Source: Bacteroidales bacterium | Lineage (GTDB): Bacteria > Bacteroidota > Bacteroidia > Bacteroidales > UBA3824 | DNA: 64,000 nt | Reading direction: 5' to 3' | Assembly (NCBI GenBank): GCA_045597465.1 | Contig: JAZLKG010000086.1 | Span: forward strand, 2,994-66,993 | Part shown: positions 1-64,000 of the stretch, in pieces | How positions within the stretch are numbered: position 1 is the stretch's first letter | Layout of the letters: each line of letters starts with the position of its first letter | The notes under the pieces: generated by a model | Told to the model about the DNA's origin: nothing | The model's database searches: none | The model's input: the letters and a program-made list of their open reading frames with translations, nothing else | Program-made: the position numbers and the translations under genes

Positions 1-206
1 TGCTGGTGCTCGGCAATCCCGACTACAAGTGGCTGGCTGATGAGTCGGCCAAAATTTCGATGGAATCGGCAAGCACTGTATGGAAGCATTACGGCATTCC
101 CGAGAAGGTGGCCACTTCCATTGTTGCCAATCATCCCCACTGCATGCTCCCTGAGAGCCAGTACGAGATTGTAGGCGATTTCATTACTAAATTCCTTCTT
201 AAGTAG
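1..206 (+). CDS. C-terminal fragment of probable carbohydrate esterase (CE15/glucuronoyl esterase-like); 5' end outside window
   Basis: LVLGNPDYKWLADES...HPHCMLPESQ resembles the C-terminus of Bacteroidetes CE15-type esterases. Confidence 0.5.
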   Translation, partial: LVLGNPDYKWLADESAKISMESASTVWKHYGIPEKVATSIVANHPHCMLPESQYEIVGDFITKFLLK

Positions 207-339
207 CATCAGGACGATTCTTTTTTATGGAAAGTGGATTCGATGATTGTTTTTTTTCGTCGGATCCACTTTTTTTGTTTTATTTTTTGGACTTTGGGTT
301 TTTCTGTCCGTATATTGGATGTAACACAAAACGAAAACG

Positions 340-888
340 ATGGACAATATCTCCGATATCATTGGCAAATGCCGCAGTGGCGACCGTCAGGCTTTCCGCT
401 TGCTTGTGAAGAATTTTCACAGGCTTGTGTTCACTATAGCCCTTAAGATGCTGGCGAGCGAGGATTTAGCCAAGGATATCGTGCAGGAGACTTTCATAAG
501 GGTTTGGCAGAATCTGGACAGTTACGACGATTCGCGGAAGTTCTCCACCTGGATTTGCACCATCGCATCGCGGCTTTGTCTCGACGATCTCGATAAGCAG
601 AAGCGCACCGCCCCGATGCCCGATGACGAGAGGTTTCTTGCCGAGTTGGTGGATGCTGATACGCAGCATCAGCTCGAAAATAAAGAATGGGCACAGATTG
701 TGAGGGTGATGGCGCAGGACCTGAGCCCAAAGCAGCAGCTGGTGTTCACTCTTGTGCAGCTTCAGGGAATGGAAAGTACTGAGGTGCAGGAGATTACCGG
801 AATGGACGCCGACAGGATCAAGAAAAACCTTTATGTGGCGCGCCAGACTATTAGAGAACGTTTAATTAGACTTGGATATGGAAAATAA
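340..888 (+). CDS. ECF (sigma-70 family) RNA polymerase sigma factor
   Basis: Region 2 (DIVQETFIRVW, FSTWICTIA) and region 4 (LSPKQQLVFTL...IKKNLYVARQ). Confidence 0.9.
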   Translation: MDNISDIIGKCRSGDRQAFRLLVKNFHRLVFTIALKMLASEDLAKDIVQETFIRVWQNLDSYDDSRKFSTWICTIASRLCLDDLDKQKRTAPMPDDERFLAELVDADTQHQLENKEWAQIVRVMAQDLSPKQQLVFTLVQLQGMESTEVQEITGMDADRIKKNLYVARQTIRERLIRLGYGK

Positions 889-1279
889 GGACGATATACT
901 TGACGATTTTATTGCGCGTATCAGCAATCAGGAGTTGCTGAGCGTGGATGATGAGGACGATTTCATCGATTCCGTGATGGATGGAATTGGTGAGGAAGCA
1001 TCAGCCCCCGTTGCAAGGCTGCGTGGCTGGGTGATTGCCCTGCGCGCCGTGGCCAGCATTGCGGCCGTATGGCTGGTGGGTATGTTTTTCTATTTTGGAT
1101 ATGGTGTTGAGGACGAGGGTGTTGCTGCGCAGAGCAGCCTCAGCCACAATACTGATGCCGCCCCAACTCTGCCCTGCGTGGATGGCAACAGCACGCCCCG
1201 GGAAATTCTTGCGTGCTATTGCAAGGTTATGAAGGAGCAGAAGGAAAGGCAGGCTTTCTATAACAATTTAAAAATTTGA
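878..1279 (+). CDS. Single-pass membrane protein, putative anti-sigma factor
   Basis: Overlaps the sigma stop codon; acidic N-terminus and one TM helix (AVASIAAVWLVGMFFYF). Confidence 0.6.
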   Translation: MENKDDILDDFIARISNQELLSVDDEDDFIDSVMDGIGEEASAPVARLRGWVIALRAVASIAAVWLVGMFFYFGYGVEDEGVAAQSSLSHNTDAAPTLPCVDGNSTPREILACYCKVMKEQKERQAFYNNLKI

Positions 1280-1284
1280 GCATT

Positions 1285-2328
1285 ATGAAAGTTATATTTA
1301 AATTTTTGGCTGTTGTGGCCATGGCTTTGTCGATGGCTTCGTGCAAGCCCAATGCCGAGATGGAGACAGTGGTTAATGAGGACGGAAGCTGTTTCAGAAA
1401 GATTAATGTGCTTACTACTGAGCATTTTAGACGCTACGAGGGCTGGGATAAGGTGATGCATCCGCCTCTCGAGACTGTTAAGTCGGGACAGCTGGAGCTT
1501 ACGGCGGGCGATTCCATTATGGAGGCCTCTATGGGCAGGAATTTCGCTTCGGTGGGCGATATGTGCAGGGCGTGGAGCAAGTTCGAGAACAAGAAGTGGG
1601 CCATCCAGTCGGCAGGCACTTTCAAGACCACATTCAAGTGGTTTTATACCTATTACACTTTCCGCGAGAGGTTCAGTTTCCCTGACGGATTGGTTAAGAA
1701 ACCGGTGGAGCAATGGCTGACCCCCGAGGAGATGCAATATTGGTCTACTGGAGGGGCCGATATTCTGGGCGATTCTTTTGGCGATGAAGCCTATACCCGT
1801 TTGTTGGTTTTGAATGAGAAGATCCGTCGCTGGCGTTCTTCTGCTGTTCTTGAGTTGTTTTTTGAGGTTTTTGAGAAGCATTGGGATCTTATCGACAACC
1901 CTCCTGTTTCGCTTGACGAGTTCAAAATTATGAAAGATATCGTAAAATCCAGGGCTGATGAATCTTGGGTTGGAAGGATGGATTTGGATGTTGAGCTTGA
2001 CAAATTTTTCGAGACTGATGCTTTCTCCAAGGCTTGCCGCGATACCTCTAAGCCGATTTTCAACGAGTTGGCTGTTATCAGCAGCCGCCTGGAGGCAATG
2101 TGCAGCAGGTCTTATAAATGCTCGCTAAGGATGCCCGGCAATATTGTGGACAGCAATACCGGCAAGATAGAGGACGGCGTTCTTTATTACAAGCTTAGTG
2201 CCGATAATCTTCTGGATCATTATGATGTGATTGCAATTTCGCGCAAGGCCAATGTATGGGCGTTTGTGGTTTCTATTCTGGTGTTGGTGGCTGCCGTGGC
2301 CAGCTATTTCATCAAGGTCCGCAAGTAG
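1285..2328 (+). CDS. Hypothetical lipoprotein with C-terminal TM helix
   Basis: Lipobox-like SMASC after a hydrophobic signal; C-terminal WAFVVSILVLVAAVASYF; operonic with the sigma gene. Confidence 0.65.
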   Translation: MKVIFKFLAVVAMALSMASCKPNAEMETVVNEDGSCFRKINVLTTEHFRRYEGWDKVMHPPLETVKSGQLELTAGDSIMEASMGRNFASVGDMCRAWSKFENKKWAIQSAGTFKTTFKWFYTYYTFRERFSFPDGLVKKPVEQWLTPEEMQYWSTGGADILGDSFGDEAYTRLLVLNEKIRRWRSSAVLELFFEVFEKHWDLIDNPPVSLDEFKIMKDIVKSRADESWVGRMDLDVELDKFFETDAFSKACRDTSKPIFNELAVISSRLEAMCSRSYKCSLRMPGNIVDSNTGKIEDGVLYYKLSADNLLDHYDVIAISRKANVWAFVVSILVLVAAVASYFIKVRK

Positions 2329-2334
2329 AGTAAT

Positions 2335-2372
2335 AAAAAATGACACGCACTGGCGTACGTGTCATTTTTTTT
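2335..2372. terminator. Bidirectional intrinsic terminator
   Basis: aaaaaatgacacg...cgtgtcatttttttt between convergent genes. Confidence 0.75.
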
Positions 2373-2484
2373 AGTGACCGCAGGCGATGCCAGCGGTTAC
2401 CCAAGTAGTGGCCACAAGGGCCACCGTTCCATTATGAAACTCTTAATTCTTAATTATTAATTCTTAATTATTAGTTCTTAATTA

Positions 2485-4908
2485 TTAGTTCCCCAGAATC
2501 CTGAATTCTACCCTTCTGTTGCGGGCTTTTCCGGCTTCGGTGGCGTTGGTGTCGATGGGCTTGTCGGCGCCGTAGCCTTTGGATATCAGCTGGCTCTCAT
2601 CGCATCCAAGCGATATCAGGAACTCGCGGACCGATTCGGCCCTGCGCTGCGATAGTGTCTTGTTGGCCTCGGCCTGTCCAGAGTTGTCGGTGTGGCCCGA
2701 TATCTCCAGCCTGGCCTCAGGATTGTCGTCGATGAATCTTGCAAGGCGCATCAGCTCTGGCTTGGATTCCTGTTTAAGCTCGTATTTGTTGGTCTCGAAG
2801 AAAATGTTTTCGAGGATTATGGAAACCTTGCCGTCCAGGATGTCGTTTATGGAGTTCATCACGATGTTTCGCTCCAGCCTCATGCCTGTTTTCATGTTCT
2901 CGGTGTTTATGTTTCCTGATACGGGGTAATAGTTGTCGAGCTCCACGTAGTATCCGTAGTTGCGTCCGGCCGGCAGTGTTACGAAGTAGGTTCCGTTGGC
3001 GGGGTTGCACCTGAGGTTTCCGAGGGTTTTGCCGCTCTGGAGGTCTTCCCATTTTATGTTGGCTGCCAGCTGGTTGCCGTTGTTGTCGGTTACTTTTCCG
3101 AAGATGATGCCGATGGCCTCGGGGCGCATTTTTACGGGCAGGTCCACGGTGCAGATGTCCACGTTGCTTGATGTCATCTTGGTGAACATTGCGCTCTTTC
3201 CGTCGGTGGCTATCAGGTAGTTGTAGTCGTCGTGGGCGGTGTTTATCTCCTTGCCCAGGTTTACGGGCTCGCTCCATTCGGTCCAGCTGCTGTCGTTTAG
3301 TCGTGTTGACTTAAAGGCGTCCAGCATTCCTATGCCGTAGTGACCGTCGCTGCTGAAATATAGTGTCTTCATGTCGGAGGCCAGCCACGGGCTGCGCTCG
3401 GTGAAAGGCGTGTTGATGGTGGTGCCTATGTTGATGGGGTCGTTCCAGCTGCCGTCGTCCACGTTTCGGGTGGATACGTAGATGTCGCTGTTGCCGTGAT
3501 AGCTTCCGTGGAAGTATTTCTCATGGGGATGGTAGTTGCCCACGTTGCCGCGGCGGTCAGATATGAAGAAAATGGCGTTGCCGTCTGGCGAGAACGATGC
3601 GTCGCCCTCCCACGAGTTTCCGGTGTTCAGGCCCGGCATCTTCTTCAGCGGAGTCCATCCCGTGCCCTTCCGCTCGGTGAAATAGATGTTGGAATCCTTG
3701 TATATCAGCAGCATGTTGCCGTCGGGCGATACTGCCAGCGGCGCCTCGTTGCCCAGGGCGGTGTTAAACTGGTTGAAACCCTTGGCTTGTTCCCACTTGC
3801 CGCCCACCTTCCGCGATACAAAGATGTCCTCGTTGCCCACGTTGTCGGCGCGGCCGTTGGCGCAGAAATACAGCGTGTTGCCGTCGGGGGTAATCACGGG
3901 CGCGTATTCCATGTGCTCGGTGTTTATGGTTTGGGGCAGGGGAGTGGATTTGTACTTGTCGCCGGGCTCGCGCAGCATTGCGGCGGTTTTCTCAATGTCG
4001 CTGGCGCGGTTTGGGAACTTGGCCTTGTAGCTGGATATCAGCGCGGCGGCCTCGTCATACATGCCCATCTCCAGGTATGGGTACATTATGCGTTTCAGGG
4101 CCTCGTATGCCAGCTGGTTTGGTGCGGCCTTGTCGATGTAGGCCTTGTAGTAGGGCTCGTAGTCGGTGGAGTAGCTCAGGTTCAGCCTCAGCTTGAAACC
4201 CTCCTGCGCCAGCTTGTATTCCTCTTTTTCCTTGTTGGTGTAGTACGGATACTTGGGGTATTGCGCGGCAAAGGCGTCCATGGCCGACAGCTCGCCCTCG
4301 TCGTAGGCGTCGCGGCACATTTTCTGCCATAGTTTTTTGGCTAGGTCTGATGCTTCCTTTTCATGCGGCGTGCCAGGATAGCTGTCGGCAAAATCGCTGT
4401 AGGCCTGCATGGTGTTGGCCTTCTTGGTGTTTTCCCATGCCAGCTCGCCCTTGTTGCAGAGGGCCAGGTGGGTGAGGCTGTCGGCGCCGTCGAAGGTCTC
4501 TATAAACCACTGGTAATACTCGAAGGTGTTTTTTTGGCTTACGTTTGCCCATTCCACACCGGCGGCCTTGTTCATGGCGGCGTAGATGTCGCCCTTGTCG
4601 AATCCGTACACTTTCTTGCACACCTCCTTGGTTTTTGGCGATGTGGCCTGATACCTGTCGTGTGAGTTGCGCAGCATCCGGAATCCCTTGGTGGCGTTGT
4701 AGCCGCTGTAGTCGGGATTGCAGAACAGGCAGCCCATGCCGTAGTTGGCCGCCAGACTCTCTGTGCCCTTGCTGAGCGCCTTGCTGAACACCTTGGCCGC
4801 ATCGTCAAGCCGGTTGTTTCTCAGGTGGTCGAAACCCGATTTCAGCGCCTGTCCGCTGCACTCGCCTATGGCCAGGGCGAAGAGCGCTGCTGTTAGTATT
4901 TTTCTCAT
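2485..4908 (-). CDS. PD40/WD40-like repeat + OmpA C-terminal domain protein (PorE-like)
   Basis: Signal peptide MRKILTAALFALA; PD40 repeats (EYAPVITPDGNTLYF); OmpA motifs GHTDNSG, LSQRRAESV, NRRVEF. Confidence 0.85.
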   Translation of the reverse strand: MRKILTAALFALAIGECSGQALKSGFDHLRNNRLDDAAKVFSKALSKGTESLAANYGMGCLFCNPDYSGYNATKGFRMLRNSHDRYQATSPKTKEVCKKVYGFDKGDIYAAMNKAAGVEWANVSQKNTFEYYQWFIETFDGADSLTHLALCNKGELAWENTKKANTMQAYSDFADSYPGTPHEKEASDLAKKLWQKMCRDAYDEGELSAMDAFAAQYPKYPYYTNKEKEEYKLAQEGFKLRLNLSYSTDYEPYYKAYIDKAAPNQLAYEALKRIMYPYLEMGMYDEAAALISSYKAKFPNRASDIEKTAAMLREPGDKYKSTPLPQTINTEHMEYAPVITPDGNTLYFCANGRADNVGNEDIFVSRKVGGKWEQAKGFNQFNTALGNEAPLAVSPDGNMLLIYKDSNIYFTERKGTGWTPLKKMPGLNTGNSWEGDASFSPDGNAIFFISDRRGNVGNYHPHEKYFHGSYHGNSDIYVSTRNVDDGSWNDPINIGTTINTPFTERSPWLASDMKTLYFSSDGHYGIGMLDAFKSTRLNDSSWTEWSEPVNLGKEINTAHDDYNYLIATDGKSAMFTKMTSSNVDICTVDLPVKMRPEAIGIIFGKVTDNNGNQLAANIKWEDLQSGKTLGNLRCNPANGTYFVTLPAGRNYGYYVELDNYYPVSGNINTENMKTGMRLERNIVMNSINDILDGKVSIILENIFFETNKYELKQESKPELMRLARFIDDNPEARLEISGHTDNSGQAEANKTLSQRRAESVREFLISLGCDESQLISKGYGADKPIDTNATEAGKARNRRVEFRILGN

Positions 4909-5056
4909 TTTGTATTGTTTATCTGCTTTGTTTCTATAACGTTCCAAAGTTAATAATATTTTCCGTATTCCGGCAACTAAAATTTTATTCCCGATTTTGG
5001 TATTTAAGGCATAGAATATGCTATAATTAGTATGCAACAATAAAAATTTGTTTTTT

Positions 5057-7285
5057 ATGAAATTACTGAAATACACCGCATTGATATTGGCAATGCTCTC
5101 ATTATCAATGTCCGAAGCATCAGCAAACAATTCTATAGACAGCAAGCTCGACAGCCTTGAGGTGAAACTTCAGCTAAGCATCGAGCAGGAGGCGCCTATC
5201 GAGGAGCGTCTTTACATACTGAAGGCCATGTATGGTATCACAAAGATTACCAACGACCAGATGGCGCTTGAGTATTGCGGACAGGCTATCGAGATGATGA
5301 CCGAGGCCGGCGATGAGAGCCAGATGGCCGAATGGATGGAGGCTGTGGCTGATGTCTATTTCGAGAAGAGGGTGTACTATATGGCCATGGAGAGGTATCA
5401 TCAGGCATACGCCAGGTTCCATTCCGAGGGCGACGATGTAAGGGCCGCTTACGCCCTCATGAGTGTGGGTGATACTTACTTCATCCAGAATCTCGAGGAT
5501 GTGGCGCTTCAGAATTTCATAAAGGCTGATTCGCTTTTCCGCATCAACGACTGTCTGGAGGGCCGCAGCGAGGCGCTCATGAAGATAGGCAGGTCCGAGC
5601 TGCGCAATTATCAGTACGACAAGGCTATACAGCTGTTCAACCAGGCCTGCTCCATTGCCGAGCAGTGCAACAGTCCGCGTCTTGTGGCTCAGGTCTACAG
5701 GTATATGGCTGATGTCTTTGATATGAACGACGATTTCGAGCAGGAGGAGAATTATCTGAATATGGCCGTTACAAAGTACCGCGTTTCAGGCGACAGGTTC
5801 GATATGGCCCGTGTGTATTCGCAGCTTGGCGACATGCATTTCAAGAACGAGGATTTCGACAAGGCTTATGTAAATTATATCAGCGCAAGCAATATTTTCG
5901 AAGGTTTCGGCAATATAGAGAATGTGGCCTTCGTATGCAACAGGTTGGCGCGGATCAACTATATCCAGGGCGATATGGCTACTGCCGAGCGTATGGGGCG
6001 CAAGGCTCTCGATATGTCGCGTGACTATATGTGGCTGGAGCCTGAGGCTGAGGCCCTGCTGCTGCTTTCCGACATCCACAACGATCAGCATCGTGTGGAC
6101 AGCGCATATTATTACATGTCGCTGTATACAAGAGTGAGCGACGAACTGTATCAGAAAAAGAAAAGCGAGAGTTTCTCCGACCTTCAGGTTTCGCTTTCCA
6201 CTCAGGAGAAAGAGGCCGCCCTGGCAAGCGCCGAGCAGCAGATTCAGCGCAACAAGACTATTACCTTTATTATTATAGCTTTCTCGGTGGTGGTGGCTTT
6301 GTTTCTGGTGTATGTGGCCCGGAACTTCCAGAAGGCCAAGAAGATGAATGCCATGCTCACCAAAACCAACGAGGAGATAAATCTGAAAAACGAGGAGATA
6401 CTGCGTCAGAAGGAGATTGTCGACAAGGTAAACGAGGAGGTGCGCCTGCGCAACAAGGAGATAGAGGCCATCAACGAATCCATAAACTCGTCAATCAATT
6501 ACGCGGGCCGCATCCAGAAGGCCATGCTTCCAGATCAGGCTTTCCTGAAGCAGCATTTTGCCGATGGTTTCGTGTATTTCCATCCAAGAGAGGTGGTCAG
6601 CGGCGATTTCTACTGGTTCTCGGAGGTGAAAGCCCAGAAGGCTCCATCGCTGTTCCGACGCCGCGGCGCCGACGAGGACGAGGGCAGCAAGCTCATAATG
6701 GCTGTTATAGACTGTACGGGCCACGGCGTGCCGGGCGCTTTCATGAGCATGCTGGGCGACGCTTTCCTCAATCAGATTGTGAACCTTCAGAAAATCACCG
6801 AGCCCGACAAGATTCTTGAGGAGATCAACAACCTGGTTTTCACCACTCTTCAGCAGGATACCACCGAAAACAACGACGGCATGGATGGCGCCATCATCGT
6901 GGTAGACAAGGCAGCGCACACTCTCAAGTATGCCGGTGCCAAAAATCCGCTCATCCTTCTTCAGGACGGCAAGGTGGAGAAAATCAACGGCGACCTTAAG
7001 TCTATTGGAGGAATCCAGAAAACCGACGACCGCTCGTTTACATGCCACGAGATAGATATCACAAATCCTACCACCATTTATATATATTCCGATGGATATC
7101 AGGACCAGTTTGGAGGCGATCATGGCCGCAAGTTCATGGCCAAGAGATTCCGTGACATGCTGGTGGAGCTGTCGTCGCTGCCGTTCGATGAGCAGAGCGA
7201 GCTTCTCTACAAGCGTTTCACAGATTGGCGCGGCAATATTATCCAGATGGACGATACCACAGTGCTTGGTATCAAGTTCAGCTAA
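5057..7285 (+). CDS. TPR sensor - TM - coiled coil - SpoIIE/PP2C phosphatase
   Basis: TPR-like helices, one TM helix, PP2C motifs VSGDFYW, DCTGHGVPGA, SDGYQDQFGG, MDD. Confidence 0.85.
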   Translation: MKLLKYTALILAMLSLSMSEASANNSIDSKLDSLEVKLQLSIEQEAPIEERLYILKAMYGITKITNDQMALEYCGQAIEMMTEAGDESQMAEWMEAVADVYFEKRVYYMAMERYHQAYARFHSEGDDVRAAYALMSVGDTYFIQNLEDVALQNFIKADSLFRINDCLEGRSEALMKIGRSELRNYQYDKAIQLFNQACSIAEQCNSPRLVAQVYRYMADVFDMNDDFEQEENYLNMAVTKYRVSGDRFDMARVYSQLGDMHFKNEDFDKAYVNYISASNIFEGFGNIENVAFVCNRLARINYIQGDMATAERMGRKALDMSRDYMWLEPEAEALLLLSDIHNDQHRVDSAYYYMSLYTRVSDELYQKKKSESFSDLQVSLSTQEKEAALASAEQQIQRNKTITFIIIAFSVVVALFLVYVARNFQKAKKMNAMLTKTNEEINLKNEEILRQKEIVDKVNEEVRLRNKEIEAINESINSSINYAGRIQKAMLPDQAFLKQHFADGFVYFHPREVVSGDFYWFSEVKAQKAPSLFRRRGADEDEGSKLIMAVIDCTGHGVPGAFMSMLGDAFLNQIVNLQKITEPDKILEEINNLVFTTLQQDTTENNDGMDGAIIVVDKAAHTLKYAGAKNPLILLQDGKVEKINGDLKSIGGIQKTDDRSFTCHEIDITNPTTIYIYSDGYQDQFGGDHGRKFMAKRFRDMLVELSSLPFDEQSELLYKRFTDWRGNIIQMDDTTVLGIKFS

Positions 7286-7320
7286 ATATAAGTAGCCTGA
7301 TGCTGCCATAGTGCCGTCAG

Positions 7321-8193
7321 CTATTCGTTTTCCTGGGGAATCTCGGTGTTCTGCCAGCGGTAGTGGGCACCGTGCGATGCTGTGATGGGCTTGATGCGGA
7401 TTTGCATGTCGGCGTTGGTTACGAAACTTTTCAGTTGAAGCATTGCTGTTATTATTTTGTCGATCTGCTCGGTAAAGTTCTTGTGCGATACCGCCATCTC
7501 CACCATGGTCTTTTTGCCAACATCGAATGTAACCTTTACCCTGGTTTTCTGCTTCTCTATCACGTATGGAATGCCGGTGCCTCTCATTTTGCCGTTTAGG
7601 AGCAGCTCTATTGTGTTTTCCGCCATCTGGGTCAGTTTCTGCTGCTTGGTGATGTTGGTCTTCATCTTGGGCCAATGGTTTTCGCGGAAATCGTCGATGG
7701 CGTTGTCCAGGTTTATCAGCATCATCACCATGCGTCGCAGGTCCATCTTGTCGGTTTTCTCGTAGCGGCAGGCCGATAATACATTCGCCGTCGACTGCAA
7801 GTCTATGAAGTCTATCATCAGTCGGCTCCAGCTGCAGTGTCTGGAATCGGGATCGTATATGACCTTCAGCTTGAAGTTCTTGAAATCTATTGTCACCTCC
7901 TCGCTCTCGTCGTATTTGCCGTTGGTAGCCCATATTCCGTTGTAGCGGCGTTGCTTTTCCCTGATTCTCAAGCCGTTGATGTCGTACTCTGCCAGCATTG
8001 CCTTCAGGTCGTCCATGGTGTTGTCGGTATCAGCATTCTCCGGCAACTTGAATTTGAATTGACCAAGGATATGACGGTTGAGCATTATAGTCCATAAATC
8101 GTCTATGCTTTTCATGCGGCCATAATTGTCCTTCATGGCGCTTGACAGCGATTTCAGGATGCGCTTGTTTTCTGTCAGTTTAGATAAGTCCAT
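7321..8193 (-). CDS. Hypothetical protein
   Basis: 290-aa ORF collinear with ispF; no motif recognised. Confidence 0.65.
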   Translation of the reverse strand: MDLSKLTENKRILKSLSSAMKDNYGRMKSIDDLWTIMLNRHILGQFKFKLPENADTDNTMDDLKAMLAEYDINGLRIREKQRRYNGIWATNGKYDESEEVTIDFKNFKLKVIYDPDSRHCSWSRLMIDFIDLQSTANVLSACRYEKTDKMDLRRMVMMLINLDNAIDDFRENHWPKMKTNITKQQKLTQMAENTIELLLNGKMRGTGIPYVIEKQKTRVKVTFDVGKKTMVEMAVSHKNFTEQIDKIITAMLQLKSFVTNADMQIRIKPITASHGAHYRWQNTEIPQENE

Positions 8194-8301
8194 TGAATTT
8201 GTAGAAGTTGGAAGTTGGAAGTATATAGTATAAAGCTTAAAGTGTTTTTTTGTAGTATTATGTACTTTGATTTTTATACTTTAAACTTAATTCTATATAC
8301 T

Positions 8302-8781
8302 TTACTCTTTATAAATGAGGCATGTGGCATATACGGCAATGCCTTCTTCACGTCCGGTGAAGCCAAGTTTCTCCTCTGTAGTGGCTTTTATGGATATGTC
8401 GTCGATGTCGATATCCATCACCTTGGCCAGGGTTTCCTGCATTGTTGGGATATAGTTCTTTATCTTTGGTTTCTGGAGGCAGATTGTGCTGTCGATGTTC
8501 GAAATCTTGTATCCGGCCTCGCTGATTATGTCGCAGGTTTTCTTGAGCAGGATCTTGGAATCTATTCCCTTGAATTCTGCGCTTGTATCAGGAAACCAGT
8601 AACCTATGTCACGCTTGTTGGCGGCGCCCAAAAGGGCATCGCATATCGCATGTATCAGGCAGTCCGCGTCGGAATGTCCCACAGCGCCCTTGGTGTGTTC
8701 TACCTGGATGCCTCCCAGCCAGAAAGGCAGATTGTCGGCCAGCTTGTGAACGTCGTAGCCGAATCCGGTCCGTATCTTCAT
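8302..8781 (-). CDS. ispF: 2-C-methyl-D-erythritol 2,4-cyclodiphosphate synthase
   Basis: GFGYDVH, GHSDAD, DIGYWFPD, KATTEEKLGFTGR. Confidence 0.97.
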   Translation of the reverse strand: MKIRTGFGYDVHKLADNLPFWLGGIQVEHTKGAVGHSDADCLIHAICDALLGAANKRDIGYWFPDTSAEFKGIDSKILLKKTCDIISEAGYKISNIDSTICLQKPKIKNYIPTMQETLAKVMDIDIDDISIKATTEEKLGFTGREEGIAVYATCLIYKE

Positions 8782-8847
8782 TTTTTTGATTTTTGATTCT
8801 CGATTTTTTTGTTCTTCAAGCTTTCAACTTTAAGCTTTCAACTCCTT

Positions 8848-9966
8848 CTACAGCTTTGCCTGAGGGTACGATTCTCTTAGTGTATTTATCTGAGATTCAG
8901 AGAGTTTGTTTTCGCTGAGGTCAAGCTCTTGGATGTTCTGCATCCGGCTAATGTCGGGTAGTTTGCCTATTTTGTTGTTTGATAGGTTTACTGTGGTCAC
9001 AAAAGTCCACTTGCCTATGGTTTTGGGCAGTGCCTGAATCATATTGTTGGATGCGTTGAAATCCTGCATCATGGTCATCTCGCCTATGGATTTGGGCAGC
9101 TGATTCAGCCTGTTGTCCGATACATTCAGCATCTGCATAAACTGCATTTTGCCCATGCTTTTGGGCAGGTTGGTTAGTTTGTTTTCCGACAGGTCCAGAT
9201 ATGGCAGCTGTCCAAGTTTGCATACTGACTCATTGAGGCTTATCATGTTGTTTTTGTGGGCATCCAGTATCATCAGCATCTTCAGGTTGCCCATGGTGTT
9301 TGGCAGTCCCTCAATCTGGTTTTCTGATACGTCCAGACTCTGAAGCTCGGGCAGCATGCCAATGCCTTGGGGCAGTTGCTTCAGCCTGTTTCTGGTTATC
9401 GAGAGGTTGTTGAGCCTTATCATGTTGCTCATGTCGTCGGGCAGCCTGCTTATCTGATTGTCGTTCAGGTCCAGGAACTGCAGGTTGCTCAGCGATGCTA
9501 TCTCGTCGGGTATCTCTGTCAGCTTGTTGTTTTCCAGGTTTATCATTATCAGGCTTTTCAGTTCGCCGATTTTGGCTGATACTTTGCTGATGCTGTTGTA
9601 GCTTACGTCCAGGTATTGCAGGCTTGTAAGCTCCGATATGTCGGATGGAATCTCCCTGAGGCCGCATTCGTTCATGTTCAGCATGTGGAGGTTGCTCAGC
9701 ATATACACCTCTTCGGGAATGTCGCTCATGGTTTTGCCCGATAGATTCAGCTTTATAACCTTGCTGGGTGATTTCATGGCCTCGTCTATTGAGGTAAATT
9801 CGTAAGCATCAGCCAGATACTCATCAGCTAACAGACCTGTCTCCTCGTCCAGATACTGAGGTTTTATGTTTCCGTTTTCGTCAAACCATTTCTCGTTCTG
9901 AGCCTGTGCGCCCATTATTATTGCCGCGCATAGTGTTATTGTTGTCAGTATTCTTTTTGTATTCAT
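8848..9966 (-). CDS. Secreted leucine-rich repeat protein
   Basis: Signal peptide and ~12 repeats of 23 aa (LxxLxLxxNxLxxLPxxI). Confidence 0.9.
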   Translation of the reverse strand: MNTKRILTTITLCAAIIMGAQAQNEKWFDENGNIKPQYLDEETGLLADEYLADAYEFTSIDEAMKSPSKVIKLNLSGKTMSDIPEEVYMLSNLHMLNMNECGLREIPSDISELTSLQYLDVSYNSISKVSAKIGELKSLIMINLENNKLTEIPDEIASLSNLQFLDLNDNQISRLPDDMSNMIRLNNLSITRNRLKQLPQGIGMLPELQSLDVSENQIEGLPNTMGNLKMLMILDAHKNNMISLNESVCKLGQLPYLDLSENKLTNLPKSMGKMQFMQMLNVSDNRLNQLPKSIGEMTMMQDFNASNNMIQALPKTIGKWTFVTTVNLSNNKIGKLPDISRMQNIQELDLSENKLSESQINTLRESYPQAKL

Positions 9967-10076
9967 ATTTTTCGTCTTATGGTGGTTGTTTTTTTTGATT
10001 GTACAAATATAACTGAAATATTTTATTTTTTTATATTTTTATGCTGATATTTTTTTTGAGAGTTGTTCCCAATAAG

Positions 10077-10116
10077 AAAAATCCCCCAGCCACGCCGTGG
10101 GGCGCGCCGGGGGATT
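10077..10116 (-). terminator. Intrinsic terminator downstream of groEL
   Basis: aaaaatccccc...gggggatt hairpin with T-run on the minus strand. Confidence 0.65.
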
Positions 10117-10157
10117 GACACAATTAACATAATTTATTAACAAATTTCCTATATGGT

Positions 10158-11822
<1,665 letters not shown>

Positions 11823-11905
11823 TTACTCATAAACCTTCACGTTTTATACATTTTTTTATAATTGAGAGTTCTCTACTCTCTAATCTCTGTTCTCTAATCT
11901 ATCAC

Positions 11906-12181
11906 TTAGATTACTGCCAAAACATCGCTCTGGTTCATGATGAGGTACTCCTCACCGTCGAGCTCGATTTTTGTGCCGGCGTACTTGCCGTAGAGCACTA
12001 CGTCGCCAACCTTAAGCTCCATGGCCTCGTCCTTTGTGCCGTTGCCAGCTGCCATTACCTCGCCACGAAGAGGTTTCTCCTTAGCTGAATCTGGAATAAA
12101 GATTCCTGACTTTGTCTTTGTCTCAGCTTCCTGCACTTTTACTACTACTCTAGTGCCAAGAGGTCTAATGTTCAATGCCAT
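11906..12181 (-). CDS. groES: Co-chaperonin GroES
   Basis: IRPLGTRVVVK, SGIFIPDSAKEKP, LYGKYAGT. Confidence 0.98.
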   Translation of the reverse strand: MALNIRPLGTRVVVKVQEAETKTKSGIFIPDSAKEKPLRGEVMAAGNGTKDEAMELKVGDVVLYGKYAGTKIELDGEEYLIMNQSDVLAVI

Positions 12182-12496
12182 TTTTATATGTGTTTTTAAT
12201 ATTGTTTTTAATATCGTTTGGGATTCATTTCCCGAACACCAAATTATCACAATCTGTGCCAATCCGAAAATTGATGATTTTTGCGCAATTTTGTCAGTGT
12301 GTGGTGTCAGTTCGTGTCAGTTTGGGTGACAGAATGGCGGAGTAATCACCGACAGCGCCAGACCTGCGGTCCTCGGCGCAATCGGTTAATCAATATGGCG
12401 TCTTCCAGACGCCGGGAGGTAATATCTAATTTGTTAATTATTTGGATTTTTGTAATAAAGGGAGTATCTTTGCCTCAAACTAATTTACCTTCTATT

Positions 12497-13174
12497 ATGA
12501 ACCGGGGAAAACATAAATGCGAGACTCTCAAGAAGATCCGTCAGATGATTGCCAATAAGAACGGCATTGATTATCATACCACTGAATGTACATTTCAGGG
12601 AAATTGTTCTGGCACTTGTCCCAAATGCGAGGCCGAGCTCAAATATTTGGAAAGCCAGCTGATGCGCAAGGAATCTGCCGGCAAAAAAGTTGCCGTGGCC
12701 GGCCTTGCCCTTGGAATCTCTCTTGTGGCATCATGCGGACCGTCGCACCATATAACAAAACCATTGGGCGGCGACGTTGCAAATGTTGAGAAAGTTAGTT
12801 TTACAAATGAGGTTAATCCACCTGATACTGCTGAGGTTGAGGAAGCTACAGATGATTTAATGGGCATTATTATAGAAGACCGTGCCGAATTTCCCGGAGG
12901 CGAAGTTGCTTGGAGAAAATATATCAGCGCCAATGTCCAATATCCCCCATTAGCCTTGGAGAATGAAATCCAAGGCACGGTATGGGTAAAGTTCGAAATT
13001 GACGAGGAAGGAAATTTGATAAATCCTTCAATTTTGCGCAGTATAGACCCATTGCTCGATGCTGAGGCTATAAGAGTTATAAGCGCTTCGCCGAAATGGC
13101 AACCGGCGAAACGAGGAGGTCAGTATGTGAAGGAATCTTGCACGACTCCCGTGAAATTCAAGCTTCCGGAATGA
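12497..13174 (+). CDS. Cys-rich N-terminal domain + TonB C-terminal domain protein
   Basis: C..LK.IR..IA...ECTFQGNCSGTCPKCEAE; hydrophobic segment; AEFPGG...YPPLALENEIQGTVWVKF...WQPA. Confidence 0.8.
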   Translation: MNRGKHKCETLKKIRQMIANKNGIDYHTTECTFQGNCSGTCPKCEAELKYLESQLMRKESAGKKVAVAGLALGISLVASCGPSHHITKPLGGDVANVEKVSFTNEVNPPDTAEVEEATDDLMGIIIEDRAEFPGGEVAWRKYISANVQYPPLALENEIQGTVWVKFEIDEEGNLINPSILRSIDPLLDAEAIRVISASPKWQPAKRGGQYVKESCTTPVKFKLPE

Positions 13175-13183
13175 ATTCTGCTT

Positions 13184-14779
13184 TTACCATTCCTCTATCT
13201 TGCAGGTGTGTTTCTTGGTCTCGCGGTTGTAGCTGATGCCTATGAATCGCATGTTGCCCTTGTATTGCTCGAGGTGGAGGTTGTATTTCTTGTCGTAGAT
13301 TTGGCTGATGGCGGTCTCTACCACGGTATCAACTTTCAGCTCAATGATGAGTGCGGGCTTCTTGCATTTGTATGGGATGAAAACCAAGTCGGCGTAGCCC
13401 TTGCCTGTGGGGAGTTCCTGGAAAATGGTATAATAATCATAAGCCGCAATAAAAGAGAGTTTTATCGCTGAACCGAAACAAGCCTCGTTGTTGTATTGCC
13501 AGTTGCTCATCACCAATGAATGTGATTTTTCAAGAGATTCGGCCACCATTTGCTCCTCTCCGTAGATTGTGGCTTCCAGCAACGTCTCTGACTCGCGGAT
13601 AATCTGCGGAACCTGTCCAAAATTGTTGAGCCTCTTAACGGCCTTCATCCACTCGCGCCTTACCTCAAAGTTTGGAATATAGCAAGTCATCTCGTCGGAA
13701 TTGTAACCGAGATATCCGAGGTGAATCAGGTATGTGAAAACGTCGTCCTTCGAGTTGAAGTCGGTCAAAGTGTTGAGATATTCCGACACGTCGAGCTTAA
13801 CCTCCTGACCAGAAATGATTTTGGCGAGGTCGTCGCGGATGCCTTCAAAATCCAGTTTTATGTAGTCGGTGATGGCGTCGAAACTTCCTGTGGTGGTAAC
13901 GTAGCTTTTTACACAATGGTTTTCAATCGCCTGAATTACAGAGTTAGCATTGAAAAGTTCCGTGCCGTCAATGGTGTAACCATCATACCAGCGCTTCACT
14001 TCATCAAAATCAAGATCGTGCTTCTTGCATAGTTCCTCTACCTCGTTGTATGTAAAGCCAATACATTCCTTGAAAGCAAAGGCGTTCACCATAGTATATT
14101 CCTTGAAGACATTCAGCTTGCTCTGGATTCTGTCTCTGACAACTGGCAGAATACCAGTAATATATGCGAGCGAGATTGCAGGCTTTAGTGGTGAGTTCTT
14201 GAAAAGGGAAATAAGGAAATCAAGGAATTGTTTGAACATTTCTGGTCCGAATTTTTCCCTTACAAAGAAATCGTACTCATCTATTAATATTATGAAGGTC
14301 TGTTTTGTTTTTGAATGTACTGATGCTAAGCAGTCTGCCACAGTTTTGCACATGTCGAAATTAACCTCTGGAAAATCAATTTCAAACTCAGCTCTCAACG
14401 TAGTGAATAGAATGTTGAAGAACTGGGTTTTGTCCTCTGCCCTTAAACTGGAATAAAATCCATTAAAATCCAGCTGCAGGACATTGAAGCTGTTCATGTT
14501 CTGATGGAACTTTTCAATATCATTTTCGTCGGTAAGCTCGCGGGCGATGCGCATTTGAGAGAAATACTCCTTGGAATCGCACCCTTTGGAATAGTATGCT
14601 GCTATCATATTTTGGAGCATAGTTTTTCCAAATCTGCGTGCTCGTGACAAGCAGACATAACAACTTTCTGTATCAACAATTTTGTTGAATACATTAATTG
14701 CCAACGATTTATCTACATATAGTTCAGAATTTATTGCTTTCTGAAAATTTGAGTTTCCCGGATTAAGGTATAGTCCCAT
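13184..14779 (-). CDS. AAA-ATPase-like + PD-(D/E)XK nuclease protein
   Basis: YVDKS, RARRFGKT, ILIDEYD, C-terminal GKGYADLV...IIELK. Confidence 0.88.
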   Translation of the reverse strand: MGLYLNPGNSNFQKAINSELYVDKSLAINVFNKIVDTESCYVCLSRARRFGKTMLQNMIAAYYSKGCDSKEYFSQMRIARELTDENDIEKFHQNMNSFNVLQLDFNGFYSSLRAEDKTQFFNILFTTLRAEFEIDFPEVNFDMCKTVADCLASVHSKTKQTFIILIDEYDFFVREKFGPEMFKQFLDFLISLFKNSPLKPAISLAYITGILPVVRDRIQSKLNVFKEYTMVNAFAFKECIGFTYNEVEELCKKHDLDFDEVKRWYDGYTIDGTELFNANSVIQAIENHCVKSYVTTTGSFDAITDYIKLDFEGIRDDLAKIISGQEVKLDVSEYLNTLTDFNSKDDVFTYLIHLGYLGYNSDEMTCYIPNFEVRREWMKAVKRLNNFGQVPQIIRESETLLEATIYGEEQMVAESLEKSHSLVMSNWQYNNEACFGSAIKLSFIAAYDYYTIFQELPTGKGYADLVFIPYKCKKPALIIELKVDTVVETAISQIYDKKYNLHLEQYKGNMRFIGISYNRETKKHTCKIEEW

Positions 14780-14857
14780 AGCAAAACTTTTATTTTGAAT
14801 TTCTGCAAAGATATAAATATTCCGCCAATTCTGCAACATTGCAAAACTATTGCCTCT

Positions 14858-16393
14858 CTATTTCCTCACCACTGCAAAATTTTCATTTACAGAGAACTGA
14901 CGCTCGCCGTTCTTGGTGCGGATGGTGTAGGTTTTGCCTTTCTTAAGTTTGTTGCAGGTGAACATTGATGCGCTGTTGTTGAACGTGAAAGGTATTTCCT
15001 TGCGGAAGATCACCTTATTGTCGCTGATGATTTCCACCGTCTCGCCTTTGGTCAATGTAAGTCCTGTAAAAACCACTGTAGGCTGCTTGGCGTTCTCTTC
15101 CGTGGGCACCGAAGGCAGTTCGCCCATGCCGGCGCCGATGGTGAACACTGTGCCTCCGCTTATTATTACGGGAGCATAATCGCAGTCGATTCCTTCCTCG
15201 GGCGCACCCACGTGGCTGAATGCGTAAACCTCTCCGCCACTGATTATTATGCCCGGATCAATATCCTTTTTGGCAGTGTCCTGAGGCATTGGCCCAAACG
15301 CCGGGAATCCGCCCTCTATGTTGGCATCCACGGCATCGTTGCAGTGGCTCTCGGCTATTACTGTGCCGCCGTTGAAACTGATTGTGGCATTGGCGTTTAT
15401 GGCGTCGTCTATGGCGTCTACCTTTACGTTGCCGCCGTTTATCACCACGCCCTTTTTGCCCTCTATGCCTTCGGCTCCGGCTGCTGATGTTTTGCAGTAT
15501 ATATTGCCGCTGTTGATGGTTACGATTCCGCCAGACTTTATGGCTTTGGTGGTGGCTATGTATTTTTGCTTGAATCCGCCTTTCTGAGTCTCGTCGGGGT
15601 CGCCAGATTCGCCGAATCCGCCCATTCCGGGAAATCCGCCAAAGGCTCCGAAATCAGGCATCTTGCTGAAGTCGGGAGGATTGTCGCCCCAAGGCGGCTT
15701 GAATCCCTCGGGCATATCGCCGAAAGGTGGAGGATTGTCGCCCCATGGTGGCTTGAAACCCTCGGGCATATCGCCGAATGGGGGAGGGAATGGGGGCATG
15801 CCGCCGCCAAATCCAAATTGGTTGGTGGTGTCCTTGCCAAGGTTGTTGCCCTCGGTTATTACGTTGAGTATCAGGTCGCTAATCTTGATGTCGTCCTTTG
15901 CGTTTATGCCCTTGCATCCGTCGCCATGGGCTATCACGTCCAGTTTTCCCTTGCCGCCCAGATGCAGCTTTCCCTTGGCCCAGATTACGGCCTGCTTGTT
16001 GTTGGCGGTGTCGGTGCAGGCCGATACGCACAGTGTGTTGGTGGTGCCCTTGGCTGCCTGTATCAGCACTCGCTTCTTGTTGTGGAGGCGGATTGGCGCG
16101 CCGTTGCTGCTTGTGAGATTAAGGCCCTCCAGGCGGATGGTGGTTTTGCCCTGAGACTTCAGCATCAGGCTCCCGTCTGGCGATGTGCCTTTCATGTTTA
16201 TTATCAGCTCCTGGTCGGCAAGCTGGCTTTCTATCTCTATGCGGCTGCCGTCTTTTTTCACGGTTACACCGGGGCAGGGGGCTGATACTTCTGATTCTGA
16301 GCCCGAGTAAATGATGCTGATTTTCTGGGCGTTGCCTACGCAGCTTGTAAGGCATGCCACAAGCATCAGGAATAGAAAAATATTACGTTTCAT
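14858..16393 (-). CDS. Carbohydrate-binding beta-helix lipoprotein (DUF4353/Cthe_2159-like)
   Basis: LTSC lipobox; repeated KGI-K, EGIE-K, DDAINA, DAVDAN, EGIDCD turns. Confidence 0.75.
   Translation of the reverse strand: MKRNIFLFLMLVACLTSCVGNAQKISIIYSGSESEVSAPCPGVTVKKDGSRIEIESQLADQELIINMKGTSPDGSLMLKSQGKTTIRLEGLNLTSSNGAPIRLHNKKRVLIQAAKGTTNTLCVSACTDTANNKQAVIWAKGKLHLGGKGKLDVIAHGDGCKGINAKDDIKISDLILNVITEGNNLGKDTTNQFGFGGGMPPFPPPFGDMPEGFKPPWGDNPPPFGDMPEGFKPPWGDNPPDFSKMPDFGAFGGFPGMGGFGESGDPDETQKGGFKQKYIATTKAIKSGGIVTINSGNIYCKTSAAGAEGIEGKKGVVINGGNVKVDAIDDAINANATISFNGGTVIAESHCNDAVDANIEGGFPAFGPMPQDTAKKDIDPGIIISGGEVYAFSHVGAPEEGIDCDYAPVIISGGTVFTIGAGMGELPSVPTEENAKQPTVVFTGLTLTKGETVEIISDNKVIFRKEIPFTFNNSASMFTCNKLKKGKTYTIRTKNGERQFSVNENFAVVRK
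15674..15790 (-). repeat. In-frame 54-bp tandem repeat (PPPFGDMPEGFKPPWGDN x2)
   Basis: Seen directly in both protein and DNA. Confidence 0.8.
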
Positions 16394-16606
16394 TGTGTTG
16401 ATGTGATTGTAGTTTTTTATTGATGTGCAAATTTACTAAATCATTTATTAGCTTATTCGCTTTAAAGATAATTTAACTTTTTTCTGAAGCATCAGAAAAC
16501 GCCCCGGCATACGAAAATCACTTATTCCCGCAAAAAAAGTTTTTCGTTTTTCGCAAAAAAGCATATATTAGCACCCCGAAAACAAACCATTTAAAAACAT
16601 ACAAAA

Positions 16607-17512
16607 ATGACTAAGATAAAAGTAGCAATTGTAGGATACGGCAACATTGGCAAGTATTCTCTCGAGGCTGTAAAGGCAGCAAAGGATATGGAACTCGTAG
16701 GCGTGGTTCGCAGAAAAGAGTCTGTAGGCAAGAAATCACCTGAGCTTGAGGGCGTTAAGGTGGTGGCTGATATAGACGAGCTTGGCAAGGTGGATGTAGC
16801 CATCCTCGCTCTTCCTTCAAGAGAGATTCCTGTGGCAGCTCCAGCTCTCATGGCCAAAGGTATCTGCACAGTTGACAGTTTCGATATTCACGGCAAGGAC
16901 ATTCTCGACCTCTACAGGAACCTCGACGCAGCCGGCAAGAAGTCGGGTGCCAAGGCCATCATCTCGGCTGGTTGGGATCCAGGTACAGATTCTGTAATCC
17001 GTACACTCCTCCTCGCCATGGCTCCTAAGGGCATCAGCTACACCAACTTCGGTCCTGGCATGAGCATGGGTCACTCGGTAGTAGCCCGCAGCAAGGCCGG
17101 TGTTAAGGACGCTCTCTCTATGACAATTCCTCTCGGCACTTCGGTACACCGCCGCGATGTTTACGTAGAGCTTGAGGACGGCGCCGATTTCAAGGCTGTA
17201 GAGTCTGCCATCAAGACCGATTCATACTTCTGCAACGATGATACACACGTACACCAGGTACCTTGCGTAGCCGACCTCCGCGATATGGGTCACGGCGTAT
17301 TGCTTGAGCGCAAGGGTGTTTCTGGCGCTACTCAGAACCAGCGTTTCCAGTTTACAATGCAGATCAACAACCCTGCTCTTACAGGTCAGGTGCTCGCTTC
17401 TTGCGCACGTGCCGTTGTTAAGCAGCAGCCTGGTTGCTACACATTGCCACAGATTGCTCCTTACGACCTCGTAGATATCGACCTCGAGGAGTTTATCCTC
17501 CACACTGTGTAA
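16607..17512 (+). CDS. ddh: meso-diaminopimelate D-dehydrogenase
   Basis: IVGYGNIG, VDSFDIH, GWDPG, FGPGMSMGHS, NPALT. Confidence 0.95.
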   Translation: MTKIKVAIVGYGNIGKYSLEAVKAAKDMELVGVVRRKESVGKKSPELEGVKVVADIDELGKVDVAILALPSREIPVAAPALMAKGICTVDSFDIHGKDILDLYRNLDAAGKKSGAKAIISAGWDPGTDSVIRTLLLAMAPKGISYTNFGPGMSMGHSVVARSKAGVKDALSMTIPLGTSVHRRDVYVELEDGADFKAVESAIKTDSYFCNDDTHVHQVPCVADLRDMGHGVLLERKGVSGATQNQRFQFTMQINNPALTGQVLASCARAVVKQQPGCYTLPQIAPYDLVDIDLEEFILHTV

Positions 17513-17570
17513 GCATTTTTTGATTTTTAGATTTTCGATTTATTGATTTTCTAAATCAGAATTAAATATG

Positions 17571-17611
17571 AAAAATCCCGCTGGAGAATGATTTTTCCGG
17601 CGGGATTTTTT
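17571..17611. terminator. Bidirectional intrinsic terminator
   Basis: aaaaatcccgctgga...tccggcgggattttt. Confidence 0.75.
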
Positions 17612-17633
17612 GTTGATGGATGTTTTGCTTTTT

Positions 17634-18062
17634 TTACTCCTTCTCGTACAAATAGAGCGCGTACTTGATCTCTCCTGGAGTTCCGGTGCTGAGTTTTACC
17701 CAAGGCTCCTTGCCAAAGAGGAAGTTTGGCTCCTTGTTCTCAAGATAGAGCTCGCCGTTCTCCTCTTTTACGGGCTTGATTTCCTTCTTGCTGAAAAGGC
17801 AGTTGCCCTCGATGTAGAAATTAGGGTCAGCCGAGAGAGCCTTGTCGATCTCGCTCTGTGGCACACCCTCCAGCGATGCTATGCACGGATTTAATGTGCC
17901 GTTGTCGCTCACGATGATTTTCTTGGTGAGGTTTCGCTCCGATCGTCTTCTCTCGTCCGGGTCGGTCTCCTTGTCGAGATATTCCTGAATGGATACTTTC
18001 TCTTTTCCATTCTCACCTGGCAGCAGTATAAAGGCCAGATTGTAGGTTCCTGTGTAGTTCAT
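17634..18062 (-). CDS. Hypothetical protein
   Basis: ATG after an A-rich leader, ~142 aa, followed by a terminator. Confidence 0.6.
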   Translation of the reverse strand: MNYTGTYNLAFILLPGENGKEKVSIQEYLDKETDPDERRRSERNLTKKIIVSDNGTLNPCIASLEGVPQSEIDKALSADPNFYIEGNCLFSKKEIKPVKEENGELYLENKEPNFLFGKEPWVKLSTGTPGEIKYALYLYEKE

Positions 18063-18240
18063 AATGTATAAGTTTTTTTTGTTGTTTTTCGTCTTGCCAA
18101 ATTTATACATTAATTTCTGGATTTGCAAGAGATACCTATTAAAATTGTTCTGGTTTTCCTGCCACAGGCGATGCCTGTGGGGATACAAAAAAATACGCAG
18201 ATGAAAATAAACTCATCTGCGGGATTGTGTATGGTAATCT

Positions 18241-18268
18241 GTAGAGACGGACCGCGGTCCGTCTCTAC
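18241..18268. repeat. GTAG-family REP palindrome
   Basis: Perfect palindrome gtagagacggaccgcggtccgtctctac. Confidence 0.8.
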
Positions 18269-18307
18269 GGGTGCATTTCTACGGGAGCGTCTCTACGGGC
18301 GCATTTA

Positions 18308-19780
18308 TTAATATGCTCTTGCGAAAACAACGCGCTGCTTAGAAGGCTTGCCGGTAAGCATGTCTACGCCGTCTTCCTGAGGATTGTTCAAAGGAATGCA
18401 GCGGATAGTGGCCTTGGCCTCCTCCTTGATGCGCTCCTCGGTCTCGGCTGTGCCGTCCCATGGTGCGAGTACGAAACCGCCCTTGTCGAGAGCTGCCTTA
18501 AACTCCTCGTAAGTATCAGCCTTGTAGGTATGCTGCTCGCGGTAATCGAGGGCCTTCTGGTAAATATTCTTCTGAATCTTGTCCAAGAGGTCTACGATGT
18601 AGGCATCAGCTCCCTCGATGGCGATTGTCTGCTTCTCCAAAGTATCGCGGCGGGCCACCTCTACGGTGCCGTTGGCGAGGTCGCGGGCGCCGATGGCCAG
18701 ACGTACTGGAACGCCCTGAAGCTCGTACTGGTGGAATTTCCAGCCCGGCTTCTGATTGTCGCTGTCGTCGAACTTCACGGTAACGCCCTGAGCCTTAAGC
18801 GACTTGATGATTGGCTCTATCTTGTCGTAGATGGCGGCCACCTCTTCCTGCTTCTTGAAGATAGGAACGATAACCACGTGCAGTGGGGCAACTTTGGGAG
18901 GAAGCACCAAGCCGTTGTCGTCGCTGTGGGTCATGATGAGCGCGCCCATCAGTCGGGTAGATACGCCCCATGATGTGGCCCAGACAGTCTCCTGCTTGCC
19001 ATCCTTGTTGAGGAACTTTACGTCGAAAGCCTTGGCGAAGTTCTGACCCAGGAAGTGTGATGTGCCAGCCTGGAGAGCCTTGCCGTCCTGCATCATAGCC
19101 TCGATGCAGAATGTCTCCAAGGCACCGGCAAAACGCTCGGTAGGAGTCTTGACGCCCTTCAATACAGGGATTGCGAGTACGTTCTCGGCGAAGTCGGCGT
19201 ATACGTTAAGCATCTTCTCGGCCTCCTCGAGAGCCTCTTCCTTGGTGGCGTGGGCGGTGTGGCCCTCCTGCCAGAGGAACTCGGCTGTGCGCAGGAACAG
19301 ACGTGTGCGCATCTCCCAGCGTACCACGTTGGCCCACTGGTTGATAAGGATAGGGAGGTCTCTGTATGAGTGGATCCAGTTTTTGTATGTGTTCCAGATG
19401 ATGGTCTCTGATGTTGGGCGTACGATGAGCTCCTCCTCCAGGCGTGCGTTCTCGTCTACCACGATGTCCTTGCCGTCCTCGGTGTTCTTGAGGCGGTAGT
19501 GAGTAACCACGGCGCACTCCTTGGCGAAACCCTTTACGTGCTCGGCCTCGCGGGCAAAGAATGATTTTGGGATAAAGATTGGGAAATAGGCGTTTACGTG
19601 GCCTGTCTCCTTGAAGCGGCGGTCGAGCTCGTCGCGCATTTTTTCCCAAATTGTGTAGCCGTATGGTTTTATTACCATACAGCCTCTAACAGCCGAATTC
19701 TCAGCGAGATCGGCCTGCTGTACGAGGTCGGTGTACCACTTGGAGTAGTCATCGGCCCTCTTGGTTATGAAATCTGCCAT
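18308..19780 (-). CDS. proS: Proline--tRNA ligase (eukaryote/archaea-like type)
   Basis: [39 protein letters not shown], ends FARAY. Confidence 0.98.
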
Positions 19781-19824
19781 TTTATGATGTATGTTTTTTA
19801 TATATTCTAATTATCGTATCGTCT

Positions 19825-19892
19825 GTAGAGACGGACAACGGTCCGTCTAATTTACATATCGTCTGTGGAGACGGACCGCGGTCCGTCTCTAC
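19825..19892. repeat. Two GTAG-family REP copies upstream of proS
   Basis: gtagagacggacaacggtccgtct (19825) and gtggagacggaccgcggtccgtctctac (19865). Confidence 0.75.
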
Positions 19893-19950
19893 GGTGCAAT
19901 TGGTATTCACGATACAAACCGCAAAGTTATAATATTTTCGGGAAAATCCT

Positions 19951-20790
19951 CTATTCGGGGTCGCTTTTTTTTGTATTGTTTCTCGTCCACACCACCGAGG
20001 CTGAGGGAATCCATCCCAGATTCTCGTTTCTACGTGCGGCAAACTGCATTTGCAGCCCGTGTATGTCGATCTCGATGCCTGCGCCCACTGAAATGGGCTG
20101 TGTGGATATCCCCGCCATGATGGCTATATGTTCGTTTAGCCGTATCAGCACTCCCCCGCGCAATATTATCTCATCGCTCAGGCTGTTTTTCTCCACATCC
20201 AGGCTCATGTGGTGGCCTCCGGGGAAGCTTCTCCTGATGCCTGCCTGTATGCCCATGGATATTATGGTGTCTATGTCGTTGTATTGCGAGTTGGTGATGT
20301 TTTCTATCCATGTGCCCGCGCTCCAGTGGCTGTCTATCCTGTACAGTATGCCCAGGGAGCCGCTCATGGCGTGGTAGCTGCCCGGAGTGTCGTCCACGTG
20401 CAGCTGGTGGTGGCTGATGCTTGCCCCGGCTGCCAGATTCTTGCCCAGCGGCAGTGCGTATGCGAGCTGCGCCTTGCTCTGGTTGTATAGCCGGAATCCG
20501 TAGTGGCTGTATGTGGCTGATGCCGCCCCGTTTCCTATGGGCACTGATGCCAGCGCGGTCTTGTGCGACAGCTCCTTTATTCCAAACTTGTTGTAGTAGC
20601 CCAGACCTGCCCCCAGTGGTGCGTAGGCTGTGCCTGCGGGATTGTGGCCCACGCTGCCGGTTCCCTCCTCGCAGCTCAGGGCACCGCATACTGCCTGGTG
20701 TCCGGCTGTGTAGTAGCTGTATTGGGCATGGGTGGCCCACGGCAGAGCTGTAAGCATCAGGACGAGATACAAAATATGTGATAAACGCAT
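19951..20790 (-). CDS. Outer-membrane beta-barrel protein (PorV/PorQ-like)
   Basis: Signal peptide, HNPAG motif, amphipathic beta strands. Confidence 0.55.
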   Translation of the reverse strand: MRLSHILYLVLMLTALPWATHAQYSYYTAGHQAVCGALSCEEGTGSVGHNPAGTAYAPLGAGLGYYNKFGIKELSHKTALASVPIGNGAASATYSHYGFRLYNQSKAQLAYALPLGKNLAAGASISHHQLHVDDTPGSYHAMSGSLGILYRIDSHWSAGTWIENITNSQYNDIDTIISMGIQAGIRRSFPGGHHMSLDVEKNSLSDEIILRGGVLIRLNEHIAIMAGISTQPISVGAGIEIDIHGLQMQFAARRNENLGWIPSASVVWTRNNTKKSDPE

Positions 20791-20916
20791 GTGAAAAAAT
20801 TTTAATGTACAAAAATAGTAATATTAACGTTTTTTTACAAGATAATATCATTCGTTTTTGTAATTTTGACCCATCTATAATTGCAAATATTGTTAACCCA
20901 CAAATACCGTTGTACT

Positions 20917-21774
20917 ATGAGGAAGATTATGATTTTGATGGCGCTGATACTCTGCATTGGCCAGGCAAGCGCCCAGACTGTTATATATGAGGACGATGTA
21001 TACGACAGCTATGAGGTGCGCATACAGCGTTTCCACCGTCCACAGGCCAGGGTAACCACCTATTACGACGAGATTTACGTGCCCACGGTAACCAGCCGCG
21101 TGGTGATAGGCGCCGCCATTACCGGAGTGGTGCTCCACTCCATATTTGCGCCCAGGCACTATTCCATCTGGCACCGCGCGCCAAGATGCAGCTTCTACTA
21201 CACTCCATGTGTGATAGAGCATCGTCCGGCCCACTATTACTACCACTACGACCCGTTCCACTACGATAGTCATGTACACTATACATACTACCGCAACCAC
21301 CATTACGATTACTATCACTATAACCACTATGGCCATCATGACTATCGCCATTACGACCGCCATGACTATCATTACGGAACTCACCGCGATTCTCATTACA
21401 ACGGATATCACGGCAGCCGCAACGATACCCACCACAGCAATCAGCATGGTGATCCCCATGGCCGCAACGATGTGCATCACAACGATTCATATCATCACGG
21501 AGACGCCCACCGTGGCAATAATGGCAGCCGCAACAACAGCAACGGCAGCCACAGCAACAGCGTGGACCGCAGCCGCAACAACAGCAACGGCGGCCACAGC
21601 AATGGAGTGGACCGCAGCCGCAGCCACAGCAACTCCAGCAATGGCGGCAGCAAGAATGGTTCTGCTTCACAGAATACCGACAACAGGAGCCGAAACAGCA
21701 GCGGTAGCGGTTCTTCGCAGCATCAGAACTCCACAAATGGCAGCAGAAACGGTCATAGCAGCGGCAGAAGGTAG
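20917..21774 (+). CDS. Secreted His/Tyr-rich, Ser/Asn/Gly low-complexity protein
   Basis: Signal peptide MRKIMILMALILCIGQASA; YEDDVY motif; His-rich middle. Confidence 0.65.
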   Translation: MRKIMILMALILCIGQASAQTVIYEDDVYDSYEVRIQRFHRPQARVTTYYDEIYVPTVTSRVVIGAAITGVVLHSIFAPRHYSIWHRAPRCSFYYTPCVIEHRPAHYYYHYDPFHYDSHVHYTYYRNHHYDYYHYNHYGHHDYRHYDRHDYHYGTHRDSHYNGYHGSRNDTHHSNQHGDPHGRNDVHHNDSYHHGDAHRGNNGSRNNSNGSHSNSVDRSRNNSNGGHSNGVDRSRSHSNSSNGGSKNGSASQNTDNRSRNSSGSGSSQHQNSTNGSRNGHSSGRR

Positions 21775-21839
21775 TTTTTTGTCTATATAAATATTTTTTG
21801 TAATTTTGAGGCGTGAATAAATAGTAATTTAAACACAAG

Positions 21840-22715
21840 ATGTCTCCGAAAATAAAGATATTGTTCATCGTGAATCCTATTTCGGGAATCGGAAAGCAGA
21901 AACGATTTGTAAAGATTCTGGATAGGCAGCTGGACAAAGACAAATTCGACTATACCGTTCAGTACACTCAATACGCGGGCCACGCCACCGAACTCGCCAA
22001 GGCCGCTGTGGGCGAGTTCGACGTGGTGACTGCCGTGGGTGGCGACGGCTCCATAAATGAAATTGCCAGGGCACTCGTAAAGACCGAGACTGCCCTGGCT
22101 ATTATTCCTTGTGGCTCTGGCAACGGCCTGGCCCGCGCGCTCCGCATCCCCATGCAGCCTTGGCGCGCCATCAAGTTCCTGAACTCGGCCGAGTTCAAGA
22201 CCATAGACACGTGTCAGGTAAACGACAAATTCTTCCTATCGATAGCCGGCGCGGGCTACGACAGCGAGGTGGCCCGCAGATACGAGTTTTTCCCGGGAAG
22301 GGGTTTCAAGACCTACTTCATGGCCATCGTAAGCTCATTCTATAAATACAAGCCTCTGGAATACGAGATCAATATCGACGGAGTTAACATAAAGCGCACC
22401 GCACTTCTGGTAACTGTCTGCAACTCATCGCAATACGGCTACGGATTCCGCATAGCTCCCAACGCATCGCTGAACGACGGCCTGCTGGATGTGGTGATAG
22501 TGAAGAAGCCCGAATGGTGGAGAGTGCCTTGGGTGTTGCTGAATATCTCGATAGGCCGCGCCCACAAATCCAAGTGTTTCGAGATTCTTCAGGGCAAGCA
22601 CGTGGAGCTTTTCGGCAACAAGCCACGCTGGGTGAACCTCGACGGCGAGACCGTGCGCCTCAACGAGACTCTCAATTTCGATGTTGAGAAGCAGAATATC
22701 GTGGTTTTCAGCTGA
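21840..22715 (+). CDS. Diacylglycerol/lipid kinase family (YegS/DAGK)
   Basis: NPISG, GGDGSINE, PCGSGNGLAR, DGLLD, DGE. Confidence 0.93.
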   Translation: MSPKIKILFIVNPISGIGKQKRFVKILDRQLDKDKFDYTVQYTQYAGHATELAKAAVGEFDVVTAVGGDGSINEIARALVKTETALAIIPCGSGNGLARALRIPMQPWRAIKFLNSAEFKTIDTCQVNDKFFLSIAGAGYDSEVARRYEFFPGRGFKTYFMAIVSSFYKYKPLEYEINIDGVNIKRTALLVTVCNSSQYGYGFRIAPNASLNDGLLDVVIVKKPEWWRVPWVLLNISIGRAHKSKCFEILQGKHVELFGNKPRWVNLDGETVRLNETLNFDVEKQNIVVFS

Positions 22716-22722
22716 TTGTAAG

Positions 22723-23286
22723 TTATTTTCTTTCCTTTTCGGCGGCTGATACCTGCTCATTTAGGTATTCGGCCGCGGGTATGTGGCTGTGGCGGAATCT
22801 GTCGGCCACGCTTTTTATTATGGCGTAGTCGTTTTGGATGTCCATCATCCCGGCCACGAAGATGTTTCCCACGCGCTCGGGATTTTTCCTCATCATCTTG
22901 CGGCAGCTTTGTGCTCCGCCGTCCTTGTATTGCAGGAGCAGCCTCAGGAAATATTCTGTCTCGGGGCTTCCTGATACTTCCGATTCTAGGATGTTGTAGC
23001 CGTGGAGCGTAACAGCCACATTCTCACCTTTTTGCAGTATCATCGGCAGTTTCTGCTGTCCAAGTATCAGGCGGAAAAACTGATATTCCTCATCACATTC
23101 CACATCTATCGTGGCGGTTCCCATGCCATCCAGCGCCACCGAATCCACAAAGCTGTATTTGTCGAGCCTCTGATATACCACGTGTCCGCTGCTGTTGCCA
23201 GGCACGTGGATGCTGATATGTGCGTTTTGCGATGAGGCTGATACTGCCGATATCAGCAATGCTATTATAATAAGGTGTATTCTCAT
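22723..23286 (-). CDS. Secreted protein, DUF4369-like
   Basis: Signal peptide; VDSVALDG, VSGSPET pattern. Confidence 0.5.
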   Translation of the reverse strand: MRIHLIIIALLISAVSASSQNAHISIHVPGNSSGHVVYQRLDKYSFVDSVALDGMGTATIDVECDEEYQFFRLILGQQKLPMILQKGENVAVTLHGYNILESEVSGSPETEYFLRLLLQYKDGGAQSCRKMMRKNPERVGNIFVAGMMDIQNDYAIIKSVADRFRHSHIPAAEYLNEQVSAAEKERK

Positions 23287-23375
23287 GATTTTTTTGGCTT
23301 TCTTGTTTTCCGCAAATTTCTAAATTTTTGTCCGATAATCATATTTTTTTGTGGTGATTTTTTTTATGGGAGGGC

Positions 23376-23450
23376 GATAGTAGAGCCAAAAGTGGTAATT
23401 TTTGTATAGATTTGGCTCTGGTATCGGGTGATAGTAGAGCCAAAAGTGGT
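23376..23450. repeat. Direct-inverted-direct repeat triad
   Basis: gatagtagagccaaaagtggt at 23376 and 23430; inverted tttggctctggtatc at 23411. Confidence 0.8.
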
Positions 23451-23483
23451 TCAGAATGTGGTTACGATGGAGGATTTATTTTC

Positions 23484-24395
23484 CTAAATATTATTGATTT
23501 CGTCTATTGACAAACCAGTAACAGCGGAAATCTGTTCGTATGTCATTGTTCCGAGAGATTTCAGATTTTTGGCGATATTAATTTGGGTTTGCTCGATGCC
23601 TTCGGCTATTCCCTTCTCGATGCCTTCGGCCATTCCTTTGCGAAAGCCCTTATATATTCCAGTCTCTATCTCGCTCTGACGGATGCGTTTAAGATCCTGG
23701 TCCATTAGATATTGCTTCTTTTCTCTCGGCGAGAGTTTCTCGAACAAAAGAGCTTCTCTTGCTTCCTGAAGACCGGGCGCCTTGGCTGTAGATGGTATGC
23801 AATCTGTTTTCAGAAAACTGATCCATTCCTCCAGGGGAGTTTTTGCGTATTGGTTGAATTGTTTTACCTTCAAGATGAAATACTCTGGCATAATGTCTCC
23901 CGGAGTCTCGCAACTATACAATTCCTTCTGCTCTTCCGAAAGTTCCAGTTTGTTTTTTGAGTTTGATAGACTCACGAACTCTGTTTTGCCGTGATACGCA
24001 TAGTCGTCACCCTTGCCGAGGTCGAAGTAAACAATGTTTATTGAATATATTTTTCGCACCTTGCTGAAAACGTCGCCCTTTTGAATATATTCGGTCAATG
24101 ACTTGGATGTACCGTATGTCATGCGATGGAAATAGTCGTTCTGGTCGTCGTACTGGATTTCGAGGATGAGCAATTCTCCCTCCTCGGTCTCGCAAAATAC
24201 GTCAACACGGTTGTATTTATCATCGAAAGTCTCCTTGTTGGCCTCGCTCTCGTTCAAGTGGGAAAGTTTGATTTTCTTCCCTAAAAGCGAAGTCAGAAAA
24301 CCTTCCACGATAACGTGGTCAGCCTTGTTTCTGAGCAGTTTCTTTATCGCCCAGTCAAAACTTACTAATGGTCTGTCGTAATTTGCAGTAGTCAT
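23484..24395 (-). CDS. Rpn family recombination-promoting nuclease / PD-(D/E)XK transposase-like
   Basis: FDWAIKKLLRNK, NRVD, ILEIQ, GIEKG repeats, C-terminal IAKNLK...TGLS. Confidence 0.88.
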   Translation of the reverse strand: MTTANYDRPLVSFDWAIKKLLRNKADHVIVEGFLTSLLGKKIKLSHLNESEANKETFDDKYNRVDVFCETEEGELLILEIQYDDQNDYFHRMTYGTSKSLTEYIQKGDVFSKVRKIYSINIVYFDLGKGDDYAYHGKTEFVSLSNSKNKLELSEEQKELYSCETPGDIMPEYFILKVKQFNQYAKTPLEEWISFLKTDCIPSTAKAPGLQEAREALLFEKLSPREKKQYLMDQDLKRIRQSEIETGIYKGFRKGMAEGIEKGIAEGIEQTQINIAKNLKSLGTMTYEQISAVTGLSIDEINNI

Positions 24396-24565
24396 ATCCA
24401 GGATTTCTTGATTTGGCGCAAATATAATAAAAATCCCGCTAATTTCATTTTTCCTATGCGATTTTTTTTGATTTTTCGGGGATTGGAATTGTGGAGAAAT
24501 GACGACAACAACGAAAAACAATAAAAAAAATATCAGCAAAATCTTTGTCAGTAATTCTTATTTTA

Positions 24566-24573
24566 TATCTTTG
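24566..24573 (+). promoter_or_regulatory. Bacteroidetes -7 promoter element
   Basis: TATCTTTG matches TAnnTTTG, with upstream TTTG at 24544. Confidence 0.6.
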
Positions 24574-24576
24574 CAA

Positions 24577-25009
24577 TGTCTTTCGGCCCAGCCGAAGACA
24601 ATTATACATAAAGCGTCATTAATGCTTTGTTCTCGTTGTTACGAAATTACCACTTTCAATATCAGGCAGAACGAATCAAAGATGGCGTTTACGGGTATGT
24701 TTATTCATCATCCGGAAAGTGTGCAGAGGACTTCGTGTCCTCTTGCATGCTTTTATGGTGACTCATCATATTGCGTAGGCGTCTGTTGTTCGTTTCCTGA
24801 TAGGGCTGTGGTAGGCCTCGATATAGAACGAACACAAAAACAGATACCTGCGCTTCTTTTGTATATATACTATTAGAAAACAATATCGAATTTTGGCTTT
24901 TTATCCCTTCTTGAAATCTGGACAATTTTAATTAACGGGGAGATAAGCAACTGAAATTCTACACATTATAAAAAACTATAAGGTGTTGATTGGATGCTTA
25001 TTGCCCGTA
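24577..25009 (+). ncRNA. Putative structured leader/regulatory RNA upstream of the dnd locus
   Basis: Five hairpins found by eye; loops TTACCAC and TGTGGTA are complementary; follows a promoter motif. Confidence 0.5.
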
Positions 25010-25076
25010 AGGTTACCAGAACCACAAGAACATTAAGTTCTCCTCTCCGCGCCGTTTTTTTGGTAGAAAAGGAAAA

Positions 25077-25245
25077 ATGAAGGTTGATTTTATTCAGGAT
25101 ACCATTGATGAGATCATAGACCAATATATGTTTGCTGACGATTCGCTCCGCCCTTGGATAATTGGATTCAGTGGAGGAAAAGACTCAACAGTAATGCTTG
25201 AATTGGTTTGGCTCGCAATAAAACAAATCAAGGAACACCACGGTC
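25077..25245 (+). pseudogene. dndC: DndC N-terminal fragment (~56 codons)
   Basis: DQY...RPWIIGFSGGKDST PP-loop; similarity stops after KEHHG and the ORF reads out of frame into dndD. Confidence 0.8.
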
Positions 25246-27223
25246 TGCAAGTGTTTGGTGTTTGTATGGAAAACAAATGCAAGATGTTGACGAATTATAC
25301 AAAAAAGAAATTACCGAACAAGGCGGTTATACAAAGTATATTGCAAAATCTTTGAACAACTCTGCAATGGCTGAGGGTGAGACTGATTTTGCTGTCCGCG
25401 TTGTGTTTGTGGATGTCAATATTCCTGAAATCCAATGCAAGGAAATCCAGATTACAAGAACTTACTCAACGGTTTCCAATAATGACCGTTTGGAGATTCT
25501 TATTGACGGATACAAAAACGAGTTGATTCAAGAACTCACAACAGAAGGCAAGAAAGATGCCGAGGAAATTTTCATCAGGGAGTTTTTGTTGCCCATCGAA
25601 ATCGCCAAATTCTTTTTCTTCGACGCAGAGAAAATTGTTTCAATAGGCGATATCAGTTCGTCTGAACAGCGTCAGAAGTTGAGCAGGGCTTATACAGAAG
25701 TACTTGGTATCAAGAAATACGAAGATTTGAAGGGCCAAATTGAGGTCTTGCAGGACGATTATCGTAGAAATTCGGCAAAGCCTGAAGAGTTGCGTAAATT
25801 CAATTCTATAAAAACTGAGATTGAAAATAAGAAATTGGAAATCGATGAGTATAATGATAGAATTGAAACGTTAGAAGAAGAAAAGGAAGATAAAAGGTCC
25901 GCTTCCAATAATCTTCAAATGAAGTTGATTAAGGAAGGTAACCAAATGTCACTTGAACAGATAGGCCATTACAAGGATCAAGAGACAAAACTTGATAAAA
26001 CACTAAAGGATATCCAAGAAAACCTTAGAGACTTATACGATTTAGTTCCTTTTGGTTTATCCGGTGGTTTACTTATGGATATTGCTGAGCAGTTGAAAAA
26101 GGAAACAAATATAAAAAGAAACCAATATAGACAGGAAGATGTTTCTTCAAAAACTAGTAATATCATCAATGATATAGAAGAGGCAAGACAACAATCTGGA
26201 CAGACTATCAGATACGAAATCAGCAGTTTCTATATTGAACAAATCAAGAAACTTGTGAAGAAGTATTTCTATAGTGATGTTCCTGAGGTTGACCCCAATG
26301 AGGTTACTCTTCATGATTTTACTGACGAACAAACAAACACTTTCAATGACTTGATAAAGAATTTGAAGCAGTCGTTTAAGTCAGAATTCACTAAGTTGTC
26401 AAATGAGTATCAGATTAAGAAAAACGAGTATGATCAGGTTCATCGTTTGATTCTTAATGCTGAGAAAAATGCAGAGGATGAACATATTGCTGCTTTGAGG
26501 AAAGAAAAGGAAGAACTTGATGCTAACATAAACGCCATAGAATCAGAAATCAAAGATCTATATGGGAAAGTAATCGTTGCTCGCAATGATTTGAAATCGT
26601 TGAAGCAAAGACAGGAGGAACTCAGAAAGAAAATTGATGAGTCAAGCAAATATACTGACAAAGAGCGTAAGACTAAACAGATAATAGATCAGTTGAAATC
26701 GTTTATTGTCTCGTTTAAACAAGAAAAGAAACGTAAACTTGAGGCAAATATTTTGGAAGAGCTGTCTCTCTTAATGCACAAAAAGAATTTTGTAAAAAGA
26801 GTGGAAGTCGACATTAATTCCAATAATGATGATGTCGATATCAGTTTGTACAGGGACAATAATGTAAAATTGGGTAAAACCTCACTCTCAATGGGTGAGC
26901 GTCAGTTGTTCTCGTCTGCATTGCTGAAATCTCTCATTGACGAGTCGGATATCGAATTTCCTGTCTTCATTGATAGCCCTATGCAGAAGTTCGATGGTCA
27001 GCATGCGAAAAGCGTTATTACTGAATACTATCCAAATGTATCAAAGCAAGTTATTCTATTCCCATTGCTGTTGAAAGAATTGACGGCGGAAGAGTACGAA
27101 CTTTTGAAACCTAAGGTTTGCAAGGCTTATTTGATACAGAACGAAACCAACGAGGCGTCTCATTTTACCGATGTGGCTCCCGATGAATTAATTAATAAAT
27201 ACAAGAATCTATATGCAAATTAA
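25246..27223 (+). pseudogene. dndD: DndD (SMC-like ATPase) lacking its N-terminal Walker A
   Basis: Begins at VWCLYGKQM; FFFFDAEKI, coiled coil, LSMGERQ signature and VFIDSP Walker B are present, but no GxxGxGKT. Confidence 0.8.
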
Positions 27224-28796
27224 CATACGTACTTCGGAGGCAAATTTGGAAGTAGTAAGGACTCTTACAAAGAAATTGCCGACAGGATCAAAGGAGAATG
27301 TAATTGCTAGAATTGCATTAGGGTTTTCTTTGCAGAAAGGTGTAAAATTCTCCGAGTCAGAATTCAATAAATATGATTCAAAAGGCAAGGAATACAAAGA
27401 GCATATATTGTTTGATCAGAATAAGGATTACTATATAGCCCTTATTTGTCAGCATTATGGAATATACAAAACCGATGAAAATATTCCAAAGTATATGAAA
27501 CTCCATATTGATGACGGATTGGAGAGAATGAATAAGATTTTCTCCAACAGCAATAACTATACTTTTATGGATTTCCTTATGGATAATCTTGAAAATGGTA
27601 TTAAAATGCTGGACGATTCCAATTCGGAGTATTCTTTCGCCAAGAATTATAACCTTGGTATAGAAAAGAATTTCTATCAGGATGCTATTAATATCGCGAT
27701 CGGAAAAACTCTTCAGGGAGAAAATATCAATTTCAGTTTCAATAAATCAGACCTTTACAGCAACAATCATATAGCAGTAGCGGGTAATTCAGGAACGGGA
27801 AAAACTCAGTTTGCATTATCATTGTTGCAACAAATTTCTCAAAACTCAAACCACAAGGTCAATTTTATCTATCTTGACTTCAAGGGATTGAAAGGTGATG
27901 ACGCAGAGAAATTGAAACCATTTTTTGATTCTACACATACTGAATTAATTGATGTTCCAAACAAACCATTCCCTGTAAATCCACTTTCGTTTATTGATGG
28001 AATCAACGAACAGAACAAGAAGATGGGAATTGACAAGTTTGTTGATATTATTACCAAATATCAAAGTCTTGGTATTAAACAACAGGGAAAATTGCGTGAA
28101 GCAATTAAAGAGTGTTTCAAAGATCAAAAACCGAAGGAATACCCTTCATTGCAAGAAATCAACGAAAAGTTGATAGAGATTGTAGGTGAAGACAAAAAGG
28201 ATTCGCTTACTCAAATTATTGAAGATTTGAGCCGTTACACTATTTTTAGCAACGGGAAAACTCTTGACACAAATTTCCTTGAAAGAAATCTGTACTTGTC
28301 GCTTTCAGGAGACTTAGCGCCACAAATCAGATTCACTTCGTTGTTCCTTATCATAAACTATATTTACAATATGTTTATGAATATGGAGAACACACCTGTT
28401 TCTGATGAAGGATATAGGGCAATGAGATACGTAATTCTTATTGATGAGGCTCATGTAATCTTTAAGGAGAAAAAATATCACGATATCTTAGAAAAAATAC
28501 TCAGAGAGATTCGTTCAAAAGGCGTTTCGGTAATCCTTTTGTCGCAAGGAATCGAAGAATACATTACGTCTTCCTTTGACTTTTCAAGTATGTGTCAAAT
28601 TGCATTCCTGTTGCCGATTAAGGATTTGACAAACAATAAGATTATCAATAAGTTTATGGGATTCTCAGACAAAGATTCATTAAAAGCAAGCAAGAGTCTT
28701 GAGCGTATTTCAAATGGACAGGCTATCACAAACATTGCAGAATATACTAAAGGCGAATTGTTTGATGTATCTCAATATTGGAAAATGAATCAATAA
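27213..28796 (+). CDS. dndE: DndE domain fused to a HerA/DndH-like P-loop ATPase
   Basis: N-terminal IRTS...ENVIARIALGFSL...HIDDGLE; AGNSGTGKT, ILIDEAH, EIRSKGVSVILLSQ. Confidence 0.75.
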   Translation: MQINIRTSEANLEVVRTLTKKLPTGSKENVIARIALGFSLQKGVKFSESEFNKYDSKGKEYKEHILFDQNKDYYIALICQHYGIYKTDENIPKYMKLHIDDGLERMNKIFSNSNNYTFMDFLMDNLENGIKMLDDSNSEYSFAKNYNLGIEKNFYQDAINIAIGKTLQGENINFSFNKSDLYSNNHIAVAGNSGTGKTQFALSLLQQISQNSNHKVNFIYLDFKGLKGDDAEKLKPFFDSTHTELIDVPNKPFPVNPLSFIDGINEQNKKMGIDKFVDIITKYQSLGIKQQGKLREAIKECFKDQKPKEYPSLQEINEKLIEIVGEDKKDSLTQIIEDLSRYTIFSNGKTLDTNFLERNLYLSLSGDLAPQIRFTSLFLIINYIYNMFMNMENTPVSDEGYRAMRYVILIDEAHVIFKEKKYHDILEKILREIRSKGVSVILLSQGIEEYITSSFDFSSMCQIAFLLPIKDLTNNKIINKFMGFSDKDSLKASKSLERISNGQAITNIAEYTKGELFDVSQYWKMNQ

Positions 28797-28812
28797 TCCC
28801 CTCGATTAGCCC

Positions 28813-29184
28813 ATGCCAACAATCAACTCTATCTTAACCCCGAACTCCATTCTCTCGCTGACTGATGAGGCCGGCGAGGGGTTGGAGATTTTGTATGAAC
28901 AGGTGGCCAAGGAACTAAATATGCCTGAGATCTGTTATGAGAACATTGAGCATTGCAAGGCCGTTGGGAACGGTAGTGCGGTTGCCGTTCTTATCACGTG
29001 GCAGAAATCTCAGCAAGGTGTGGTGATTGTGTTGGACGCCAAGACCGGTGCCATCAAACAATCCTACGATGGAGCTTCCGCAACCGATATAGAAATTGAG
29101 GACGATAATCTGAAGGTGACATATACCATTCACAACTTCTTTTCTGAACCTAAAGTTTTTACCTCCAATTTCCCAATTTCTTAA
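28813..29184 (+). CDS. Hypothetical protein
   Basis: 123-aa ORF starting 16 bp after dndE. Confidence 0.55.
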   Translation: MPTINSILTPNSILSLTDEAGEGLEILYEQVAKELNMPEICYENIEHCKAVGNGSAVAVLITWQKSQQGVVIVLDAKTGAIKQSYDGASATDIEIEDDNLKVTYTIHNFFSEPKVFTSNFPIS

Positions 29185-29240
29185 TCAATTCTCAAAATCT
29201 TAATACCTTAATACTTAGTATTTTATCCTCCAAAAACCCA

Positions 29241-29314
29241 ATTATTCCACGTCATTATCTGTCGAAAAATGATAGATAATGACGTGAAATAATTATTATT
29301 CCGCGTCATTATCT
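29241..29314. repeat. 74-bp direct-inverted-direct triad of ATTATTCCRCGTCATTATCT (left copy)
   Basis: Units at 29241, 29274 (inverted) and 29295. Confidence 0.9.
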
Positions 29315-29362
29315 TTAAAAAATTTATTATATTTGTGGCGTGAAACTAAATTTAGAATCGCT

Positions 29363-30784
29363 ATGGGCATTATTGTAGGACGCGAGAAGGAGCGAGAGAT
29401 TCTTGACAGATATTACAATTCCGGCAAGGCAGAGTTTGTGGCGGTGTATGGACGTCGCCGTGTGGGAAAGACGTATCTCATCAAACAGCATTTCGCCAAG
29501 CAGATCAGTTTTTATGCAACTGGAATCTTCGAGGGTTCCAAGGATGAACTTTTATCGCATTTCAACAAGCAACTCAACCTGTATTCGGGAGGAAGTTATC
29601 CGCTGGTTGACAACTGGTTCGATGCGTTTGACCAACTTAAAAACCTCATAATCAACTGCCACAAAAAGCGTGTTCTTGTATTCATCGACGAGTTGCCGTG
29701 GTTCGATTCCCATAAATCACGTTTCGTGAAAGCCCTCGAATTGTTTTGGAACAGCTGGGGAGCCGATCAGGAAAATCTGATGCTCGTGGTCTGCGGATCG
29801 GCTACCACGTGGATGACCAACAAGATAATCGGCGACAAGGGCGGACTCCACAACCGAATCACCAAGCAGATATATCTTGCGCCGTTCACTATTGCCGAGG
29901 CTGCGAAATTCCTTAGGACCAAGAAGATAGAGTTTACGGCCAAACAACTTGCCGAATATTATATGATAATGGGAGGTGTGCCGTTTTATCTGGACCAGAT
30001 AGCCAAGGGAAAGAGTCCCGAACAGAATATCAACGAGATTTTCTTTGACAGGAATTCCGACCTCAGCAAGGAATATGGCAGGCTCTACAAATCGCTTTTC
30101 GGCGAGGCGCCCACGTATCAGAAGGTGGTGGAATTGCTGGCCACAAACAGCAGCGGATACACTCAGAAAGAGATTGCACAGAAACTGAAAATCACAAATG
30201 GCGGAAACCTCAGCATTGTGCTCCAGAATCTCTGTGACTGCGATTTCGTGACAAGATATTACGCCTTCGACAAGCAGAAGCGCGACGTCTTATACAAGTT
30301 AATCGACTTCTACACACTGTTTTACCTGCATTTCATCCACGGCCAAATGCGGAATTTGGGCAGTTGGAGCAATTCGCAGGATTCGCCCGAAAAACGCACC
30401 TGGTATGGCTATGCGTTCGAGTTGCTGTGTTTCTGCCACATAGATTTCATAAAAAGCGCACTCGGAATCTCGGGCACGGTCACCAATGTAAGTTCCTGGC
30501 GTTACGATGGCGAATATGGAAAGGCTCAGATAGATTTGGTAATCGACCGCCGCGACGATACGATAAACCTCTGCGAGATAAAATTCTCCAAGAATCAGTA
30601 TATCATCACAGGCGACTACGAGGAAAAACTTGAAGAGCGGAAGGAACTTTTCAGGCTTGCGACAGGCACTCACAAGGCGCTCTATAATACATTAATCACC
30701 ATCAACGGTCTTAAGCCCGGAATTCACAACGACTGCATACAGAATCATATTGACTTATCTCTGTATATCAATGGCTTAGTATAA
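29363..30784 (+). CDS. ATPase_2-type AAA ATPase with wHTH and C-terminal PD-(D/E)XK-like domain
   Basis: IVGRE, YGRRRVGKT, FIDELPW, GGVPFYL, QIDLVIDR...CEIK. Confidence 0.88.
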   Translation: MGIIVGREKEREILDRYYNSGKAEFVAVYGRRRVGKTYLIKQHFAKQISFYATGIFEGSKDELLSHFNKQLNLYSGGSYPLVDNWFDAFDQLKNLIINCHKKRVLVFIDELPWFDSHKSRFVKALELFWNSWGADQENLMLVVCGSATTWMTNKIIGDKGGLHNRITKQIYLAPFTIAEAAKFLRTKKIEFTAKQLAEYYMIMGGVPFYLDQIAKGKSPEQNINEIFFDRNSDLSKEYGRLYKSLFGEAPTYQKVVELLATNSSGYTQKEIAQKLKITNGGNLSIVLQNLCDCDFVTRYYAFDKQKRDVLYKLIDFYTLFYLHFIHGQMRNLGSWSNSQDSPEKRTWYGYAFELLCFCHIDFIKSALGISGTVTNVSSWRYDGEYGKAQIDLVIDRRDDTINLCEIKFSKNQYIITGDYEEKLEERKELFRLATGTHKALYNTLITINGLKPGIHNDCIQNHIDLSLYINGLV

Positions 30785-30793
30785 TTTTATTCA

Positions 30794-30867
30794 ATTATTC
30801 CGCGTCATTATCTCCCAAAAAACAACAGATAATGACGTGAAATAATTATTATTCCGCGTCATTATCT
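30794..30867. repeat. 74-bp triad (right copy)
   Basis: Units at 30794, 30827 (inverted) and 30848, same order as the left copy. Confidence 0.9.
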
Positions 30868-30886
30868 GCCGAAAATTCCAATATTT

Positions 30887-32200
30887 TCACATATCCTCCA
30901 TTGACAATCCTCTTACCTCGAATTTGTATTTGCCGAATTCTGCCTTGGGGAGTTTTTCTATCTTTGAGCGCAGGTCACCGAGGCTGATTTTCTTGGGGTT
31001 GCGCTTAATTTCGGATATAAGGCCAGTGTGGTCCATCTCGTTGATGGCCACCATATCAATCTCGTTCTCGTTTTTGCGGTCCCACCAGTTGCCTATTGCT
31101 GTGTATTGGCCCGTCTCCATATACATTGCCTGAAAATACTGCTCTAATGTGATTCCGCTGAAAAGCTCATAGTTTTTCTCGATGTTTTGACGCAGAAGAG
31201 CCGTCTGCTGACGCTCTATCAGCGATTGATATGGACAGATAAACCGGAACCAGAAGCGCAGGAATGGATCTGATATGGCGTATGAGGTAGTCTTGCTGTT
31301 GGTATGGCTCAGGATTGGTTTCTTCCTTGTCACCATATAGAAGTTCTTCTCCATATTCATCAAATACACGCCCATGTCTTTCTGCATTACGCTGTCTATC
31401 TCGGTACGGCGTGTCATGCCTTGTGCTATCAGCTGAAGGATGGAGAAATACGTTGCGCTGTCGTCGCTAAACTCCTGATTCATTATGTCGCGTCCCTCGG
31501 TAAGGAAATACGAGTCGGGACGGCATACGTAGTCAAGCATTCTTTTCTTGCTGGTGCATTTGGCATCCATCAACAGTTCCACATATTTGGCCACACCACC
31601 CGTTATCATATAGAGGCAAAGCAAGTCCTCGTTCGCGTAATCGGGATTGTGGTCTTTAAGAATCTCCTTCAGAACCTCTATCGAAAAAGGCAGAAGCGTG
31701 AATTTTGAAGTTGGGCGTCCATAGAGAGGCTCGCCCTTCTCCTCGAAAATTCGTTTCATCAACGACTGTATGCTTCCTGATACTATGAGGTTTATGTGGG
31801 ATTCCCTGTGATAGCGGTCCCATATATCCTGAATCTCGCTGAAGATTGCCGGATTTATTTTATAAAGAGTCTGAAACTCGTCGAATACTATTGTGAAATG
31901 CCTCTTCTGCGATTCCCGCATTACAATCTCGAACAATTCCCCGAATTTTGTAATGTATCCATAAATGCTGATACCTAATTGCTCCGAGATTATTGACTGA
32001 AATTTTCTGCAAAGCAGCGACTCGCTGTCCTTGCTCACAAACAGGTATGCGTATTCAGAGTTGCTGAGCGCATGGGTGAGCAACGATGTTTTTCCAACAC
32101 GTCGGCGTCCCATCAATACTGTGAATGTGGCGGATGTCTGTGCCTGCAACTCATTTTGTTTCAGTATATTTATCTCATTTTCGCGGTCGTAGAATCTCAT
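30887..32200 (-). CDS. ATPase_2 + DUF234-like nuclease-domain protein
   Basis: FYDRE, GRRRVGKT, FDEFQ, DPFLRFWFRF, GNWWD...EIDMV...EIK. Confidence 0.88.
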   Translation of the reverse strand: MRFYDRENEINILKQNELQAQTSATFTVLMGRRRVGKTSLLTHALSNSEYAYLFVSKDSESLLCRKFQSIISEQLGISIYGYITKFGELFEIVMRESQKRHFTIVFDEFQTLYKINPAIFSEIQDIWDRYHRESHINLIVSGSIQSLMKRIFEEKGEPLYGRPTSKFTLLPFSIEVLKEILKDHNPDYANEDLLCLYMITGGVAKYVELLMDAKCTSKKRMLDYVCRPDSYFLTEGRDIMNQEFSDDSATYFSILQLIAQGMTRRTEIDSVMQKDMGVYLMNMEKNFYMVTRKKPILSHTNSKTTSYAISDPFLRFWFRFICPYQSLIERQQTALLRQNIEKNYELFSGITLEQYFQAMYMETGQYTAIGNWWDRKNENEIDMVAINEMDHTGLISEIKRNPKKISLGDLRSKIEKLPKAEFGKYKFEVRGLSMEDM

Positions 32201-32287
32201 AATGTTAATGACTATTTATATAAATACGCGTTTACATTGTTGGTGCAAATTTATATATTTATTCCCGCATTTCCAAATCTTTCACCC

Positions 32288-32329
32288 AAAATGTTAATGA
32301 CGATTAATATTAATCGTCATTAACATTTT
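32288..32329. promoter_or_regulatory. Perfect 42-bp palindrome, putative operator
   Basis: aaaatgttaatgacgattaatattaatcgtcattaacatttt; half-site also at 32201-32216 next to the start codon. Confidence 0.65.
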
Positions 32330-32340
32330 CCAATCCCCAA

Positions 32341-32502
32341 TCCCCGACCTCCGCAATTTTTGCGGTTTGGTGGAGGTCGGGGCTACGGAACGTGAAGGCC
32401 TGGCGGCCTATAAGATTAACATGGAATGTAAGAGGTCCTGTGGACCCCCACGCTCCGTAGCCCCGGCCATCACCACGCGTCAATAATCGTTATGGCCGGG
32501 GA
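32341..32502. repeat. Inverted pair of GTAG-type REPs (REPIN-like), second family
   Basis: tccccgacctcc...ggaggtcggggctac and gtagccccggccat...atggccgggga, with complementary inner arms (ctacggaacgtg / cacgctccgtag). Confidence 0.65.
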
Positions 32503-32546
32503 AATTGGCGGGCATCAATGATCGCTATGGCCGGGGAAATGATAAA

Positions 32547-32583
32547 CAAAAAAAGGCGATGCCACTCGGCATCGCCTTTTTTT
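32547..32583 (-). terminator. Intrinsic terminator of purL
   Basis: aaaaaaggcgatgcc actc ggcatcgcctttttt. Confidence 0.8.
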
Positions 32584-32589
32584 ATGTGT

Positions 32590-32614
32590 TAGACGCACGG
32601 CCGTGCGTCTCTAC
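32590..32614. repeat. GTAG-family REP variant
   Basis: agacgcacggccgtgcgtctctac. Confidence 0.65.
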
Positions 32615-32619
32615 GGGCA

Positions 32620-35600
32620 TTACTTCTTCTTCTCCTCAATCCACTTTCTGGCGTTTACGAATGCCTCCAGCCATGGGGTTGCCTCGTCGTTCTTGCGGTC
32701 GGTTGGGTAGTTGGCCCACTGCCATGCGAAGATTGCGCGCTCTGGGTGTGGCATCATCGAGAGGTGACGGCCATCCTCGGAGCAGATAGCGGCTGCGTTG
32801 TAGCTTGATCCGTTTGGATTGGCTGGATACTCAGCGTAAGAATACTTCATTGGGATGTTGTAGGTGTTCTCGGGATCTGGCAGGTTGAACTTGCCCTCGC
32901 CGTGAGCTACCCAGACACCAAGACGGCTGCCTGAAAGCGACTTCAGCATTACAGAGTTGTTCTGGCAGATGTCGATGTTTACGAATGAAGACTCAAACTT
33001 GTGAGAGTTGTTGTGGAGAAGCTTTGGATGATTAGCGCGGCCTGGGTAAACGAGGTCGAGCTCGTTCATCAGCTGACAGCCGTTGCAGACACCAAGCGAC
33101 AAAGTATCAGGCCTCTTGTAGAATGCCTCAAGAGCCTTGCGAGTGGTCTCGTTGTACTTGAAAGCACCTGCCCAGCCCTTTGCAGAGCCGAGAACGTCGG
33201 AGTTGGAGAATCCACCGCAGTAAACGATGAAGTTTACATCCTCCAATGTCTCGCGGCCTGATGCGAGGTCGGTCATGTGAACGTCCTTAACGTCGAAACC
33301 TGCGAGATACATTGTGTAAGCCATCTCACGGTCGCCGTTGATACCCTTCTCACGGATGATGGCGGCCTTGATGCCGGTCTTGCTGCGACGCTTGGCATCG
33401 ATGCCGTACTGTGAGAGCTTGCCGGTGAACTCTGGAGTAAACTTGAACTCCAAAGGCTGATTCTTGTAGTTCTGGTAACGCTCGGCAGCGCACTTCTCGC
33501 CGCTCTGGAGACGGTCGAGCAGGTATGATGTCTTGAACCACTGATCGCGGCAGGCGTCGATATCGAATGTTGTGGTCTGGCCTGATACTGTGACAGTAAG
33601 TTTGCGGTCGTCAACTGGCTTACCAATCTCAACGAACTTGATCTTGTCATTAGACAAAATCTCAGAAACCTTGGCCATATCAGCCTTGGCAACCTGCATG
33701 AGAACGCCTGAGTTCTCGCTGAACATTGCTGTGCACGAATCCTTGCCTGATACTGTAACCTCGGCGCCGCCCTTTACGTTGGCGAAGCACATCTCGAGGA
33801 GGGCGGTTACCATACCACCGGCGCTGATATCGTGGCCGGCGAGTACGAGACCCTGCTTTACGAGGCTCTGGATTGCGTTGAAAGCCTTTTTGAAGTACTT
33901 GGCGCAGGCAATGTCAGGACAGTTGTCGCCGAGGGCGTTAACAACCTGGGCAAAGCTTGATCCGCCGAGCGAAGCCTCTGTATTTGAGAAGTCAACGTAG
34001 AGGATTACAGAATCCTTAACGTCCTTAATCTCTGGGGTTACGATTTTCTTGATGTCGGAAACCTCACCGGCTGATGTGATGATAACACAGCCAGGGCTCA
34101 TTACCTGCTTGCCGTCAGGATATTTCTGAGTCATAGAGAGCGAGTCCTTACCGGTTGGGATATTGATGCCGAGCTCGATAGCGAACTTGCTGGCAGCCTC
34201 CACAGCCTGATAGAGACGTGCGTCCTCACCCTTGTTCTTGCAAGGCCACATCCAGTTGGCAGAGAGCGAGATGCTGTCGATACCGTTCTCCAATGGAGCC
34301 CAAACAATGTTGGTGAGAGATTCAGCGATGGCCATTCTTGAACCTGCTGCGGCATTGATGAGCGCGATGGCAGGAGCGTGACCGAGAGCTGTGGCCATAC
34401 CGCGTGTGCCTGTGTAGTCGATGGCAACGGCGCCGCAGTCAGCCAATGGCAGCTGGATGGCACCCACATTCTGCTGACGGGCAATCTTACCTGTTACCGA
34501 ACGGTCAACCTTGTTGGTGAGCCAGTCCTTGCAGGCAACGGCCTCAAGCTTGAGAACCTCAGAAACATAGTCGGCAAACTTCTTGTCGTCGTACTTTACA
34601 GGAGCGTATTTCTTGTCGATGGTTACATCGTTCATTATGGTCTTGGGAGGATTGCCGAAGAAGTCGGCAAGCTTCAGGTTGATAGGAGTGCTCTTGTAAG
34701 GGTTTGTGAACTTGAAAACCATATCGTTGGTGGTGTGGCCTACCTCATACATTGGGGCACGCTCACGGTCAGCGATACGCTTCAGGAGCTCTACATATTT
34801 AGGATCGATTACGAGGCCCATACGCTCCTGGCTCTCGTTACCGATGATTTCCTTAGAAGAAAGTGTTGGGTCGCCAACAGGGAGCTTGTTGATCTCGATG
34901 AGTCCGCCGGTATCCTCCACAAGCTCAGAGAGACAGTTCAAGTGACCGCCTGCGCCGTGGTCGTGTACTGAAACGATTGGGTTTACGTCGAGCTCGCTGA
35001 TTGCGCGGATGGCGTTGTAAACACGCTTCTGCATCTCAGGATTAGAACGCTGAACGGCGTTGAGCTCGATGCTGTTCTGATACTGACCTGTAGCAACCGA
35101 AGAAACTGCGCCGCCACCCATACCGATGCGGTAGTTGTCGCCACCGAGAACCACGATAGGAAGTTCTGGGGTAGGAGTGTCCTTAAGACAGTCCTGCTTC
35201 TTGGCGTAACCCACACCACCGGCCTGCATGATAACCTTGTCGAAGCCGTAGGTGGCGCCGTCCTCAGAGTGCTCGAATGTGAGGAGCGAGCCGTTGATGA
35301 GAGGCTGACCGAACTTGTTGCCGAAGTCACTGGCACCGTTAGAGGCCTTGATGAGAATCTCCATTGGAGTCTGATAGAGCCACTTGCGCTCCTCGATGTT
35401 GCCCTCCCAGGCGCGCTCAGATTCCTTGATTCTTGGATATGAGGTCATATATACTGCTGTACCGGCGATTGGGAACGAGCCCTTGCCACCAGCCATACGG
35501 TCGCGGATCTCACCGCCCGAACCTGTAGCGGCACCGTTGAAAGGCTCCACTGTGGTTGGGAAGTTGTGAGTCTCGGCCTTCATGGAGAGTACGGTCTCCA

Positions 35601-36315
35601 CGTCCTTGATCTCGAACTCAGATGCAGTATCAGGCTGCTCTGGAGCAAACTGCTCCGACTTGTGACCCTCCAGGAATGCAACGTTGTCCTTGTAGGCCGA
35701 TACGATGCCTCTTGGATTTGCCTTTGATGTATCCTTGATAAGCTGGAAGAGGGATTTCTCCTTCTCCTGACCATCAATCACGAAGGTACCGCCGAAAATC
35801 TTGTGACGGCAGTGCTCTGAGTTCACTTGAGAGAAACCGAACACCTCGCTGTCGGTGAGCTTGCGGCCAAGCTGCTTGCCGAGGTTCTCAAGATACTGAA
35901 TCTCAGGCTCGCTGAGCGCAAGACCCTCCTTCTGGTTGTAGGCGCGCATGTCGTCGATATATACCACTGGATCTGGCTGCTTGTCGATGGTGAAAACATT
36001 CTCGTCGATGTCCTTATATACACGCTGAAGCATCTTGTCGAACTGAGGCTCGGCGCCGTCGGCCACGGGAACAAACTTCTCGATACGCTCCACACCGGCC
36101 ACGCCCATGTTCTGGGTGATCTCCACAGCATTGGTACTCCATGGAGTAATCATTTCCTTGCGGGGACCTACAAAAGTACCCTCAATCTTGTTGTCGCTGA
36201 GATGCTTGGCATTGCCGAAAAGCCAAACGAGCTTCTCGTCGTCGCCCTGGAGAAGCGCCTGCTTAAGCTTAACGGCGTATATCTCCGAGTTTTGTGATTG
36301 ATAGAATATTAACAT
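32620..36315 (-). CDS. purL: Phosphoribosylformylglycinamidine synthase (large form)
   Basis: NSEHCRHKIF, KAETHNFPT, HDHGAGG, GVCNGCQ, MMPHPER. Confidence 0.98.
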   Translation of the reverse strand: MLIFYQSQNSEIYAVKLKQALLQGDDEKLVWLFGNAKHLSDNKIEGTFVGPRKEMITPWSTNAVEITQNMGVAGVERIEKFVPVADGAEPQFDKMLQRVYKDIDENVFTIDKQPDPVVYIDDMRAYNQKEGLALSEPEIQYLENLGKQLGRKLTDSEVFGFSQVNSEHCRHKIFGGTFVIDGQEKEKSLFQLIKDTSKANPRGIVSAYKDNVAFLEGHKSEQFAPEQPDTASEFEIKDVETVLSMKAETHNFPTTVEPFNGAATGSGGEIRDRMAGGKGSFPIAGTAVYMTSYPRIKESERAWEGNIEERKWLYQTPMEILIKASNGASDFGNKFGQPLINGSLLTFEHSEDGATYGFDKVIMQAGGVGYAKKQDCLKDTPTPELPIVVLGGDNYRIGMGGGAVSSVATGQYQNSIELNAVQRSNPEMQKRVYNAIRAISELDVNPIVSVHDHGAGGHLNCLSELVEDTGGLIEINKLPVGDPTLSSKEIIGNESQERMGLVIDPKYVELLKRIADRERAPMYEVGHTTNDMVFKFTNPYKSTPINLKLADFFGNPPKTIMNDVTIDKKYAPVKYDDKKFADYVSEVLKLEAVACKDWLTNKVDRSVTGKIARQQNVGAIQLPLADCGAVAIDYTGTRGMATALGHAPAIALINAAAGSRMAIAESLTNIVWAPLENGIDSISLSANWMWPCKNKGEDARLYQAVEAASKFAIELGINIPTGKDSLSMTQKYPDGKQVMSPGCVIITSAGEVSDIKKIVTPEIKDVKDSVILYVDFSNTEASLGGSSFAQVVNALGDNCPDIACAKYFKKAFNAIQSLVKQGLVLAGHDISAGGMVTALLEMCFANVKGGAEVTVSGKDSCTAMFSENSGVLMQVAKADMAKVSEILSNDKIKFVEIGKPVDDRKLTVTVSGQTTTFDIDACRDQWFKTSYLLDRLQSGEKCAAERYQNYKNQPLEFKFTPEFTGKLSQYGIDAKRRSKTGIKAAIIREKGINGDREMAYTMYLAGFDVKDVHMTDLASGRETLEDVNFIVYCGGFSNSDVLGSAKGWAGAFKYNETTRKALEAFYKRPDTLSLGVCNGCQLMNELDLVYPGRANHPKLLHNNSHKFESSFVNIDICQNNSVMLKSLSGSRLGVWVAHGEGKFNLPDPENTYNIPMKYSYAEYPANPNGSSYNAAAICSEDGRHLSMMPHPERAIFAWQWANYPTDRKNDEATPWLEAFVNARKWIEEKKK

Positions 36316-36419
36316 ATCTATATTTTTGATTTTTTATATTTCTGTTTATGAGTTACTGGTGATGTAGGGCATTGTCCATTATCCATTGTCCATTAGTTTT
36401 TTGCGTATGGCGCAAAAAA

Positions 36420-38006
36420 CTACGCCACATCCTTGGTGTCGTTGGTGATACGGTAAGATGCTATGGCGATGGCCAGTGACTGACACACACGTTCTATGAA
36501 ATCCACCTGGAAATCCTCCAGGATATTCATGGAAGCTATCTCGAGCACGCCCAGCACATTGTTGTCCATTATGAGCGGTTCCAGCAGCAGGTTTTTGGGC
36601 TTGCTCTCACCCAGGCCGGTATGCACCTCTATATATTTGTCGGGCAGCTTGGTGAGGTAAATCTTCTCCTTCTCCAGATAGCATGTTCCCACCAGTCCAT
36701 CGCCCGGGTATACCCTGTGCTGCAGGTATTTAGCCTTCTGATACGCTACAGTGGCCACCTGCTCCATATATATATCGTCCTTGTTGTCGTCGTTTACCAC
36801 GAATATGCCCGCCATTGTGGCGTCCACATATTCAGTAAGCTTGTGGAGCACCTCGTTCATCATCTCGTTGGTGCGGCCCGAACCCATACGTATGATATCG
36901 CCCAGTACGGCCAGACCCTCGGCTGCCCACTGGCGGCGCTGATTCTCCTTGTTACGTTTCTCCTCCTCCTCGCGGGCGTGCCTCAGCGAGGCGCGCATCT
37001 CAAGAAGCGAGTTGCCCAGGTTGTCGTCCTTCGACAGCAGCTTGAAGTTGCTGTCCAGGTTGCCCTCACCGATCTGACGCGCAAAACCGGCGTAGGCCGC
37101 AAAACCGTCTATCAGCGCATCCAGCGATTTCTTCATCTGTCCGATCTCGTCGTCACGCTCCATGTCCAGCTTCCTTACCACCAGTCCCTGCGACATCTGT
37201 CCCAGCAAGACCTCAATCTCCCTGATAGGCTGCGACACCGAGTTTCCGAAGTAATACAGTACTATGGTGGCTATCATCACCAGCAATATACCGATAATCA
37301 CGGTCTGCTGTATCAGGCTGTTAATTCGCTTGTTGAGGTCCATGGTCTTGGCCTGCACGGTCTTGTCGATATAGTCCTCGTACACACCGGTGCCTATCAC
37401 CCATCCAAGCGGCTCGTAGAGGCGCAGGTAGGAAATCTTGGGAGTCCATTCCTCCTTACCGTCCTCTCCAGGCTTCAGCCACTTGTATCTGAAGATACCC
37501 GCGCCGTTGCCGTTCTTCACGGTCTCGGAATAGGCGTCGTACATGTTTTCGTAAGTCTCGCCCACATAGAACACGTGGGGCTCGCCCTCCAGCTTCTGCA
37601 TCGAACCGTGCATCACCACGGCGTGGGGCGGCTCGTAGTCGTTTATCCAGAGGTATCCGTCCACACCGAACTCCAGTCCGCGGAGATTCTCCAGGGTCAC
37701 CTTCAGCATGTTCACGGCCAGCATCTTCACGTTTCCGTCGGCTATGCTGTCCTCCATGTCGAATCCATAGCGCTCCCTCACTCCGGCCTCGTTGCTTGCG
37801 CGGTAGGAGTGGTCTATCATCTTCCAGGCTATGTTCACGATATCTATCAGCTGCTTGGTGAGTGCCTCGGTCTCGTCCTTGCGGAAGTTCTCGATATCCT
37901 GAAGCGCCTGGCTTCTGAAGTTCCAGATACTGTTGAACGCGATAAGGAGTATTGACATAAGCACTGTAACACTGGTAAATAGTGGCAGTTTTGTCTTCAG
38001 CTTCAT
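36420..38006 (-). CDS. Cache - HAMP - GAF membrane sensor
   Basis: Two TM helices around a Cache domain (DGYLWIND, KISY...WVIGTGVY), HAMP (RDDEIGQM), GAF (GDGLVG, GVLEIAS). Confidence 0.8.
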   Translation of the reverse strand: MKLKTKLPLFTSVTVLMSILLIAFNSIWNFRSQALQDIENFRKDETEALTKQLIDIVNIAWKMIDHSYRASNEAGVRERYGFDMEDSIADGNVKMLAVNMLKVTLENLRGLEFGVDGYLWINDYEPPHAVVMHGSMQKLEGEPHVFYVGETYENMYDAYSETVKNGNGAGIFRYKWLKPGEDGKEEWTPKISYLRLYEPLGWVIGTGVYEDYIDKTVQAKTMDLNKRINSLIQQTVIIGILLVMIATIVLYYFGNSVSQPIREIEVLLGQMSQGLVVRKLDMERDDEIGQMKKSLDALIDGFAAYAGFARQIGEGNLDSNFKLLSKDDNLGNSLLEMRASLRHAREEEEKRNKENQRRQWAAEGLAVLGDIIRMGSGRTNEMMNEVLHKLTEYVDATMAGIFVVNDDNKDDIYMEQVATVAYQKAKYLQHRVYPGDGLVGTCYLEKEKIYLTKLPDKYIEVHTGLGESKPKNLLLEPLIMDNNVLGVLEIASMNILEDFQVDFIERVCQSLAIAIASYRITNDTKDVA

Positions 38007-38328
38007 TTTACGAATGTTTTGGTTGCCAATTATCCGCAAAGGTATAAAAAAAATACCTATCACGGAAGTTTTTCTTGCAAAAAAAATGTTTCAAATATTA
38101 TACCACATGCCACATGTCCCCACGGCTGTATGTCATTGACGCGTTTTTTTTGTTTTTCCCGGTCTGATGCCGCCTTCCTATTGGTGTGCATGCCCTGTGT
38201 GGAACCATATAATAGTTCTGATTTTCAGTGCCGAGCAAAATATTTTGAAAAAATTGCAAAAAAAATTTGGAGATTCCGAATTATGTATCTACCTTTGCAT
38301 CGTCAAAACAAAACAATGACACGATGAT

Positions 38329-38402
38329 GGCGGGATAGCTCAGCTGGTTAGAGCGCATGATTCATAATCATGAGGTCCCCAGTTCAATCCTGGGTCCCGC
38401 TA
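38329..38402 (+). tRNA. tRNA-Met(CAT), probably elongator
   Basis: GGCGGGA/TCCCGCT acceptor stem, anticodon arm CATGA-TTCATAA-TCATG, T-loop GTTCAATC. Confidence 0.93.
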
Positions 38403-38497
38403 CAATGTATGAGCTGCCGAATTTTTTCGGTGGCTCATTTTTTTTGGCAAAGATAACAATTCATTATTTCACTACAATATTTAAAACACAAATTATT

Positions 38498-39352
38498 ATG
38501 GGACGCTTTCTTTTAATAATACTGGCAGTGGTTCTTGGTCTGCTGCTCTGCATCGGCGGATGCTTTGTGGGAGTAACCCTGATGTCGGACGACAAGCCTG
38601 TTGGCCTCAACAGCGACGACTATTTGTACAGCGACGAGTATGACGATGACGAATATGAGGACGACGATGAGTACTATGATGACGATGATGAGTACTACGA
38701 CGACGATGACGCATCAGGCAACAACGGACAACTTGACGGCAACAAGCCAAACCGTCCAAACGGACCCAACCGTCCTTCACGTCCAGACCGCGATGGAGAC
38801 GGAAGACAGAACAACGGCGGTATCAGCCCGGTATCTCCAAACAATAACCCTAACAGCAATCCAAACAACAACCACGCCGCCAACAACGGCAACAGCTACG
38901 GCGGAGACGGCCCTTCAGTGCCCAGCAACGGCCCATCTGTGCCAAACGGCGGTCCATCGGTACCCGAGGGCGGCCCTTCCTCCTACGAGAACAACGGCCA
39001 GATCATAGAGCTCAATGACAAGAATTTCGCCAAACTGTGCATGGGGTTGGACGGCAACAACTATGTATGCCCTGTGCCATGCGTTGTGGATTGCGGCGCC
39101 GAGTGGTGCGGATGGTGCAAGAAGCTGGAACCCATCATGGCAAAGGTTCAGAAAAAATACGGCAACAGGCTGCAGATCTTCAGGGTGGATGTCGACAAGA
39201 GCCCCAAGATTCAGAAACTCTTTGAAGCACAGAGCCTTCCCACTCTGATATTCGTGGATGCCAGCGGCAACGGCGTAAAGGCTGAGGGCTACATGGAGGA
39301 GAGCGAACTTATAGAGACCATTCAGAAGTATTGCAAGCCCGCATCCAGATAG
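38498..39352 (+). CDS. Membrane-anchored thioredoxin-domain protein with acidic and Pro/Asn/Gly linker
   Basis: N-terminal hydrophobic anchor; WCGWC active site; VDVD, SLPTL. Confidence 0.85.
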   Translation: MGRFLLIILAVVLGLLLCIGGCFVGVTLMSDDKPVGLNSDDYLYSDEYDDDEYEDDDEYYDDDDEYYDDDDASGNNGQLDGNKPNRPNGPNRPSRPDRDGDGRQNNGGISPVSPNNNPNSNPNNNHAANNGNSYGGDGPSVPSNGPSVPNGGPSVPEGGPSSYENNGQIIELNDKNFAKLCMGLDGNNYVCPVPCVVDCGAEWCGWCKKLEPIMAKVQKKYGNRLQIFRVDVDKSPKIQKLFEAQSLPTLIFVDASGNGVKAEGYMEESELIETIQKYCKPASR

Positions 39353-39500
39353 GAGAGGTCTGCAATGTATGAATAATCAGCGCTCTAACATGGCATAACG
39401 GATTTCGGAATCGTGAAAGAGAATTTTTTTTGAAAAATAATTGCAAAAAAACTTGGCGGTTCCGAAATTCTTTTCTAACTTTGCATCGCAAAACAGAAAA

Positions 39501-39574
39501 CGGGGTGTAGCGCAGTTGGCTAGCGTACTTGCATGGGGTGCAAGTGGTCATGAGTTCGAGTCTCATCACTCCGA
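39501..39574 (+). tRNA. tRNA-Pro(GGG)
   Basis: CGGGGTG/CACTCCG acceptor stem, anticodon arm CTTGC-ATGGGGT-GCAAG, T-loop GTTCGAGT. Confidence 0.93.
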
Positions 39575-39579
39575 CATTT

Positions 39580-39605
39580 AAGCCGTCCGATGGACGGCTT
39601 TTTTT
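39580..39605 (+). terminator. Element-supplied terminator after tRNA-Pro
   Basis: aagccgtcc gat ggacggctt ttttt. Confidence 0.75.
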
Positions 39606-39789
39606 GTGCAATGTGCTGTAATAGAGTAACCTAATAAATATTTTGCCTCATCTAATAAGTAATACAAAATTTGCAAAATCATACTTGCCTAATGTAATTT
39701 TGTATCAGAAAACGGAAAGTTTTGCGGAAAGTTTTGGGAAAGGATTTCCGCTTTTCCGTTTGGTATGTTTAATGCAAAATTACAGCAGT

Positions 39790-40957
39790 ATGAAAATCTC
39801 AAACATTTTGGTAAAGTGCGACCGCAAAGACGGCAAAAACCAAATCTACATTCAGATTTCGCACAAGGGCCAGAGGAAGAAGATTCGCACCGACTTCTTC
39901 ATTCTTCCCTCTGAATGGGACGCCAAGGCTCAAAAGGTAACAAAGAAGTGTAGCGACTTCCAGAGGATTAACAATTTTCTCGCTGATCAGCGCGCGAAGT
40001 ATGAGAAAAACGAGCGTGACCTCATTCTCACAGGCGAGTATTACGACATTGCCGATATTATTGCCGACAAGTCGCCTAATGGTGATTTCGTGCAGTATTG
40101 CCGTAATGAGGTAACCAGGCGCCAGGAACTTGGCAAAATCCAATACAGCCAAGAGAATTGCTATTGGAACGTCATAGACCTTTTGGTAAAATTTGGCGGT
40201 GCCGTTATTCCATTCAAGAAGATAAATATGAAGTTCGTGAAAGACCTCCACGATTACGTTATCAGAGAAAAGGCCGATTGTTCGCCGACTACTCAGCGCA
40301 AGTATCAGAACCATCTGAGAACTTTTTTTTAATTGCGCTATGGATGACAGACTGATAGATTCTATTAATTGGCGTAGAATAGAATTGGTAAAGGCCAAAC
40401 ACAAGGAGATAGAATCCATCACAAGCGACCAACTGAGAGAGATGGAGGCCAGGCCGATAACCAATGCGCAAATCAACTATATACGTGAGTTGTTCCTGTT
40501 TGGTTGTTACACAGGATGCGCCTTTGCTGATATTATGAACCTCACGGCCGACAATATCCAATGTGATGGGGAAAGAGTTTGGTTGAAGTATCGAAGAGTT
40601 AAGAACGGAGAACTCGCCAAAGTACCTCTCCATTATAGGCATTGCTCCAAGGCTCTGCCATTGATAGAGAAACATAGCGACATCCATAGGAAAACATTGT
40701 TTCCGCCTGTTACCAACCAGAACGCCAACAAGAACCTGAAGATAATACAGGAAATCTACCAACTTACCAATGTTGAGAAGTTGGGAACACACGTTGCACG
40801 TCACACTTTTATTACTCTAATGATACAATTCGGCATAGACATCTACAATGTAAAAATCTGTGCGGGCCACGCAAGCATACAAACAACAATGAAGTATGTT
40901 TACGATGCGAGTATAGATATGGAGCGCAATCTCCGAGAGGCCGATTTTGACGAGTAA
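39790..40957 (+). pseudogene. Tyrosine integrase, frameshifted at a T8 run (40323-40330)
   Basis: N-terminal arm-binding region; CYTGCAFAD, HVARHTF, AGHASIQTTMKY; removing one T joins RTFF-NCAMDD. Confidence 0.85.
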
Positions 40958-41135
40958 TTTTTTCTTTGTAAGGCAAATTACACTTTTGATAAAAGTGTTT
41001 CAAAATGCCCTACAAATACGTGTAATCCGTTTCTGAAACGATTAAACGGAAAACTTTTGGAAATGTTTTAATCGTTTTCTATATTTGTGGCGCTAATTAT
41101 TTTATGCTTTTTATTAATATAAACCTTTATTTTCT

Positions 41136-41960
41136 ATGAAAAAAGTTTGTTTGCATTGCGGTAAGACCTTTGACGGCCGTAGCAATGCGTCATTTTGCAG
41201 TACCACCTGTAAAAACGCTTTCCACAACGGCAAGCGTTTAGGAGCGACAACAGTTTACGGCGTTCCACCTATGGGCGAGGCCGTTGGCGGAACTCAGACC
41301 CACAACGAGCCATCCGCACCAATGGGCAATCCTATGGGAGCCACGAATAGCAATCCGTTCGGAAACCTCAATCTTCTGGGCGGTGCTCAGTTCGGAAACC
41401 TCAGCGCACAACTCGGCAAGTTCGAGGAGAATGTATCTAAGCAGATAGGCGCAGTTCTCAGCCGTGTAGGAATGGTGGAGGATAAGGTTTCAAACGTGGC
41501 CTCCAAGGTGGACAACGTAACCGATGAGGTGGAGGAACTTAAAGACGTTACCAAAGACAATACCGAGGTTTTGGAGGATTTGGACGCAAAGACCGATGAG
41601 AAGTTCTCAAACCTATCCAAGGAGGTAGTATCTGGCAACGCCACACTCGATGCACGTTTCTTCAATCTCTCAAATCAGATTGAGGAAACAGCCGACAAGC
41701 ACAGCGAGGCAATTGCCGACATCTCCGGCCGTATGGTTCAGCCGGCTAATCCGGAATACGAGGAGGAACAGGACGAGGAGAGCGAGGACTTCGACGACGA
41801 GGACGAGCCAAGGCGTAAAAGAGTAAGGCTTGACTATGACGATGAGCCAGACGATGAGCCAGACGGAGACGAGGATTCCGACAATGGCGGTAGCGGTTTG
41901 GGATGGCTCATAGCATTAGGTGTTGGCGCTCTCCTTTTTGCAAGCGCAAAGAAGAAGTAA
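41136..41960 (+). CDS. Zn-finger / coiled-coil / acidic protein with C-terminal membrane anchor
   Basis: CLHCGKTF...FCSTTCK; heptad region; GLGWLIALGVGALLFASAKKK. Confidence 0.75.
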   Translation: MKKVCLHCGKTFDGRSNASFCSTTCKNAFHNGKRLGATTVYGVPPMGEAVGGTQTHNEPSAPMGNPMGATNSNPFGNLNLLGGAQFGNLSAQLGKFEENVSKQIGAVLSRVGMVEDKVSNVASKVDNVTDEVEELKDVTKDNTEVLEDLDAKTDEKFSNLSKEVVSGNATLDARFFNLSNQIEETADKHSEAIADISGRMVQPANPEYEEEQDEESEDFDDEDEPRRKRVRLDYDDEPDDEPDGDEDSDNGGSGLGWLIALGVGALLFASAKKK

Positions 41961-41980
41961 CCGCAATATGACGCACTACT

Positions 41981-42053
41981 AAAAAATGATAACTTTTTCC
42001 TTTGGTCGGCAGTCCATCAACGGCAGATCCTCAGGAAAAAGTTATCTTTTTTT
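41981..42053. terminator. Bidirectional terminator-like hairpin
   Basis: gataactttttcct...aggaaaaagttatc flanked by A and T runs. Confidence 0.6.
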
Positions 42054-42675
42054 ATAATTCAATAGTCCAAGGGACTTTTTCCCATTTTTCAAGATTGCCA
42101 TCTACGCATCTCAAAGGACTTATATCTCTTTTGTTCATATCAAGCCAAAATCTTACAAAATCTTCAATTCCTAATTGATATATACTATAATATCCAGAAT
42201 AGGATACCATAATTCGAACGTTATCATCTGTACTTAATTCGCTCATTTCCTGTATGGATAAACTATCTGATAATGACTTATATATTTGCCAAAAACAACC
42301 ATCCATATTTACAGGGGTATTGTCAAATTTTTTCTTTATGAGCAATGCTATCTCGTTTCTATCTTCATAGTTCATGCCCATCATCATATTATTGATGAAG
42401 TTATAGGCCGTATGTATTTTTTCGCTTATCTCCCTTTGGGCGAAGTCTGAAAGGAGTTTTTTCAATATCGCAGTAGTTTTATCCTGTTCCCCAAAGAAAT
42501 AGCCAACTGATACTTTGAAGTAATTAGCAATCTTATCCAAGGTTTCTAACGTGGTGCCATTATTCTTTATGGCTGAGGTTAATCCAGTTTGGGAAATCTG
42601 GATATCCTCGGCCAACTTTTTTAAAGTAATCCCTTTTTGCTTGCAAAGGTCTTTTATTAAGGCTAAATTTATCAT
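42052..42675 (-). CDS. XRE-family HTH repressor
   Basis: IKDLCKQKGITLKKLAEDIQIS...TLDKIANYFKVSV. Confidence 0.88.
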   Translation of the reverse strand: MINLALIKDLCKQKGITLKKLAEDIQISQTGLTSAIKNNGTTLETLDKIANYFKVSVGYFFGEQDKTTAILKKLLSDFAQREISEKIHTAYNFINNMMMGMNYEDRNEIALLIKKKFDNTPVNMDGCFWQIYKSLSDSLSIQEMSELSTDDNVRIMVSYSGYYSIYQLGIEDFVRFWLDMNKRDISPLRCVDGNLEKWEKVPWTIEL

Positions 42676-42809
42676 TTGTAAATATTTGAGTATTAATACA
42701 ATACAACTATTATAAAAAATAAGTACGAAAATATTTTGCGAATAATACTAAATTTTAGAACTTTACGAACGAAAATTAAGAATTATTCATTTAAATCGTA
42801 TTCAAAGTT

Positions 42810-43003
42810 ATGAATTTTTCAAACATCTACAACGGAATTTTGGATAAAAAAAGCGAGATTTTATAAGGCGCTCTATTATAGAGGCTTTTAATATCACGTA
42901 TCCAACATTCAGACGTTGGGCAATTGGTGTTACAATTCCACCCAAACGTTACCACGACGCAATTGCGAACATTATGGGAGTTCCTGTTACAGAACTCTTT
43001 TAG
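42810..43003 (+). pseudogene. Cro-like HTH protein frameshifted at an A7 run (42846-42852); not in ORF track
   Basis: MNFSNIYNGILDKK + RDFIRRSIIEAFNITYPTFRRWAIGVTIPPKRYHDAIANIMGVPVTELF; divergent from the repressor. Confidence 0.65.
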
Positions 43004-43027
43004 TATTAACCATTAACACACAACACA

Positions 43028-43267
43028 ATGAAAAAAGCATTACAGAAACGTCTGCAAGCAGTGGCAGACAAGTTGAGCGAGTTGCAGTCAGAACTCACTC
43101 TCATACAGGAGGAGGCACAGGACTATTTCGATAGTCGCTCCGAGAATTGGCAAGAATCCGAAAAGGGCGAAACCGCACAGGAGGAGATCGAGCGAATTGA
43201 GGAGTTTGCCGACGAGGTAGAAACCATCAGCACCGATATTGAGGACTTCATCAATGAGGCCGAGTAA
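43028..43267 (+). CDS. Small acidic coiled-coil protein (phage-like)
   Basis: 79 aa; YFDSRSENWQESEKG. Confidence 0.7.
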   Translation: MKKALQKRLQAVADKLSELQSELTLIQEEAQDYFDSRSENWQESEKGETAQEEIERIEEFADEVETISTDIEDFINEAE

Positions 43268-43298
43268 CATAGTATTAACCCTATAAAGCAGTATTAAA

Positions 43299-43667
43299 AT
43301 GGAAAAAGAAAACGTAAATCCAGAAGTACAGGCCAAGTGCGACAAAGGTCACGCCTATCTCAACGGAGAGTTGGATGCAGTAGAATCTACTACACTCACT
43401 AAGTCAATCCGCAATCTCAGCGTAGAATGTTACGAGTCAGTTATGACAGACGGCTCTGTTAATGAGTGCGGTATCGAACTGAACATTTGCGACAGGGAAG
43501 GTCGCTCCCGTGGCTCAATACTCCTCACACCAAAGGAGGCCAACAGGGTAGCGAAGTGGATGCACGAATGGGCGTGGGATTTGGCTTACAAGCACGCCGA
43601 ATGGCTGGAGAACGAGGAGAAGCTTATGGCTGAACTCCGCAACAAGGACACCAAGAAATCTGAGTAA
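43299..43667 (+). CDS. Hypothetical protein
   Basis: 122-aa ORF in the element's rightward operon. Confidence 0.65.
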   Translation: MEKENVNPEVQAKCDKGHAYLNGELDAVESTTLTKSIRNLSVECYESVMTDGSVNECGIELNICDREGRSRGSILLTPKEANRVAKWMHEWAWDLAYKHAEWLENEEKLMAELRNKDTKKSE

Positions 43668-43729
43668 CAAACAAAAGGGCGATGCGCCTACCCACGAAGT
43701 ACCGCACCGCCCATCAAAAAACAAATGAT

Positions 43730-45064
43730 ATGATTTTCGACACCGCAAATTTAATAAAAAAAATTGCAAATAAGGAATATACAATCCACGAATTTGCAAA
43801 AGAATGGGGAGCGACCATCATTGTACTTTGGGTACTGAAATTCGCCACATCTGGTGTAAGCGTCACGGCGGGCTACAATTTTATGTACAACGTGTTCTTT
43901 ACTCTGATAGAATCCGCTACGTGGTCTATCACATTCACAATCCTGTTTCTGGGATTGATAGAGTTGCTTAATATGTATTTCCTTTCCAAGGCTTTCAAGT
44001 TTGGATTTCACGGCAAGTTTATAGCCTGTGGCGTTCTTGTGATGGTCGCTTTGGGAACATTCGGATTAAGCAGTTATATCTCAATCCAAGGCCTCAGACA
44101 ATTCACCTCCACCAAGGTTGACAACACCGAGAACATAGTAAACAACTATTCGGTATTGCTTGAGAATCTGGAAACAGAGCATAATGGAATCGTGGCAGAC
44201 TTCAAGGCCGAGATTATCACCATCAAGAACAATCCCGAGGGATGGCAGAACGGCAAGAGGGCGGTTCTCACATCGGAGCAACAAGCCAATATCCGCAACA
44301 TCAACGCAAGTATAGCCAAGGAGAACGATAGATATTTCACCGAGCGCACCGCATTGATGGAGGCCAAGGAGAGGGAACTCACCAACAATAAGACCGTGGC
44401 CACCGACACGTCCGATGAGTATATGTGGTATGTAGGCGTGATAATGTTTCTTCAACTCGCCTGTAATGGTGGACTAATGTTTTTCTACTCCAGAATCTAT
44501 AATGAGAATGAGCGTGAAAAGGTTATCACCGATGCGGTAACAGATATCCGTGATAGTGTGCTGAGCCGAGCCGTCAACTCTATAATCGAGGCTCTCAACA
44601 ATGTTGGCTCACGATTGGTGGGAGGTTTCGGCCTCGCCAAGGAATACCAATTCGCAGACCTGCAGGCTCAGCCGATTTTGAACACCGAGACGACCGCCAC
44701 GGCCACGATACCGCCAACAGCCACGACCACGTCAGCCACACGGCCACGGACTTCTCCACCATTGCAGACACCACAAAAACCGATAGGTTTTGCAGTAGGC
44801 GACACGGACACGTCCACACCCACGGCACACGGCCATTACGGGCCCGTAGTGGAGGGGAACACGGACACCCAAGAACACGGCCAAACCGCCGTGTCCGAAC
44901 ACAGCCGACAGGTTGTTAAGGTGTGCAAGTTCTGCAACAAGGAGTTCACTCCCAAGGCGTGGAATCAAGTGTTTTGTTGTCCAGAACACAAGGATAAGTA
45001 TTGGAACAACAACGGCCTTGATATAGAGAAAATCAAGTTGAAGAACAAGAAAAAATCGAAATAA
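43730..45064 (+). CDS. Multi-TM coiled-coil protein with C-terminal Zn-finger
   Basis: ~3 N-terminal TM helices, coiled coil, 4th TM helix, Thr/Pro linker, CKFCNKEF...FCCPEHK. Confidence 0.75.
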   Translation: MIFDTANLIKKIANKEYTIHEFAKEWGATIIVLWVLKFATSGVSVTAGYNFMYNVFFTLIESATWSITFTILFLGLIELLNMYFLSKAFKFGFHGKFIACGVLVMVALGTFGLSSYISIQGLRQFTSTKVDNTENIVNNYSVLLENLETEHNGIVADFKAEIITIKNNPEGWQNGKRAVLTSEQQANIRNINASIAKENDRYFTERTALMEAKERELTNNKTVATDTSDEYMWYVGVIMFLQLACNGGLMFFYSRIYNENEREKVITDAVTDIRDSVLSRAVNSIIEALNNVGSRLVGGFGLAKEYQFADLQAQPILNTETTATATIPPTATTTSATRPRTSPPLQTPQKPIGFAVGDTDTSTPTAHGHYGPVVEGNTDTQEHGQTAVSEHSRQVVKVCKFCNKEFTPKAWNQVFCCPEHKDKYWNNNGLDIEKIKLKNKKKSK

Positions 45065-45065
45065 G

Positions 45066-45287
45066 ATGGAGATACAATTAACTACACGATACAACATTGG
45101 AGATACCCTTATCTGGAAAACTCCAAACGGAAATCACAAGTGTACTGTCGTCGGCATTAAGGCTTCCGCCAACATCACAAGAGAGGCATACACCGAGGTA
45201 TCATATATTATCGAAGTCGGAGGGAATTATCCGACGGCCAAGGAGAAAGACCTCTACTCTGATACAACAGGATGGCCGATACAATAA
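45066..45287 (+). CDS. Small hypothetical protein
   Basis: Starts right after the previous stop; TRYNIGD phage-like start. Confidence 0.55.
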   Translation: MEIQLTTRYNIGDTLIWKTPNGNHKCTVVGIKASANITREAYTEVSYIIEVGGNYPTAKEKDLYSDTTGWPIQ

Positions 45288-45368
45288 GCAATGTAACCCT
45301 AACTATTATAACCCAAGGTTGCCGAAGTCTTACAGGATGGAGGCAACCTTTTCAAAAGAAAAAAGATT

Positions 45369-45542
45369 ATGTCAGAACTTGAAATTAAGACCTACGAAAA
45401 GGTTGTTGAGTTGGAGCGAGAGATATGCGACCACTCCATTAAATCGTGCAATTTCGATAGGATTAAAAAATCCTGTCAGAAGTTGATCAAACTGATCAAT
45501 CTTTACCAAGCACTATGCGAGGAAGAGGATTTAGCAGTGTAA
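45369..45542 (+). CDS. Small hypothetical protein (57 aa, below ORF-track cut-off)
   Basis: MSELEIKTYEKVVELEREIC... after an A-rich leader. Confidence 0.4.
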   Translation: MSELEIKTYEKVVELEREICDHSIKSCNFDRIKKSCQKLIKLINLYQALCEEEDLAV

Positions 45543-45752
45543 GGCTCATAGACCACAAGAACGGACTTATGGCCACAGGAGAGAAACCTCGTAACTCCAT
45601 CGCACGGAATTGGGCGAAAATCCAAGCGAGGATATTAAGATTAAGGAAATTTGCTATTGTAGTGGAGGGTAACGGCATTTACATAAAGGAATGCTATAAA
45701 CTTGACGAAAACGGCAATTTCATACAACTATCATTTAAATTCGTAAGACTTT

Positions 45753-46109
45753 ATGAACGAAATTTTACAGAAGATGGCAGTGGCACAGATGGAGTTCTGG
45801 TCAGCCGTAGAGAAAGTAAGTTCCAAGGATGCACCAATCTCCGAGGAACAATACCAGGCCGAAAGACGCAAGCGCATTTTGGCAGAACTCAGAGAGCGTA
45901 TTCAATGCAAGAGAATCAGCCTTGACATTGTGGCTGAATGGTCCGGAAAGAGCGTTGATTATTGCCGTGAAAAGGTGATACACCGAGGCGGTAACAACAA
46001 CTTAGAGAGCCGATGGGCGGTTGACGTGGTAGTCTTCCTGTGCGACCTGTGGCAGATCTCCGTGCCAAGTTGGTGCAGTGAGGTGAGAGATAAGTTTGGA
46101 ATCCAATAA
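45753..46109 (+). CDS. Hypothetical protein, possible HTH
   Basis: 118 aa; ISLDIVAEWSGKSVDY pattern. Confidence 0.5.
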   Translation: MNEILQKMAVAQMEFWSAVEKVSSKDAPISEEQYQAERRKRILAELRERIQCKRISLDIVAEWSGKSVDYCREKVIHRGGNNNLESRWAVDVVVFLCDLWQISVPSWCSEVRDKFGIQ

Positions 46110-46255
46110 AAAAGCCGTCAACTTCGGCATAAGTCAACGGCATTTTAGGGAATGGAGTATGTTTGCTACAACATTTAAGCAGTATGGCGCAAATGTACTC
46201 CATATTTCCGAAACTGCCAAAGTATCAATAAAAAATAATTAATAAATTCTATAAT

Positions 46256-48022
46256 ATGGAGGTAAAACCCACGAAACAGGACTTTATAAAGTCGGTAGAA
46301 AATACCAAGGGTAAAAAGAATGCCCAAGAAATCAAAACCGATGAGATAATCATATCCAAGGACGGAATTTTCGTCAGACGATACAACAAGAAAGGAGAGG
46401 AGCAAACTCCTCAGAAAGTTTGTAAAAAGCCTATTTATTTTAAGTATATACTTAAATCTAAGGATAGCGAGGAAACCGAGAGGCTTATGCAGATTGGCAG
46501 TACCGACAATCCCCTATATATGACCATCAAGAACTCAGAACTATGCTCTGCGGTAAAGTTCAAGGAGAAGTTGTTGAATGAGCAGATTACTCTCCGTTTC
46601 AATACTTATACTCTGGAAAGTTTCTTAGACGCAACGCCAGTTTTACCATCAGCCATTAAGATAGATACATTGGGATATAACGCTGAGACTGACGCTTACT
46701 ATTTCTCTAATGCCGTGGCCCAAGGTGAGAAGATTTACGAGCCTAACGAGTTCGGCATTGCCGAGATAGATGGCAAGTGCGTTTTTATGCCTTATACTGA
46801 TTGTCAGAACGCCACCAAAGAGGAAACTGAACAATCCAAGCGCTTTATATATACTCCCTGTAATATCACATTCAAGGAGTGGTTTTCTATGATGCATAGA
46901 TGCTATGGTGATACTGCCGTCATATCAGCCGTATATACCATAGCATCTATGTTTAGAGATATTATCTACAATAATTGCCGATTCTACCCTATGTTGTATT
47001 TCAAAGGTTCTGGAAGTAACGGCAAATCTACTCTCATAAGTTTGCTTACACGTCTGTTTGGTGAGCCTCAGAGTGAGGTAAACTTCAATAATGCCAATAC
47101 TATGAACGGATTGGAGCGTTTTATGAGTGGAGCCAGGAATACTATTATTGCCATCAACGAGTTCCCATCAGATAATGACGAGATACGTGACAAGTTTATG
47201 GCCCTGTATGATGGAGGAGGCTCTCTCAAGGCTCAGTTCTCCAATGACAAGAAAACACATTCCATAACAACAGAGGCAGGTGTTGTGATAACAAGTAACT
47301 TCACGCCTACACACATTCCTTTGTTTCAGAGATTTGTATATGTTGAGTTGCCTAAACTGACCGATAAGCAGATAGAGGAGGCCAGCGACATTATAAACAT
47401 CGATCTGTCGAAAAACTTCTCTGCTATATCAGTTGAGATTATGAAACATCGTGCGCTGATAGAGAAAGAATTTTCCAATACCTATTCAGCGGTTAAGCAT
47501 TATTTCCGTGACCAATTCAAGGGACAGGATATTGAGCCACGATACACCGACAACAGAGCTGCGATTCTTACTCCAATTCTTATTCTTACTACCAACAAGT
47601 TGATTGATTTCGGAATGGATGATGATAGTATTACTAATGTATTATTGGAAAATCTCAAGAATCAGATTGAGATAGGCAAACTTAATGATAGTGTCAGCGA
47701 GTTCTGGATAGCCATCCAACACCTATTGCGCAACTACAAAATCAAGATGGGATATGACGTTAAATTTATGAATGACAAAGGTAGTATATCTGTAAACATA
47801 AACAACTGTTACTTGCCATATACCCAAGAACTCAGAGGCAAAGCCAAAGACAAAGGCTATCTGGTTGACTTGTTACGCAATTCCAAGGCTTTTATTGATA
47901 GCAAGCCTGTAAAATTCACAGACCCTACAAAGGGGAAAAAGACTTCTACAACAGGTTTAGTATTTGATTATCAGAGATTAAAGGATGATTTTGGAGTAGA
48001 TTTTGAAAATTTTGCAGTCTGA
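46256..48022 (+). CDS. Primase-associated P-loop helicase/ATPase (DUF927/SF3-like)
   Basis: YPMLYFKGSGSNGKST Walker A, IAINEF Walker B, VITSN. Confidence 0.7.
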   Translation: MEVKPTKQDFIKSVENTKGKKNAQEIKTDEIIISKDGIFVRRYNKKGEEQTPQKVCKKPIYFKYILKSKDSEETERLMQIGSTDNPLYMTIKNSELCSAVKFKEKLLNEQITLRFNTYTLESFLDATPVLPSAIKIDTLGYNAETDAYYFSNAVAQGEKIYEPNEFGIAEIDGKCVFMPYTDCQNATKEETEQSKRFIYTPCNITFKEWFSMMHRCYGDTAVISAVYTIASMFRDIIYNNCRFYPMLYFKGSGSNGKSTLISLLTRLFGEPQSEVNFNNANTMNGLERFMSGARNTIIAINEFPSDNDEIRDKFMALYDGGGSLKAQFSNDKKTHSITTEAGVVITSNFTPTHIPLFQRFVYVELPKLTDKQIEEASDIINIDLSKNFSAISVEIMKHRALIEKEFSNTYSAVKHYFRDQFKGQDIEPRYTDNRAAILTPILILTTNKLIDFGMDDDSITNVLLENLKNQIEIGKLNDSVSEFWIAIQHLLRNYKIKMGYDVKFMNDKGSISVNINNCYLPYTQELRGKAKDKGYLVDLLRNSKAFIDSKPVKFTDPTKGKKTSTTGLVFDYQRLKDDFGVDFENFAV

Positions 48023-48034
48023 AACAAATATTTT

Positions 48035-48227
48035 TTGCAACCGAATAGTAAAAATATGTATTAATTATTTATATATCAATTATTTATAAGGTTGCAAAAT
48101 GGTTGCAAAATGGTTGCAAAGTGGTTGCAAAGTTGCTATTGCAACCAAATCAACCAACTTCAACCGCCTAAAATGACCTTAACCGCCTGAAACACTGCAA
48201 TTTATAAGAGCGGTTGCAAAGTTGCAG
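48035..48227. repeat. Iteron array, putative replication origin
   Basis: GGTTGCAAA at 48090, 48101, 48112, 48123 (11-bp period) and 48212; inverted TTGCAACC at 48035 and 48139; AT-rich 48045-48089. Confidence 0.75.
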
Positions 48228-48262
48228 AAAAAATGAGGGTATAACCATAAAAAATAAAAAAA

Positions 48263-49186
48263 ATGAGTTATCTATATCATTTACAGAAACATAAGCCAAA
48301 AATTAAGTGTCCGAATTGTGGTAGAAACCGCTGTTTCGTTCCTTATGTTGATGCAAACGAGGCGGTTGTTGACGCTGAAAAATACGGCCGATGCGAGCGT
48401 ATAAATAGTTGTGGATATAATGAGTATCCCAAAGGTATTAAGAATGAGAATCAGGATTATAAGCCGAAACCTCCCAAGCCACCCAAGCCACCTGTTTATT
48501 ATTCTATGGAGTTGGTAAGACAATGTTTCAAGCCATATAATAATCAATTGGTTCAATTCCTTATGAGAGCCACGGAAAACAATATGATGGACGAGATAAA
48601 CAAGGCCGTCACGGATTACAGGATAGGCTCAGACAAAAACGGAGGCGTGATATTTTGGCAGATAGACCAATATAACAACGTTCACAGAGGCAAGATAATG
48701 TATTATGGTGCAGACGGCCACAGGCTTAAAGATATTGATGGAAACGGCATTGTTACCTATGTTAGATGCAAACTAAATCGTAGTTCCGATATTGAGCCAG
48801 ATATGTGCTACTTCGGATTGCATCTACTTCCGACATATCCAGACAAGACAATATGCATTGTTGAGAGCGAGAAAACGGCCTTAATTGGAGCCGTAATCTT
48901 TCCTCAGTACCTTTGGATAGCAACAGGTAGTATATCTACATTTAATCCAAAATGGTGCGAGCCATTGAAATATAGAAAATGCCAAGTGTTTCCAGATAAT
49001 GACGGATTCGACAAGTGGGTAAAGAAAACTTCAGACATTCGATTTGCCCTATCTGAAACCGATGCACAAGGGAATGAAGTATTCACTATGGATATTGCCG
49101 TAAATCCATTCATCAAAGAATACGGAAAAGAAAGTGAAGATGTAGCCGACATATTTTTGAAATATAGATTTGATATAGATAATTGA
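48263..49186 (+). CDS. Zn-ribbon + TOPRIM-like primase (DUF6371-like)
   Basis: CPNCG...GRCERINSCGY; IFWQID; IVESEKTA; FPDND. Confidence 0.75.
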   Translation: MSYLYHLQKHKPKIKCPNCGRNRCFVPYVDANEAVVDAEKYGRCERINSCGYNEYPKGIKNENQDYKPKPPKPPKPPVYYSMELVRQCFKPYNNQLVQFLMRATENNMMDEINKAVTDYRIGSDKNGGVIFWQIDQYNNVHRGKIMYYGADGHRLKDIDGNGIVTYVRCKLNRSSDIEPDMCYFGLHLLPTYPDKTICIVESEKTALIGAVIFPQYLWIATGSISTFNPKWCEPLKYRKCQVFPDNDGFDKWVKKTSDIRFALSETDAQGNEVFTMDIAVNPFIKEYGKESEDVADIFLKYRFDIDN

Positions 49187-49547
49187 TTATAGGATTATTA
49201 CAGGATTGTATAAAAAATCTCTCAATAAGATTTCTGATATTGTCCGATAAGCAGTAATATTGCAAAAAGGATTGGGAAAGTACACGGAAAGTATTTTCTT
49301 AAAACTTACGCAACTTACTGAAATAGAGCGAAATAAAACAAAGGACGTATTTTTCATCACTCCGACATAGTAAATTTCAGATAATACCCACTATTTTGCA
49401 AGTGATTGCAATTTAGTGGGTTATCTGTTTTTATACCCTATATCTTTGCAGTGCCTTTTTTCGATTTTTACGTATATTCAGGATAATTTTGCCACAAAAT
49501 GTGAAACAAAATGTTGCGCAAATGTTTCGCAAGGATGCGTTTTTCCC

Positions 49548-51641
49548 CTATTCCAATTCCCTGATTCCGATACCCTTCAGATATTCGTATGTGCTGTTGT
49601 AGAATTCAGGTAGTCTGGTTGGGTCGTCGGGATTGCCTTCCGGCACACAGATTACCATGCCCTGGCGGGCTCTCGTTAGGAGCACCCGGTAGGCGTTGAG
49701 CTGATAGCTTTGCAATTCCGGTTTGTTGATATTCTGCCATTTGGAACCCTTGAAGGAGAAATGTTTCCAGCCTTTGTCGGAATATTGGAAATCGCCATCC
49801 CAGGCAAGACTAGTCCAATCCAGCTCCAACCCTTGTATATCAAACTCAGTAGCAACATCTTCCAGAAACAACGACGAGCGCACGTCGGTTTTATCGGTCA
49901 GAAACCAATGCTCGGTATCAGGCTGAAATCTTACATCTATCGAAAGGGGACGCAATCTGTAGGCTTGAGAGGATACAACGATTCCGTATCTTTCGCTTCC
50001 TCGGGCTTGTGATATCAACCATTCTTTTGCCTTGTCGAGGTCTCGGGTCAATACCAATTTGAATTTATCACAGAAGCCTTTGTATAATGTACTTGCTTTT
50101 TCTTTTTCCCTATCCAAAAGCGCATGCACAAAAGCGGAAAGAGTTTCCGCCCTAAATGAACGCATGGACACCGCCAGATGAAGATTGTCTTCCAAGATGG
50201 CGTTGGGATTGTGCTGCAATAGCTCGGTCACATTTCCCTCTGCGTATTCCTTTTCCTTCAATTGTGACGATATATATACTTTCCAATCGGGGAAAGTCTC
50301 ATTCATTGCCCGTATCCATTCCTTGATTCCGGCTTCTCCTGCGTTGATTTCCTGTCCGCCTCCTACCAGGCAAATTATTACAGCCCAGTCTTTCCTCTGG
50401 TCCAGTGACCAAATCAGGAATTCGGCCTCCGACATCGGGAAATCGGCTATTTTCTTTTTGCCGCCTCGGCTTCCGCCTTGTGCAAGCCATGACGATAGGT
50501 GTTTTAAATCCCATGAGCGCTGGGCCTCGTCGAATATGGCTACATGTTCCACCTCGGCATGACCGGAATCTCCATATTCCTCCGATTTCGTTTTGTCGAT
50601 TTCCAATTTGCCATTGGTAATTGGCAGTTTTATTTTGGCCAGCATGTTGTCTCTGTATCTGTGGATTATCTGTATGAATTGAGATACTTCGCGCTTGGCA
50701 TCACTGAGATTGTATTTTTTGCCTTTCTTCTTTTCCCTTTCCTGCTTGTCTTTGGCCAACGCTGCGGTAAGTACCTTTACCAGCGGACCGTTGCCAGATA
50801 GATAGACTGCCAGATTCCGTTTGCCACTTTCATCCAGCATCGATTGTTGTATGGCAACATTTAATCCCACCAGAGTTTTTCCGGCGCCTGGCACTCCTGT
50901 TACAAAACAGATGCTTTTTTCGCCACGTTCCTTGCTCTGCTTTATTACATCAAGCACATATTTAGTTGTTTTCTCCAATGATGCCCCCTCTGCCTCACTC
51001 TTGGTGATGTCCTCTACAGAATGATTGCTGTACAAGGCACTGGCGGCTTCTATAATTGTGGGTGTGGGTGCGTATCGTCCATTGGCCCAGGCTGATAGCT
51101 CGTATTTGTAAGATGATGGAGGTTGGGCATGTTGCAGCACCATACCGATGGTTTTGTTTATTGATGCCGAATTTATCAGTAGCGGATTATATATCTGGTC
51201 GTTATATACCGACAGCTTTACTTGTTTGGATACTTTTGATGCTTCTGTCGCCACAAGAATTGGAACTATGATTCTGTCATGACTTGGCAGATGAAAATTC
51301 TTTAAGTCAAGGGCGTAATCCATTACTTGGTCGATGTCCTGTTGTGTATATTCGTCTTTGCCTGCCTTGAATTCCAATACGAAAACTATGTCTCTCAACA
51401 AAAGAACCACATCAATTCTTTTTCCAAGTCGGGGAATTGAATACTCGAATACTATTTCGGCTTTCTCGTTTTTGTAATCTGACAGTTCTTCCTTCAATGA
51501 TTCTATCTCCTCGTCCCAGGCTTTTTTCTGATCTTTCACTGTATCGCCTTCGTCGTTGCGGGAGATTATTCCAAAGATTGTGTCTGTATCTTGAGTTAGG
51601 AATGTTGCTAACGTTTCCTTGTAGAAATATCTATTGATCAT
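49548..51641 (-). CDS. DUF2075 (Schlafen group 3-like) helicase with N-terminal PD-(D/E)XK-like nuclease
   Basis: RIDVVL...VLEFK; TGVPGAGKT; IFDEAQR; IQGLELD; NAYRVLLTRARQG. Confidence 0.85.
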   Translation of the reverse strand: MINRYFYKETLATFLTQDTDTIFGIISRNDEGDTVKDQKKAWDEEIESLKEELSDYKNEKAEIVFEYSIPRLGKRIDVVLLLRDIVFVLEFKAGKDEYTQQDIDQVMDYALDLKNFHLPSHDRIIVPILVATEASKVSKQVKLSVYNDQIYNPLLINSASINKTIGMVLQHAQPPSSYKYELSAWANGRYAPTPTIIEAASALYSNHSVEDITKSEAEGASLEKTTKYVLDVIKQSKERGEKSICFVTGVPGAGKTLVGLNVAIQQSMLDESGKRNLAVYLSGNGPLVKVLTAALAKDKQEREKKKGKKYNLSDAKREVSQFIQIIHRYRDNMLAKIKLPITNGKLEIDKTKSEEYGDSGHAEVEHVAIFDEAQRSWDLKHLSSWLAQGGSRGGKKKIADFPMSEAEFLIWSLDQRKDWAVIICLVGGGQEINAGEAGIKEWIRAMNETFPDWKVYISSQLKEKEYAEGNVTELLQHNPNAILEDNLHLAVSMRSFRAETLSAFVHALLDREKEKASTLYKGFCDKFKLVLTRDLDKAKEWLISQARGSERYGIVVSSQAYRLRPLSIDVRFQPDTEHWFLTDKTDVRSSLFLEDVATEFDIQGLELDWTSLAWDGDFQYSDKGWKHFSFKGSKWQNINKPELQSYQLNAYRVLLTRARQGMVICVPEGNPDDPTRLPEFYNSTYEYLKGIGIRELE

Positions 51642-51657
51642 ATCACACCCCTCCCTT

Positions 51658-52158
51658 TTACCCATTGATACGATTGAGAACTATAGGGCCGTTTTCGCCG
51701 GCGTAGGGGAGGGAGCCTATGGTGTTGTAGTCGATGAACTCAACGGCCTCGTCGTAGTCCATGCCGTCTTCCTCTATCAGCGATTCCACCATAAGGTCGT
51801 AGTCGTAGATCACACGGCCGTTGGTGTCCACGCCTATCACTGCTGATGCGTAGTCGGGATTCTCGAATACCACAGCCTCCTCGTAGCCCATGTCGCAGAG
51901 GCTTTGCTTCAGCGATTCCAATGTAAGGGGCTGGTTTGTGCCGATATTCTCGGCTGTTTTCAGCAGGGAGCTGACCTCCATTCCAAGACACTCGGCCAGT
52001 CGTAAGAGAATGTCGATCGAGATATTCCTTTTGCCGTTTTCGATATCGCTCATGTAGCGGCGGTCTATGTCGGCGGCCAGGGCCAGCTGCTCCTGCGAGA
52101 GGCCGCGATGCTTGCGTATTTCTATAAGTGCCTGACCTAATTTGGATTGCAATGTCAT
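51658..52158 (-). CDS. XRE HTH protein with additional C-terminal domain
   Basis: GLSQEQLALAADIDRRYMSDIENGKRNISI; C-terminal AVIGVD...IYDY...EAVEFIDYN. Confidence 0.85.
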   Translation of the reverse strand: MTLQSKLGQALIEIRKHRGLSQEQLALAADIDRRYMSDIENGKRNISIDILLRLAECLGMEVSSLLKTAENIGTNQPLTLESLKQSLCDMGYEEAVVFENPDYASAVIGVDTNGRVIYDYDLMVESLIEEDGMDYDEAVEFIDYNTIGSLPYAGENGPIVLNRING

Positions 52159-52230
52159 TTTATGTAGTATTGGTGATATGCAAGATTAATGTCATTTCGC
52201 CAATAGTACAACGGCCAATAGTGCACTTTT

Positions 52231-53061
52231 TCAGTCCTTCTTCTCCACTTTCTTTCCCTGCATCTCCAGCAGTTTCTCCATCTTGGCGTTCATTTCGGCT
52301 ATCTGGGATTTCAGGTCGCGGATGTCCTCTTTCATGTCGTCGTTGTTGTCGGCCACCATCTCGTCCACGAATACCGAGTTTATCAGCGACATGCCTATAA
52401 CGCCGCCAAGTATCAGCAGCATGGCGAAAAAGAAACGCACAAAACCCGACGCCAGCTCCGACACCCGGTCGGCTATCGTGTCTGGTATCTCGTACCAGCC
52501 CTCTATAGTGAACAGCCTGAATATAGTGAACACGCTGGCAAAGGGGTCGCCGAAATACTCCGGGGCCGATTCCCTGAACAGCGAGCAGCACAGCAGGGCT
52601 ATCACAAGTATTATGACGCCGAAACTGGCAAACAGGCCCGAGCACTTGCGCAGTGCGTTCAAGAAGTTCCTGCCTATCACCTTTAGGTCCTTGAAGGCCT
52701 TCAGAATCCTGAAAACCCTGAATATCCTGAGTACCCTGAGCACCATGAGCACCGATCCGCCCAAGGATCCGAAAATCAGCTTGCCGGCTATTATGCCGAC
52801 GGCAAGTATCACCAGAGTGCCGTCAAATACATTGGTCCAGTCGCTCCAGTATCCCTTGAGGCCCAGGCTCATGTGTTTGGCTATCATCTCTAGCAGGAAT
52901 ATCAGTGTGCAGGCCATGTTCAGCATCGTTATGCTCCAGTGGCTGATTTCGAATTCCTGTATTATCACCTGTATGGTAAACAGGCCTATCACGCTCAGGA
53001 TGAATGTGTCGTTGGTGAAAATCCTCACAAACAGCGAATCTCTCTTTCCGGTGTTTTCCAT
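52231..53061 (-). CDS. Voltage-gated ion channel (BacNav-like ion transporter)
   Basis: 6 TM helices; S4 LRVLRIFRVFRILK; filter FTIEGW; C-terminal coiled coil. Confidence 0.85.
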   Translation of the reverse strand: MENTGKRDSLFVRIFTNDTFILSVIGLFTIQVIIQEFEISHWSITMLNMACTLIFLLEMIAKHMSLGLKGYWSDWTNVFDGTLVILAVGIIAGKLIFGSLGGSVLMVLRVLRIFRVFRILKAFKDLKVIGRNFLNALRKCSGLFASFGVIILVIALLCCSLFRESAPEYFGDPFASVFTIFRLFTIEGWYEIPDTIADRVSELASGFVRFFFAMLLILGGVIGMSLINSVFVDEMVADNNDDMKEDIRDLKSQIAEMNAKMEKLLEMQGKKVEKKD

Positions 53062-53236
53062 TTGTAGTATGCGGTGTTTTTGTTTCTATTATCTAGGCGC
53101 AAATATAGCAAAAAATACTTGCAGCGCATGCATCTGGATGCAAAAAAAATGCCGCGGACAATTCTCACGAACTCCGCGGCGATGATTTGGATTGATTTTA
53201 ATAATGATATTGATTTGTATTTGACTGTCGTAGTTG

Positions 53237-53671
53237 TTAGTATCTTACATAGAAGTAAATAGGCTCGGTCTCAAGGATAGTCTCCTGGTCGTTGTCCTCG
53301 TCGAGCAGGGCAAAGTAAACATAGTTGGTGGCGTCCGATGCTGTGCTCTGGCTTATCACGCTGTAAGGCATGTACATGTCGCAAGTGTAGTTTTTGTTGG
53401 CCTGTACGTTGAAAGGACCACCATAGCATATGAGGTTGCCATCGCCGTCGTCGAAGTTCTCGTCGTTGGCTGGAAGAGGGTCGCCGTTGGCATCAATGAA
53501 AATTGCAAGCAGAGATACCTGGCCGCCCTGGTTGAGTGCGTAGTTGCAGGTGAGTTTCATGCAGTTTCTGCCGTGAGAGTCCTTTACGTTGTGGGTGATT
53601 GTCATCGACTGTGCGAACGATGCTGCCGAGCAGATGAGCGCAAGTATCAGGGTGAATATCAATTTTCTCAT
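53237..53671 (-). CDS. Secreted hypothetical protein
   Basis: Signal peptide MRKLIFTLILALICSAASFA. Confidence 0.65.
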   Translation of the reverse strand: MRKLIFTLILALICSAASFAQSMTITHNVKDSHGRNCMKLTCNYALNQGGQVSLLAIFIDANGDPLPANDENFDDGDGNLICYGGPFNVQANKNYTCDMYMPYSVISQSTASDATNYVYFALLDEDNDQETILETEPIYFYVRY

Positions 53672-53840
53672 GTTTTTTTAAGTTTTTAGTTTATATACTG
53701 ATTTTTTTTTCTTCGTTCGCCTGTTTGATGCAGACCCACCGCTTTTTCCATAAATCTTTTTGGTGTTTTTTTCTGATGCTGCCTTTCTTGTGTGTCAATC
53801 TGCTGTAACACAAAATGTTGCGAAAATGCAAAAATCAGCA

Positions 53841-53887
53841 AAAAAAATGGGTGCCATGGATTTGCTGCAATCCATGGCACCCAAAAA
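53841..53887 (-). terminator. Intrinsic terminator
   Basis: tgggtgccatggatt...aatccatggcaccca with a T-run on the minus strand. Confidence 0.75.
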
Positions 53888-53916
53888 TCTTTTCTGGCGT
53901 ATAGCATTGCTATGTT

Positions 53917-54891
53917 TTATTCCACCCTGAAGCCGGCCAGCGATAGGTCGTCTATCTGCTTGTGGCCCTCCACCCAGTCGTATACAATCTTGTGGATTGT
54001 CTCCTTCTGCTCCTGGCATGGCTTGTCCGATACATCCTCCATCATCTTCATGAGCCTCTTGTGGGAGAATTTGGCTCCGTCGGGGCCTCCAAACTGGCTC
54101 TGCAGGCTGTCGGTAGATAGGTATACCATGTCGCCGGGCTCCACAGAGTCCTCCTTCTGGTCGAATGGCAGGTTGCCCTTTATGTACCAGCCCACGGGAT
54201 ACTTGTTGCCGTATATCACCCGCGCCTGGCCGTTGTGGCAGATATAGAGGTTCTGGTCGGCGCCGGCAAAATATATCCTCTTGCCGTCCTTGCCGAGCGC
54301 CACCAGGGTCATGTTCATTCCGTCGTTCACATTGCTGGACGCGCCGTGGCTAAGGGCCTGTATCACATTGTCGCGCATGTGCTCCAGCATGGCGGCCAGG
54401 TCTATGTGGGTGTCGCGGTAGTGGAGCGATATCTGCTCGTTTATGAGCGCTATGCCCAGCATGGAGAGGAAGCCTCCGGGCACTCCGCATCCGGCGCAGT
54501 CGGCCAATACGAATATCCTGAAGTGCTCCATGCGGGCGGCCTTGTAGAAATCGCCGCTTACTATGCTGTGGGTCTTGGTGAATATGAAGGCGTCGGCAAA
54601 CACTCCATACAGCTCCTGGTCCTGTGTGAATGATGCCGTCTGTATTCTCCTGGCCCTGCGGATGCTCGCGAGCTGGTCGTCGCGCATCTGCTGTATCTTG
54701 TCCTGATGCCTCAGCAGTGCCTCTTTCTTGTATTCCACGTCCTGGCGCACCTCGTCAATCTTTTTCTCCATGTATTGCAGCCTGGAGTCCATTATGCCGA
54801 GCTGCTTCTGGCTTTTGGCCTCTGATGCCTTCCTGTATATGTGTGCCCCGGCCAGCGCCAGCAGCGATATCGCGAGTATCAAGATTCCCAT
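53917..54891 (-). CDS. SpoIIE/PP2C-family protein with degenerate motifs
   Basis: TM helix + coiled coil; VSGDFY, ADCAGCGVPGG, STDSLQSQFGG, IDD. Confidence 0.8.
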   Translation of the reverse strand: MGILILAISLLALAGAHIYRKASEAKSQKQLGIMDSRLQYMEKKIDEVRQDVEYKKEALLRHQDKIQQMRDDQLASIRRARRIQTASFTQDQELYGVFADAFIFTKTHSIVSGDFYKAARMEHFRIFVLADCAGCGVPGGFLSMLGIALINEQISLHYRDTHIDLAAMLEHMRDNVIQALSHGASSNVNDGMNMTLVALGKDGKRIYFAGADQNLYICHNGQARVIYGNKYPVGWYIKGNLPFDQKEDSVEPGDMVYLSTDSLQSQFGGPDGAKFSHKRLMKMMEDVSDKPCQEQKETIHKIVYDWVEGHKQIDDLSLAGFRVE

Positions 54892-54921
54892 TTTTCTGTC
54901 GTTGTAGTTGGTTGGTTTTTG

Positions 54922-55917
54922 CTATTGTATCTTAATGCCTATCAGGGTCTGGTCGTCCACCTGCTCATATCCGCGTTTCCAGTCGTTGATGGCCCTGGAT
55001 ATGCATTCGTGCTGCTGCTCTATTGGTTTTTCCATGTGTTCCCGGAGCAGGGCCGCCAGTCTCTTGGTCAGGTATTTGCAGTCGTCGGGGCCGCCTATCT
55101 GGTCCTGCACTCCGTCGCTGCAGAAATAGAGCATGTCGCCGGGTTTCAGCATCAGCGATTTCTCCTCGAATGGCTTGTCCTGGTTGGGATGTCGGCCAAT
55201 GGGCATGCGGTCGCCCTTCAGCTTCTCTATCTCGCCGTCGCGGCCCAGGTATATGTTGTGGTCGGCCAGCGAGAATGTCATCATCCTCCTGTCGGATGAT
55301 ATCGCCGCCATGGTCATGTCCATTCCGTCCGACACTTCCATGGCGCCCTCGCCCTCGTCCTCTATGGCGCTGGCCAGCGACCTTATCACGAAATCCCTCA
55401 TCTTGTCCAGTATCTCGCCGGTGGGCATCTTGGTGTGGCTGTAGTATTTGGGCAGCAGGTCCCTGAGGCCGGCCATGCCGAGCATGGACAGGAAGCCTCC
55501 CGGCACTCCGTGGCCCGTGCAGTCGGCCACTATTATCATGGTGTGGTTTTCCAGCTGGAATATGTTGTAGAAGTCGCCGCTCACTATGTCCTTGGGCTCG
55601 AAATACACGAAGCACTCGCCGAATATTTTCCTGAGTCTCTGGGGACTGGGTATCAGCGATCTCTGTATGCCCTCGGCGTAGTGGATGGATATGGTGGTCT
55701 GTTCGGTCTCGCGGGCTATCTGCTGCTCCTGCTGCTCCATCTGCTCGTGCTGTGTGGCAGATTCGGCCTCCAGGTCGTCTATCTCTTTCTGCAGCTGGGC
55801 TGCGCGGGCGTTCTTGCGCTCTATGGTGTCCATGTCGCTGCGGCGGGCGTCCAGGGTCTTCCATATTGTGGTGGCCGCGCCCAGCAGCGCTATTATCGCT
55901 ATTGCTATCGCAAACAT
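54922..55917 (-). CDS. SpoIIE/PP2C-family phosphatase
   Basis: TM helix + coiled coil; VSGDFY, ADCTGHGVPGG, SDGVQDQIGG, VDD. Confidence 0.88.
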   Translation of the reverse strand: MFAIAIAIIALLGAATTIWKTLDARRSDMDTIERKNARAAQLQKEIDDLEAESATQHEQMEQQEQQIARETEQTTISIHYAEGIQRSLIPSPQRLRKIFGECFVYFEPKDIVSGDFYNIFQLENHTMIIVADCTGHGVPGGFLSMLGMAGLRDLLPKYYSHTKMPTGEILDKMRDFVIRSLASAIEDEGEGAMEVSDGMDMTMAAISSDRRMMTFSLADHNIYLGRDGEIEKLKGDRMPIGRHPNQDKPFEEKSLMLKPGDMLYFCSDGVQDQIGGPDDCKYLTKRLAALLREHMEKPIEQQHECISRAINDWKRGYEQVDDQTLIGIKIQ

Positions 55918-56021
55918 TGTTGTTGGTATTTTGTATTGGTAATTTTACGTTTTTCCATTACAAATTTTTTGCCAATTAGTGTGTTGTTGGTAATTTTGCG
56001 GTCTGTAATATAAAATTTACC

Positions 56022-56753
56022 ATGGATTCAACATTCTGTGTGCTTTTGCTGCTGCTGGCCATGTCGGGGTCTTTTATCCAGAGGGTCTGCGGTTTTGGGT
56101 TCGGCATCTTTATCATGACCATGCTTCCGTATCTGATGCCCACGTATCAGGAGGCTACGGCCCTTAGCGGCCTTCTCAGCCTGCTGCAGAGCGGTGTGGT
56201 GCTGTGTGGCATGTGGCGTCATCTCCACTGGCGCAATCTTGTGGGCATATTCCTGTCGTTCTGCGTGTTCTCGCTGCTGGCCATCAGGCTGGTGAGCGTG
56301 TCGGGCGATGCTGTCCTGAAGGTTTACCTGGGTGTGGTGCTGATACTTCTGGGCCTGTATTTTCTGCTCTTCAGCAGCCGTGTGGCAGTGCGTCCCTCTG
56401 TGGGATGGCAGGTGTCGCTGGGAGCTCTGTCGGGCGCCATGGGCGGGCTGTTTGGCATGCACGGCCCGGCCGCGGTGGTCTATTTCCTGAACAGCGAGCC
56501 TTCCAAGGAGGGCTATATGGCGATATGCCAGGCTTATTTCGTGGCCACCAATCTCTATATGACCATATTCAGGGCCGGCAGCGGTTTCGTGACCCCGTTG
56601 GTGGGCTGGGGCGTTGTGGTGTCGCTGCTGGGCATCGGGGTGGGGGTGTGGCTGGGGGGCAAGGTTTTCAGCCTGATACCTCAGTCCACCCTGAAGCGGA
56701 TCATCTATTTCTACATGATGGCGGCAGGTGTTGTGGCCATTGTGATGCGTTAG
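56022..56753 (+). CDS. TauE/SafE family membrane exporter
   Basis: GFGFGIF, GAMGGLFGMHGP, ~8 TM helices. Confidence 0.85.
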   Translation: MDSTFCVLLLLLAMSGSFIQRVCGFGFGIFIMTMLPYLMPTYQEATALSGLLSLLQSGVVLCGMWRHLHWRNLVGIFLSFCVFSLLAIRLVSVSGDAVLKVYLGVVLILLGLYFLLFSSRVAVRPSVGWQVSLGALSGAMGGLFGMHGPAAVVYFLNSEPSKEGYMAICQAYFVATNLYMTIFRAGSGFVTPLVGWGVVVSLLGIGVGVWLGGKVFSLIPQSTLKRIIYFYMMAAGVVAIVMR

Positions 56754-56770
56754 CTGCCGCCTTGGGGTGC

Positions 56771-56817
56771 AAAAAAAATCCCCGCGCCATCCATGGTGGT
56801 TGGTGCGGGGATTTTTG
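56771..56817. terminator. Bidirectional terminator
   Basis: aaaaatccccgcgcca...tggtgcggggattttt. Confidence 0.75.
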
Positions 56818-56819
56818 TG

Positions 56820-58400
56820 TTATTCGCGTATCAGCTCGGCCCTGCGGTTCTTGGCCCTGTTGCGCTCCGATGTGTTAGGCACCAGAGGCTCCTTCCACCA
56901 TACGCTCTCGCATCGTATCTGGTCGGGGCGGGCGCCGTTTTGCAGCATCTTGTCGCGCATGGCCTCGGCTCTCTCGAGTCCCAGCTTCTGGTTCTGCTCC
57001 AGGGTGCCCAGGTCGCATGTGTGGCCCTTTATCAGCACTTTTATGTCGCTGTACATGCCCATGAGCTCGCTGAGCTTCTTTATGGCCTTTTCGGTATCGC
57101 GGCTGCCCAGGATGTGGCTCTTGCTCAGGCTGCAGTAGTTCTGGTTTATCTGTACTATGAGGCGGGCTATCTCGTCCACGGCCTGCTGTGGAGCTGTTCC
57201 CAGAGTGTCGGCGGCCACCACAATGGCAGCGGCGGTGTCGGTTTGCGGAATGTCGGGAGTGTTCTGGTTGGCTATGGCATCCAGCGAGTCTTTCATGCGC
57301 TGCTGCCTGATGCGCTCCTGTTCTCCGGCTTCCAGGCGCTGCCTCTCGCGCTCGGCGCTGTCGGCCTCCATGCGGCGCTGCTCCATCTCGTTGAAGTCGC
57401 TGCGGCGTATGCGCTTGAACTCGTATTCATCCACGTCGCGCAGGTGGCGGCGCTGCTGGTACTCCTGGAACTTTATCTTGGCCTCCTTGTTGAGCCTGTA
57501 TCTGATTCCCAGCTGCACTCCCAGGCTCAAGTCCCTGAGCTGTGGCGATACTCCAGAGTTCAGCATGCCGTTGTAGTCCATGCCGGGGCTGGTGTATGTC
57601 TGTCCGTCCCTGGAGGTGTAGAGCATCTGTTCCGATTTCTCGGGCATGGGTGTGAGCCTGTAGCTGCCCTCCACTGCCAGATAGGCGTCCAGGCGTGGGT
57701 TTATGGCGTAGAGCAGTCCCAGCTCGCCTGTTATGGACAGGTTGGGGTTGAATGTGTATTTGCCCTTCATGCTTTCCCTCTGGCTGAAGATGTTGTCGTG
57801 GTGGTCCACGTCGCCTATCTCGAGGTCGTATTGTCCGTAATACTCGCGGGTTTCCAGCCATCCGCTGGTCTGGTAGCTGGCCTTGGGGTAGAATGTCATC
57901 ATGGCGCCGCCGGCCATGTAGAGTTTCCAGCTGATGCCCAGGTTGGTCTGGTAGTATATCATTGCCGGCACCGACAGGGCGTGTATCCTGGTTTTCTCGC
58001 TGAAGTCGTGGAACACTGTGCGGTGCTCGTAGTTTTCCACCGGCAGCAGGATGCCCTCTGGGGCGTCCACTCCCGATATTGTCTGGGTGTATTGGCCCAG
58101 GGGTATGCTGTCCAGCCGCGCTATGCTGTAGCGCAGGCCCAGCCCTATGCCCAGGTGGTTGGTTATGTAGTGCTGGTAGCCTATGCGGAAGTTTCCGCCC
58201 CACCTGCTGTCCTTGTATCCTGTGGGGCCGCCGCTTATGCCCTGGTTCATGAGTCCGCCGTCTATGGTTACATAGTCGCCGTCGTGGCATCCGAAGTAGT
58301 ACATGATGTCCACTTCCTTGTTTACCTTCTGTCCCTGGGCCGCACCGCATGTCAGCAGTATCAGCATCAGCGACAGTGCTATGCTATATTGTTTTCTCAT
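56820..58400 (-). CDS. Beta-barrel + OmpA C-terminal domain protein
   Basis: Signal peptide, beta strands, GHTCDLG...LGLERA...NRRAEL. Confidence 0.82.
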   Translation of the reverse strand: MRKQYSIALSLMLILLTCGAAQGQKVNKEVDIMYYFGCHDGDYVTIDGGLMNQGISGGPTGYKDSRWGGNFRIGYQHYITNHLGIGLGLRYSIARLDSIPLGQYTQTISGVDAPEGILLPVENYEHRTVFHDFSEKTRIHALSVPAMIYYQTNLGISWKLYMAGGAMMTFYPKASYQTSGWLETREYYGQYDLEIGDVDHHDNIFSQRESMKGKYTFNPNLSITGELGLLYAINPRLDAYLAVEGSYRLTPMPEKSEQMLYTSRDGQTYTSPGMDYNGMLNSGVSPQLRDLSLGVQLGIRYRLNKEAKIKFQEYQQRRHLRDVDEYEFKRIRRSDFNEMEQRRMEADSAERERQRLEAGEQERIRQQRMKDSLDAIANQNTPDIPQTDTAAAIVVAADTLGTAPQQAVDEIARLIVQINQNYCSLSKSHILGSRDTEKAIKKLSELMGMYSDIKVLIKGHTCDLGTLEQNQKLGLERAEAMRDKMLQNGARPDQIRCESVWWKEPLVPNTSERNRAKNRRAELIRE

Positions 58401-58419
58401 CTTGTTTTTTATTGTTGTA

Positions 58420-61400
58420 CTATTCCACTATTATCTTGAACGAAGCCTTGCCGCCGTTGCTTACCGCCTGGCCGCTGTATGATCCCGATGGCAGCCATGT
58501 GTGTGCTGTTCCCTGGCTGGCGTCCAGTGTGCGTATCAGGGTGCCCATGTTGTTGTAGATATACACCTGGCAGCTGCCCGGGGCCGCGTTGTGGATCTCT
58601 ATGGTGATCTCCTGGCCGGCCTGAGCGGGGTTGGGGTATACGCTTGCGCCCATGCTGGCGGTTTTCTGCAGGCTGATGCCCTCTATCTCGGCGGGGCATA
58701 CGTGCATTGTGTTGCCATTGAGGTCGGTGACATCGGCGGTGTAGCCCTTGGTGATGCGTGGCCATTCCTGGAGGTACTGCAGGGTGTCGCCTTCCAGTTT
58801 TACGCCGTTCTTGTACCACTGGTAGCTTGTGTAGCTGCCCTCGCTGTTGTCTATGAAGATGATGTCGTTGTAGAGCAGTTTCATCTTGTCGCTCGATACG
58901 TTTACGTTCACCGAAATCTCCTGAGGGTTGGTCTCCACGCCCTCTTCCTCGGCAAATACTATGCTTACGGTGTTGGCGCCCTCATGGAATGTGCCTTCCT
59001 CCACTGGAATCGAGATTGTGCCCGTGCTGCCGCTGCCTTCAAGGTTCTTGTACTCGCCGTTGCCGGCCTTGTATCTGGCTGGCATCTGGCCGTCGGTGAA
59101 TGCGAGTTGTATCTCGGCTGTCTGGCCGTAGCAGTAGTATGGGCTGCTCTCTTGCTGGAAATTCACCTCAAGCGCTGTTGCTGCGGCGCTTATGGTTACT
59201 GGGTCGGCGTCATAATTGTTGTTTTCCTCTATCGAGATTGTGATGCTGAAGCTGCCTTCCTTTGTGGCGGTTATGTCCAGTCCATCTATCTGCAGTCCGT
59301 TGTCGGCGCATGTGGCGGTTATCTTGGGGGCCGATGTGCCGTCCAATATCTGGTCGCTGTCCAGTGTTGCCTCAATGGTCTTGCTGCGTCCGCGGGTAAG
59401 GCTTATGTTGCTTTCTGATGCCGATATCGACAGCTTGCGCTTTTGGATATTCCAGCTGTCTTTGGTGGCTTCTGCAGTTACAGTGGCGTAGTAGTCGGTG
59501 TTGCTTGGGGTAAACTTTACAGTAACACCCTCTATCTTGCCTGTCACGATGTCGCTGGTCTGCAGGTTGTCTGCGTATACTATCTCGAATTTGCCATCCA
59601 CGTTGGCGGTTCCTGATACTTTGAAGTCGCCGAGCTTGTCGCCGTAGGTGCCTGATATCATCACATTGCTGATCTCTGGCTTGCCCTTTACTATAAAATC
59701 CAGGTTGGCGGGTTCAGAGTAGTTGGCGGCCTGGTCTATGGCTTGTGCTTTTATGGAGTACTTGCCTGGAGTATCTATGGTTATGGATGCTGTGCTTTTT
59801 TCAGTTGAAACTGTTATGATTTTGCCATTGTTGAGGCTGTACTCGATGGCATTTACGCCAGAGGTCTTGTCGCTGCCTGTGAATGTTACAGTGTACACGG
59901 TCTCGTCGTCGTTGTTTGGCTTGGCCTCTATTTCAATGCTTGGATCATCGTTGTCGATAATGTTGGTCGGGATGCTTCCTACAGTAACGCCGTCAGCTGT
60001 TATCAGAAGTTTGTCTTCCGATTCCTCTCCTTTGATTTCGAAACCTTTCTTTTCTTCTGTGCCATTGGTTGCAGCATATCCTTTAATGTTTATCCAGCAG
60101 TCCAAGTTGTCAAAGTCGGTTTTTGAGAGTAACAGTTCTCCTGTTGTAACCTCCAATGTCTTGTATTTCACAATAACATCAAGCAGCTCGTAGTTGATGG
60201 TTTGGCTAACGCCCTTGTAAGATTCGCCTTCTGGTAGGGTGTATTTTATCTGCCACTTGCCCAGCTGGCCATTGTATTTCAAGTATTCTCTGGCGCTGCC
60301 GTCGCTAAGAGTCTCTCTGGTGTATGCCGGCAATGTGGCAAGGTTTACTGGACCATCGTCCACTACTACTTGGCGGCTTACATTGGTTAGGTCTATGTCG
60401 GGATCCGACAATTGTGGCATTATGTTGGGAATGTCGGCGATCTCGCTTCCTGCAAAGTGGTAAACAACATCTTTGTCTATGTCGAATCCCTCAAGACTTG
60501 GGAAACTTATTGAGACTGTCTCTTTTTCGAGTTTATCCACAGACTTTGTTTCAGAGTGACTCTCGTCATTTTTGCAATAGCGTGTTTCCTCGCCTTCTTC
60601 TGTGTATGTAGCTTTCTTGGTGGTTGTCCATTCTCCCCAGGAGTGCCCCAAGGCATTGATATCCTCTTGTTCTTCTAATACTTTATTGCATACTGAGCAA
60701 TAGCTGCCAGCAGTTTTTCCCTTGGCTTCGCATGTCGCGGGAATGGCTTCGCTGTCTACAGGATCGTGGCCCTTTACTTTTACAAGTACTGTTGACTCCA
60801 CATTTTTGTAGGTTTGGGTATCAGGATTGTATATCACTGATATGTTGCCTTCTTGGCCTGGATCAGGAGTTTGTGCGTCTTTTGCAAAATTGCAGTATTC
60901 AGGCAATGTGGCATTATTCAAAGTCTGGGCACAAGTCAGTTCTATCTCTGTGATTTCTTTCATGAACATGCCGGTAACAGTGATGTTTCCAGCAGGCATA
61001 GTTTCAGGCAGATTGTTGCTCCAGCCGCTGAATAAGTATCCTTGCTCTGTTGGAGTGGCTATTGAGGGTACAGATGCGCCATACTTAGCTTTTGATTCTG
61101 TGTATTTTACTCCATCTACTAAGTATGTGATAGTGATTTCCTTTACTTCCCATACTGCCGCAAGTGCCATGTTGCCAAAGGTGATTGTTTCCACCTTTTG
61201 GGCATTATTGTCATACCAGCCCAGGAAGTTGTAGCCGCTGCGGGTTGGGGTAGGCAATTTAATTGTGTTGGCGTTCAATACAGTGTACTTTATTGTATTT
61301 TCGCCATCAGCAAGACTGCCTCCATTTGGAGATAGTGTTATGGTATATTCTATTGGATCGCTCCACTCGGCGGTGAAGGTCTTGTCGCCTGTTGAGCCCT

Positions 61401-64000
61401 TGACAATCTTGTCGCCCTCGGTCCACTTTATGAAGCTGTAGCCACTGCGGGTTGGGGCAAGGAGTGTAACCTCGTCCTCAACGGTGTAAGTTGTTGGGTT
61501 CGTTTCAGCGTTGGTGCCGTTATAGAGGACATAGTTGATGGTATATTCTATGGCTTCCCATTTCTCGTAGAACGATTTATCACCAGTCTCAGTTGCAGCT
61601 ATTTTTTTTACAATATTATCCTGAGCATCAGTCCAGCCTGCAAACTCGTAGCCTTTGGGTGCATCAGTTGTTGTAGGAGGCAATGTTACAGATTCATTGT
61701 AATAGTAGCTTGCCAAAGACTCAATTTCAGCGGTGCCTGAATAGTACTTGATGCTGTATGGAACTGTAAAACTCTTTGAGTTTGTACTAGATACATTTCC
61801 TGCATTGTCGATAGAGCGTACAAATACTGTGTAAGTTTTGCCATTTTCGAAATTTGTACTAGGTACATTTTTGTCTGTAGGATAAGGATTCCAAACGCTG
61901 CCCTGTGGTACATTATTTAGGTTGCCTTCTGCCCATGTGTACTCGTTGGATGCAATGCCAGAGCCAGAAAGTTCGTCGCTGCCTTCTGTCAATGTAACAG
62001 AATATGCATTATCTACAGTAATAGTTCCGGCAGAAGGTTCTGTTCTGTCGATTTTCACGTTCCAAGAAAGCGCATTGCCTCCACATCCAGTATAGTATAT
62101 CGGCAATGTCGTGTTTACTTCTGAGGTGTAATTTATCGAATTGTTAGCGATACTGTTTAATTGGTTCTCTAGTCCCAAGTAAATGCCAACATAGTTGAAG
62201 TCCCAGCCTTCAGGTTTGCCGGGCGCTACAATGGCGGCCTCGTAAACCCATGGATTCTCCATGCTGTTGAATTCCGAGAGGCTGACTTTGGTGTATGATT
62301 CGTCGTTGCCTTTTCTGTATTCCACCATCGGCTCAGAGATGGCTACTTTAATGGTGAATGTGCCTGGGTTGGTAGTTGTCTTGCTCTCGTCATCCGTTGT
62401 TATGTCGTTGGTGAAGACATAATGATCCTTGTTGGCACTTTTTATTATTACATCGTAAGTGCCAGTAGCGGCAGAGGCGTTTATTACGATATTGTTGTCA
62501 ACTATTGAAGCCGGACCTGATACAATAGCGAGTTCTGGATTGGTATTGTTAACATTGTATTTAGGCTCTATTACGTAGTCGTTGCCATCTTTCAATACGA
62601 GGAATTTTGTAACGCCGGTGTAAGCCAATTCCAGAGGATTCATAGTCCACCCAATGTCCTTGTGGGCTATCTCTACCTCTGCATAGTTGTTATCAGTTGG
62701 CTTAAACTTTATTGAGTAATTTCCCTCCAATGATGGTAATTTTGTCAATGTTTCAACCTCAGCATCGGGTGTGTACTCAAAACTACCTGAAACGGTTTGA
62801 CCGTTGTAGGTTGCTGTGCCTTCTATGCTGATGTTTTCAGCTTTGTTTTCGCTGTTGTATACAAAAGAGGCTGTCACACCTGTAACTTGGGGCTCGTACT
62901 TAACGTCGAAAGATGCTATATATTCTCCTGCTTTTGGTTTCTCCGCATTATCTGCATTATCCTTGGCATAAGCAAATATGTAGTACGTACCTATGCTAGT
63001 AGGTGTGAATTGATAGGTTGCTTTTCCATTTGTTGTATTTAGCGGCTCTCCATAAATATATGGAGCTCTTTCTGGAGACTCCTGAATGCTGCAATAGATT
63101 CCGTATACGCCAGATAGTTCGTCAGTAGCTTCAAATTCGATGTTTGTTGTTTCGGGGTATATGACGGGGGTGGGGAATGTGCATTTTGTTATGCTTGGCG
63201 CAGTCCTATCTATGCGGGCATTGGATGTTATTGTGCGCTCGGTTGGGTCACTGGAGGTATTTACATTGATTGTCTGCTCTGTATTTCCCTCGTCCTCAAA
63301 CCTTGTGCTTGTTCCGCTTATTGTAATTATTTGCCTTCCAGATATATTTATAGAATTTTGGGCCCATTTTTCATCCTTCTCGTAATCCCAGATAGAAATA
63401 CCATCTCCACCGTCTATGCTTACAGATGGTGCTGCGAAATAGATTGACAGTTCGGTTTCAGGCAGTGTGAAATACTCTTCGTCTTCAGCACATTCCAACA
63501 CAGCTTTGTATTCCTTATCTATTATATGAGGATCTTTTACTTTCAACAAGTCTTCGTATACGATTATAGAATTGTCGGATATTATTTCCTCTTTTATTTT
63601 CTCATCTCCTGTTAGTGTGTAATTTACCACTTTTTTTACTTCTTCAGTTTTGTCTTCTGTGAAGTAGAATTTGGGCTTTACATTCTGGTATTTGGGGTCA
63701 GCCGCCTTGCCGTCCACCAGTGTGTAGTTGGTTTCAGGGTATATTATTCCCTTCCAGTCTACATTTTCGGTAAACGTAAGCGCGATATAGTCATTCTTTG
63801 TAGTGTATGTTATTTCCAACTCATAGTCTGAGTCTTGAGGGAATTCCTTATTCTTATAGTCTGTGCCAATGTTCCCGTCAACACGATTTCCGTATATTTT
63901 GATTATTTTGGCTTTGTAATTGCTTTTTCGTGAGTTGAAAGTTGTTTTCTTGGGGTCTCCGTCTGTTGTCTCTTTGATGTCAGCGGTTATTGTTTGGCTG
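58420..64000 (-). CDS. Large T9SS-secreted surface protein with InlB B-repeat and Ig-like domains; 5' end outside window
   Basis: Frame stays open to the window end; PTRSGY.F.GW repeats; IDRT.P Ig-like units; C-terminal VYPNPA...IYNNMG...FKIIVE. Confidence 0.88.
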   Translation of the reverse strand, partial: SQTITADIKETTDGDPKKTTFNSRKSNYKAKIIKIYGNRVDGNIGTDYKNKEFPQDSDYELEITYTTKNDYIALTFTENVDWKGIIYPETNYTLVDGKAADPKYQNVKPKFYFTEDKTEEVKKVVNYTLTGDEKIKEEIISDNSIIVYEDLLKVKDPHIIDKEYKAVLECAEDEEYFTLPETELSIYFAAPSVSIDGGDGISIWDYEKDEKWAQNSINISGRQIITISGTSTRFEDEGNTEQTINVNTSSDPTERTITSNARIDRTAPSITKCTFPTPVIYPETTNIEFEATDELSGVYGIYCSIQESPERAPYIYGEPLNTTNGKATYQFTPTSIGTYYIFAYAKDNADNAEKPKAGEYIASFDVKYEPQVTGVTASFVYNSENKAENISIEGTATYNGQTVSGSFEYTPDAEVETLTKLPSLEGNYSIKFKPTDNNYAEVEIAHKDIGWTMNPLELAYTGVTKFLVLKDGNDYVIEPKYNVNNTNPELAIVSGPASIVDNNIVINASAATGTYDVIIKSANKDHYVFTNDITTDDESKTTTNPGTFTIKVAISEPMVEYRKGNDESYTKVSLSEFNSMENPWVYEAAIVAPGKPEGWDFNYVGIYLGLENQLNSIANNSINYTSEVNTTLPIYYTGCGGNALSWNVKIDRTEPSAGTITVDNAYSVTLTEGSDELSGSGIASNEYTWAEGNLNNVPQGSVWNPYPTDKNVPSTNFENGKTYTVFVRSIDNAGNVSSTNSKSFTVPYSIKYYSGTAEIESLASYYYNESVTLPPTTTDAPKGYEFAGWTDAQDNIVKKIAATETGDKSFYEKWEAIEYTINYVLYNGTNAETNPTTYTVEDEVTLLAPTRSGYSFIKWTEGDKIVKGSTGDKTFTAEWSDPIEYTITLSPNGGSLADGENTIKYTVLNANTIKLPTPTRSGYNFLGWYDNNAQKVETITFGNMALAAVWEVKEITITYLVDGVKYTESKAKYGASVPSIATPTEQGYLFSGWSNNLPETMPAGNITVTGMFMKEITEIELTCAQTLNNATLPEYCNFAKDAQTPDPGQEGNISVIYNPDTQTYKNVESTVLVKVKGHDPVDSEAIPATCEAKGKTAGSYCSVCNKVLEEQEDINALGHSWGEWTTTKKATYTEEGEETRYCKNDESHSETKSVDKLEKETVSISFPSLEGFDIDKDVVYHFAGSEIADIPNIMPQLSDPDIDLTNVSRQVVVDDGPVNLATLPAYTRETLSDGSAREYLKYNGQLGKWQIKYTLPEGESYKGVSQTINYELLDVIVKYKTLEVTTGELLLSKTDFDNLDCWINIKGYAATNGTEEKKGFEIKGEESEDKLLITADGVTVGSIPTNIIDNDDPSIEIEAKPNNDDETVYTVTFTGSDKTSGVNAIEYSLNNGKIITVSTEKSTASITIDTPGKYSIKAQAIDQAANYSEPANLDFIVKGKPEISNVMISGTYGDKLGDFKVSGTANVDGKFEIVYADNLQTSDIVTGKIEGVTVKFTPSNTDYYATVTAEATKDSWNIQKRKLSISASESNISLTRGRSKTIEATLDSDQILDGTSAPKITATCADNGLQIDGLDITATKEGSFSITISIEENNNYDADPVTISAAATALEVNFQQESSPYYCYGQTAEIQLAFTDGQMPARYKAGNGEYKNLEGSGSTGTISIPVEEGTFHEGANTVSIVFAEEEGVETNPQEISVNVNVSSDKMKLLYNDIIFIDNSEGSYTSYQWYKNGVKLEGDTLQYLQEWPRITKGYTADVTDLNGNTMHVCPAEIEGISLQKTASMGASVYPNPAQAGQEITIEIHNAAPGSCQVYIYNNMGTLIRTLDASQGTAHTWLPSGSYSGQAVSNGGKASFKIIVE

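What the first reader, a model, noticed from the sequence alone, without database searches (positions are those of the whole stretch)
24577..24860. Two-hairpin RNA with complementary loops (kissing-loop/switch) upstream of the dnd genes
Seen: after a TATCTTTG promoter motif come a 5' hairpin (24577-24600), hairpin A (24606-24700), a central hairpin (24716-24754) and hairpin B (24773-24853). A displays gaaa-TTACCAC-tttc and B displays gggc-TGTGGTA-ggcct, and these loops are complementary. TATCAGG..AACGAA (24660-24675) can also pair with TTCGTT.CCTGATA (24789-24802), which gives a mutually exclusive A:B fold. Known: two-box antisense control exists in P1 C4 and P4 CI RNAs. Inference: a cis-antisense switch or attenuator gating a defence operon, possibly an uncatalogued Bacteroidales RNA motif.
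Basis: partly seen in the sequence, partly recalled or inferred. Interest (0 to 1): 0.75.

Follow-up and report, generated by a model that had tools for sequence, protein, structure and literature searches.

The report
Barcoded leader RNA before defence operons
This is a real, uncatalogued 285-base structured leader RNA, present in at least eleven copies in this Bacteroidales genome and mostly upstream of restriction-modification genes, whose two big hairpins carry matching "barcode" sequences that probably control read-through of its own terminator.

Summary
Window 24577-24860 (+) folds far better than shuffles (z -7.5). It follows a Bacteroidetes TAnnTTTG box and ends in a GC stem plus U-run.

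It belongs to a family with no Rfam 15 match. nhmmer finds 11 full-length copies in this genome. Relatives occur in rumen and gut Prevotellaceae and other Bacteroidales: 62 of 67 pattern hits, and 40 of 301 sampled genomes of one family.

Hairpin A and terminator hairpin B share three complementary boxes, not one loop pair: a0:b0, a1:b1 and a2:b2. The boxes differ between copies but match within each copy. Cognate A:B duplexes average -34.0 kcal/mol against -17.2 for non-cognate pairs.

The cargo genes have no promoter of their own (1 of 52) and usually start 43-133 nt after the U-run. In 39 of 64 scanned loci the cargo begins with a DNA methyltransferase or another DNA-modification or restriction gene. 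Here it is a Pbe/Dnd-like module.

My best reading is a cis-acting leader whose A:B strand exchange competes with terminator formation. No RNA data exist, and the signal that would drive the switch is unknown.

The parts
24544..24547 (+). Possible -33 TTTG element of the promoter
   Evidence: Sequence read. It lies 18 nt upstream of the -7 box. The -33/-7 promoter model is recalled, not tested.
24566..24573 (+). Bacteroidetes-type -7 box TATCTTTG (TAnnTTTG). The transcription start is inferred near 24578-24580.
   Evidence: A TAnnTTTG box lies within 130 nt upstream of the conserved motif in 54 of 57 full-length copies. It is invariant in the close paralogues.
24577..24600 (+). P1, the 5' terminal hairpin
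   Evidence: MFE fold. A 5' hairpin of variable sequence is present in the other copies.
24611..24690 (+). Hairpin A. The lower stem pairs 24611-24632 with 24675-24690. The upper half carries boxes a0, a1 and a2.
   Evidence: The lower stem is 88-89% paired in 58 sequences, with many G.U/A-U exchanges. The apical stem covaries in 4 of 6 pairs.
24633..24644 (+). Box a0, which pairs with b0 (24818-24831)
   Evidence: duplexfold. All 8 of 8 alignment pairs show changes on both sides. Cognate -10.1 versus non-cognate -3.8 kcal/mol.
24647..24653 (+). Box a1 (loop A, UUACCAC), which pairs with b1 (24808-24814)
   Evidence: Cognate -12.2 versus non-cognate -5.1 kcal/mol.
24660..24674 (+). Box a2 (UAUCAGG) plus the adjoining GAACGA, which pair with b2 (24790-24802)
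   Evidence: All 7 of 7 alignment pairs show changes on both sides. Cognate -8.5 versus non-cognate -2.7 kcal/mol.
24691..24772 (+). Central domain. The C2 hairpin (24715-24753) has nearly invariant GUGUGC/GCACAC-type strands and is flanked by C1 and C3.
   Evidence: C2 is 97-99% paired. C1:C3 pairing appears in the stepwise folds.
24773..24853 (+). Hairpin B, the stem of the intrinsic-terminator-like element. Its upper half carries b2, b1 and b0.
   Evidence: In the base stem, 7 of 11 pairs have compensatory changes. The apical stem forms in 57 of 57 sequences.
24790..24802 (+). Box b2
24808..24814 (+). Box b1 (loop B, GUGGUAG)
24818..24831 (+). Box b0
24854..24860 (+). U-run (TTCTTTT) that ends the RNA
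   Evidence: A run of at least 4 T is found at this place in 54 of 57 copies.
24861..25070 (+). Post-terminator 5' UTR that still belongs to the conserved leader module
   Evidence: Homology of 91% to the sister genome G002 runs from 23448 to 25070 and stops 7 nt before the ATG. There is no TAnnTTTG box in this gap.
25071..28794 (+). Swappable cargo. 25077-25355 is a fragment matching only the N-terminal part of DndC. 25208-27223 is PbeC/DndD-like. 27213-28796 is DndE fused to a HerA/DndH-like ATPase.
   Evidence: PbeC E 4e-218. G002 has an unrelated 10.1-kb cargo between the same flanks.

Best explanation
The region encodes a roughly 285-nt structured leader RNA. It is transcribed from its own Bacteroidetes promoter and ends at an intrinsic-terminator-like hairpin, B. 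The downstream operon has no promoter of its own, so it can only be expressed by read-through.

The upper halves of hairpin A and hairpin B carry three short complementary boxes. These are different in every copy but matched within each copy.

Proposed mechanism (inferred):
1. Hairpin A and the conserved central domain fold first.
2. When the 5' strand of B emerges, box b2 pairs with the exposed box a2. This acts as a toehold.
3. The 3' strand of A then exchanges partners from A-5' to B-5'. Boxes a1:b1 and a0:b0 lock the complex.
4. This competes with closure of the terminator stem and so sets, or regulates, read-through into the cargo.
5. A factor that stabilises hairpin A or binds the conserved central domain would shift the balance.

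What is shown: the structure, the covariation, the leader position and the multi-copy family. What is inferred: transcription itself, termination, the direction of the effect and the existence of a signal.
For: Fold and family:
- z -7.51 on the + strand.
- The family has a conserved promoter box in 54 of 57 copies and a U-run in 54 of 57.

Leader position:
- A promoter box lies between the U-run and the first ORF in only 1 of 52 loci.
- The first ORF starts 43-133 nt after the U-run in 40 of 52 loci.
- Homology between loci ends 10-20 nt before the start codon in 149 of 951 pairs that had a first ORF (970 pairs compared), the most populated narrow class. It ends 7 nt before the ATG in the sister genome.

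Long-range helices:
- They are the best-covarying features in RNAalifold and in an unbiased column-pair scan.

Structure models compared on the same alignment:
- The pseudoknotted model (lower stems intact plus three inter-hairpin helices) scores 87.8% paired, with covariation 0.384 against 0.204 in shuffles (0 of 500 reach it) and at most 0.136 when the partners are slid.
- The hairpins-only model scores 0.268.
- The rod model scores 0.358.

Specificity of A for its own B:
- Cognate A:B duplex -34.0 versus -17.2 kcal/mol. The cognate B is the best or tied-best of 58 for 45 of 58 A hairpins.
- Within this genome the cognate is best for 11 of 11 copies.

Strand signature:
- G.U 535 versus A.C 44 in the local stems.

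Stepwise folding of 57 members:
- Once b2 is present, the MFE fold switches from A5':A3' (18.7 bp per sequence) to A3':B5' (16.5 bp per sequence).
- The displaced A5' strand then forms its own small hairpin.
Against: - There is no transcript evidence at all. No RNA run holds the region, so the transcription start, the 3' end and the read-through fraction are unknown.
- In the rod state the 3' strand of B can pair with the 5' strand of A right up to the U-run. Termination might therefore occur in both states, and the A:B pairing might only be architecture.
- Covariation cannot separate the intra-hairpin and inter-hairpin partners of the conserved lower strands. The A-5' strand was fixed by my own search pattern.
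- Nested MFE folding ignores kinetics and pseudoknots.
- No candidate signal or binding protein was identified, and no conserved neighbouring gene exists.
Confidence: 0.55

Rival explanations
1. It is a stand-alone, rod-shaped non-coding RNA whose main product is the terminated 285-nt species. In this reading the A:B duplex, C1:C3 and C2 form one long imperfect hairpin with the 5' and 3' ends paired. The RNA acts in trans, for instance by binding or sequestering a protein through the conserved central domain. Cargo read-through is a by-product.
For: - Full-length MFE folds are mostly rod-like (A3':B5' 12.6 bp and A5':B3' 5.9 bp per sequence).
- The rod model covaries well (0.358).
- Both strands of the central C2 helix are nearly invariant in sequence although they are base-paired, which suggests sequence-specific recognition.
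- There are at least 11 copies per genome.
Against: - Every copy is fixed in orientation directly upstream of a cargo operon that lacks its own promoter.
- The conserved module runs on to within 7-20 nt of the start codon.
- No trans target beyond chance 13-14-mers was found in the genome.
- The A apical stem covaries although it is unpaired in the rod.
Confidence: 0.2
2. It is an RNA processing or stability module. The long imperfect A:B duplex would be a substrate for a double-strand-specific RNase, or a 5' protective structure that sets the half-life of the cargo mRNA. The boxes would need only to be complementary.
For: - The interrupted duplex spans about 40 nt in the upper halves, and a rod of about 130 bp is possible.
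- The boxes are constrained for pairing rather than for sequence.
- The 5' hairpin P1 sits at the predicted 5' end.
Against: - This does not explain the conserved GC stem plus U-run immediately after the duplex.
- It does not explain the covarying apical hairpins.
- No cleavage data exist.
Confidence: 0.12
3. It is a DNA-level element. The A and B arms would be an inverted-repeat recombination or inversion site, or the left boundary of a cassette hotspot. Their complementarity would be kept by gene conversion between the arms rather than by RNA selection.
For: - The cargo is swapped exactly between the leader's 3' end and a conserved right flank in G000 versus G002.
- Leaders with identical flanks can differ wholesale in their boxes, for example L015 versus L020.
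- The boxes are mostly Watson-Crick, with only a weak G.U excess (67 versus 40 A.C).
Against: - Persistent G.U pairs in the stems (535 versus 44 A.C) mark selection on the + strand RNA.
- The + strand folds 22 kcal/mol better than the - strand.
- The central segment has the same orientation in 58 of 58 aligned copies.
- The internal loops between the boxes stay asymmetric.
- No recombinase or other conserved gene lies nearby.
- The promoter lies outside the repeat.
Confidence: 0.06

Closest known systems
P1/P7 C4 and P4 CI antisense immunity RNAs
   Same: - The regulator boxes and their complementary target boxes lie on the same transcript.
- Several short boxes are used rather than one long duplex.
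- Box changes with compensating target changes give specificity between relatives.
- For P4, the outcome is premature termination.
   Different: - Those are phage immunity RNAs. This family gave no blastn hit in the phage or plasmid collections and 1 pattern hit in viral contigs.
- No complementarity to the cargo translation start was found.
- The target boxes here lie inside the terminator hairpin of the same leader.
- Processing of the RNA is unknown.
CopA/CopT and RNA I/RNA II kissing complexes of plasmids (recalled)
   Same: - Two stem-loops have complementary loops and complementary upper stems.
- The best-fitting model keeps the lower stems and pairs the upper halves, like the four-way CopA-CopT complex.
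   Different: - Those pairs are transcribed from opposite strands of one DNA segment, so complementarity comes for free.
- Here both partners are on one strand about 150 nt apart, so complementarity must be selected.
- Here the pairing is intramolecular.
Terminator/antiterminator leaders (attenuators and riboswitch expression platforms)
   Same: - The layout is promoter, structured leader, GC stem plus U-run, then genes without their own promoter.
- Alternative pairings of the terminator's 5' strand exist.
   Different: - No Rfam family matches.
- It is much larger, at 285 nt.
- Its switching strands are hypervariable.
- It has at least 11 paralogues per genome.
- Its cargo is diverse.
- No ligand, tRNA, leader peptide or protein is known.
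JUMPStart/ops-RfaH and UpxY-dependent leaders (recalled)
   Same: A conserved leader element sits just upstream of many horizontally acquired or accessory operons.
   Different: - Those are short sequence elements read by NusG paralogues.
- No such partner was examined here.
- This element is a large folded RNA with its own terminator.
FopS/GibS multicopy sRNAs of Bacteroides (PMC11697453, passages read)
   Same: They are multicopy paralogous RNA families in Bacteroidales, driven by canonical Bacteroides promoters.
   Different: - FopS RNAs are about 65-70 nt.
- They act in trans on susC translation starts.
- This RNA is about 285 nt, fixed upstream of its cargo, and unrelated in sequence.
Bacteroidales invertons (invertible promoters; papers seen only in the search listing)
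   Same: There are inverted repeats upstream of restriction-modification, surface and glycosylation genes.
   Different: - The promoter lies outside the repeat.
- The orientation is the same in 58 of 58 copies.
- No recombinase is conserved nearby.

Membership tests
Any Rfam 15 family | Covariance-model match at or near the gathering score | tested here: not met
   - No match at gathering score in the window apart from 2 tRNAs elsewhere.
- Nothing at E<=1 over 23000-26500.
- At E<=10 over 24540-24900 there are only noise hits of 12-16 bits.
- Nothing falls on the RNA in 8 other loci.
Transcription attenuator / terminator-antiterminator leader | Own promoter upstream and an intrinsic terminator (GC stem plus U-run) before the genes | tested here: met
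   - TAnnTTTG box in 54 of 57 copies and U-run in 54 of 57.
- The terminator base stem has compensatory changes in 7 of 11 pairs.
Transcription attenuator / terminator-antiterminator leader | The downstream genes depend on read-through because they have no promoter of their own | tested here: met
   A TAnnTTTG box lies between the U-run and the first ORF in 1 of 52 loci. This is a motif-level test only.
Transcription attenuator / terminator-antiterminator leader | An alternative pairing that sequesters one terminator strand | tested here: inconclusive
   - A3':B5' pairing is 83-84% paired, with 8 of 18 pairs compensatory. It is favoured in stepwise folds.
- However, the rod also places a helix next to the U-run.
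Transcription attenuator / terminator-antiterminator leader | Regulated termination in response to a signal | not testable with these tools
   No RNA run was found and no factor was identified.
P1 C4 / P4 CI type cis-encoded antisense control | Short regulator boxes complementary to target boxes further down the same transcript, with covarying specificity | tested here: met
   Three box pairs show cognate versus non-cognate energies of -12.2/-5.1, -10.1/-3.8 and -8.5/-2.7 kcal/mol on 44 distinct box sets.
P1 C4 / P4 CI type cis-encoded antisense control | The target overlaps the translation start of the controlled gene (P1 type) | tested here: not met
   There is no cognate advantage of A, B or the central domain against the locus's own 5' UTR plus start. 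The cognate is best in 0, 2 and 0 of 39.
P1 C4 / P4 CI type cis-encoded antisense control | Phage or prophage immunity context | tested here: not met
   - No blastn match in the phage or plasmid collections.
- 1 pattern hit in the viral contigs.
- The neighbours are housekeeping or defence genes.
Inverton (invertible DNA switch) | Both orientations of the segment between the repeats occur, and a site-specific recombinase is associated | tested here: not met
   - The orientation is the same in 58 of 58 aligned copies.
- No recombinase is among the nearest upstream ORFs: 55 of the 58 listed loci were scanned, L002 and L003, and L061 was not scanned.
- Read-level inversion was not tested.
Retron msr-msd RNA | A reverse transcriptase gene immediately downstream | tested here: not met
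   No reverse-transcriptase domain appears in any scanned cargo ORF.
Type III toxin-antitoxin (toxI-like RNA, terminator, toxin) | The antitoxin RNA is made of tandem direct repeats | tested here: not met
   No tandem direct repeats occur in 24400-25100. The architecture is hairpins.
   - PbeC at E 4e-218, and a DndE domain plus a DndH/HerA-like ATPase.
- DndC is present only as a 92-aa ORF matching only the N-terminal part of DndC.

The most novel reading that the evidence does not exclude
The family is a new class of self-addressed riboregulators. A conserved central domain senses a common cellular or infection-related factor. The three hypervariable box pairs act as an orthogonal strand-exchange actuator. 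At least 11 paralogous switches could then work side by side in one cell without cross-talk, placing restriction-modification, Pbe/Dnd, GTPase and still unnamed cargo cassettes of Bacteroidales defence islands under one shared control logic. The box diversity would be maintained by selection against cross-pairing or against mimicry by invaders.
Probability: 0.2. Interest if true: 0.9.

Novelty: new variant of a known kind. Interest (0 to 1): 0.72.

Why it matters
- How restriction-modification and other defence operons are controlled in Bacteroidales is poorly known. A shared, portable promoter-leader-terminator module in front of most of them would be a general handle on their expression.
- The module marks the left edge of swappable cargo. 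It can therefore be used to find new defence candidates. One example is the conserved 429/154/467-aa trio, which has no Pfam or PADLOC match.
- The three matched boxes are a natural set of orthogonal RNA-RNA address codes and are directly testable with compensatory mutants.
- The family would add a large, widespread RNA class to the catalogues.

Tried and rejected
- **RNA evidence.** The look-up of sequencing runs listed no RNA holder, only two low-share contig runs of unknown kind.
- **Known families.** Four Rfam searches found nothing.
- **Literature.** Six full-text searches found no description of such a leader. Passages were read in three papers: a 2026 genome-language-model preprint, the FopS paper and a 2020 microbiome structured-RNA preprint. 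Supplements were not seen, and subscription journals are not covered.
- **Phage or plasmid origin.** No blastn hit in either collection, and 1 pattern hit in viral contigs.
- **Boxes pairing with the cargo 5' UTR or start codon.** No cognate advantage was found.
- **A further trans target in the genome.** Only chance-level 13-14-mers and paralogues turned up.
- **A conserved protein partner upstream.** None exists.
- **A full-length covariance model.** No shorter model was built, so there is no Infernal-based survey or R-scape-like test.
- **The genome search with a DNA alignment.** Not accepted.
- **Tandem repeat near 23372-23450.** None in the window.
- **Coding reading.** ORF 24499-24876 has no Pfam hit. 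I did not test this reading further.

Full report
**1. The observation.**
- TATCTTTG box at 24566-24573.
- 5' hairpin at 24577-24600.
- Hairpin A at about 24611-24690.
- Central hairpin at 24715-24753.
- Hairpin B at 24773-24853, followed by TTCTTTT at 24854-24860.

Loop A (UUACCAC, 24647-24653) and loop B (GUGGUAG, 24808-24814) are complementary. UAUCAGG..AACGAA (24660-24675) is complementary to UUCGUU.CCUGAUA (24789-24802).

As RNA, the + strand folds at -105.1 kcal/mol. The shuffle mean is -68.9, giving z -7.51, and 0 of 200 shuffles fold as well. The - strand reaches only -82.9 (z -4.39). The centroid of the + strand already shows the A:B pairing.

**2. It is a family, and a large one.**
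BLAST of the 311-nt stretch found two more full-length copies in the same genome at 67-69% identity. It also found copies in 2 of 24 genomes of the same genus.

A scan of one genome per species with a 21-nt pattern from the conserved 5' strand of hairpin A gave 67 loci.
- Five of them (four Chloroflexota or Anaerolineae and one cyanobacterium) match only the pattern and are chance hits.
- The other 62 are rumen or gut Prevotellaceae, Paludibacteraceae, Sodaliphilus, Alloprevotella and other Bacteroidales, by the record titles.
- Five of the 62 repeat G002 or G006 loci, and one is identical to another in the extracted stretch.
- Six are partial copies, and one (L016) has its B half replaced.
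- That leaves 49 full-length copies from the scan. With the 8 from G000, G002 and G006, the working set is 57 full-length copies.

A profile search of the laid genome found 11 full-length copies in G000, including three on contig C35 about 10 kb apart, plus two fragments.

With one Prevotella-type query, 40 of 301 genomes sampled from the family of Xylanibacter ruminicola D31d matched at E<=1e-6. Only two candidates per genome were scored. In an even sample of the order, at most 4 genomes per family, 4 of 401 matched.

No Rfam 15 family matches the window or eight other loci.

**3. Structure.**
On the MAFFT alignment of 58 sequences, both RNAalifold and my unbiased scan of all column pairs rank two long-range helices far above everything else. 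These are loop A with loop B (a1:b1) and the 5' side of A's upper stem with the 3' side of B's upper stem (a0:b0). A third long-range pair is a2:b2.

I counted three models with the count of structure pairs on the same alignment.

| Model | Paired cells | Covariation score | Shuffled mean | Best slid score | Double-change cells (observed vs shuffled) |
|---|---|---|---|---|---|
| Separate hairpins | 87.9% | 0.268 | 0.199 | 0.107 | 160 vs 50 |
| One long rod | 85.3% | 0.358 | 0.194 | 0.127 | 426 vs 143 |
| Lower stems of A and B kept, three inter-hairpin helices added (pseudoknotted) | 87.8% | 0.384 | 0.204 | 0.136 | 477 vs 150 |

In the third model 0 of 500 shuffles reach the observed score. 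In the inter-hairpin helices 8 of 8, 3 of 4, 3 of 4 and 7 of 7 pairs show changes on both sides.

The alignment is not structure-aware, so the paired percentages in the variable parts are underestimates. Relatedness of the sequences inflates the shuffle control.

**4. Specificity of the boxes.**
Folding the upper half of each A against the upper half of each B gives -34.0 kcal/mol for cognate pairs and -17.2 for non-cognate pairs.
- The cognate B is the best or tied-best of 58 for 45 of 58 A hairpins.
- It is within the top four for 56 of 58.
- The clear outlier is L016, the copy with a replaced B half.

Box by box, on 44 distinct box combinations:

| Pairing | Cognate (kcal/mol) | Non-cognate (kcal/mol) |
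|---|---|---|
| a1:b1 | -12.2 | -5.1 |
| a0:b0 | -10.1 | -3.8 |
| a2:b2 | -8.5 | -2.7 |
| a2:a0 (control) | -4.2 | -3.8 |
| b2:b0 (control) | -3.3 | -3.5 |
| a1:b0 (control) | -2.6 | -2.5 |

Three further cross-box controls were run in the same call. They also show no cognate advantage.

Among the 11 copies of this genome, the cognate is the best partner in 11 of 11. Some copies share one or two boxes, but none shares all three.

Copies that are identical in the 5' hairpin and the flanks can differ completely in a1 and a2, for example L015 and L020. The box sets therefore move or diversify as modules.

The small apical stems are also real.
- B's apical stem forms in 57 of 57 sequences, with variants GGCU/GGCC, GCCC/GGGC and GGUC/GACC.
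- A's apical stem forms in 36 of 57, with many variants.
- 4 of 6 of A's apical pairs show double-sided changes.

**5. RNA or DNA?**
- In the local stems G.U pairs outnumber A.C by 535 to 44. This is the mark of selection on the + strand transcript.
- In the boxes the excess is weak, 67 to 40, and 1047 of 1316 cells are Watson-Crick.
- The central segment has the same orientation in all 58 aligned copies.
- No recombinase is conserved nearby.

I therefore rate a purely DNA-level reading (inverton, or palindrome kept by gene conversion) as unlikely. It is not excluded for the boxes.

**6. It is a leader.**
- A TAnnTTTG box lies at a fixed distance upstream in 54 of 57 full-length copies.
- A run of at least 4 T ends the RNA in 54 of 57.
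- Only 1 of 52 loci has a TAnnTTTG box between the U-run and the first ORF.
- The first ORF starts 43-133 nt after the U-run in 40 of 52 loci. The remaining 12 are at 3 nt or at 204-539 nt, and the window is at 216 nt.

Pairwise homology between loci rarely extends left of the promoter (10 of 970 pairs beyond -120). It often ends 10-20 nt before the start codon (149 of the 951 pairs with a first ORF).

In the sister genome G002, homology of 91% runs from the upstream PD-(D/E)XK gene through the RNA to window 25070, 7 nt before the ATG. It resumes at 28795. In between, G002 has 10.1 kb of unrelated cargo against 3.7 kb here. The leader is thus the left edge of a swappable cassette.

**7. Cargo.**
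In the window:
- 25077-25355 is a 92-aa ORF that matches only the N-terminal part of DndC.
- 25208-27223 is PbeC/DndD-like (PADLOC PbeC E 4e-218).
- 27213-28796 is a DndE domain fused to a HerA/DndH-like ATPase.

"Upstream of the dnd genes" is therefore right in a loose sense. This is a Pbe/Dnd-type module without an intact dndC.

Across 64 scanned full-length loci, 39 start with a DNA methyltransferase or another DNA-modification or restriction gene. The 64 are 56 of the 57 working-set copies (L061 was not scanned) plus the 8 further copies of G000. The 39 include:
- D12, N6_N4, C5, Eco57I, HsdM and Type ISP methyltransferases.
- A PADLOC MTase_II in L041, L063 and L065.
- The DndC-like PAPS reductase of L009.
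- The TdeIII endonuclease that opens the C6 operon.

These first genes are commonly followed by ResIII or PLD helicases (PbeA-like), DpnII, CfrBI, LlaJI or McrBC-like genes.

In G000 itself 6 of 11 copies fall in this class. One more carries two LeoA/LeoBC-like GTPases.

The other 25 loci carry GT2 glycosyltransferases, an acyltransferase, a sulfatase, a GH2-like protein, Sel1/TPR and MBG-domain proteins, and unknowns. The unknowns include a conserved 429/154/467-aa trio in four loci with no Pfam or PADLOC hit.

Upstream neighbours are unrelated housekeeping or other multicopy genes.

**8. Mechanism.**
I folded 57 members stepwise by nested MFE.
- After hairpin A is complete, A5':A3' holds 19.6 bp per sequence, together with the apical stem.
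- After the central domain, A persists, C2 forms and C1 pairs with C3.
- As soon as b2 is present, the optimum switches to A3':B5' (16.5 bp) plus a2:b2. The released A5' strand folds into a small hairpin of its own (6.8 bp).
- After b0, all three box helices are present.
- At full length the population is mixed: A3':B5' 12.6 bp, B5':B3' 6.0 bp, A5':B3' 5.9 bp and A5':A3' 5.4 bp.

This fits a toehold-and-strand-exchange switch in which A competes with the 3' strand of B for the 5' strand of the terminator.

Weak points:
- No kinetics or pseudoknots are modelled.
- There is no transcript evidence.
- The rod itself abuts the U-run, so it might terminate as well.
- No signal is known.

I put 0.55 on the cis-acting read-through control. 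The rivals are a stand-alone RNA acting in trans (0.2), a processing or stability module (0.12) and a DNA-level element (0.06).

**9. Comparison and novelty.**
In working principle the closest are P1 C4 and P4 CI (several short boxes acting on targets in the same transcript) and CopA/CopT (kissing hairpins that extend into a four-way complex). Both comparisons are recalled, not read here.

Membership in either is not claimed, for three reasons:
- There is no phage or plasmid context.
- There is no pairing to the translation start.
- Both partners are on one strand.

Neither the six full-text searches nor the passages read in three papers describe such a leader. Subscription journals and supplements were not covered.

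I file it as a new variant of a known kind: a terminator-bearing leader RNA. It is distinguished by:
- Three hypervariable, self-matched box pairs.
- High copy number.
- Its role as the fixed left border of exchangeable defence and accessory cassettes in Bacteroidales.

Noticed in passing
window 25077-25355 and 25208-27223; L092 5883-16011: The first cargo ORF is only a 92-aa piece matching the N-terminal part of DndC (NCBIfam), and it overlaps the PbeC-like ORF in another frame. The sister genome G002 carries an unrelated 10.1-kb cargo between the same flanks, beginning with a PAPS-reductase (DndC-like) gene. The window may hold a restriction-side Pbe module without intact modification genes.
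   Followed up: partly
G000 contig C35 (L087 1602-1819 and 11486-11746; L088 2004-2279): Three leader copies lie about 10 kb apart in the same orientation on one contig. Each heads a different cargo: unknown genes plus an Arf-like GTPase and PIN_3; two LeoA/LeoBC-like GTPases; and a C5 methyltransferase plus PDC-M26A plus DUF2357/PDDEXK_7. leuS and prs genes lie in between.
   Followed up: partly
L040 36-3208, L046 42-3210, L053 3812-6983, L081 3813-6987: A conserved three-gene cargo (about 429, 154 and 467 aa) sits in the leader slot in four genomes. It has no Pfam hit, and the L040 copy has no PADLOC hit. It is a candidate unnamed system.
   Followed up: no
L020, L026, L027, L029, L039, L052, L056, L074 (second ORF); L015, L021, L032, L055: Two cargo types recur. 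One is a D12 (Dam-class) methyltransferase followed by a PLD-ResIII helicase, which for L020 matches PADLOC PbeA at E 5e-172. The other is a D12 methyltransferase plus DUF7226 plus a DndB/DpdB-like protein.
   Followed up: partly
window 24861-25070; L002 and L003 downstream of the U-run: The window-type copies have a long post-terminator UTR of 120-216 nt. It shares conserved blocks such as the stretch around GGGGAGATAAGCAACTGAAATTC. This may be a second element, and it was not analysed.
   Followed up: no
window 23484-24539 (-), 29333-30784 (+), 30887-32200 (-): The cassette is flanked by multicopy Bacteroidales genes: a PD-(D/E)XK_2 (Rpn-like) gene and two ATPase_2/DUF234 genes. The second ATPase gene (30887-32200) is absent from the G002 locus.
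   Followed up: partly
window 23372-23450; L092 2575-2767: This stretch is single-copy in the window, where Tandem Repeats Finder finds nothing. It gives several overlapping, offset matches in the G002 locus, as if tandemly repeated there.
   Followed up: partly
G000 C35:108524-108626 and C28:14361-14468: Short 14-17-nt matches to both the A and the B boxes of known copies lie about 100 nt apart. These may be further, very divergent leader copies missed by nhmmer. This is unverified.
   Followed up: no
L020 2854-3052: A roughly 200-nt long hairpin lies upstream of the L020 leader. It gives weak hits to plant microRNA-precursor models (44 bits against a gathering score of 230). It is probably just a long inverted repeat.
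   Followed up: no
window 38329-38402 and 39501-39574: Two tRNA genes are the only Rfam matches at gathering score in the window.
   Followed up: no

Follow-up and report, generated by a model that had tools for sequence, protein, structure and literature searches.

Organization of the locus

The window, a 64-kb stretch of DNA from a gut Bacteroidales bacterium, contains an island of 9.8 kb at the 3' end of a tRNA-Pro(GGG) gene, bracketed by an exact 15-bp repeat (Table 1). The repeat, TCATCACTCCGACAT, is present in exactly two copies in the window, and two matches with no more than one mismatch were obtained in none of 100 shuffled sequences (mean 0.02), in agreement with the att duplication proposed in an earlier note on this DNA. 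The core at the closing end of a sibling island in genome G020 (see below) is the same at 13 of 15 positions. The GC content is about 0.32–0.50 within the element versus about 0.47–0.55 in the left flank, and the listed genes fill 82% of the att-bounded unit.

Table 1. Features of the island and its borders (positions in the window)
Feature	Position	Strand	Evidence
tRNA-Pro, anticodon GGG, integration target	39501..39575	+	ARAGORN
attL core, 15-bp direct repeat overlapping the tRNA 3' end	39563..39577	+	Sequence and shuffle test
T1, hairpin GCCGTC..GACGGC with T-run, putative terminator for the rebuilt tRNA	39581..39606	+	Sequence
Tyrosine integrase, frameshifted	39790..40957	+	Pfam Arm-DNA-bind_5, Phage_int_SAM_5, Phage_integrase
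274-aa protein: N-terminal CxxC..FCSxxC Zn finger, coiled coil, acidic stretch, C-terminal TM anchor	41136..41960	+	Translation
CI-type HTH_3 repressor, 207 aa	42052..42675	-	Pfam HTH_3 E 1.9e-9, phrog_8
cro-like small HTH gene, frameshifted	42810..43003	+	tblastn, 75% identity to G020 cro-like protein, two frames
79-aa coiled-coil protein (p79), phrog_4068 (function unknown)	43028..43267	+	PHROGs E 4e-10
122-aa protein (p122), cargo slot	43299..43667	+	Translation
444-aa membrane protein: hydrophobic helices, long coiled coil, disordered linker, C-terminal CxxC..FCC Zn finger	43730..45064	+	
73-aa ORF (p73)	45066..45287	+	Translation; replaced in X2 relative
Variable stretch, including 118-aa ORF (p118) at 45753-46109	45288..46255	+	Indels in X1 and X2 relatives
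DUF927/P4-alpha-type P-loop replicative helicase, 588 aa	46256..48022	+	Pfam DUF927 E 6e-15
Origin-like region, six GGTTGCAAA iterons	48034..48220	.	Motif count and shuffles
Zn-ribbon and DUF6371 protein, primase-like	48263..49186	+	Pfam DUF6371 and Zn_ribbon_16
attR core, second copy of the 15-bp repeat	49354..49368	+	Sequence and shuffle test
T2, hairpin terminator followed by 11–12-bp arm-like repeats	49369..49535	+	Identity to G020 left arm

The T1 hairpin is probably borne by the element itself. A hairpin with a T-run likewise immediately follows the core in the siblings of genomes G024 and G018, and T1 is contiguous with the integrase gene in a 95%-like relative from sequencing run X1; it is also similar to the native post-tRNA hairpin in other genomes of the genus. 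The T2 segment, as judged by sequence identity, is the left-arm remnant of another element of the G020 type and lies outside the present one: positions 49354–49499 (the core and the first 131 bp of T2) are 99% identical to the G020 stretch from attL to int, and genome G013 has a 70%-identical copy of T2 together with an integrase remnant. Off-core insertion leaving intact attB and attP was considered, because the hairpin after attL is host-like and the sequence after attR resembles another element's arm. It is now judged less likely, since in G024 and G018 the core is likewise followed directly by a hairpin of the element itself, and the right flank of the X1 relative is a different one. The contig of this relative (10,364 bp) retains the contiguous core, T1, and int on the left, diverges from the window at position 49366, and continues for approximately 3.4 kb, and its right flank is therefore different. 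The relatives in sequencing runs (X1, X2, and X4) were Logan assembled contigs, with a 0.33 share of words in the best run, and stretches lacking coverage were given no weight. Neither an attP nor an empty attB joint was seen in the Logan contigs, an observation of little weight for contigs as opposed to reads.

Integrase, adjoining zinc-finger protein, and regulatory switch

The integrase belongs to the Bacteroidota type of tyrosine integrases. Its domains were recognized, in agreement with the integrase listed in the earlier note, with the correction that an additional T within the T8 run at 40323–40330 splits the gene between two frames; tblastn likewise matched it to the G020 integrase in two frames. 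The X1 and X4 relatives have one base fewer at 40324, which restores the frame.

The adjoining 274-aa protein has a single hydrophobic segment (residues 251–272). Only two homologues were found among 5.8 billion proteins, the precomputed family assignment was PF28217, Pfam and PADLOC matches were limited to weak coiled-coil noise, the ESM Atlas yielded no usable match, and tblastn against phages gave no match. Its zinc-finger N-terminus is common to the siblings of G020 and G007. The TM anchor is missing from all three sibling versions checked (G020, G023, and G007), and the gene is absent in G024. It represents a semi-conserved backbone gene with a TM anchor in the present copy only, among the siblings checked, and its product probably binds DNA and assists recombination or regulation.

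The repressor gene diverges from the cro-like gene and the rightward operon leading into the replication genes. The first 84 residues of the repressor are 70% identical to the G020 repressor. An S24 peptidase domain was not found in it by Pfam; PICI repressors of the Stl type likewise are not known to carry this domain. The divergent repressor/Cro arrangement read from the sequence earlier is present, with the correction that the cro-like gene is frameshifted: it contains an A7 run at 42846–42852, which is A8 in the G020 sibling. With a 1-nt indel in a homopolymer of both the integrase gene and the cro gene, the present copy is defective or mis-assembled. For the same reason the island is probably stuck in place, unless the two indels are assembly errors. 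A rough tally of homopolymer frame switches across the genome gave 62 rows and was compatible with assembly error as well as with real decay. Aside from these two genes, the genes of the present copy are open.

Replication module

The helicase matched phrog_22657 and phrog_1139 ("DNA primase") and, below the cut-off, NCBIfam primase_Cterm; its distant phage homologues are annotated as primase/helicase. The gap between the helicase and primase genes contains all six copies of GGTTGCAAA, against an expectation of 0.84 for the whole window, and six copies were reached in none of 100 shuffles. Four of these iterons are arranged in tandem at 11-bp spacing and one is inverted, around an AT-rich stretch. 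Short tandem repeats are also present in the helicase-primase gap of the G020 sibling.

The AF2 model of the DUF6371 protein (pLDDT 91) had 27 Foldseek matches in PDB at E≤1e-3, with 1nui and 1eqn at the top (E 2e-5), and all of those among the matches listed were DnaG or T7-gp4 primases or primase-helicases. The DnaG CHC2 finger (PF01807) was found in 3 of 120 listed homologues, out of a family of 883 homologues at E≤1e-10. By its predicted fold, the DUF6371 protein is a primase of the DnaG/T7-gp4 (Toprim) type. Alignment of four DUF6371 proteins with four Toprim primases by hhalign was not significant, and PDB sequence searches with the primase and helicase returned nothing useful. The helicase, iterons, and primase-like gene listed in the earlier note are thus all in place. 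A second DUF6371 primase is encoded on contig C114 of the same genome, and no other homologues of the element proteins were found elsewhere in this genome.

Cargo slot

A swappable cargo slot lies between the switch and the helicase. No family was found for p122 in Pfam, PHROGs, NCBIfam, or PADLOC, and no sequence match in PDB; in the X2 relative this region is occupied by other sequence. In the variable stretch, p118 is conserved upstream of the helicase in siblings and matches a 121-aa ORF of G020 (31%, E 3e-11) and an ORF of G024.

Translation, hydrophobicity, and alignment recovered the two membrane proteins with CxxC...FC zinc fingers as the earlier note described them, and both are accessory. 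Homologues of the 444-aa protein were found in none of the five siblings, and it represents cargo in a swappable slot, derived from a phage-associated family. Of 14 aligned members of this family, 8 end in a zinc finger and 6 in another small domain. The nearest ESM Atlas clusters are 56–62% viral, and one homologue adjoins a tail-fibre gene (phrog_5668, E 1.6e-28). Seven BFVD matches at E≤1e-3 comprised four uncharacterized proteins of uncultured phages (three of Caudovirales) and three nameless ones, none with an assigned function. A PDB fold search with the model gave nothing at E≤1e-3, tblastn against phages no match, and a scan of JGI metagenomes none. This protein probably serves to exclude incoming phage or to interfere with it, or else to anchor replication at the membrane.

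Genes and relatives searched for

Capsid, terminase, and relaxase families had no match among the ten ORFs in Pfam, PHROGs, and NCBIfam, and structural genes of a tailed prophage (capsid, portal, terminase, tail) were likewise missing from the att-bounded unit (ten ORFs, Pfam and PHROGs). A relaxase of a Bacteroidales IME (MT836643.1) used as a tblastn query gave a best E of 1.2 in the island and no match in the siblings, where loci L009, L035, and L064 were tested directly. The absence of all three gene classes stated previously is consistent with these results. A microvirus-type or other small provirus was rejected because a capsid gene is missing and an integrase is present. Small terminase, capsid-remodelling, and other packaging or helper-interference genes (terS, ppi, cpm) and a cos/pac site were not recognized; a gene of this kind of novel type may be present among the small ORFs p122, p73, and p118. 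No partition or export ATPase is present in the element.

No helper phage was identified. A search of IMG/VR viral contigs with the 444-aa protein, helicase, and primase revealed no close relatives, no DNA match to the element was found by megablast among 50,697 phage records, and a scan of the genome_contigs collection recovered only loci already known.

Related islands in the genus

Judging by sequence, the island belongs to a family recurrent in the genus and apparently undescribed. The cro marker was found in 9 of 24 other genomes of the genus (10 of 25 including this genome), and the cro family in 18 of 401 genomes of the order, this genome counted. Five siblings, in genomes G020, G024, G018, G023, and G007, were examined using tblastn maps of loci L009, L035, L064, L076, and L077. 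They share the order int-(ZnF)-repressor|cro-cargo-helicase-primase, with the integrase, repressor|cro pair, helicase, and primase present in all five. The helicase and primase are of the DUF927 and DUF6371 types in the present island versus VapE and Toprim_2 in the siblings. The G020 and G024 copies are located at tRNA-Pro(GGG) with 13–14-bp repeats, the G018 copy at tRNA-Pro(CGG), and those of G023 and G007 beside mnmE. The four better-preserved siblings are 6.4–9.4 kb in size; the G018 copy is decayed, with split int and cro and a truncated primase, and G013 harbors a decayed relative in which only the arm and an integrase fragment are kept. The cargo varies and includes a lysis cassette and a PIN toxin. 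In G020 it contains an Amidase_2 protein with PHROG "lysis" matches (E 4e-18), with TM proteins on either side. The possibility, raised in advance, that homologous loci are fragments of larger prophages or ICEs was checked, and they proved to be compact and bounded by host genes.

Comparison with known mobile elements

The island resembles PICIs (e.g., SaPIs) in its size of about 10 kb, in the integrase located at one end beside att, and in the master repressor divergent from a rightward operon. Like them, it has its own helicase/primase and an iteron origin adjoining the helicase gene, and lacks capsid and tail genes. Thus, the PICI hallmarks of an integrase at att in a unit of 8–18 kb with direct repeats, a divergent repressor, and a primase/helicase with iterons were found, whereas packaging and helper-interference genes (terS, ppi, cpm, and the capsid genes of cfPICIs) were not recognized in Pfam, PHROGs, or NCBIfam. 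The island also differs from PICIs in the order helicase-ori-primase and in the host phylum, Bacteroidota, and its proteins are unrelated in sequence save generic integrase and HTH domains. VEIMEs and tycheposons are likewise small, carry an integrase and primase/helicase, often have no capsid genes, and contain much unknown content and diverse swappable cargo. They are defined, according to excerpts of the VEIME report (PMC9618062), by occurrence in virions or vesicles, whereas the island, in contrast to them and to the PICIs, is known from its genes alone.

The elements NBU1, NBU2, and Tn4555 share with the island a Bacteroidota-type tyrosine integrase (here with Arm-DNA-bind_5 and SAM_5 domains), a size of 10–12 kb, and the pairing of a P-loop ATPase with a primase-like gene of the DUF6371 family, and a Tn4555-like record also has a zinc-finger protein beside int. 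NBU elements target the 3' ends of tRNA genes. Unlike the island, in which no relaxase (PF03432 or another family) was found, these elements carry a MobA/VirD2-type relaxase and oriT, and have no CI/cro switch; the ATPase of the island is DUF927 rather than DUF3987. The membrane anchor, coiled coil, and nucleic-acid-binding end of phi29 p16.7, a small protein encoded by a phage, make it a possible functional analogue of the two zinc-finger membrane proteins.

Nature of the island

The best explanation, to which we give about an even chance, is a PICI/VEIME-like island of the phage-satellite type that integrates and replicates itself, one member of the family recurrent in the genus. It lies between the two 15-bp cores, the left one rebuilding the tRNA end and followed by the terminator hairpin, and its rightward operon leads from a swappable cargo slot to the helicase, iteron origin, and DnaG-type primase. 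The repressor would keep the island silent until repression is relieved by a signal, the likeliest candidate being a protein from a helper phage that infects or is induced. The integrase would then excise a circle at the core, the helicase would load at the iterons and, with the primase, amplify the circle, and its copies would exit the cell in particles or by lysis not fully encoded by the island. Mobility is suggested by the different right flank of the X1 relative and by the integrase frame restored in X1 and X4. Links to phages are provided by the assignment of p79 to phrog_4068, the G020 amidase cassette, and the viral kin of the 444-aa protein. The premise that satellites normally carry packaging genes was too strict, since capsid-less satellites exist: according to the same excerpts, marine VEIMEs without major capsid genes are found in virions (PMC9618062). 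Points against the satellite explanation are that no packaging gene was recognized, no helper identified, and no close relatives found in IMG/VR viral contigs or phage records, and that no excised circle or empty site was seen, although the last has little weight with contigs. Further points are the broken integrase and cro, as well as the DUF6371 primase, which is typical of Bacteroidales mobilizable transposons moved by conjugation. Lysis cassettes like that of the G020 sibling are unusual for satellites, which also counts against it.

A tentative and rather doubtful extension is that the genus family represents undescribed capsid-less and relaxase-less replicative islands of Bacteroidales whose middle slot takes "exit or defence" modules that can replace one another; some members would have a lysis cassette of the holin-amidase-spanin-like kind, and the present island would have membrane proteins with DNA-binding zinc fingers. 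The circles could exit via self-triggered lysis, vesicles, or helper particles hijacked by factors unlike known satellite genes.

It is unlikely that the island is an integrative mobilizable element moved by conjugation, in which a co-resident conjugative transposon supplies the relaxase that nicks an unrecognized oriT in trans and the helicase-primase only maintains the circle. The type of integrase and the targeting of a tRNA are akin to those of NBU elements. The DUF6371 primase characterizes Bacteroidales IMEs of the Tn4555 type and appears in the Tn4555 block of Table 4 in PMC13183296, and record MT836643.1 combines a relaxase (PF03432), DUF3987, DUF6371, an integrase, and a zinc-finger protein adjoining int. 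IMEs that lack a relaxase and borrow that of a helper are known, according to Table 2 of a review (PMC5704250). However, regulation in the island is of the phage-like CI/cro kind, not the int-xis-prm-mob layout of NBU/Tn4555, no relaxase was found in it or in the three siblings tested, and the sibling cargo includes an endolysin-type amidase.

Still less probable is that the island is what remains, in decay, of the early region of some earlier temperate phage or element, immobile and passively carried, with the 15-bp repeat as a scar. The frameshifts in both integrase and cro, the decayed relatives in G013 and G018, the remnant of another element directly on the right (49369–49535), and the occurrence of a homologue of the 444-aa protein in a region with tail genes are consistent with decay. 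However, the intact siblings of G020 and G024 have the same compact size and are bounded by repeats and host genes, which indicates that the compact form is a functional unit and not a leftover. Moreover, the integrase frame is intact and the right flank different in near-identical relatives elsewhere, the remaining genes of the present copy are open, and the two indels, both within homopolymers, may have arisen in assembly.

The earlier note had proposed that this may be an undescribed class of integrative replicon in which the excised circle is tethered to the membrane for segregation or transfer; the tether would be the zinc-finger membrane proteins, and export, e.g., in vesicles, is considered here as one form of it. 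Its description of a compact element without recognizable capsid, terminase, or relaxase genes holds, but the tether is very improbable. It would agree with the combination of TM segments and a treble-clef-like zinc finger in two proteins, with the alternative C-termini of the 444-aa family, as expected of an exchangeable cargo-binding end, and with the presence of VEIME-like concatemers also in the vesicle fraction, as stated in the excerpts of PMC9618062. These membrane features are not conserved in the family: the anchor is missing in the siblings checked, the finger gene is absent in G024, and the 444-aa protein is confined to the present island among those compared, so the tether idea is not supported. 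DNA binding by the fingers is putative, and an ATPase for partition or export is lacking. Membrane-anchored DNA-binding organizers of phage replication are exemplified by phi29 p16.7.

Significance

Good descriptions of phage satellites and other islands that depend on a helper exist for Proteobacteria and Firmicutes. Bacteroidales are a dominant gut order, and our literature search found no description of such elements there. The family is compact and recurrent, with a clear switch, an origin, and a cargo slot that accommodates lysis genes, PIN toxins, or membrane proteins. It therefore offers a tractable entry to the movement of such islands and their effects on phage infection in gut Bacteroidales. 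In addition, a fold-based function, that of a DnaG/T7-type primase, can be assigned to DUF6371, a family also found in the resistance-carrying transposons of the Tn4555 type.

Boundaries and gene content of the element

The 9.8-kb unit at tRNA-Pro(GGG) is bounded by two exact copies of a 15-mer, the duplication described in the earlier note. No third copy occurs in the window even at one mismatch, and two matches were not obtained in any of 100 dinucleotide-preserving shuffles. GC content changes from ~0.47-0.55 in the left flank to ~0.32-0.50 between the repeats, and the genes listed occupy 82% of the unit. The integrase noticed earlier is supported by its Pfam domains, although it is split over two frames, and the HTH_3 repressor does face a cro-like gene.

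Features of the element at tRNA-Pro(GGG), in window coordinates
Feature	Position	Description
tRNA-Pro(GGG)	39501-39575	ARAGORN
attL core	39563-39577	TCATCACTCCGACAT; final 13 bases of the tRNA and two further
T1	39581-39606	Hairpin and T-run directly after attL
Integrase	39790-40957	Arm-DNA-bind_5, Phage_int_SAM_5, Phage_integrase domains; two reading frames
274-aa protein	41136-41960	N-terminal CxxC..FCSxxC finger, coiled coil, acidic stretch, one C-terminal hydrophobic segment
Repressor	42052-42675	Minus strand; HTH_3 domain
Cro-like gene	42810-43003	Opposite to repressor; frameshifted
79-aa coiled-coil protein		Cargo; phrog_4068, E 4e-10
p122 (122-aa ORF)		Cargo; without any family
444-aa membrane protein	43730-45064	Cargo; homologs begin at second Met
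p73 (73-aa ORF)		Cargo; followed by variable stretch
Variable stretch	45288-46255	
p118 (118-aa ORF)	45753-46109	Upstream of helicase
DUF927 P-loop helicase		588 aa
Iteron region	48034-48220	Six GGTTGCAAA copies, all intergenic
DUF6371 protein		307 aa; Zn_ribbon_16 and DUF6371
attR core	49354-49368	Exact second copy of TCATCACTCCGACAT

The tRNA-Pro hotspot is followed immediately on its right (49548-52158) by a gene for a Schlafen group-3 helicase (705 aa, minus strand; PF09848, E 3e-71) and an adjacent 166-aa ORF. Copies at 68% identity occur in genomes G004 and G007, and the two genes may be a defense-type pair carried in the hotspot. Elsewhere in the window, the stretch 25208-32200 contains co-directional large ORFs (671, 527, 123, and 483 aa) followed by an ATPase-like ORF of 437 aa in the opposite orientation, and looks like a defense or restriction island.

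Replication module

The helicase, iterons, and primase-like gene named in the earlier note were all recovered. Six copies of the iteron were observed against 0.84 expected in the whole window, a count that no shuffle out of 100 attained. Four of the copies form a tandem array with a spacing of 11 bp, and one lies in inverted orientation across an AT-rich stretch. The AF2 model of the DUF6371 protein, built from a 38-row homolog alignment (mean pLDDT 91), had 27 Foldseek matches in PDB at E ≤ 1e-3, headed by the primase fragment of T7 gp4 (1nui) and by DnaG catalytic cores from E. coli and other bacteria. A shallow profile-profile comparison gave no significant result. In 3 of the 120 DUF6371 homologs listed, a DnaG CHC2 zinc finger takes the place of Zn_ribbon_16, and sibling elements encode a classical CHC2 and Toprim_2 primase in the DUF6371 position. 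Judged by its modeled fold, the DUF6371 protein is a predicted primase. Another DUF6371 primase (44% identical) is encoded on a 4.3-kb contig of the same genome (C114) together with ORFs of 523 and 274 aa, and this contig is probably another small element.

Related elements in the genus

A DNA search of 40 relatives identified a related element at the same tRNA-Pro in G020, another species of the genus. In the tRNA direction it consists of the core, an integrase (406 aa), a Zn-finger protein (200 aa, with an acidic tail and no TM segment), a repressor on the opposite strand (70% identity to that of the window over 84 residues), a cro-like gene, cargo, VapE helicase, Toprim primase, and the core again (13/15). 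The cargo comprises a 113-aa two-TM protein, Amidase_2 (PHROG "lysis," E 4e-18), a 264-aa one-TM protein, a 91-aa coiled-coil protein with an N-terminal anchor and a weak Rz-spanin match, and a 121-aa ORF homologous to p118. The slot separating cro from the helicase carries swappable cargo.

Four more siblings in the genus were examined. The ~7.7-kb element of G024, at tRNA-Pro(GGG) with a 14-bp repeat, carries int, repressor/cro, three cargo ORFs, a p118-like ORF, VapE, and primase, and no Zn-finger gene. At tRNA-Pro(CGG) of G018 (L077, contig C92) lies another decayed copy, with int and cro each in two pieces and the primase truncated. The elements of G023 and G007 (6.4 and 9.0 kb) lie beside mnmE, each with a Zn-finger gene and a PIN-domain gene, and G007 additionally has 261-aa and 93-aa TM proteins as in G020, together with an excisionase-like ORF (weak HTH_17 match). 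After tRNA-Pro of G013, an element arm and an integrase fragment alone remain. The earlier note had considered that homologous loci might be fragments of larger prophages or ICEs; the sibling loci are instead flanked by host genes and are no parts of such units, and therefore compact size is the norm. With an alignment of five cro-like proteins as query, this family was detected in 18 of the 401 genomes sampled in the order; within the genus, 10 of 25 have it (9/24 without the window's own). Eight copies of the cro-like marker occur in the 8-Mb genome G050 (L037, L054, L057, L059-L063), in contexts that otherwise have little in common with the window's element.

The ends of the elements differ in their terminators. 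The attR core is followed by T2, a hairpin differing from T1, and window 49354-49499, made up of the core and the initial 131 bp of T2, shares 99% identity with the attL-integrase stretch of G020, compared with 85%-88% between the tRNA regions of the two species. Beyond the T2 hairpin lie repeats of 11-12 bp that are similar to those in the arms of G020 and G013. G020 has the reverse arrangement, its attL being followed by T2 and its attR by a T1-like hairpin; G024 and G018 have their own hairpin and T-run immediately after the core, and in G024 attR is followed by a second, host-type hairpin. In our reading, every element carries in a terminator for the rebuilt tRNA, and the window's element brought T1 and inserted on the tRNA side of an older G020-type element, now represented by its left arm only. 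The DNA match at tRNA-Pro extends through the T1 hairpin, to window 39604-39611, in 10 of 24 genus genomes, and the two of these inspected (G006 and G009) have no element after the hairpin; a less likely alternative is an off-core insertion leaving attB and attP intact.

Comparison with satellites and mobilizable elements

In agreement with the earlier note, the ten ORFs had no match to capsid, portal, terminase, tail, or relaxase families in Pfam, PHROGs, and NCBIfam. The unassigned p122, p73, p118, and stretch 45288-46255 could still encode a small packaging or interference factor of a novel kind. Like PICIs, the element combines an integrase, a divergent master repressor, and a rightward operon with a helicase/primase and adjacent iteron origin in ~10 kb; unlike in PICIs, packaging and interference genes were not found. 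In integration, control, and replication it works like a phage satellite, and we give its dependence on a helper phage an even chance. According to a review, further satellite families are PICMI, VEIMEs, and tycheposons, and hitchers may be without genes homologous to those of their helpers (PMC11389934). VEIMEs are described as encapsidated yet without major capsid genes of their own, with integrases in >80% and sizes from <5 kb to 16.8 kb; VEIME-like concatemers were also present in a vesicle fraction (PMC9618062). The literature surveyed, partly as titles and abstract openings, yielded nothing on Bacteroidales or Bacteroides phage satellites or comparable integrative elements.

One locus in G329 (L032/L021, contig C50, ~15-37 kb) contains tail-fiber and tape-measure-like genes, an anti-restriction/ATPase polyvalent protein, and a repressor/cro/membrane-protein/VapE module. 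No capsid gene was recognized among the ORFs scanned there, and a helper-type prophage for such elements is possible.

We consider conjugative mobilization in trans unlikely. A Bacteroidales IME relaxase (PF03432) reached a best E of 1.2 against the element in tblastn. Relaxase is absent from some IMEs, and in Tn4555 tnpA lies upstream of the integrase and its deletion leads to near-random insertion, according to a review of IMEs (PMC5704250); the Tn4555 gene block includes DUF6371 (PMC13183296, Table 4). GenBank record MT836643.1 (L024), "UNVERIFIED Bacteriophage sp.," was rejected as a phage, its gene set (Relaxase, DUF3987, DUF6371, integrase, and a Zn-finger/HTH_17 protein) being that of a Tn4555-like IME. 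Two more records of that name from human feces (L022 and L023) likewise carry DUF6371.

Frameshifts and relatives in public sequencing runs

This copy, defective or mis-assembled, is one of a recurrent family of compact Bacteroidales elements. The intact 406-aa sibling integrase matches both frames of the integrase in tblastn, with the switch within the T8 run at 40323-40330. A frameshift kept the cro-like gene from being called as an ORF: where G020 has A8, the window has only A7 (42846-42852), and the product across both frames is 75% identical to that of G020. These lesions would suit a dead remnant, which we consider improbable; relatives in runs X1 and X4 have one base fewer at 40324, and thus the integrase frame is restored.

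Parts of the element occur in six runs of two gut-metagenome studies (best share of words, 0.33). The run data were contigs only and were compared over window 38500-50500. The X1 relative, with ~5% differences, is the same element with a different right flank. One X1 contig begins inside the tRNA at 39553, extends unbroken across T1 and the integrase, and ends at 42279, and a 10,364-bp contig covers 42254-49366, followed by ~3.4 kb unlike the window. Sequence is replaced in X1 and X2 in 43304-43662 and 45065-45752, the cargo positions. The lack of a circle or empty-site joint carries no weight, as only contigs were available.

Membrane and zinc-finger proteins

Among 5.8 billion 90%-clusters, the 444-aa protein has 6 relatives; within the order, 5 of 401 genomes contain a match, the window's own included. 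A 14-member profile retrieved 652 representatives at E ≤ 1e-3 (189 at 1e-30) in 1.84 billion, the few named ones being "hypothetical protein." Members of the family have in common a helical membrane domain at the N-terminus and a long coiled coil, and end in a CxxC..FC finger (8/14 members) or another small domain (6/14). The AF2 model (pLDDT 68) shows helices and a disordered linker and had no PDB match at E ≤ 1e-3; all seven BFVD matches at this threshold are without assigned function, four being uncharacterized proteins of uncultured phages (three Caudovirales) and three nameless. The nearest ESM Atlas clusters are 56%-62% viral, or Bacteroidota. In other Bacteroidales MAGs a repressor/cro pair precedes the homolog; an integrase is located ~4-5 kb upstream at L018 and L019, integrase and primase-helicase flank it at L020, and in G329 its neighbors are a tail-fiber gene (phrog_5668, E 1.6e-28) and an ORF with a weak match to tape-measure proteins.

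The 274-aa protein has two homologs among 5.8 billion proteins. Its finger also occurs on integrase-adjacent proteins of G020 and G007 (tblastn) and, by motif, in G023, G018, and a Tn4555-like record, there followed by two HTH_17 domains. TnpA of Tn4555 presumably has a zinc finger as well.

Both zinc-finger membrane proteins described in the earlier note are thus present, but their membrane features are not conserved: the 444-aa protein was found in none of five genus siblings, and none of the three sibling Zn-finger proteins checked has a TM segment. Since the siblings lack these features, they are particular to this copy; they belong to its accessory genes and are no property of the family. 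On the same evidence, the proposed tethering of the excised circle to the membrane is very unlikely. The family itself is integrative and self-replicating, with a phage-type switch.
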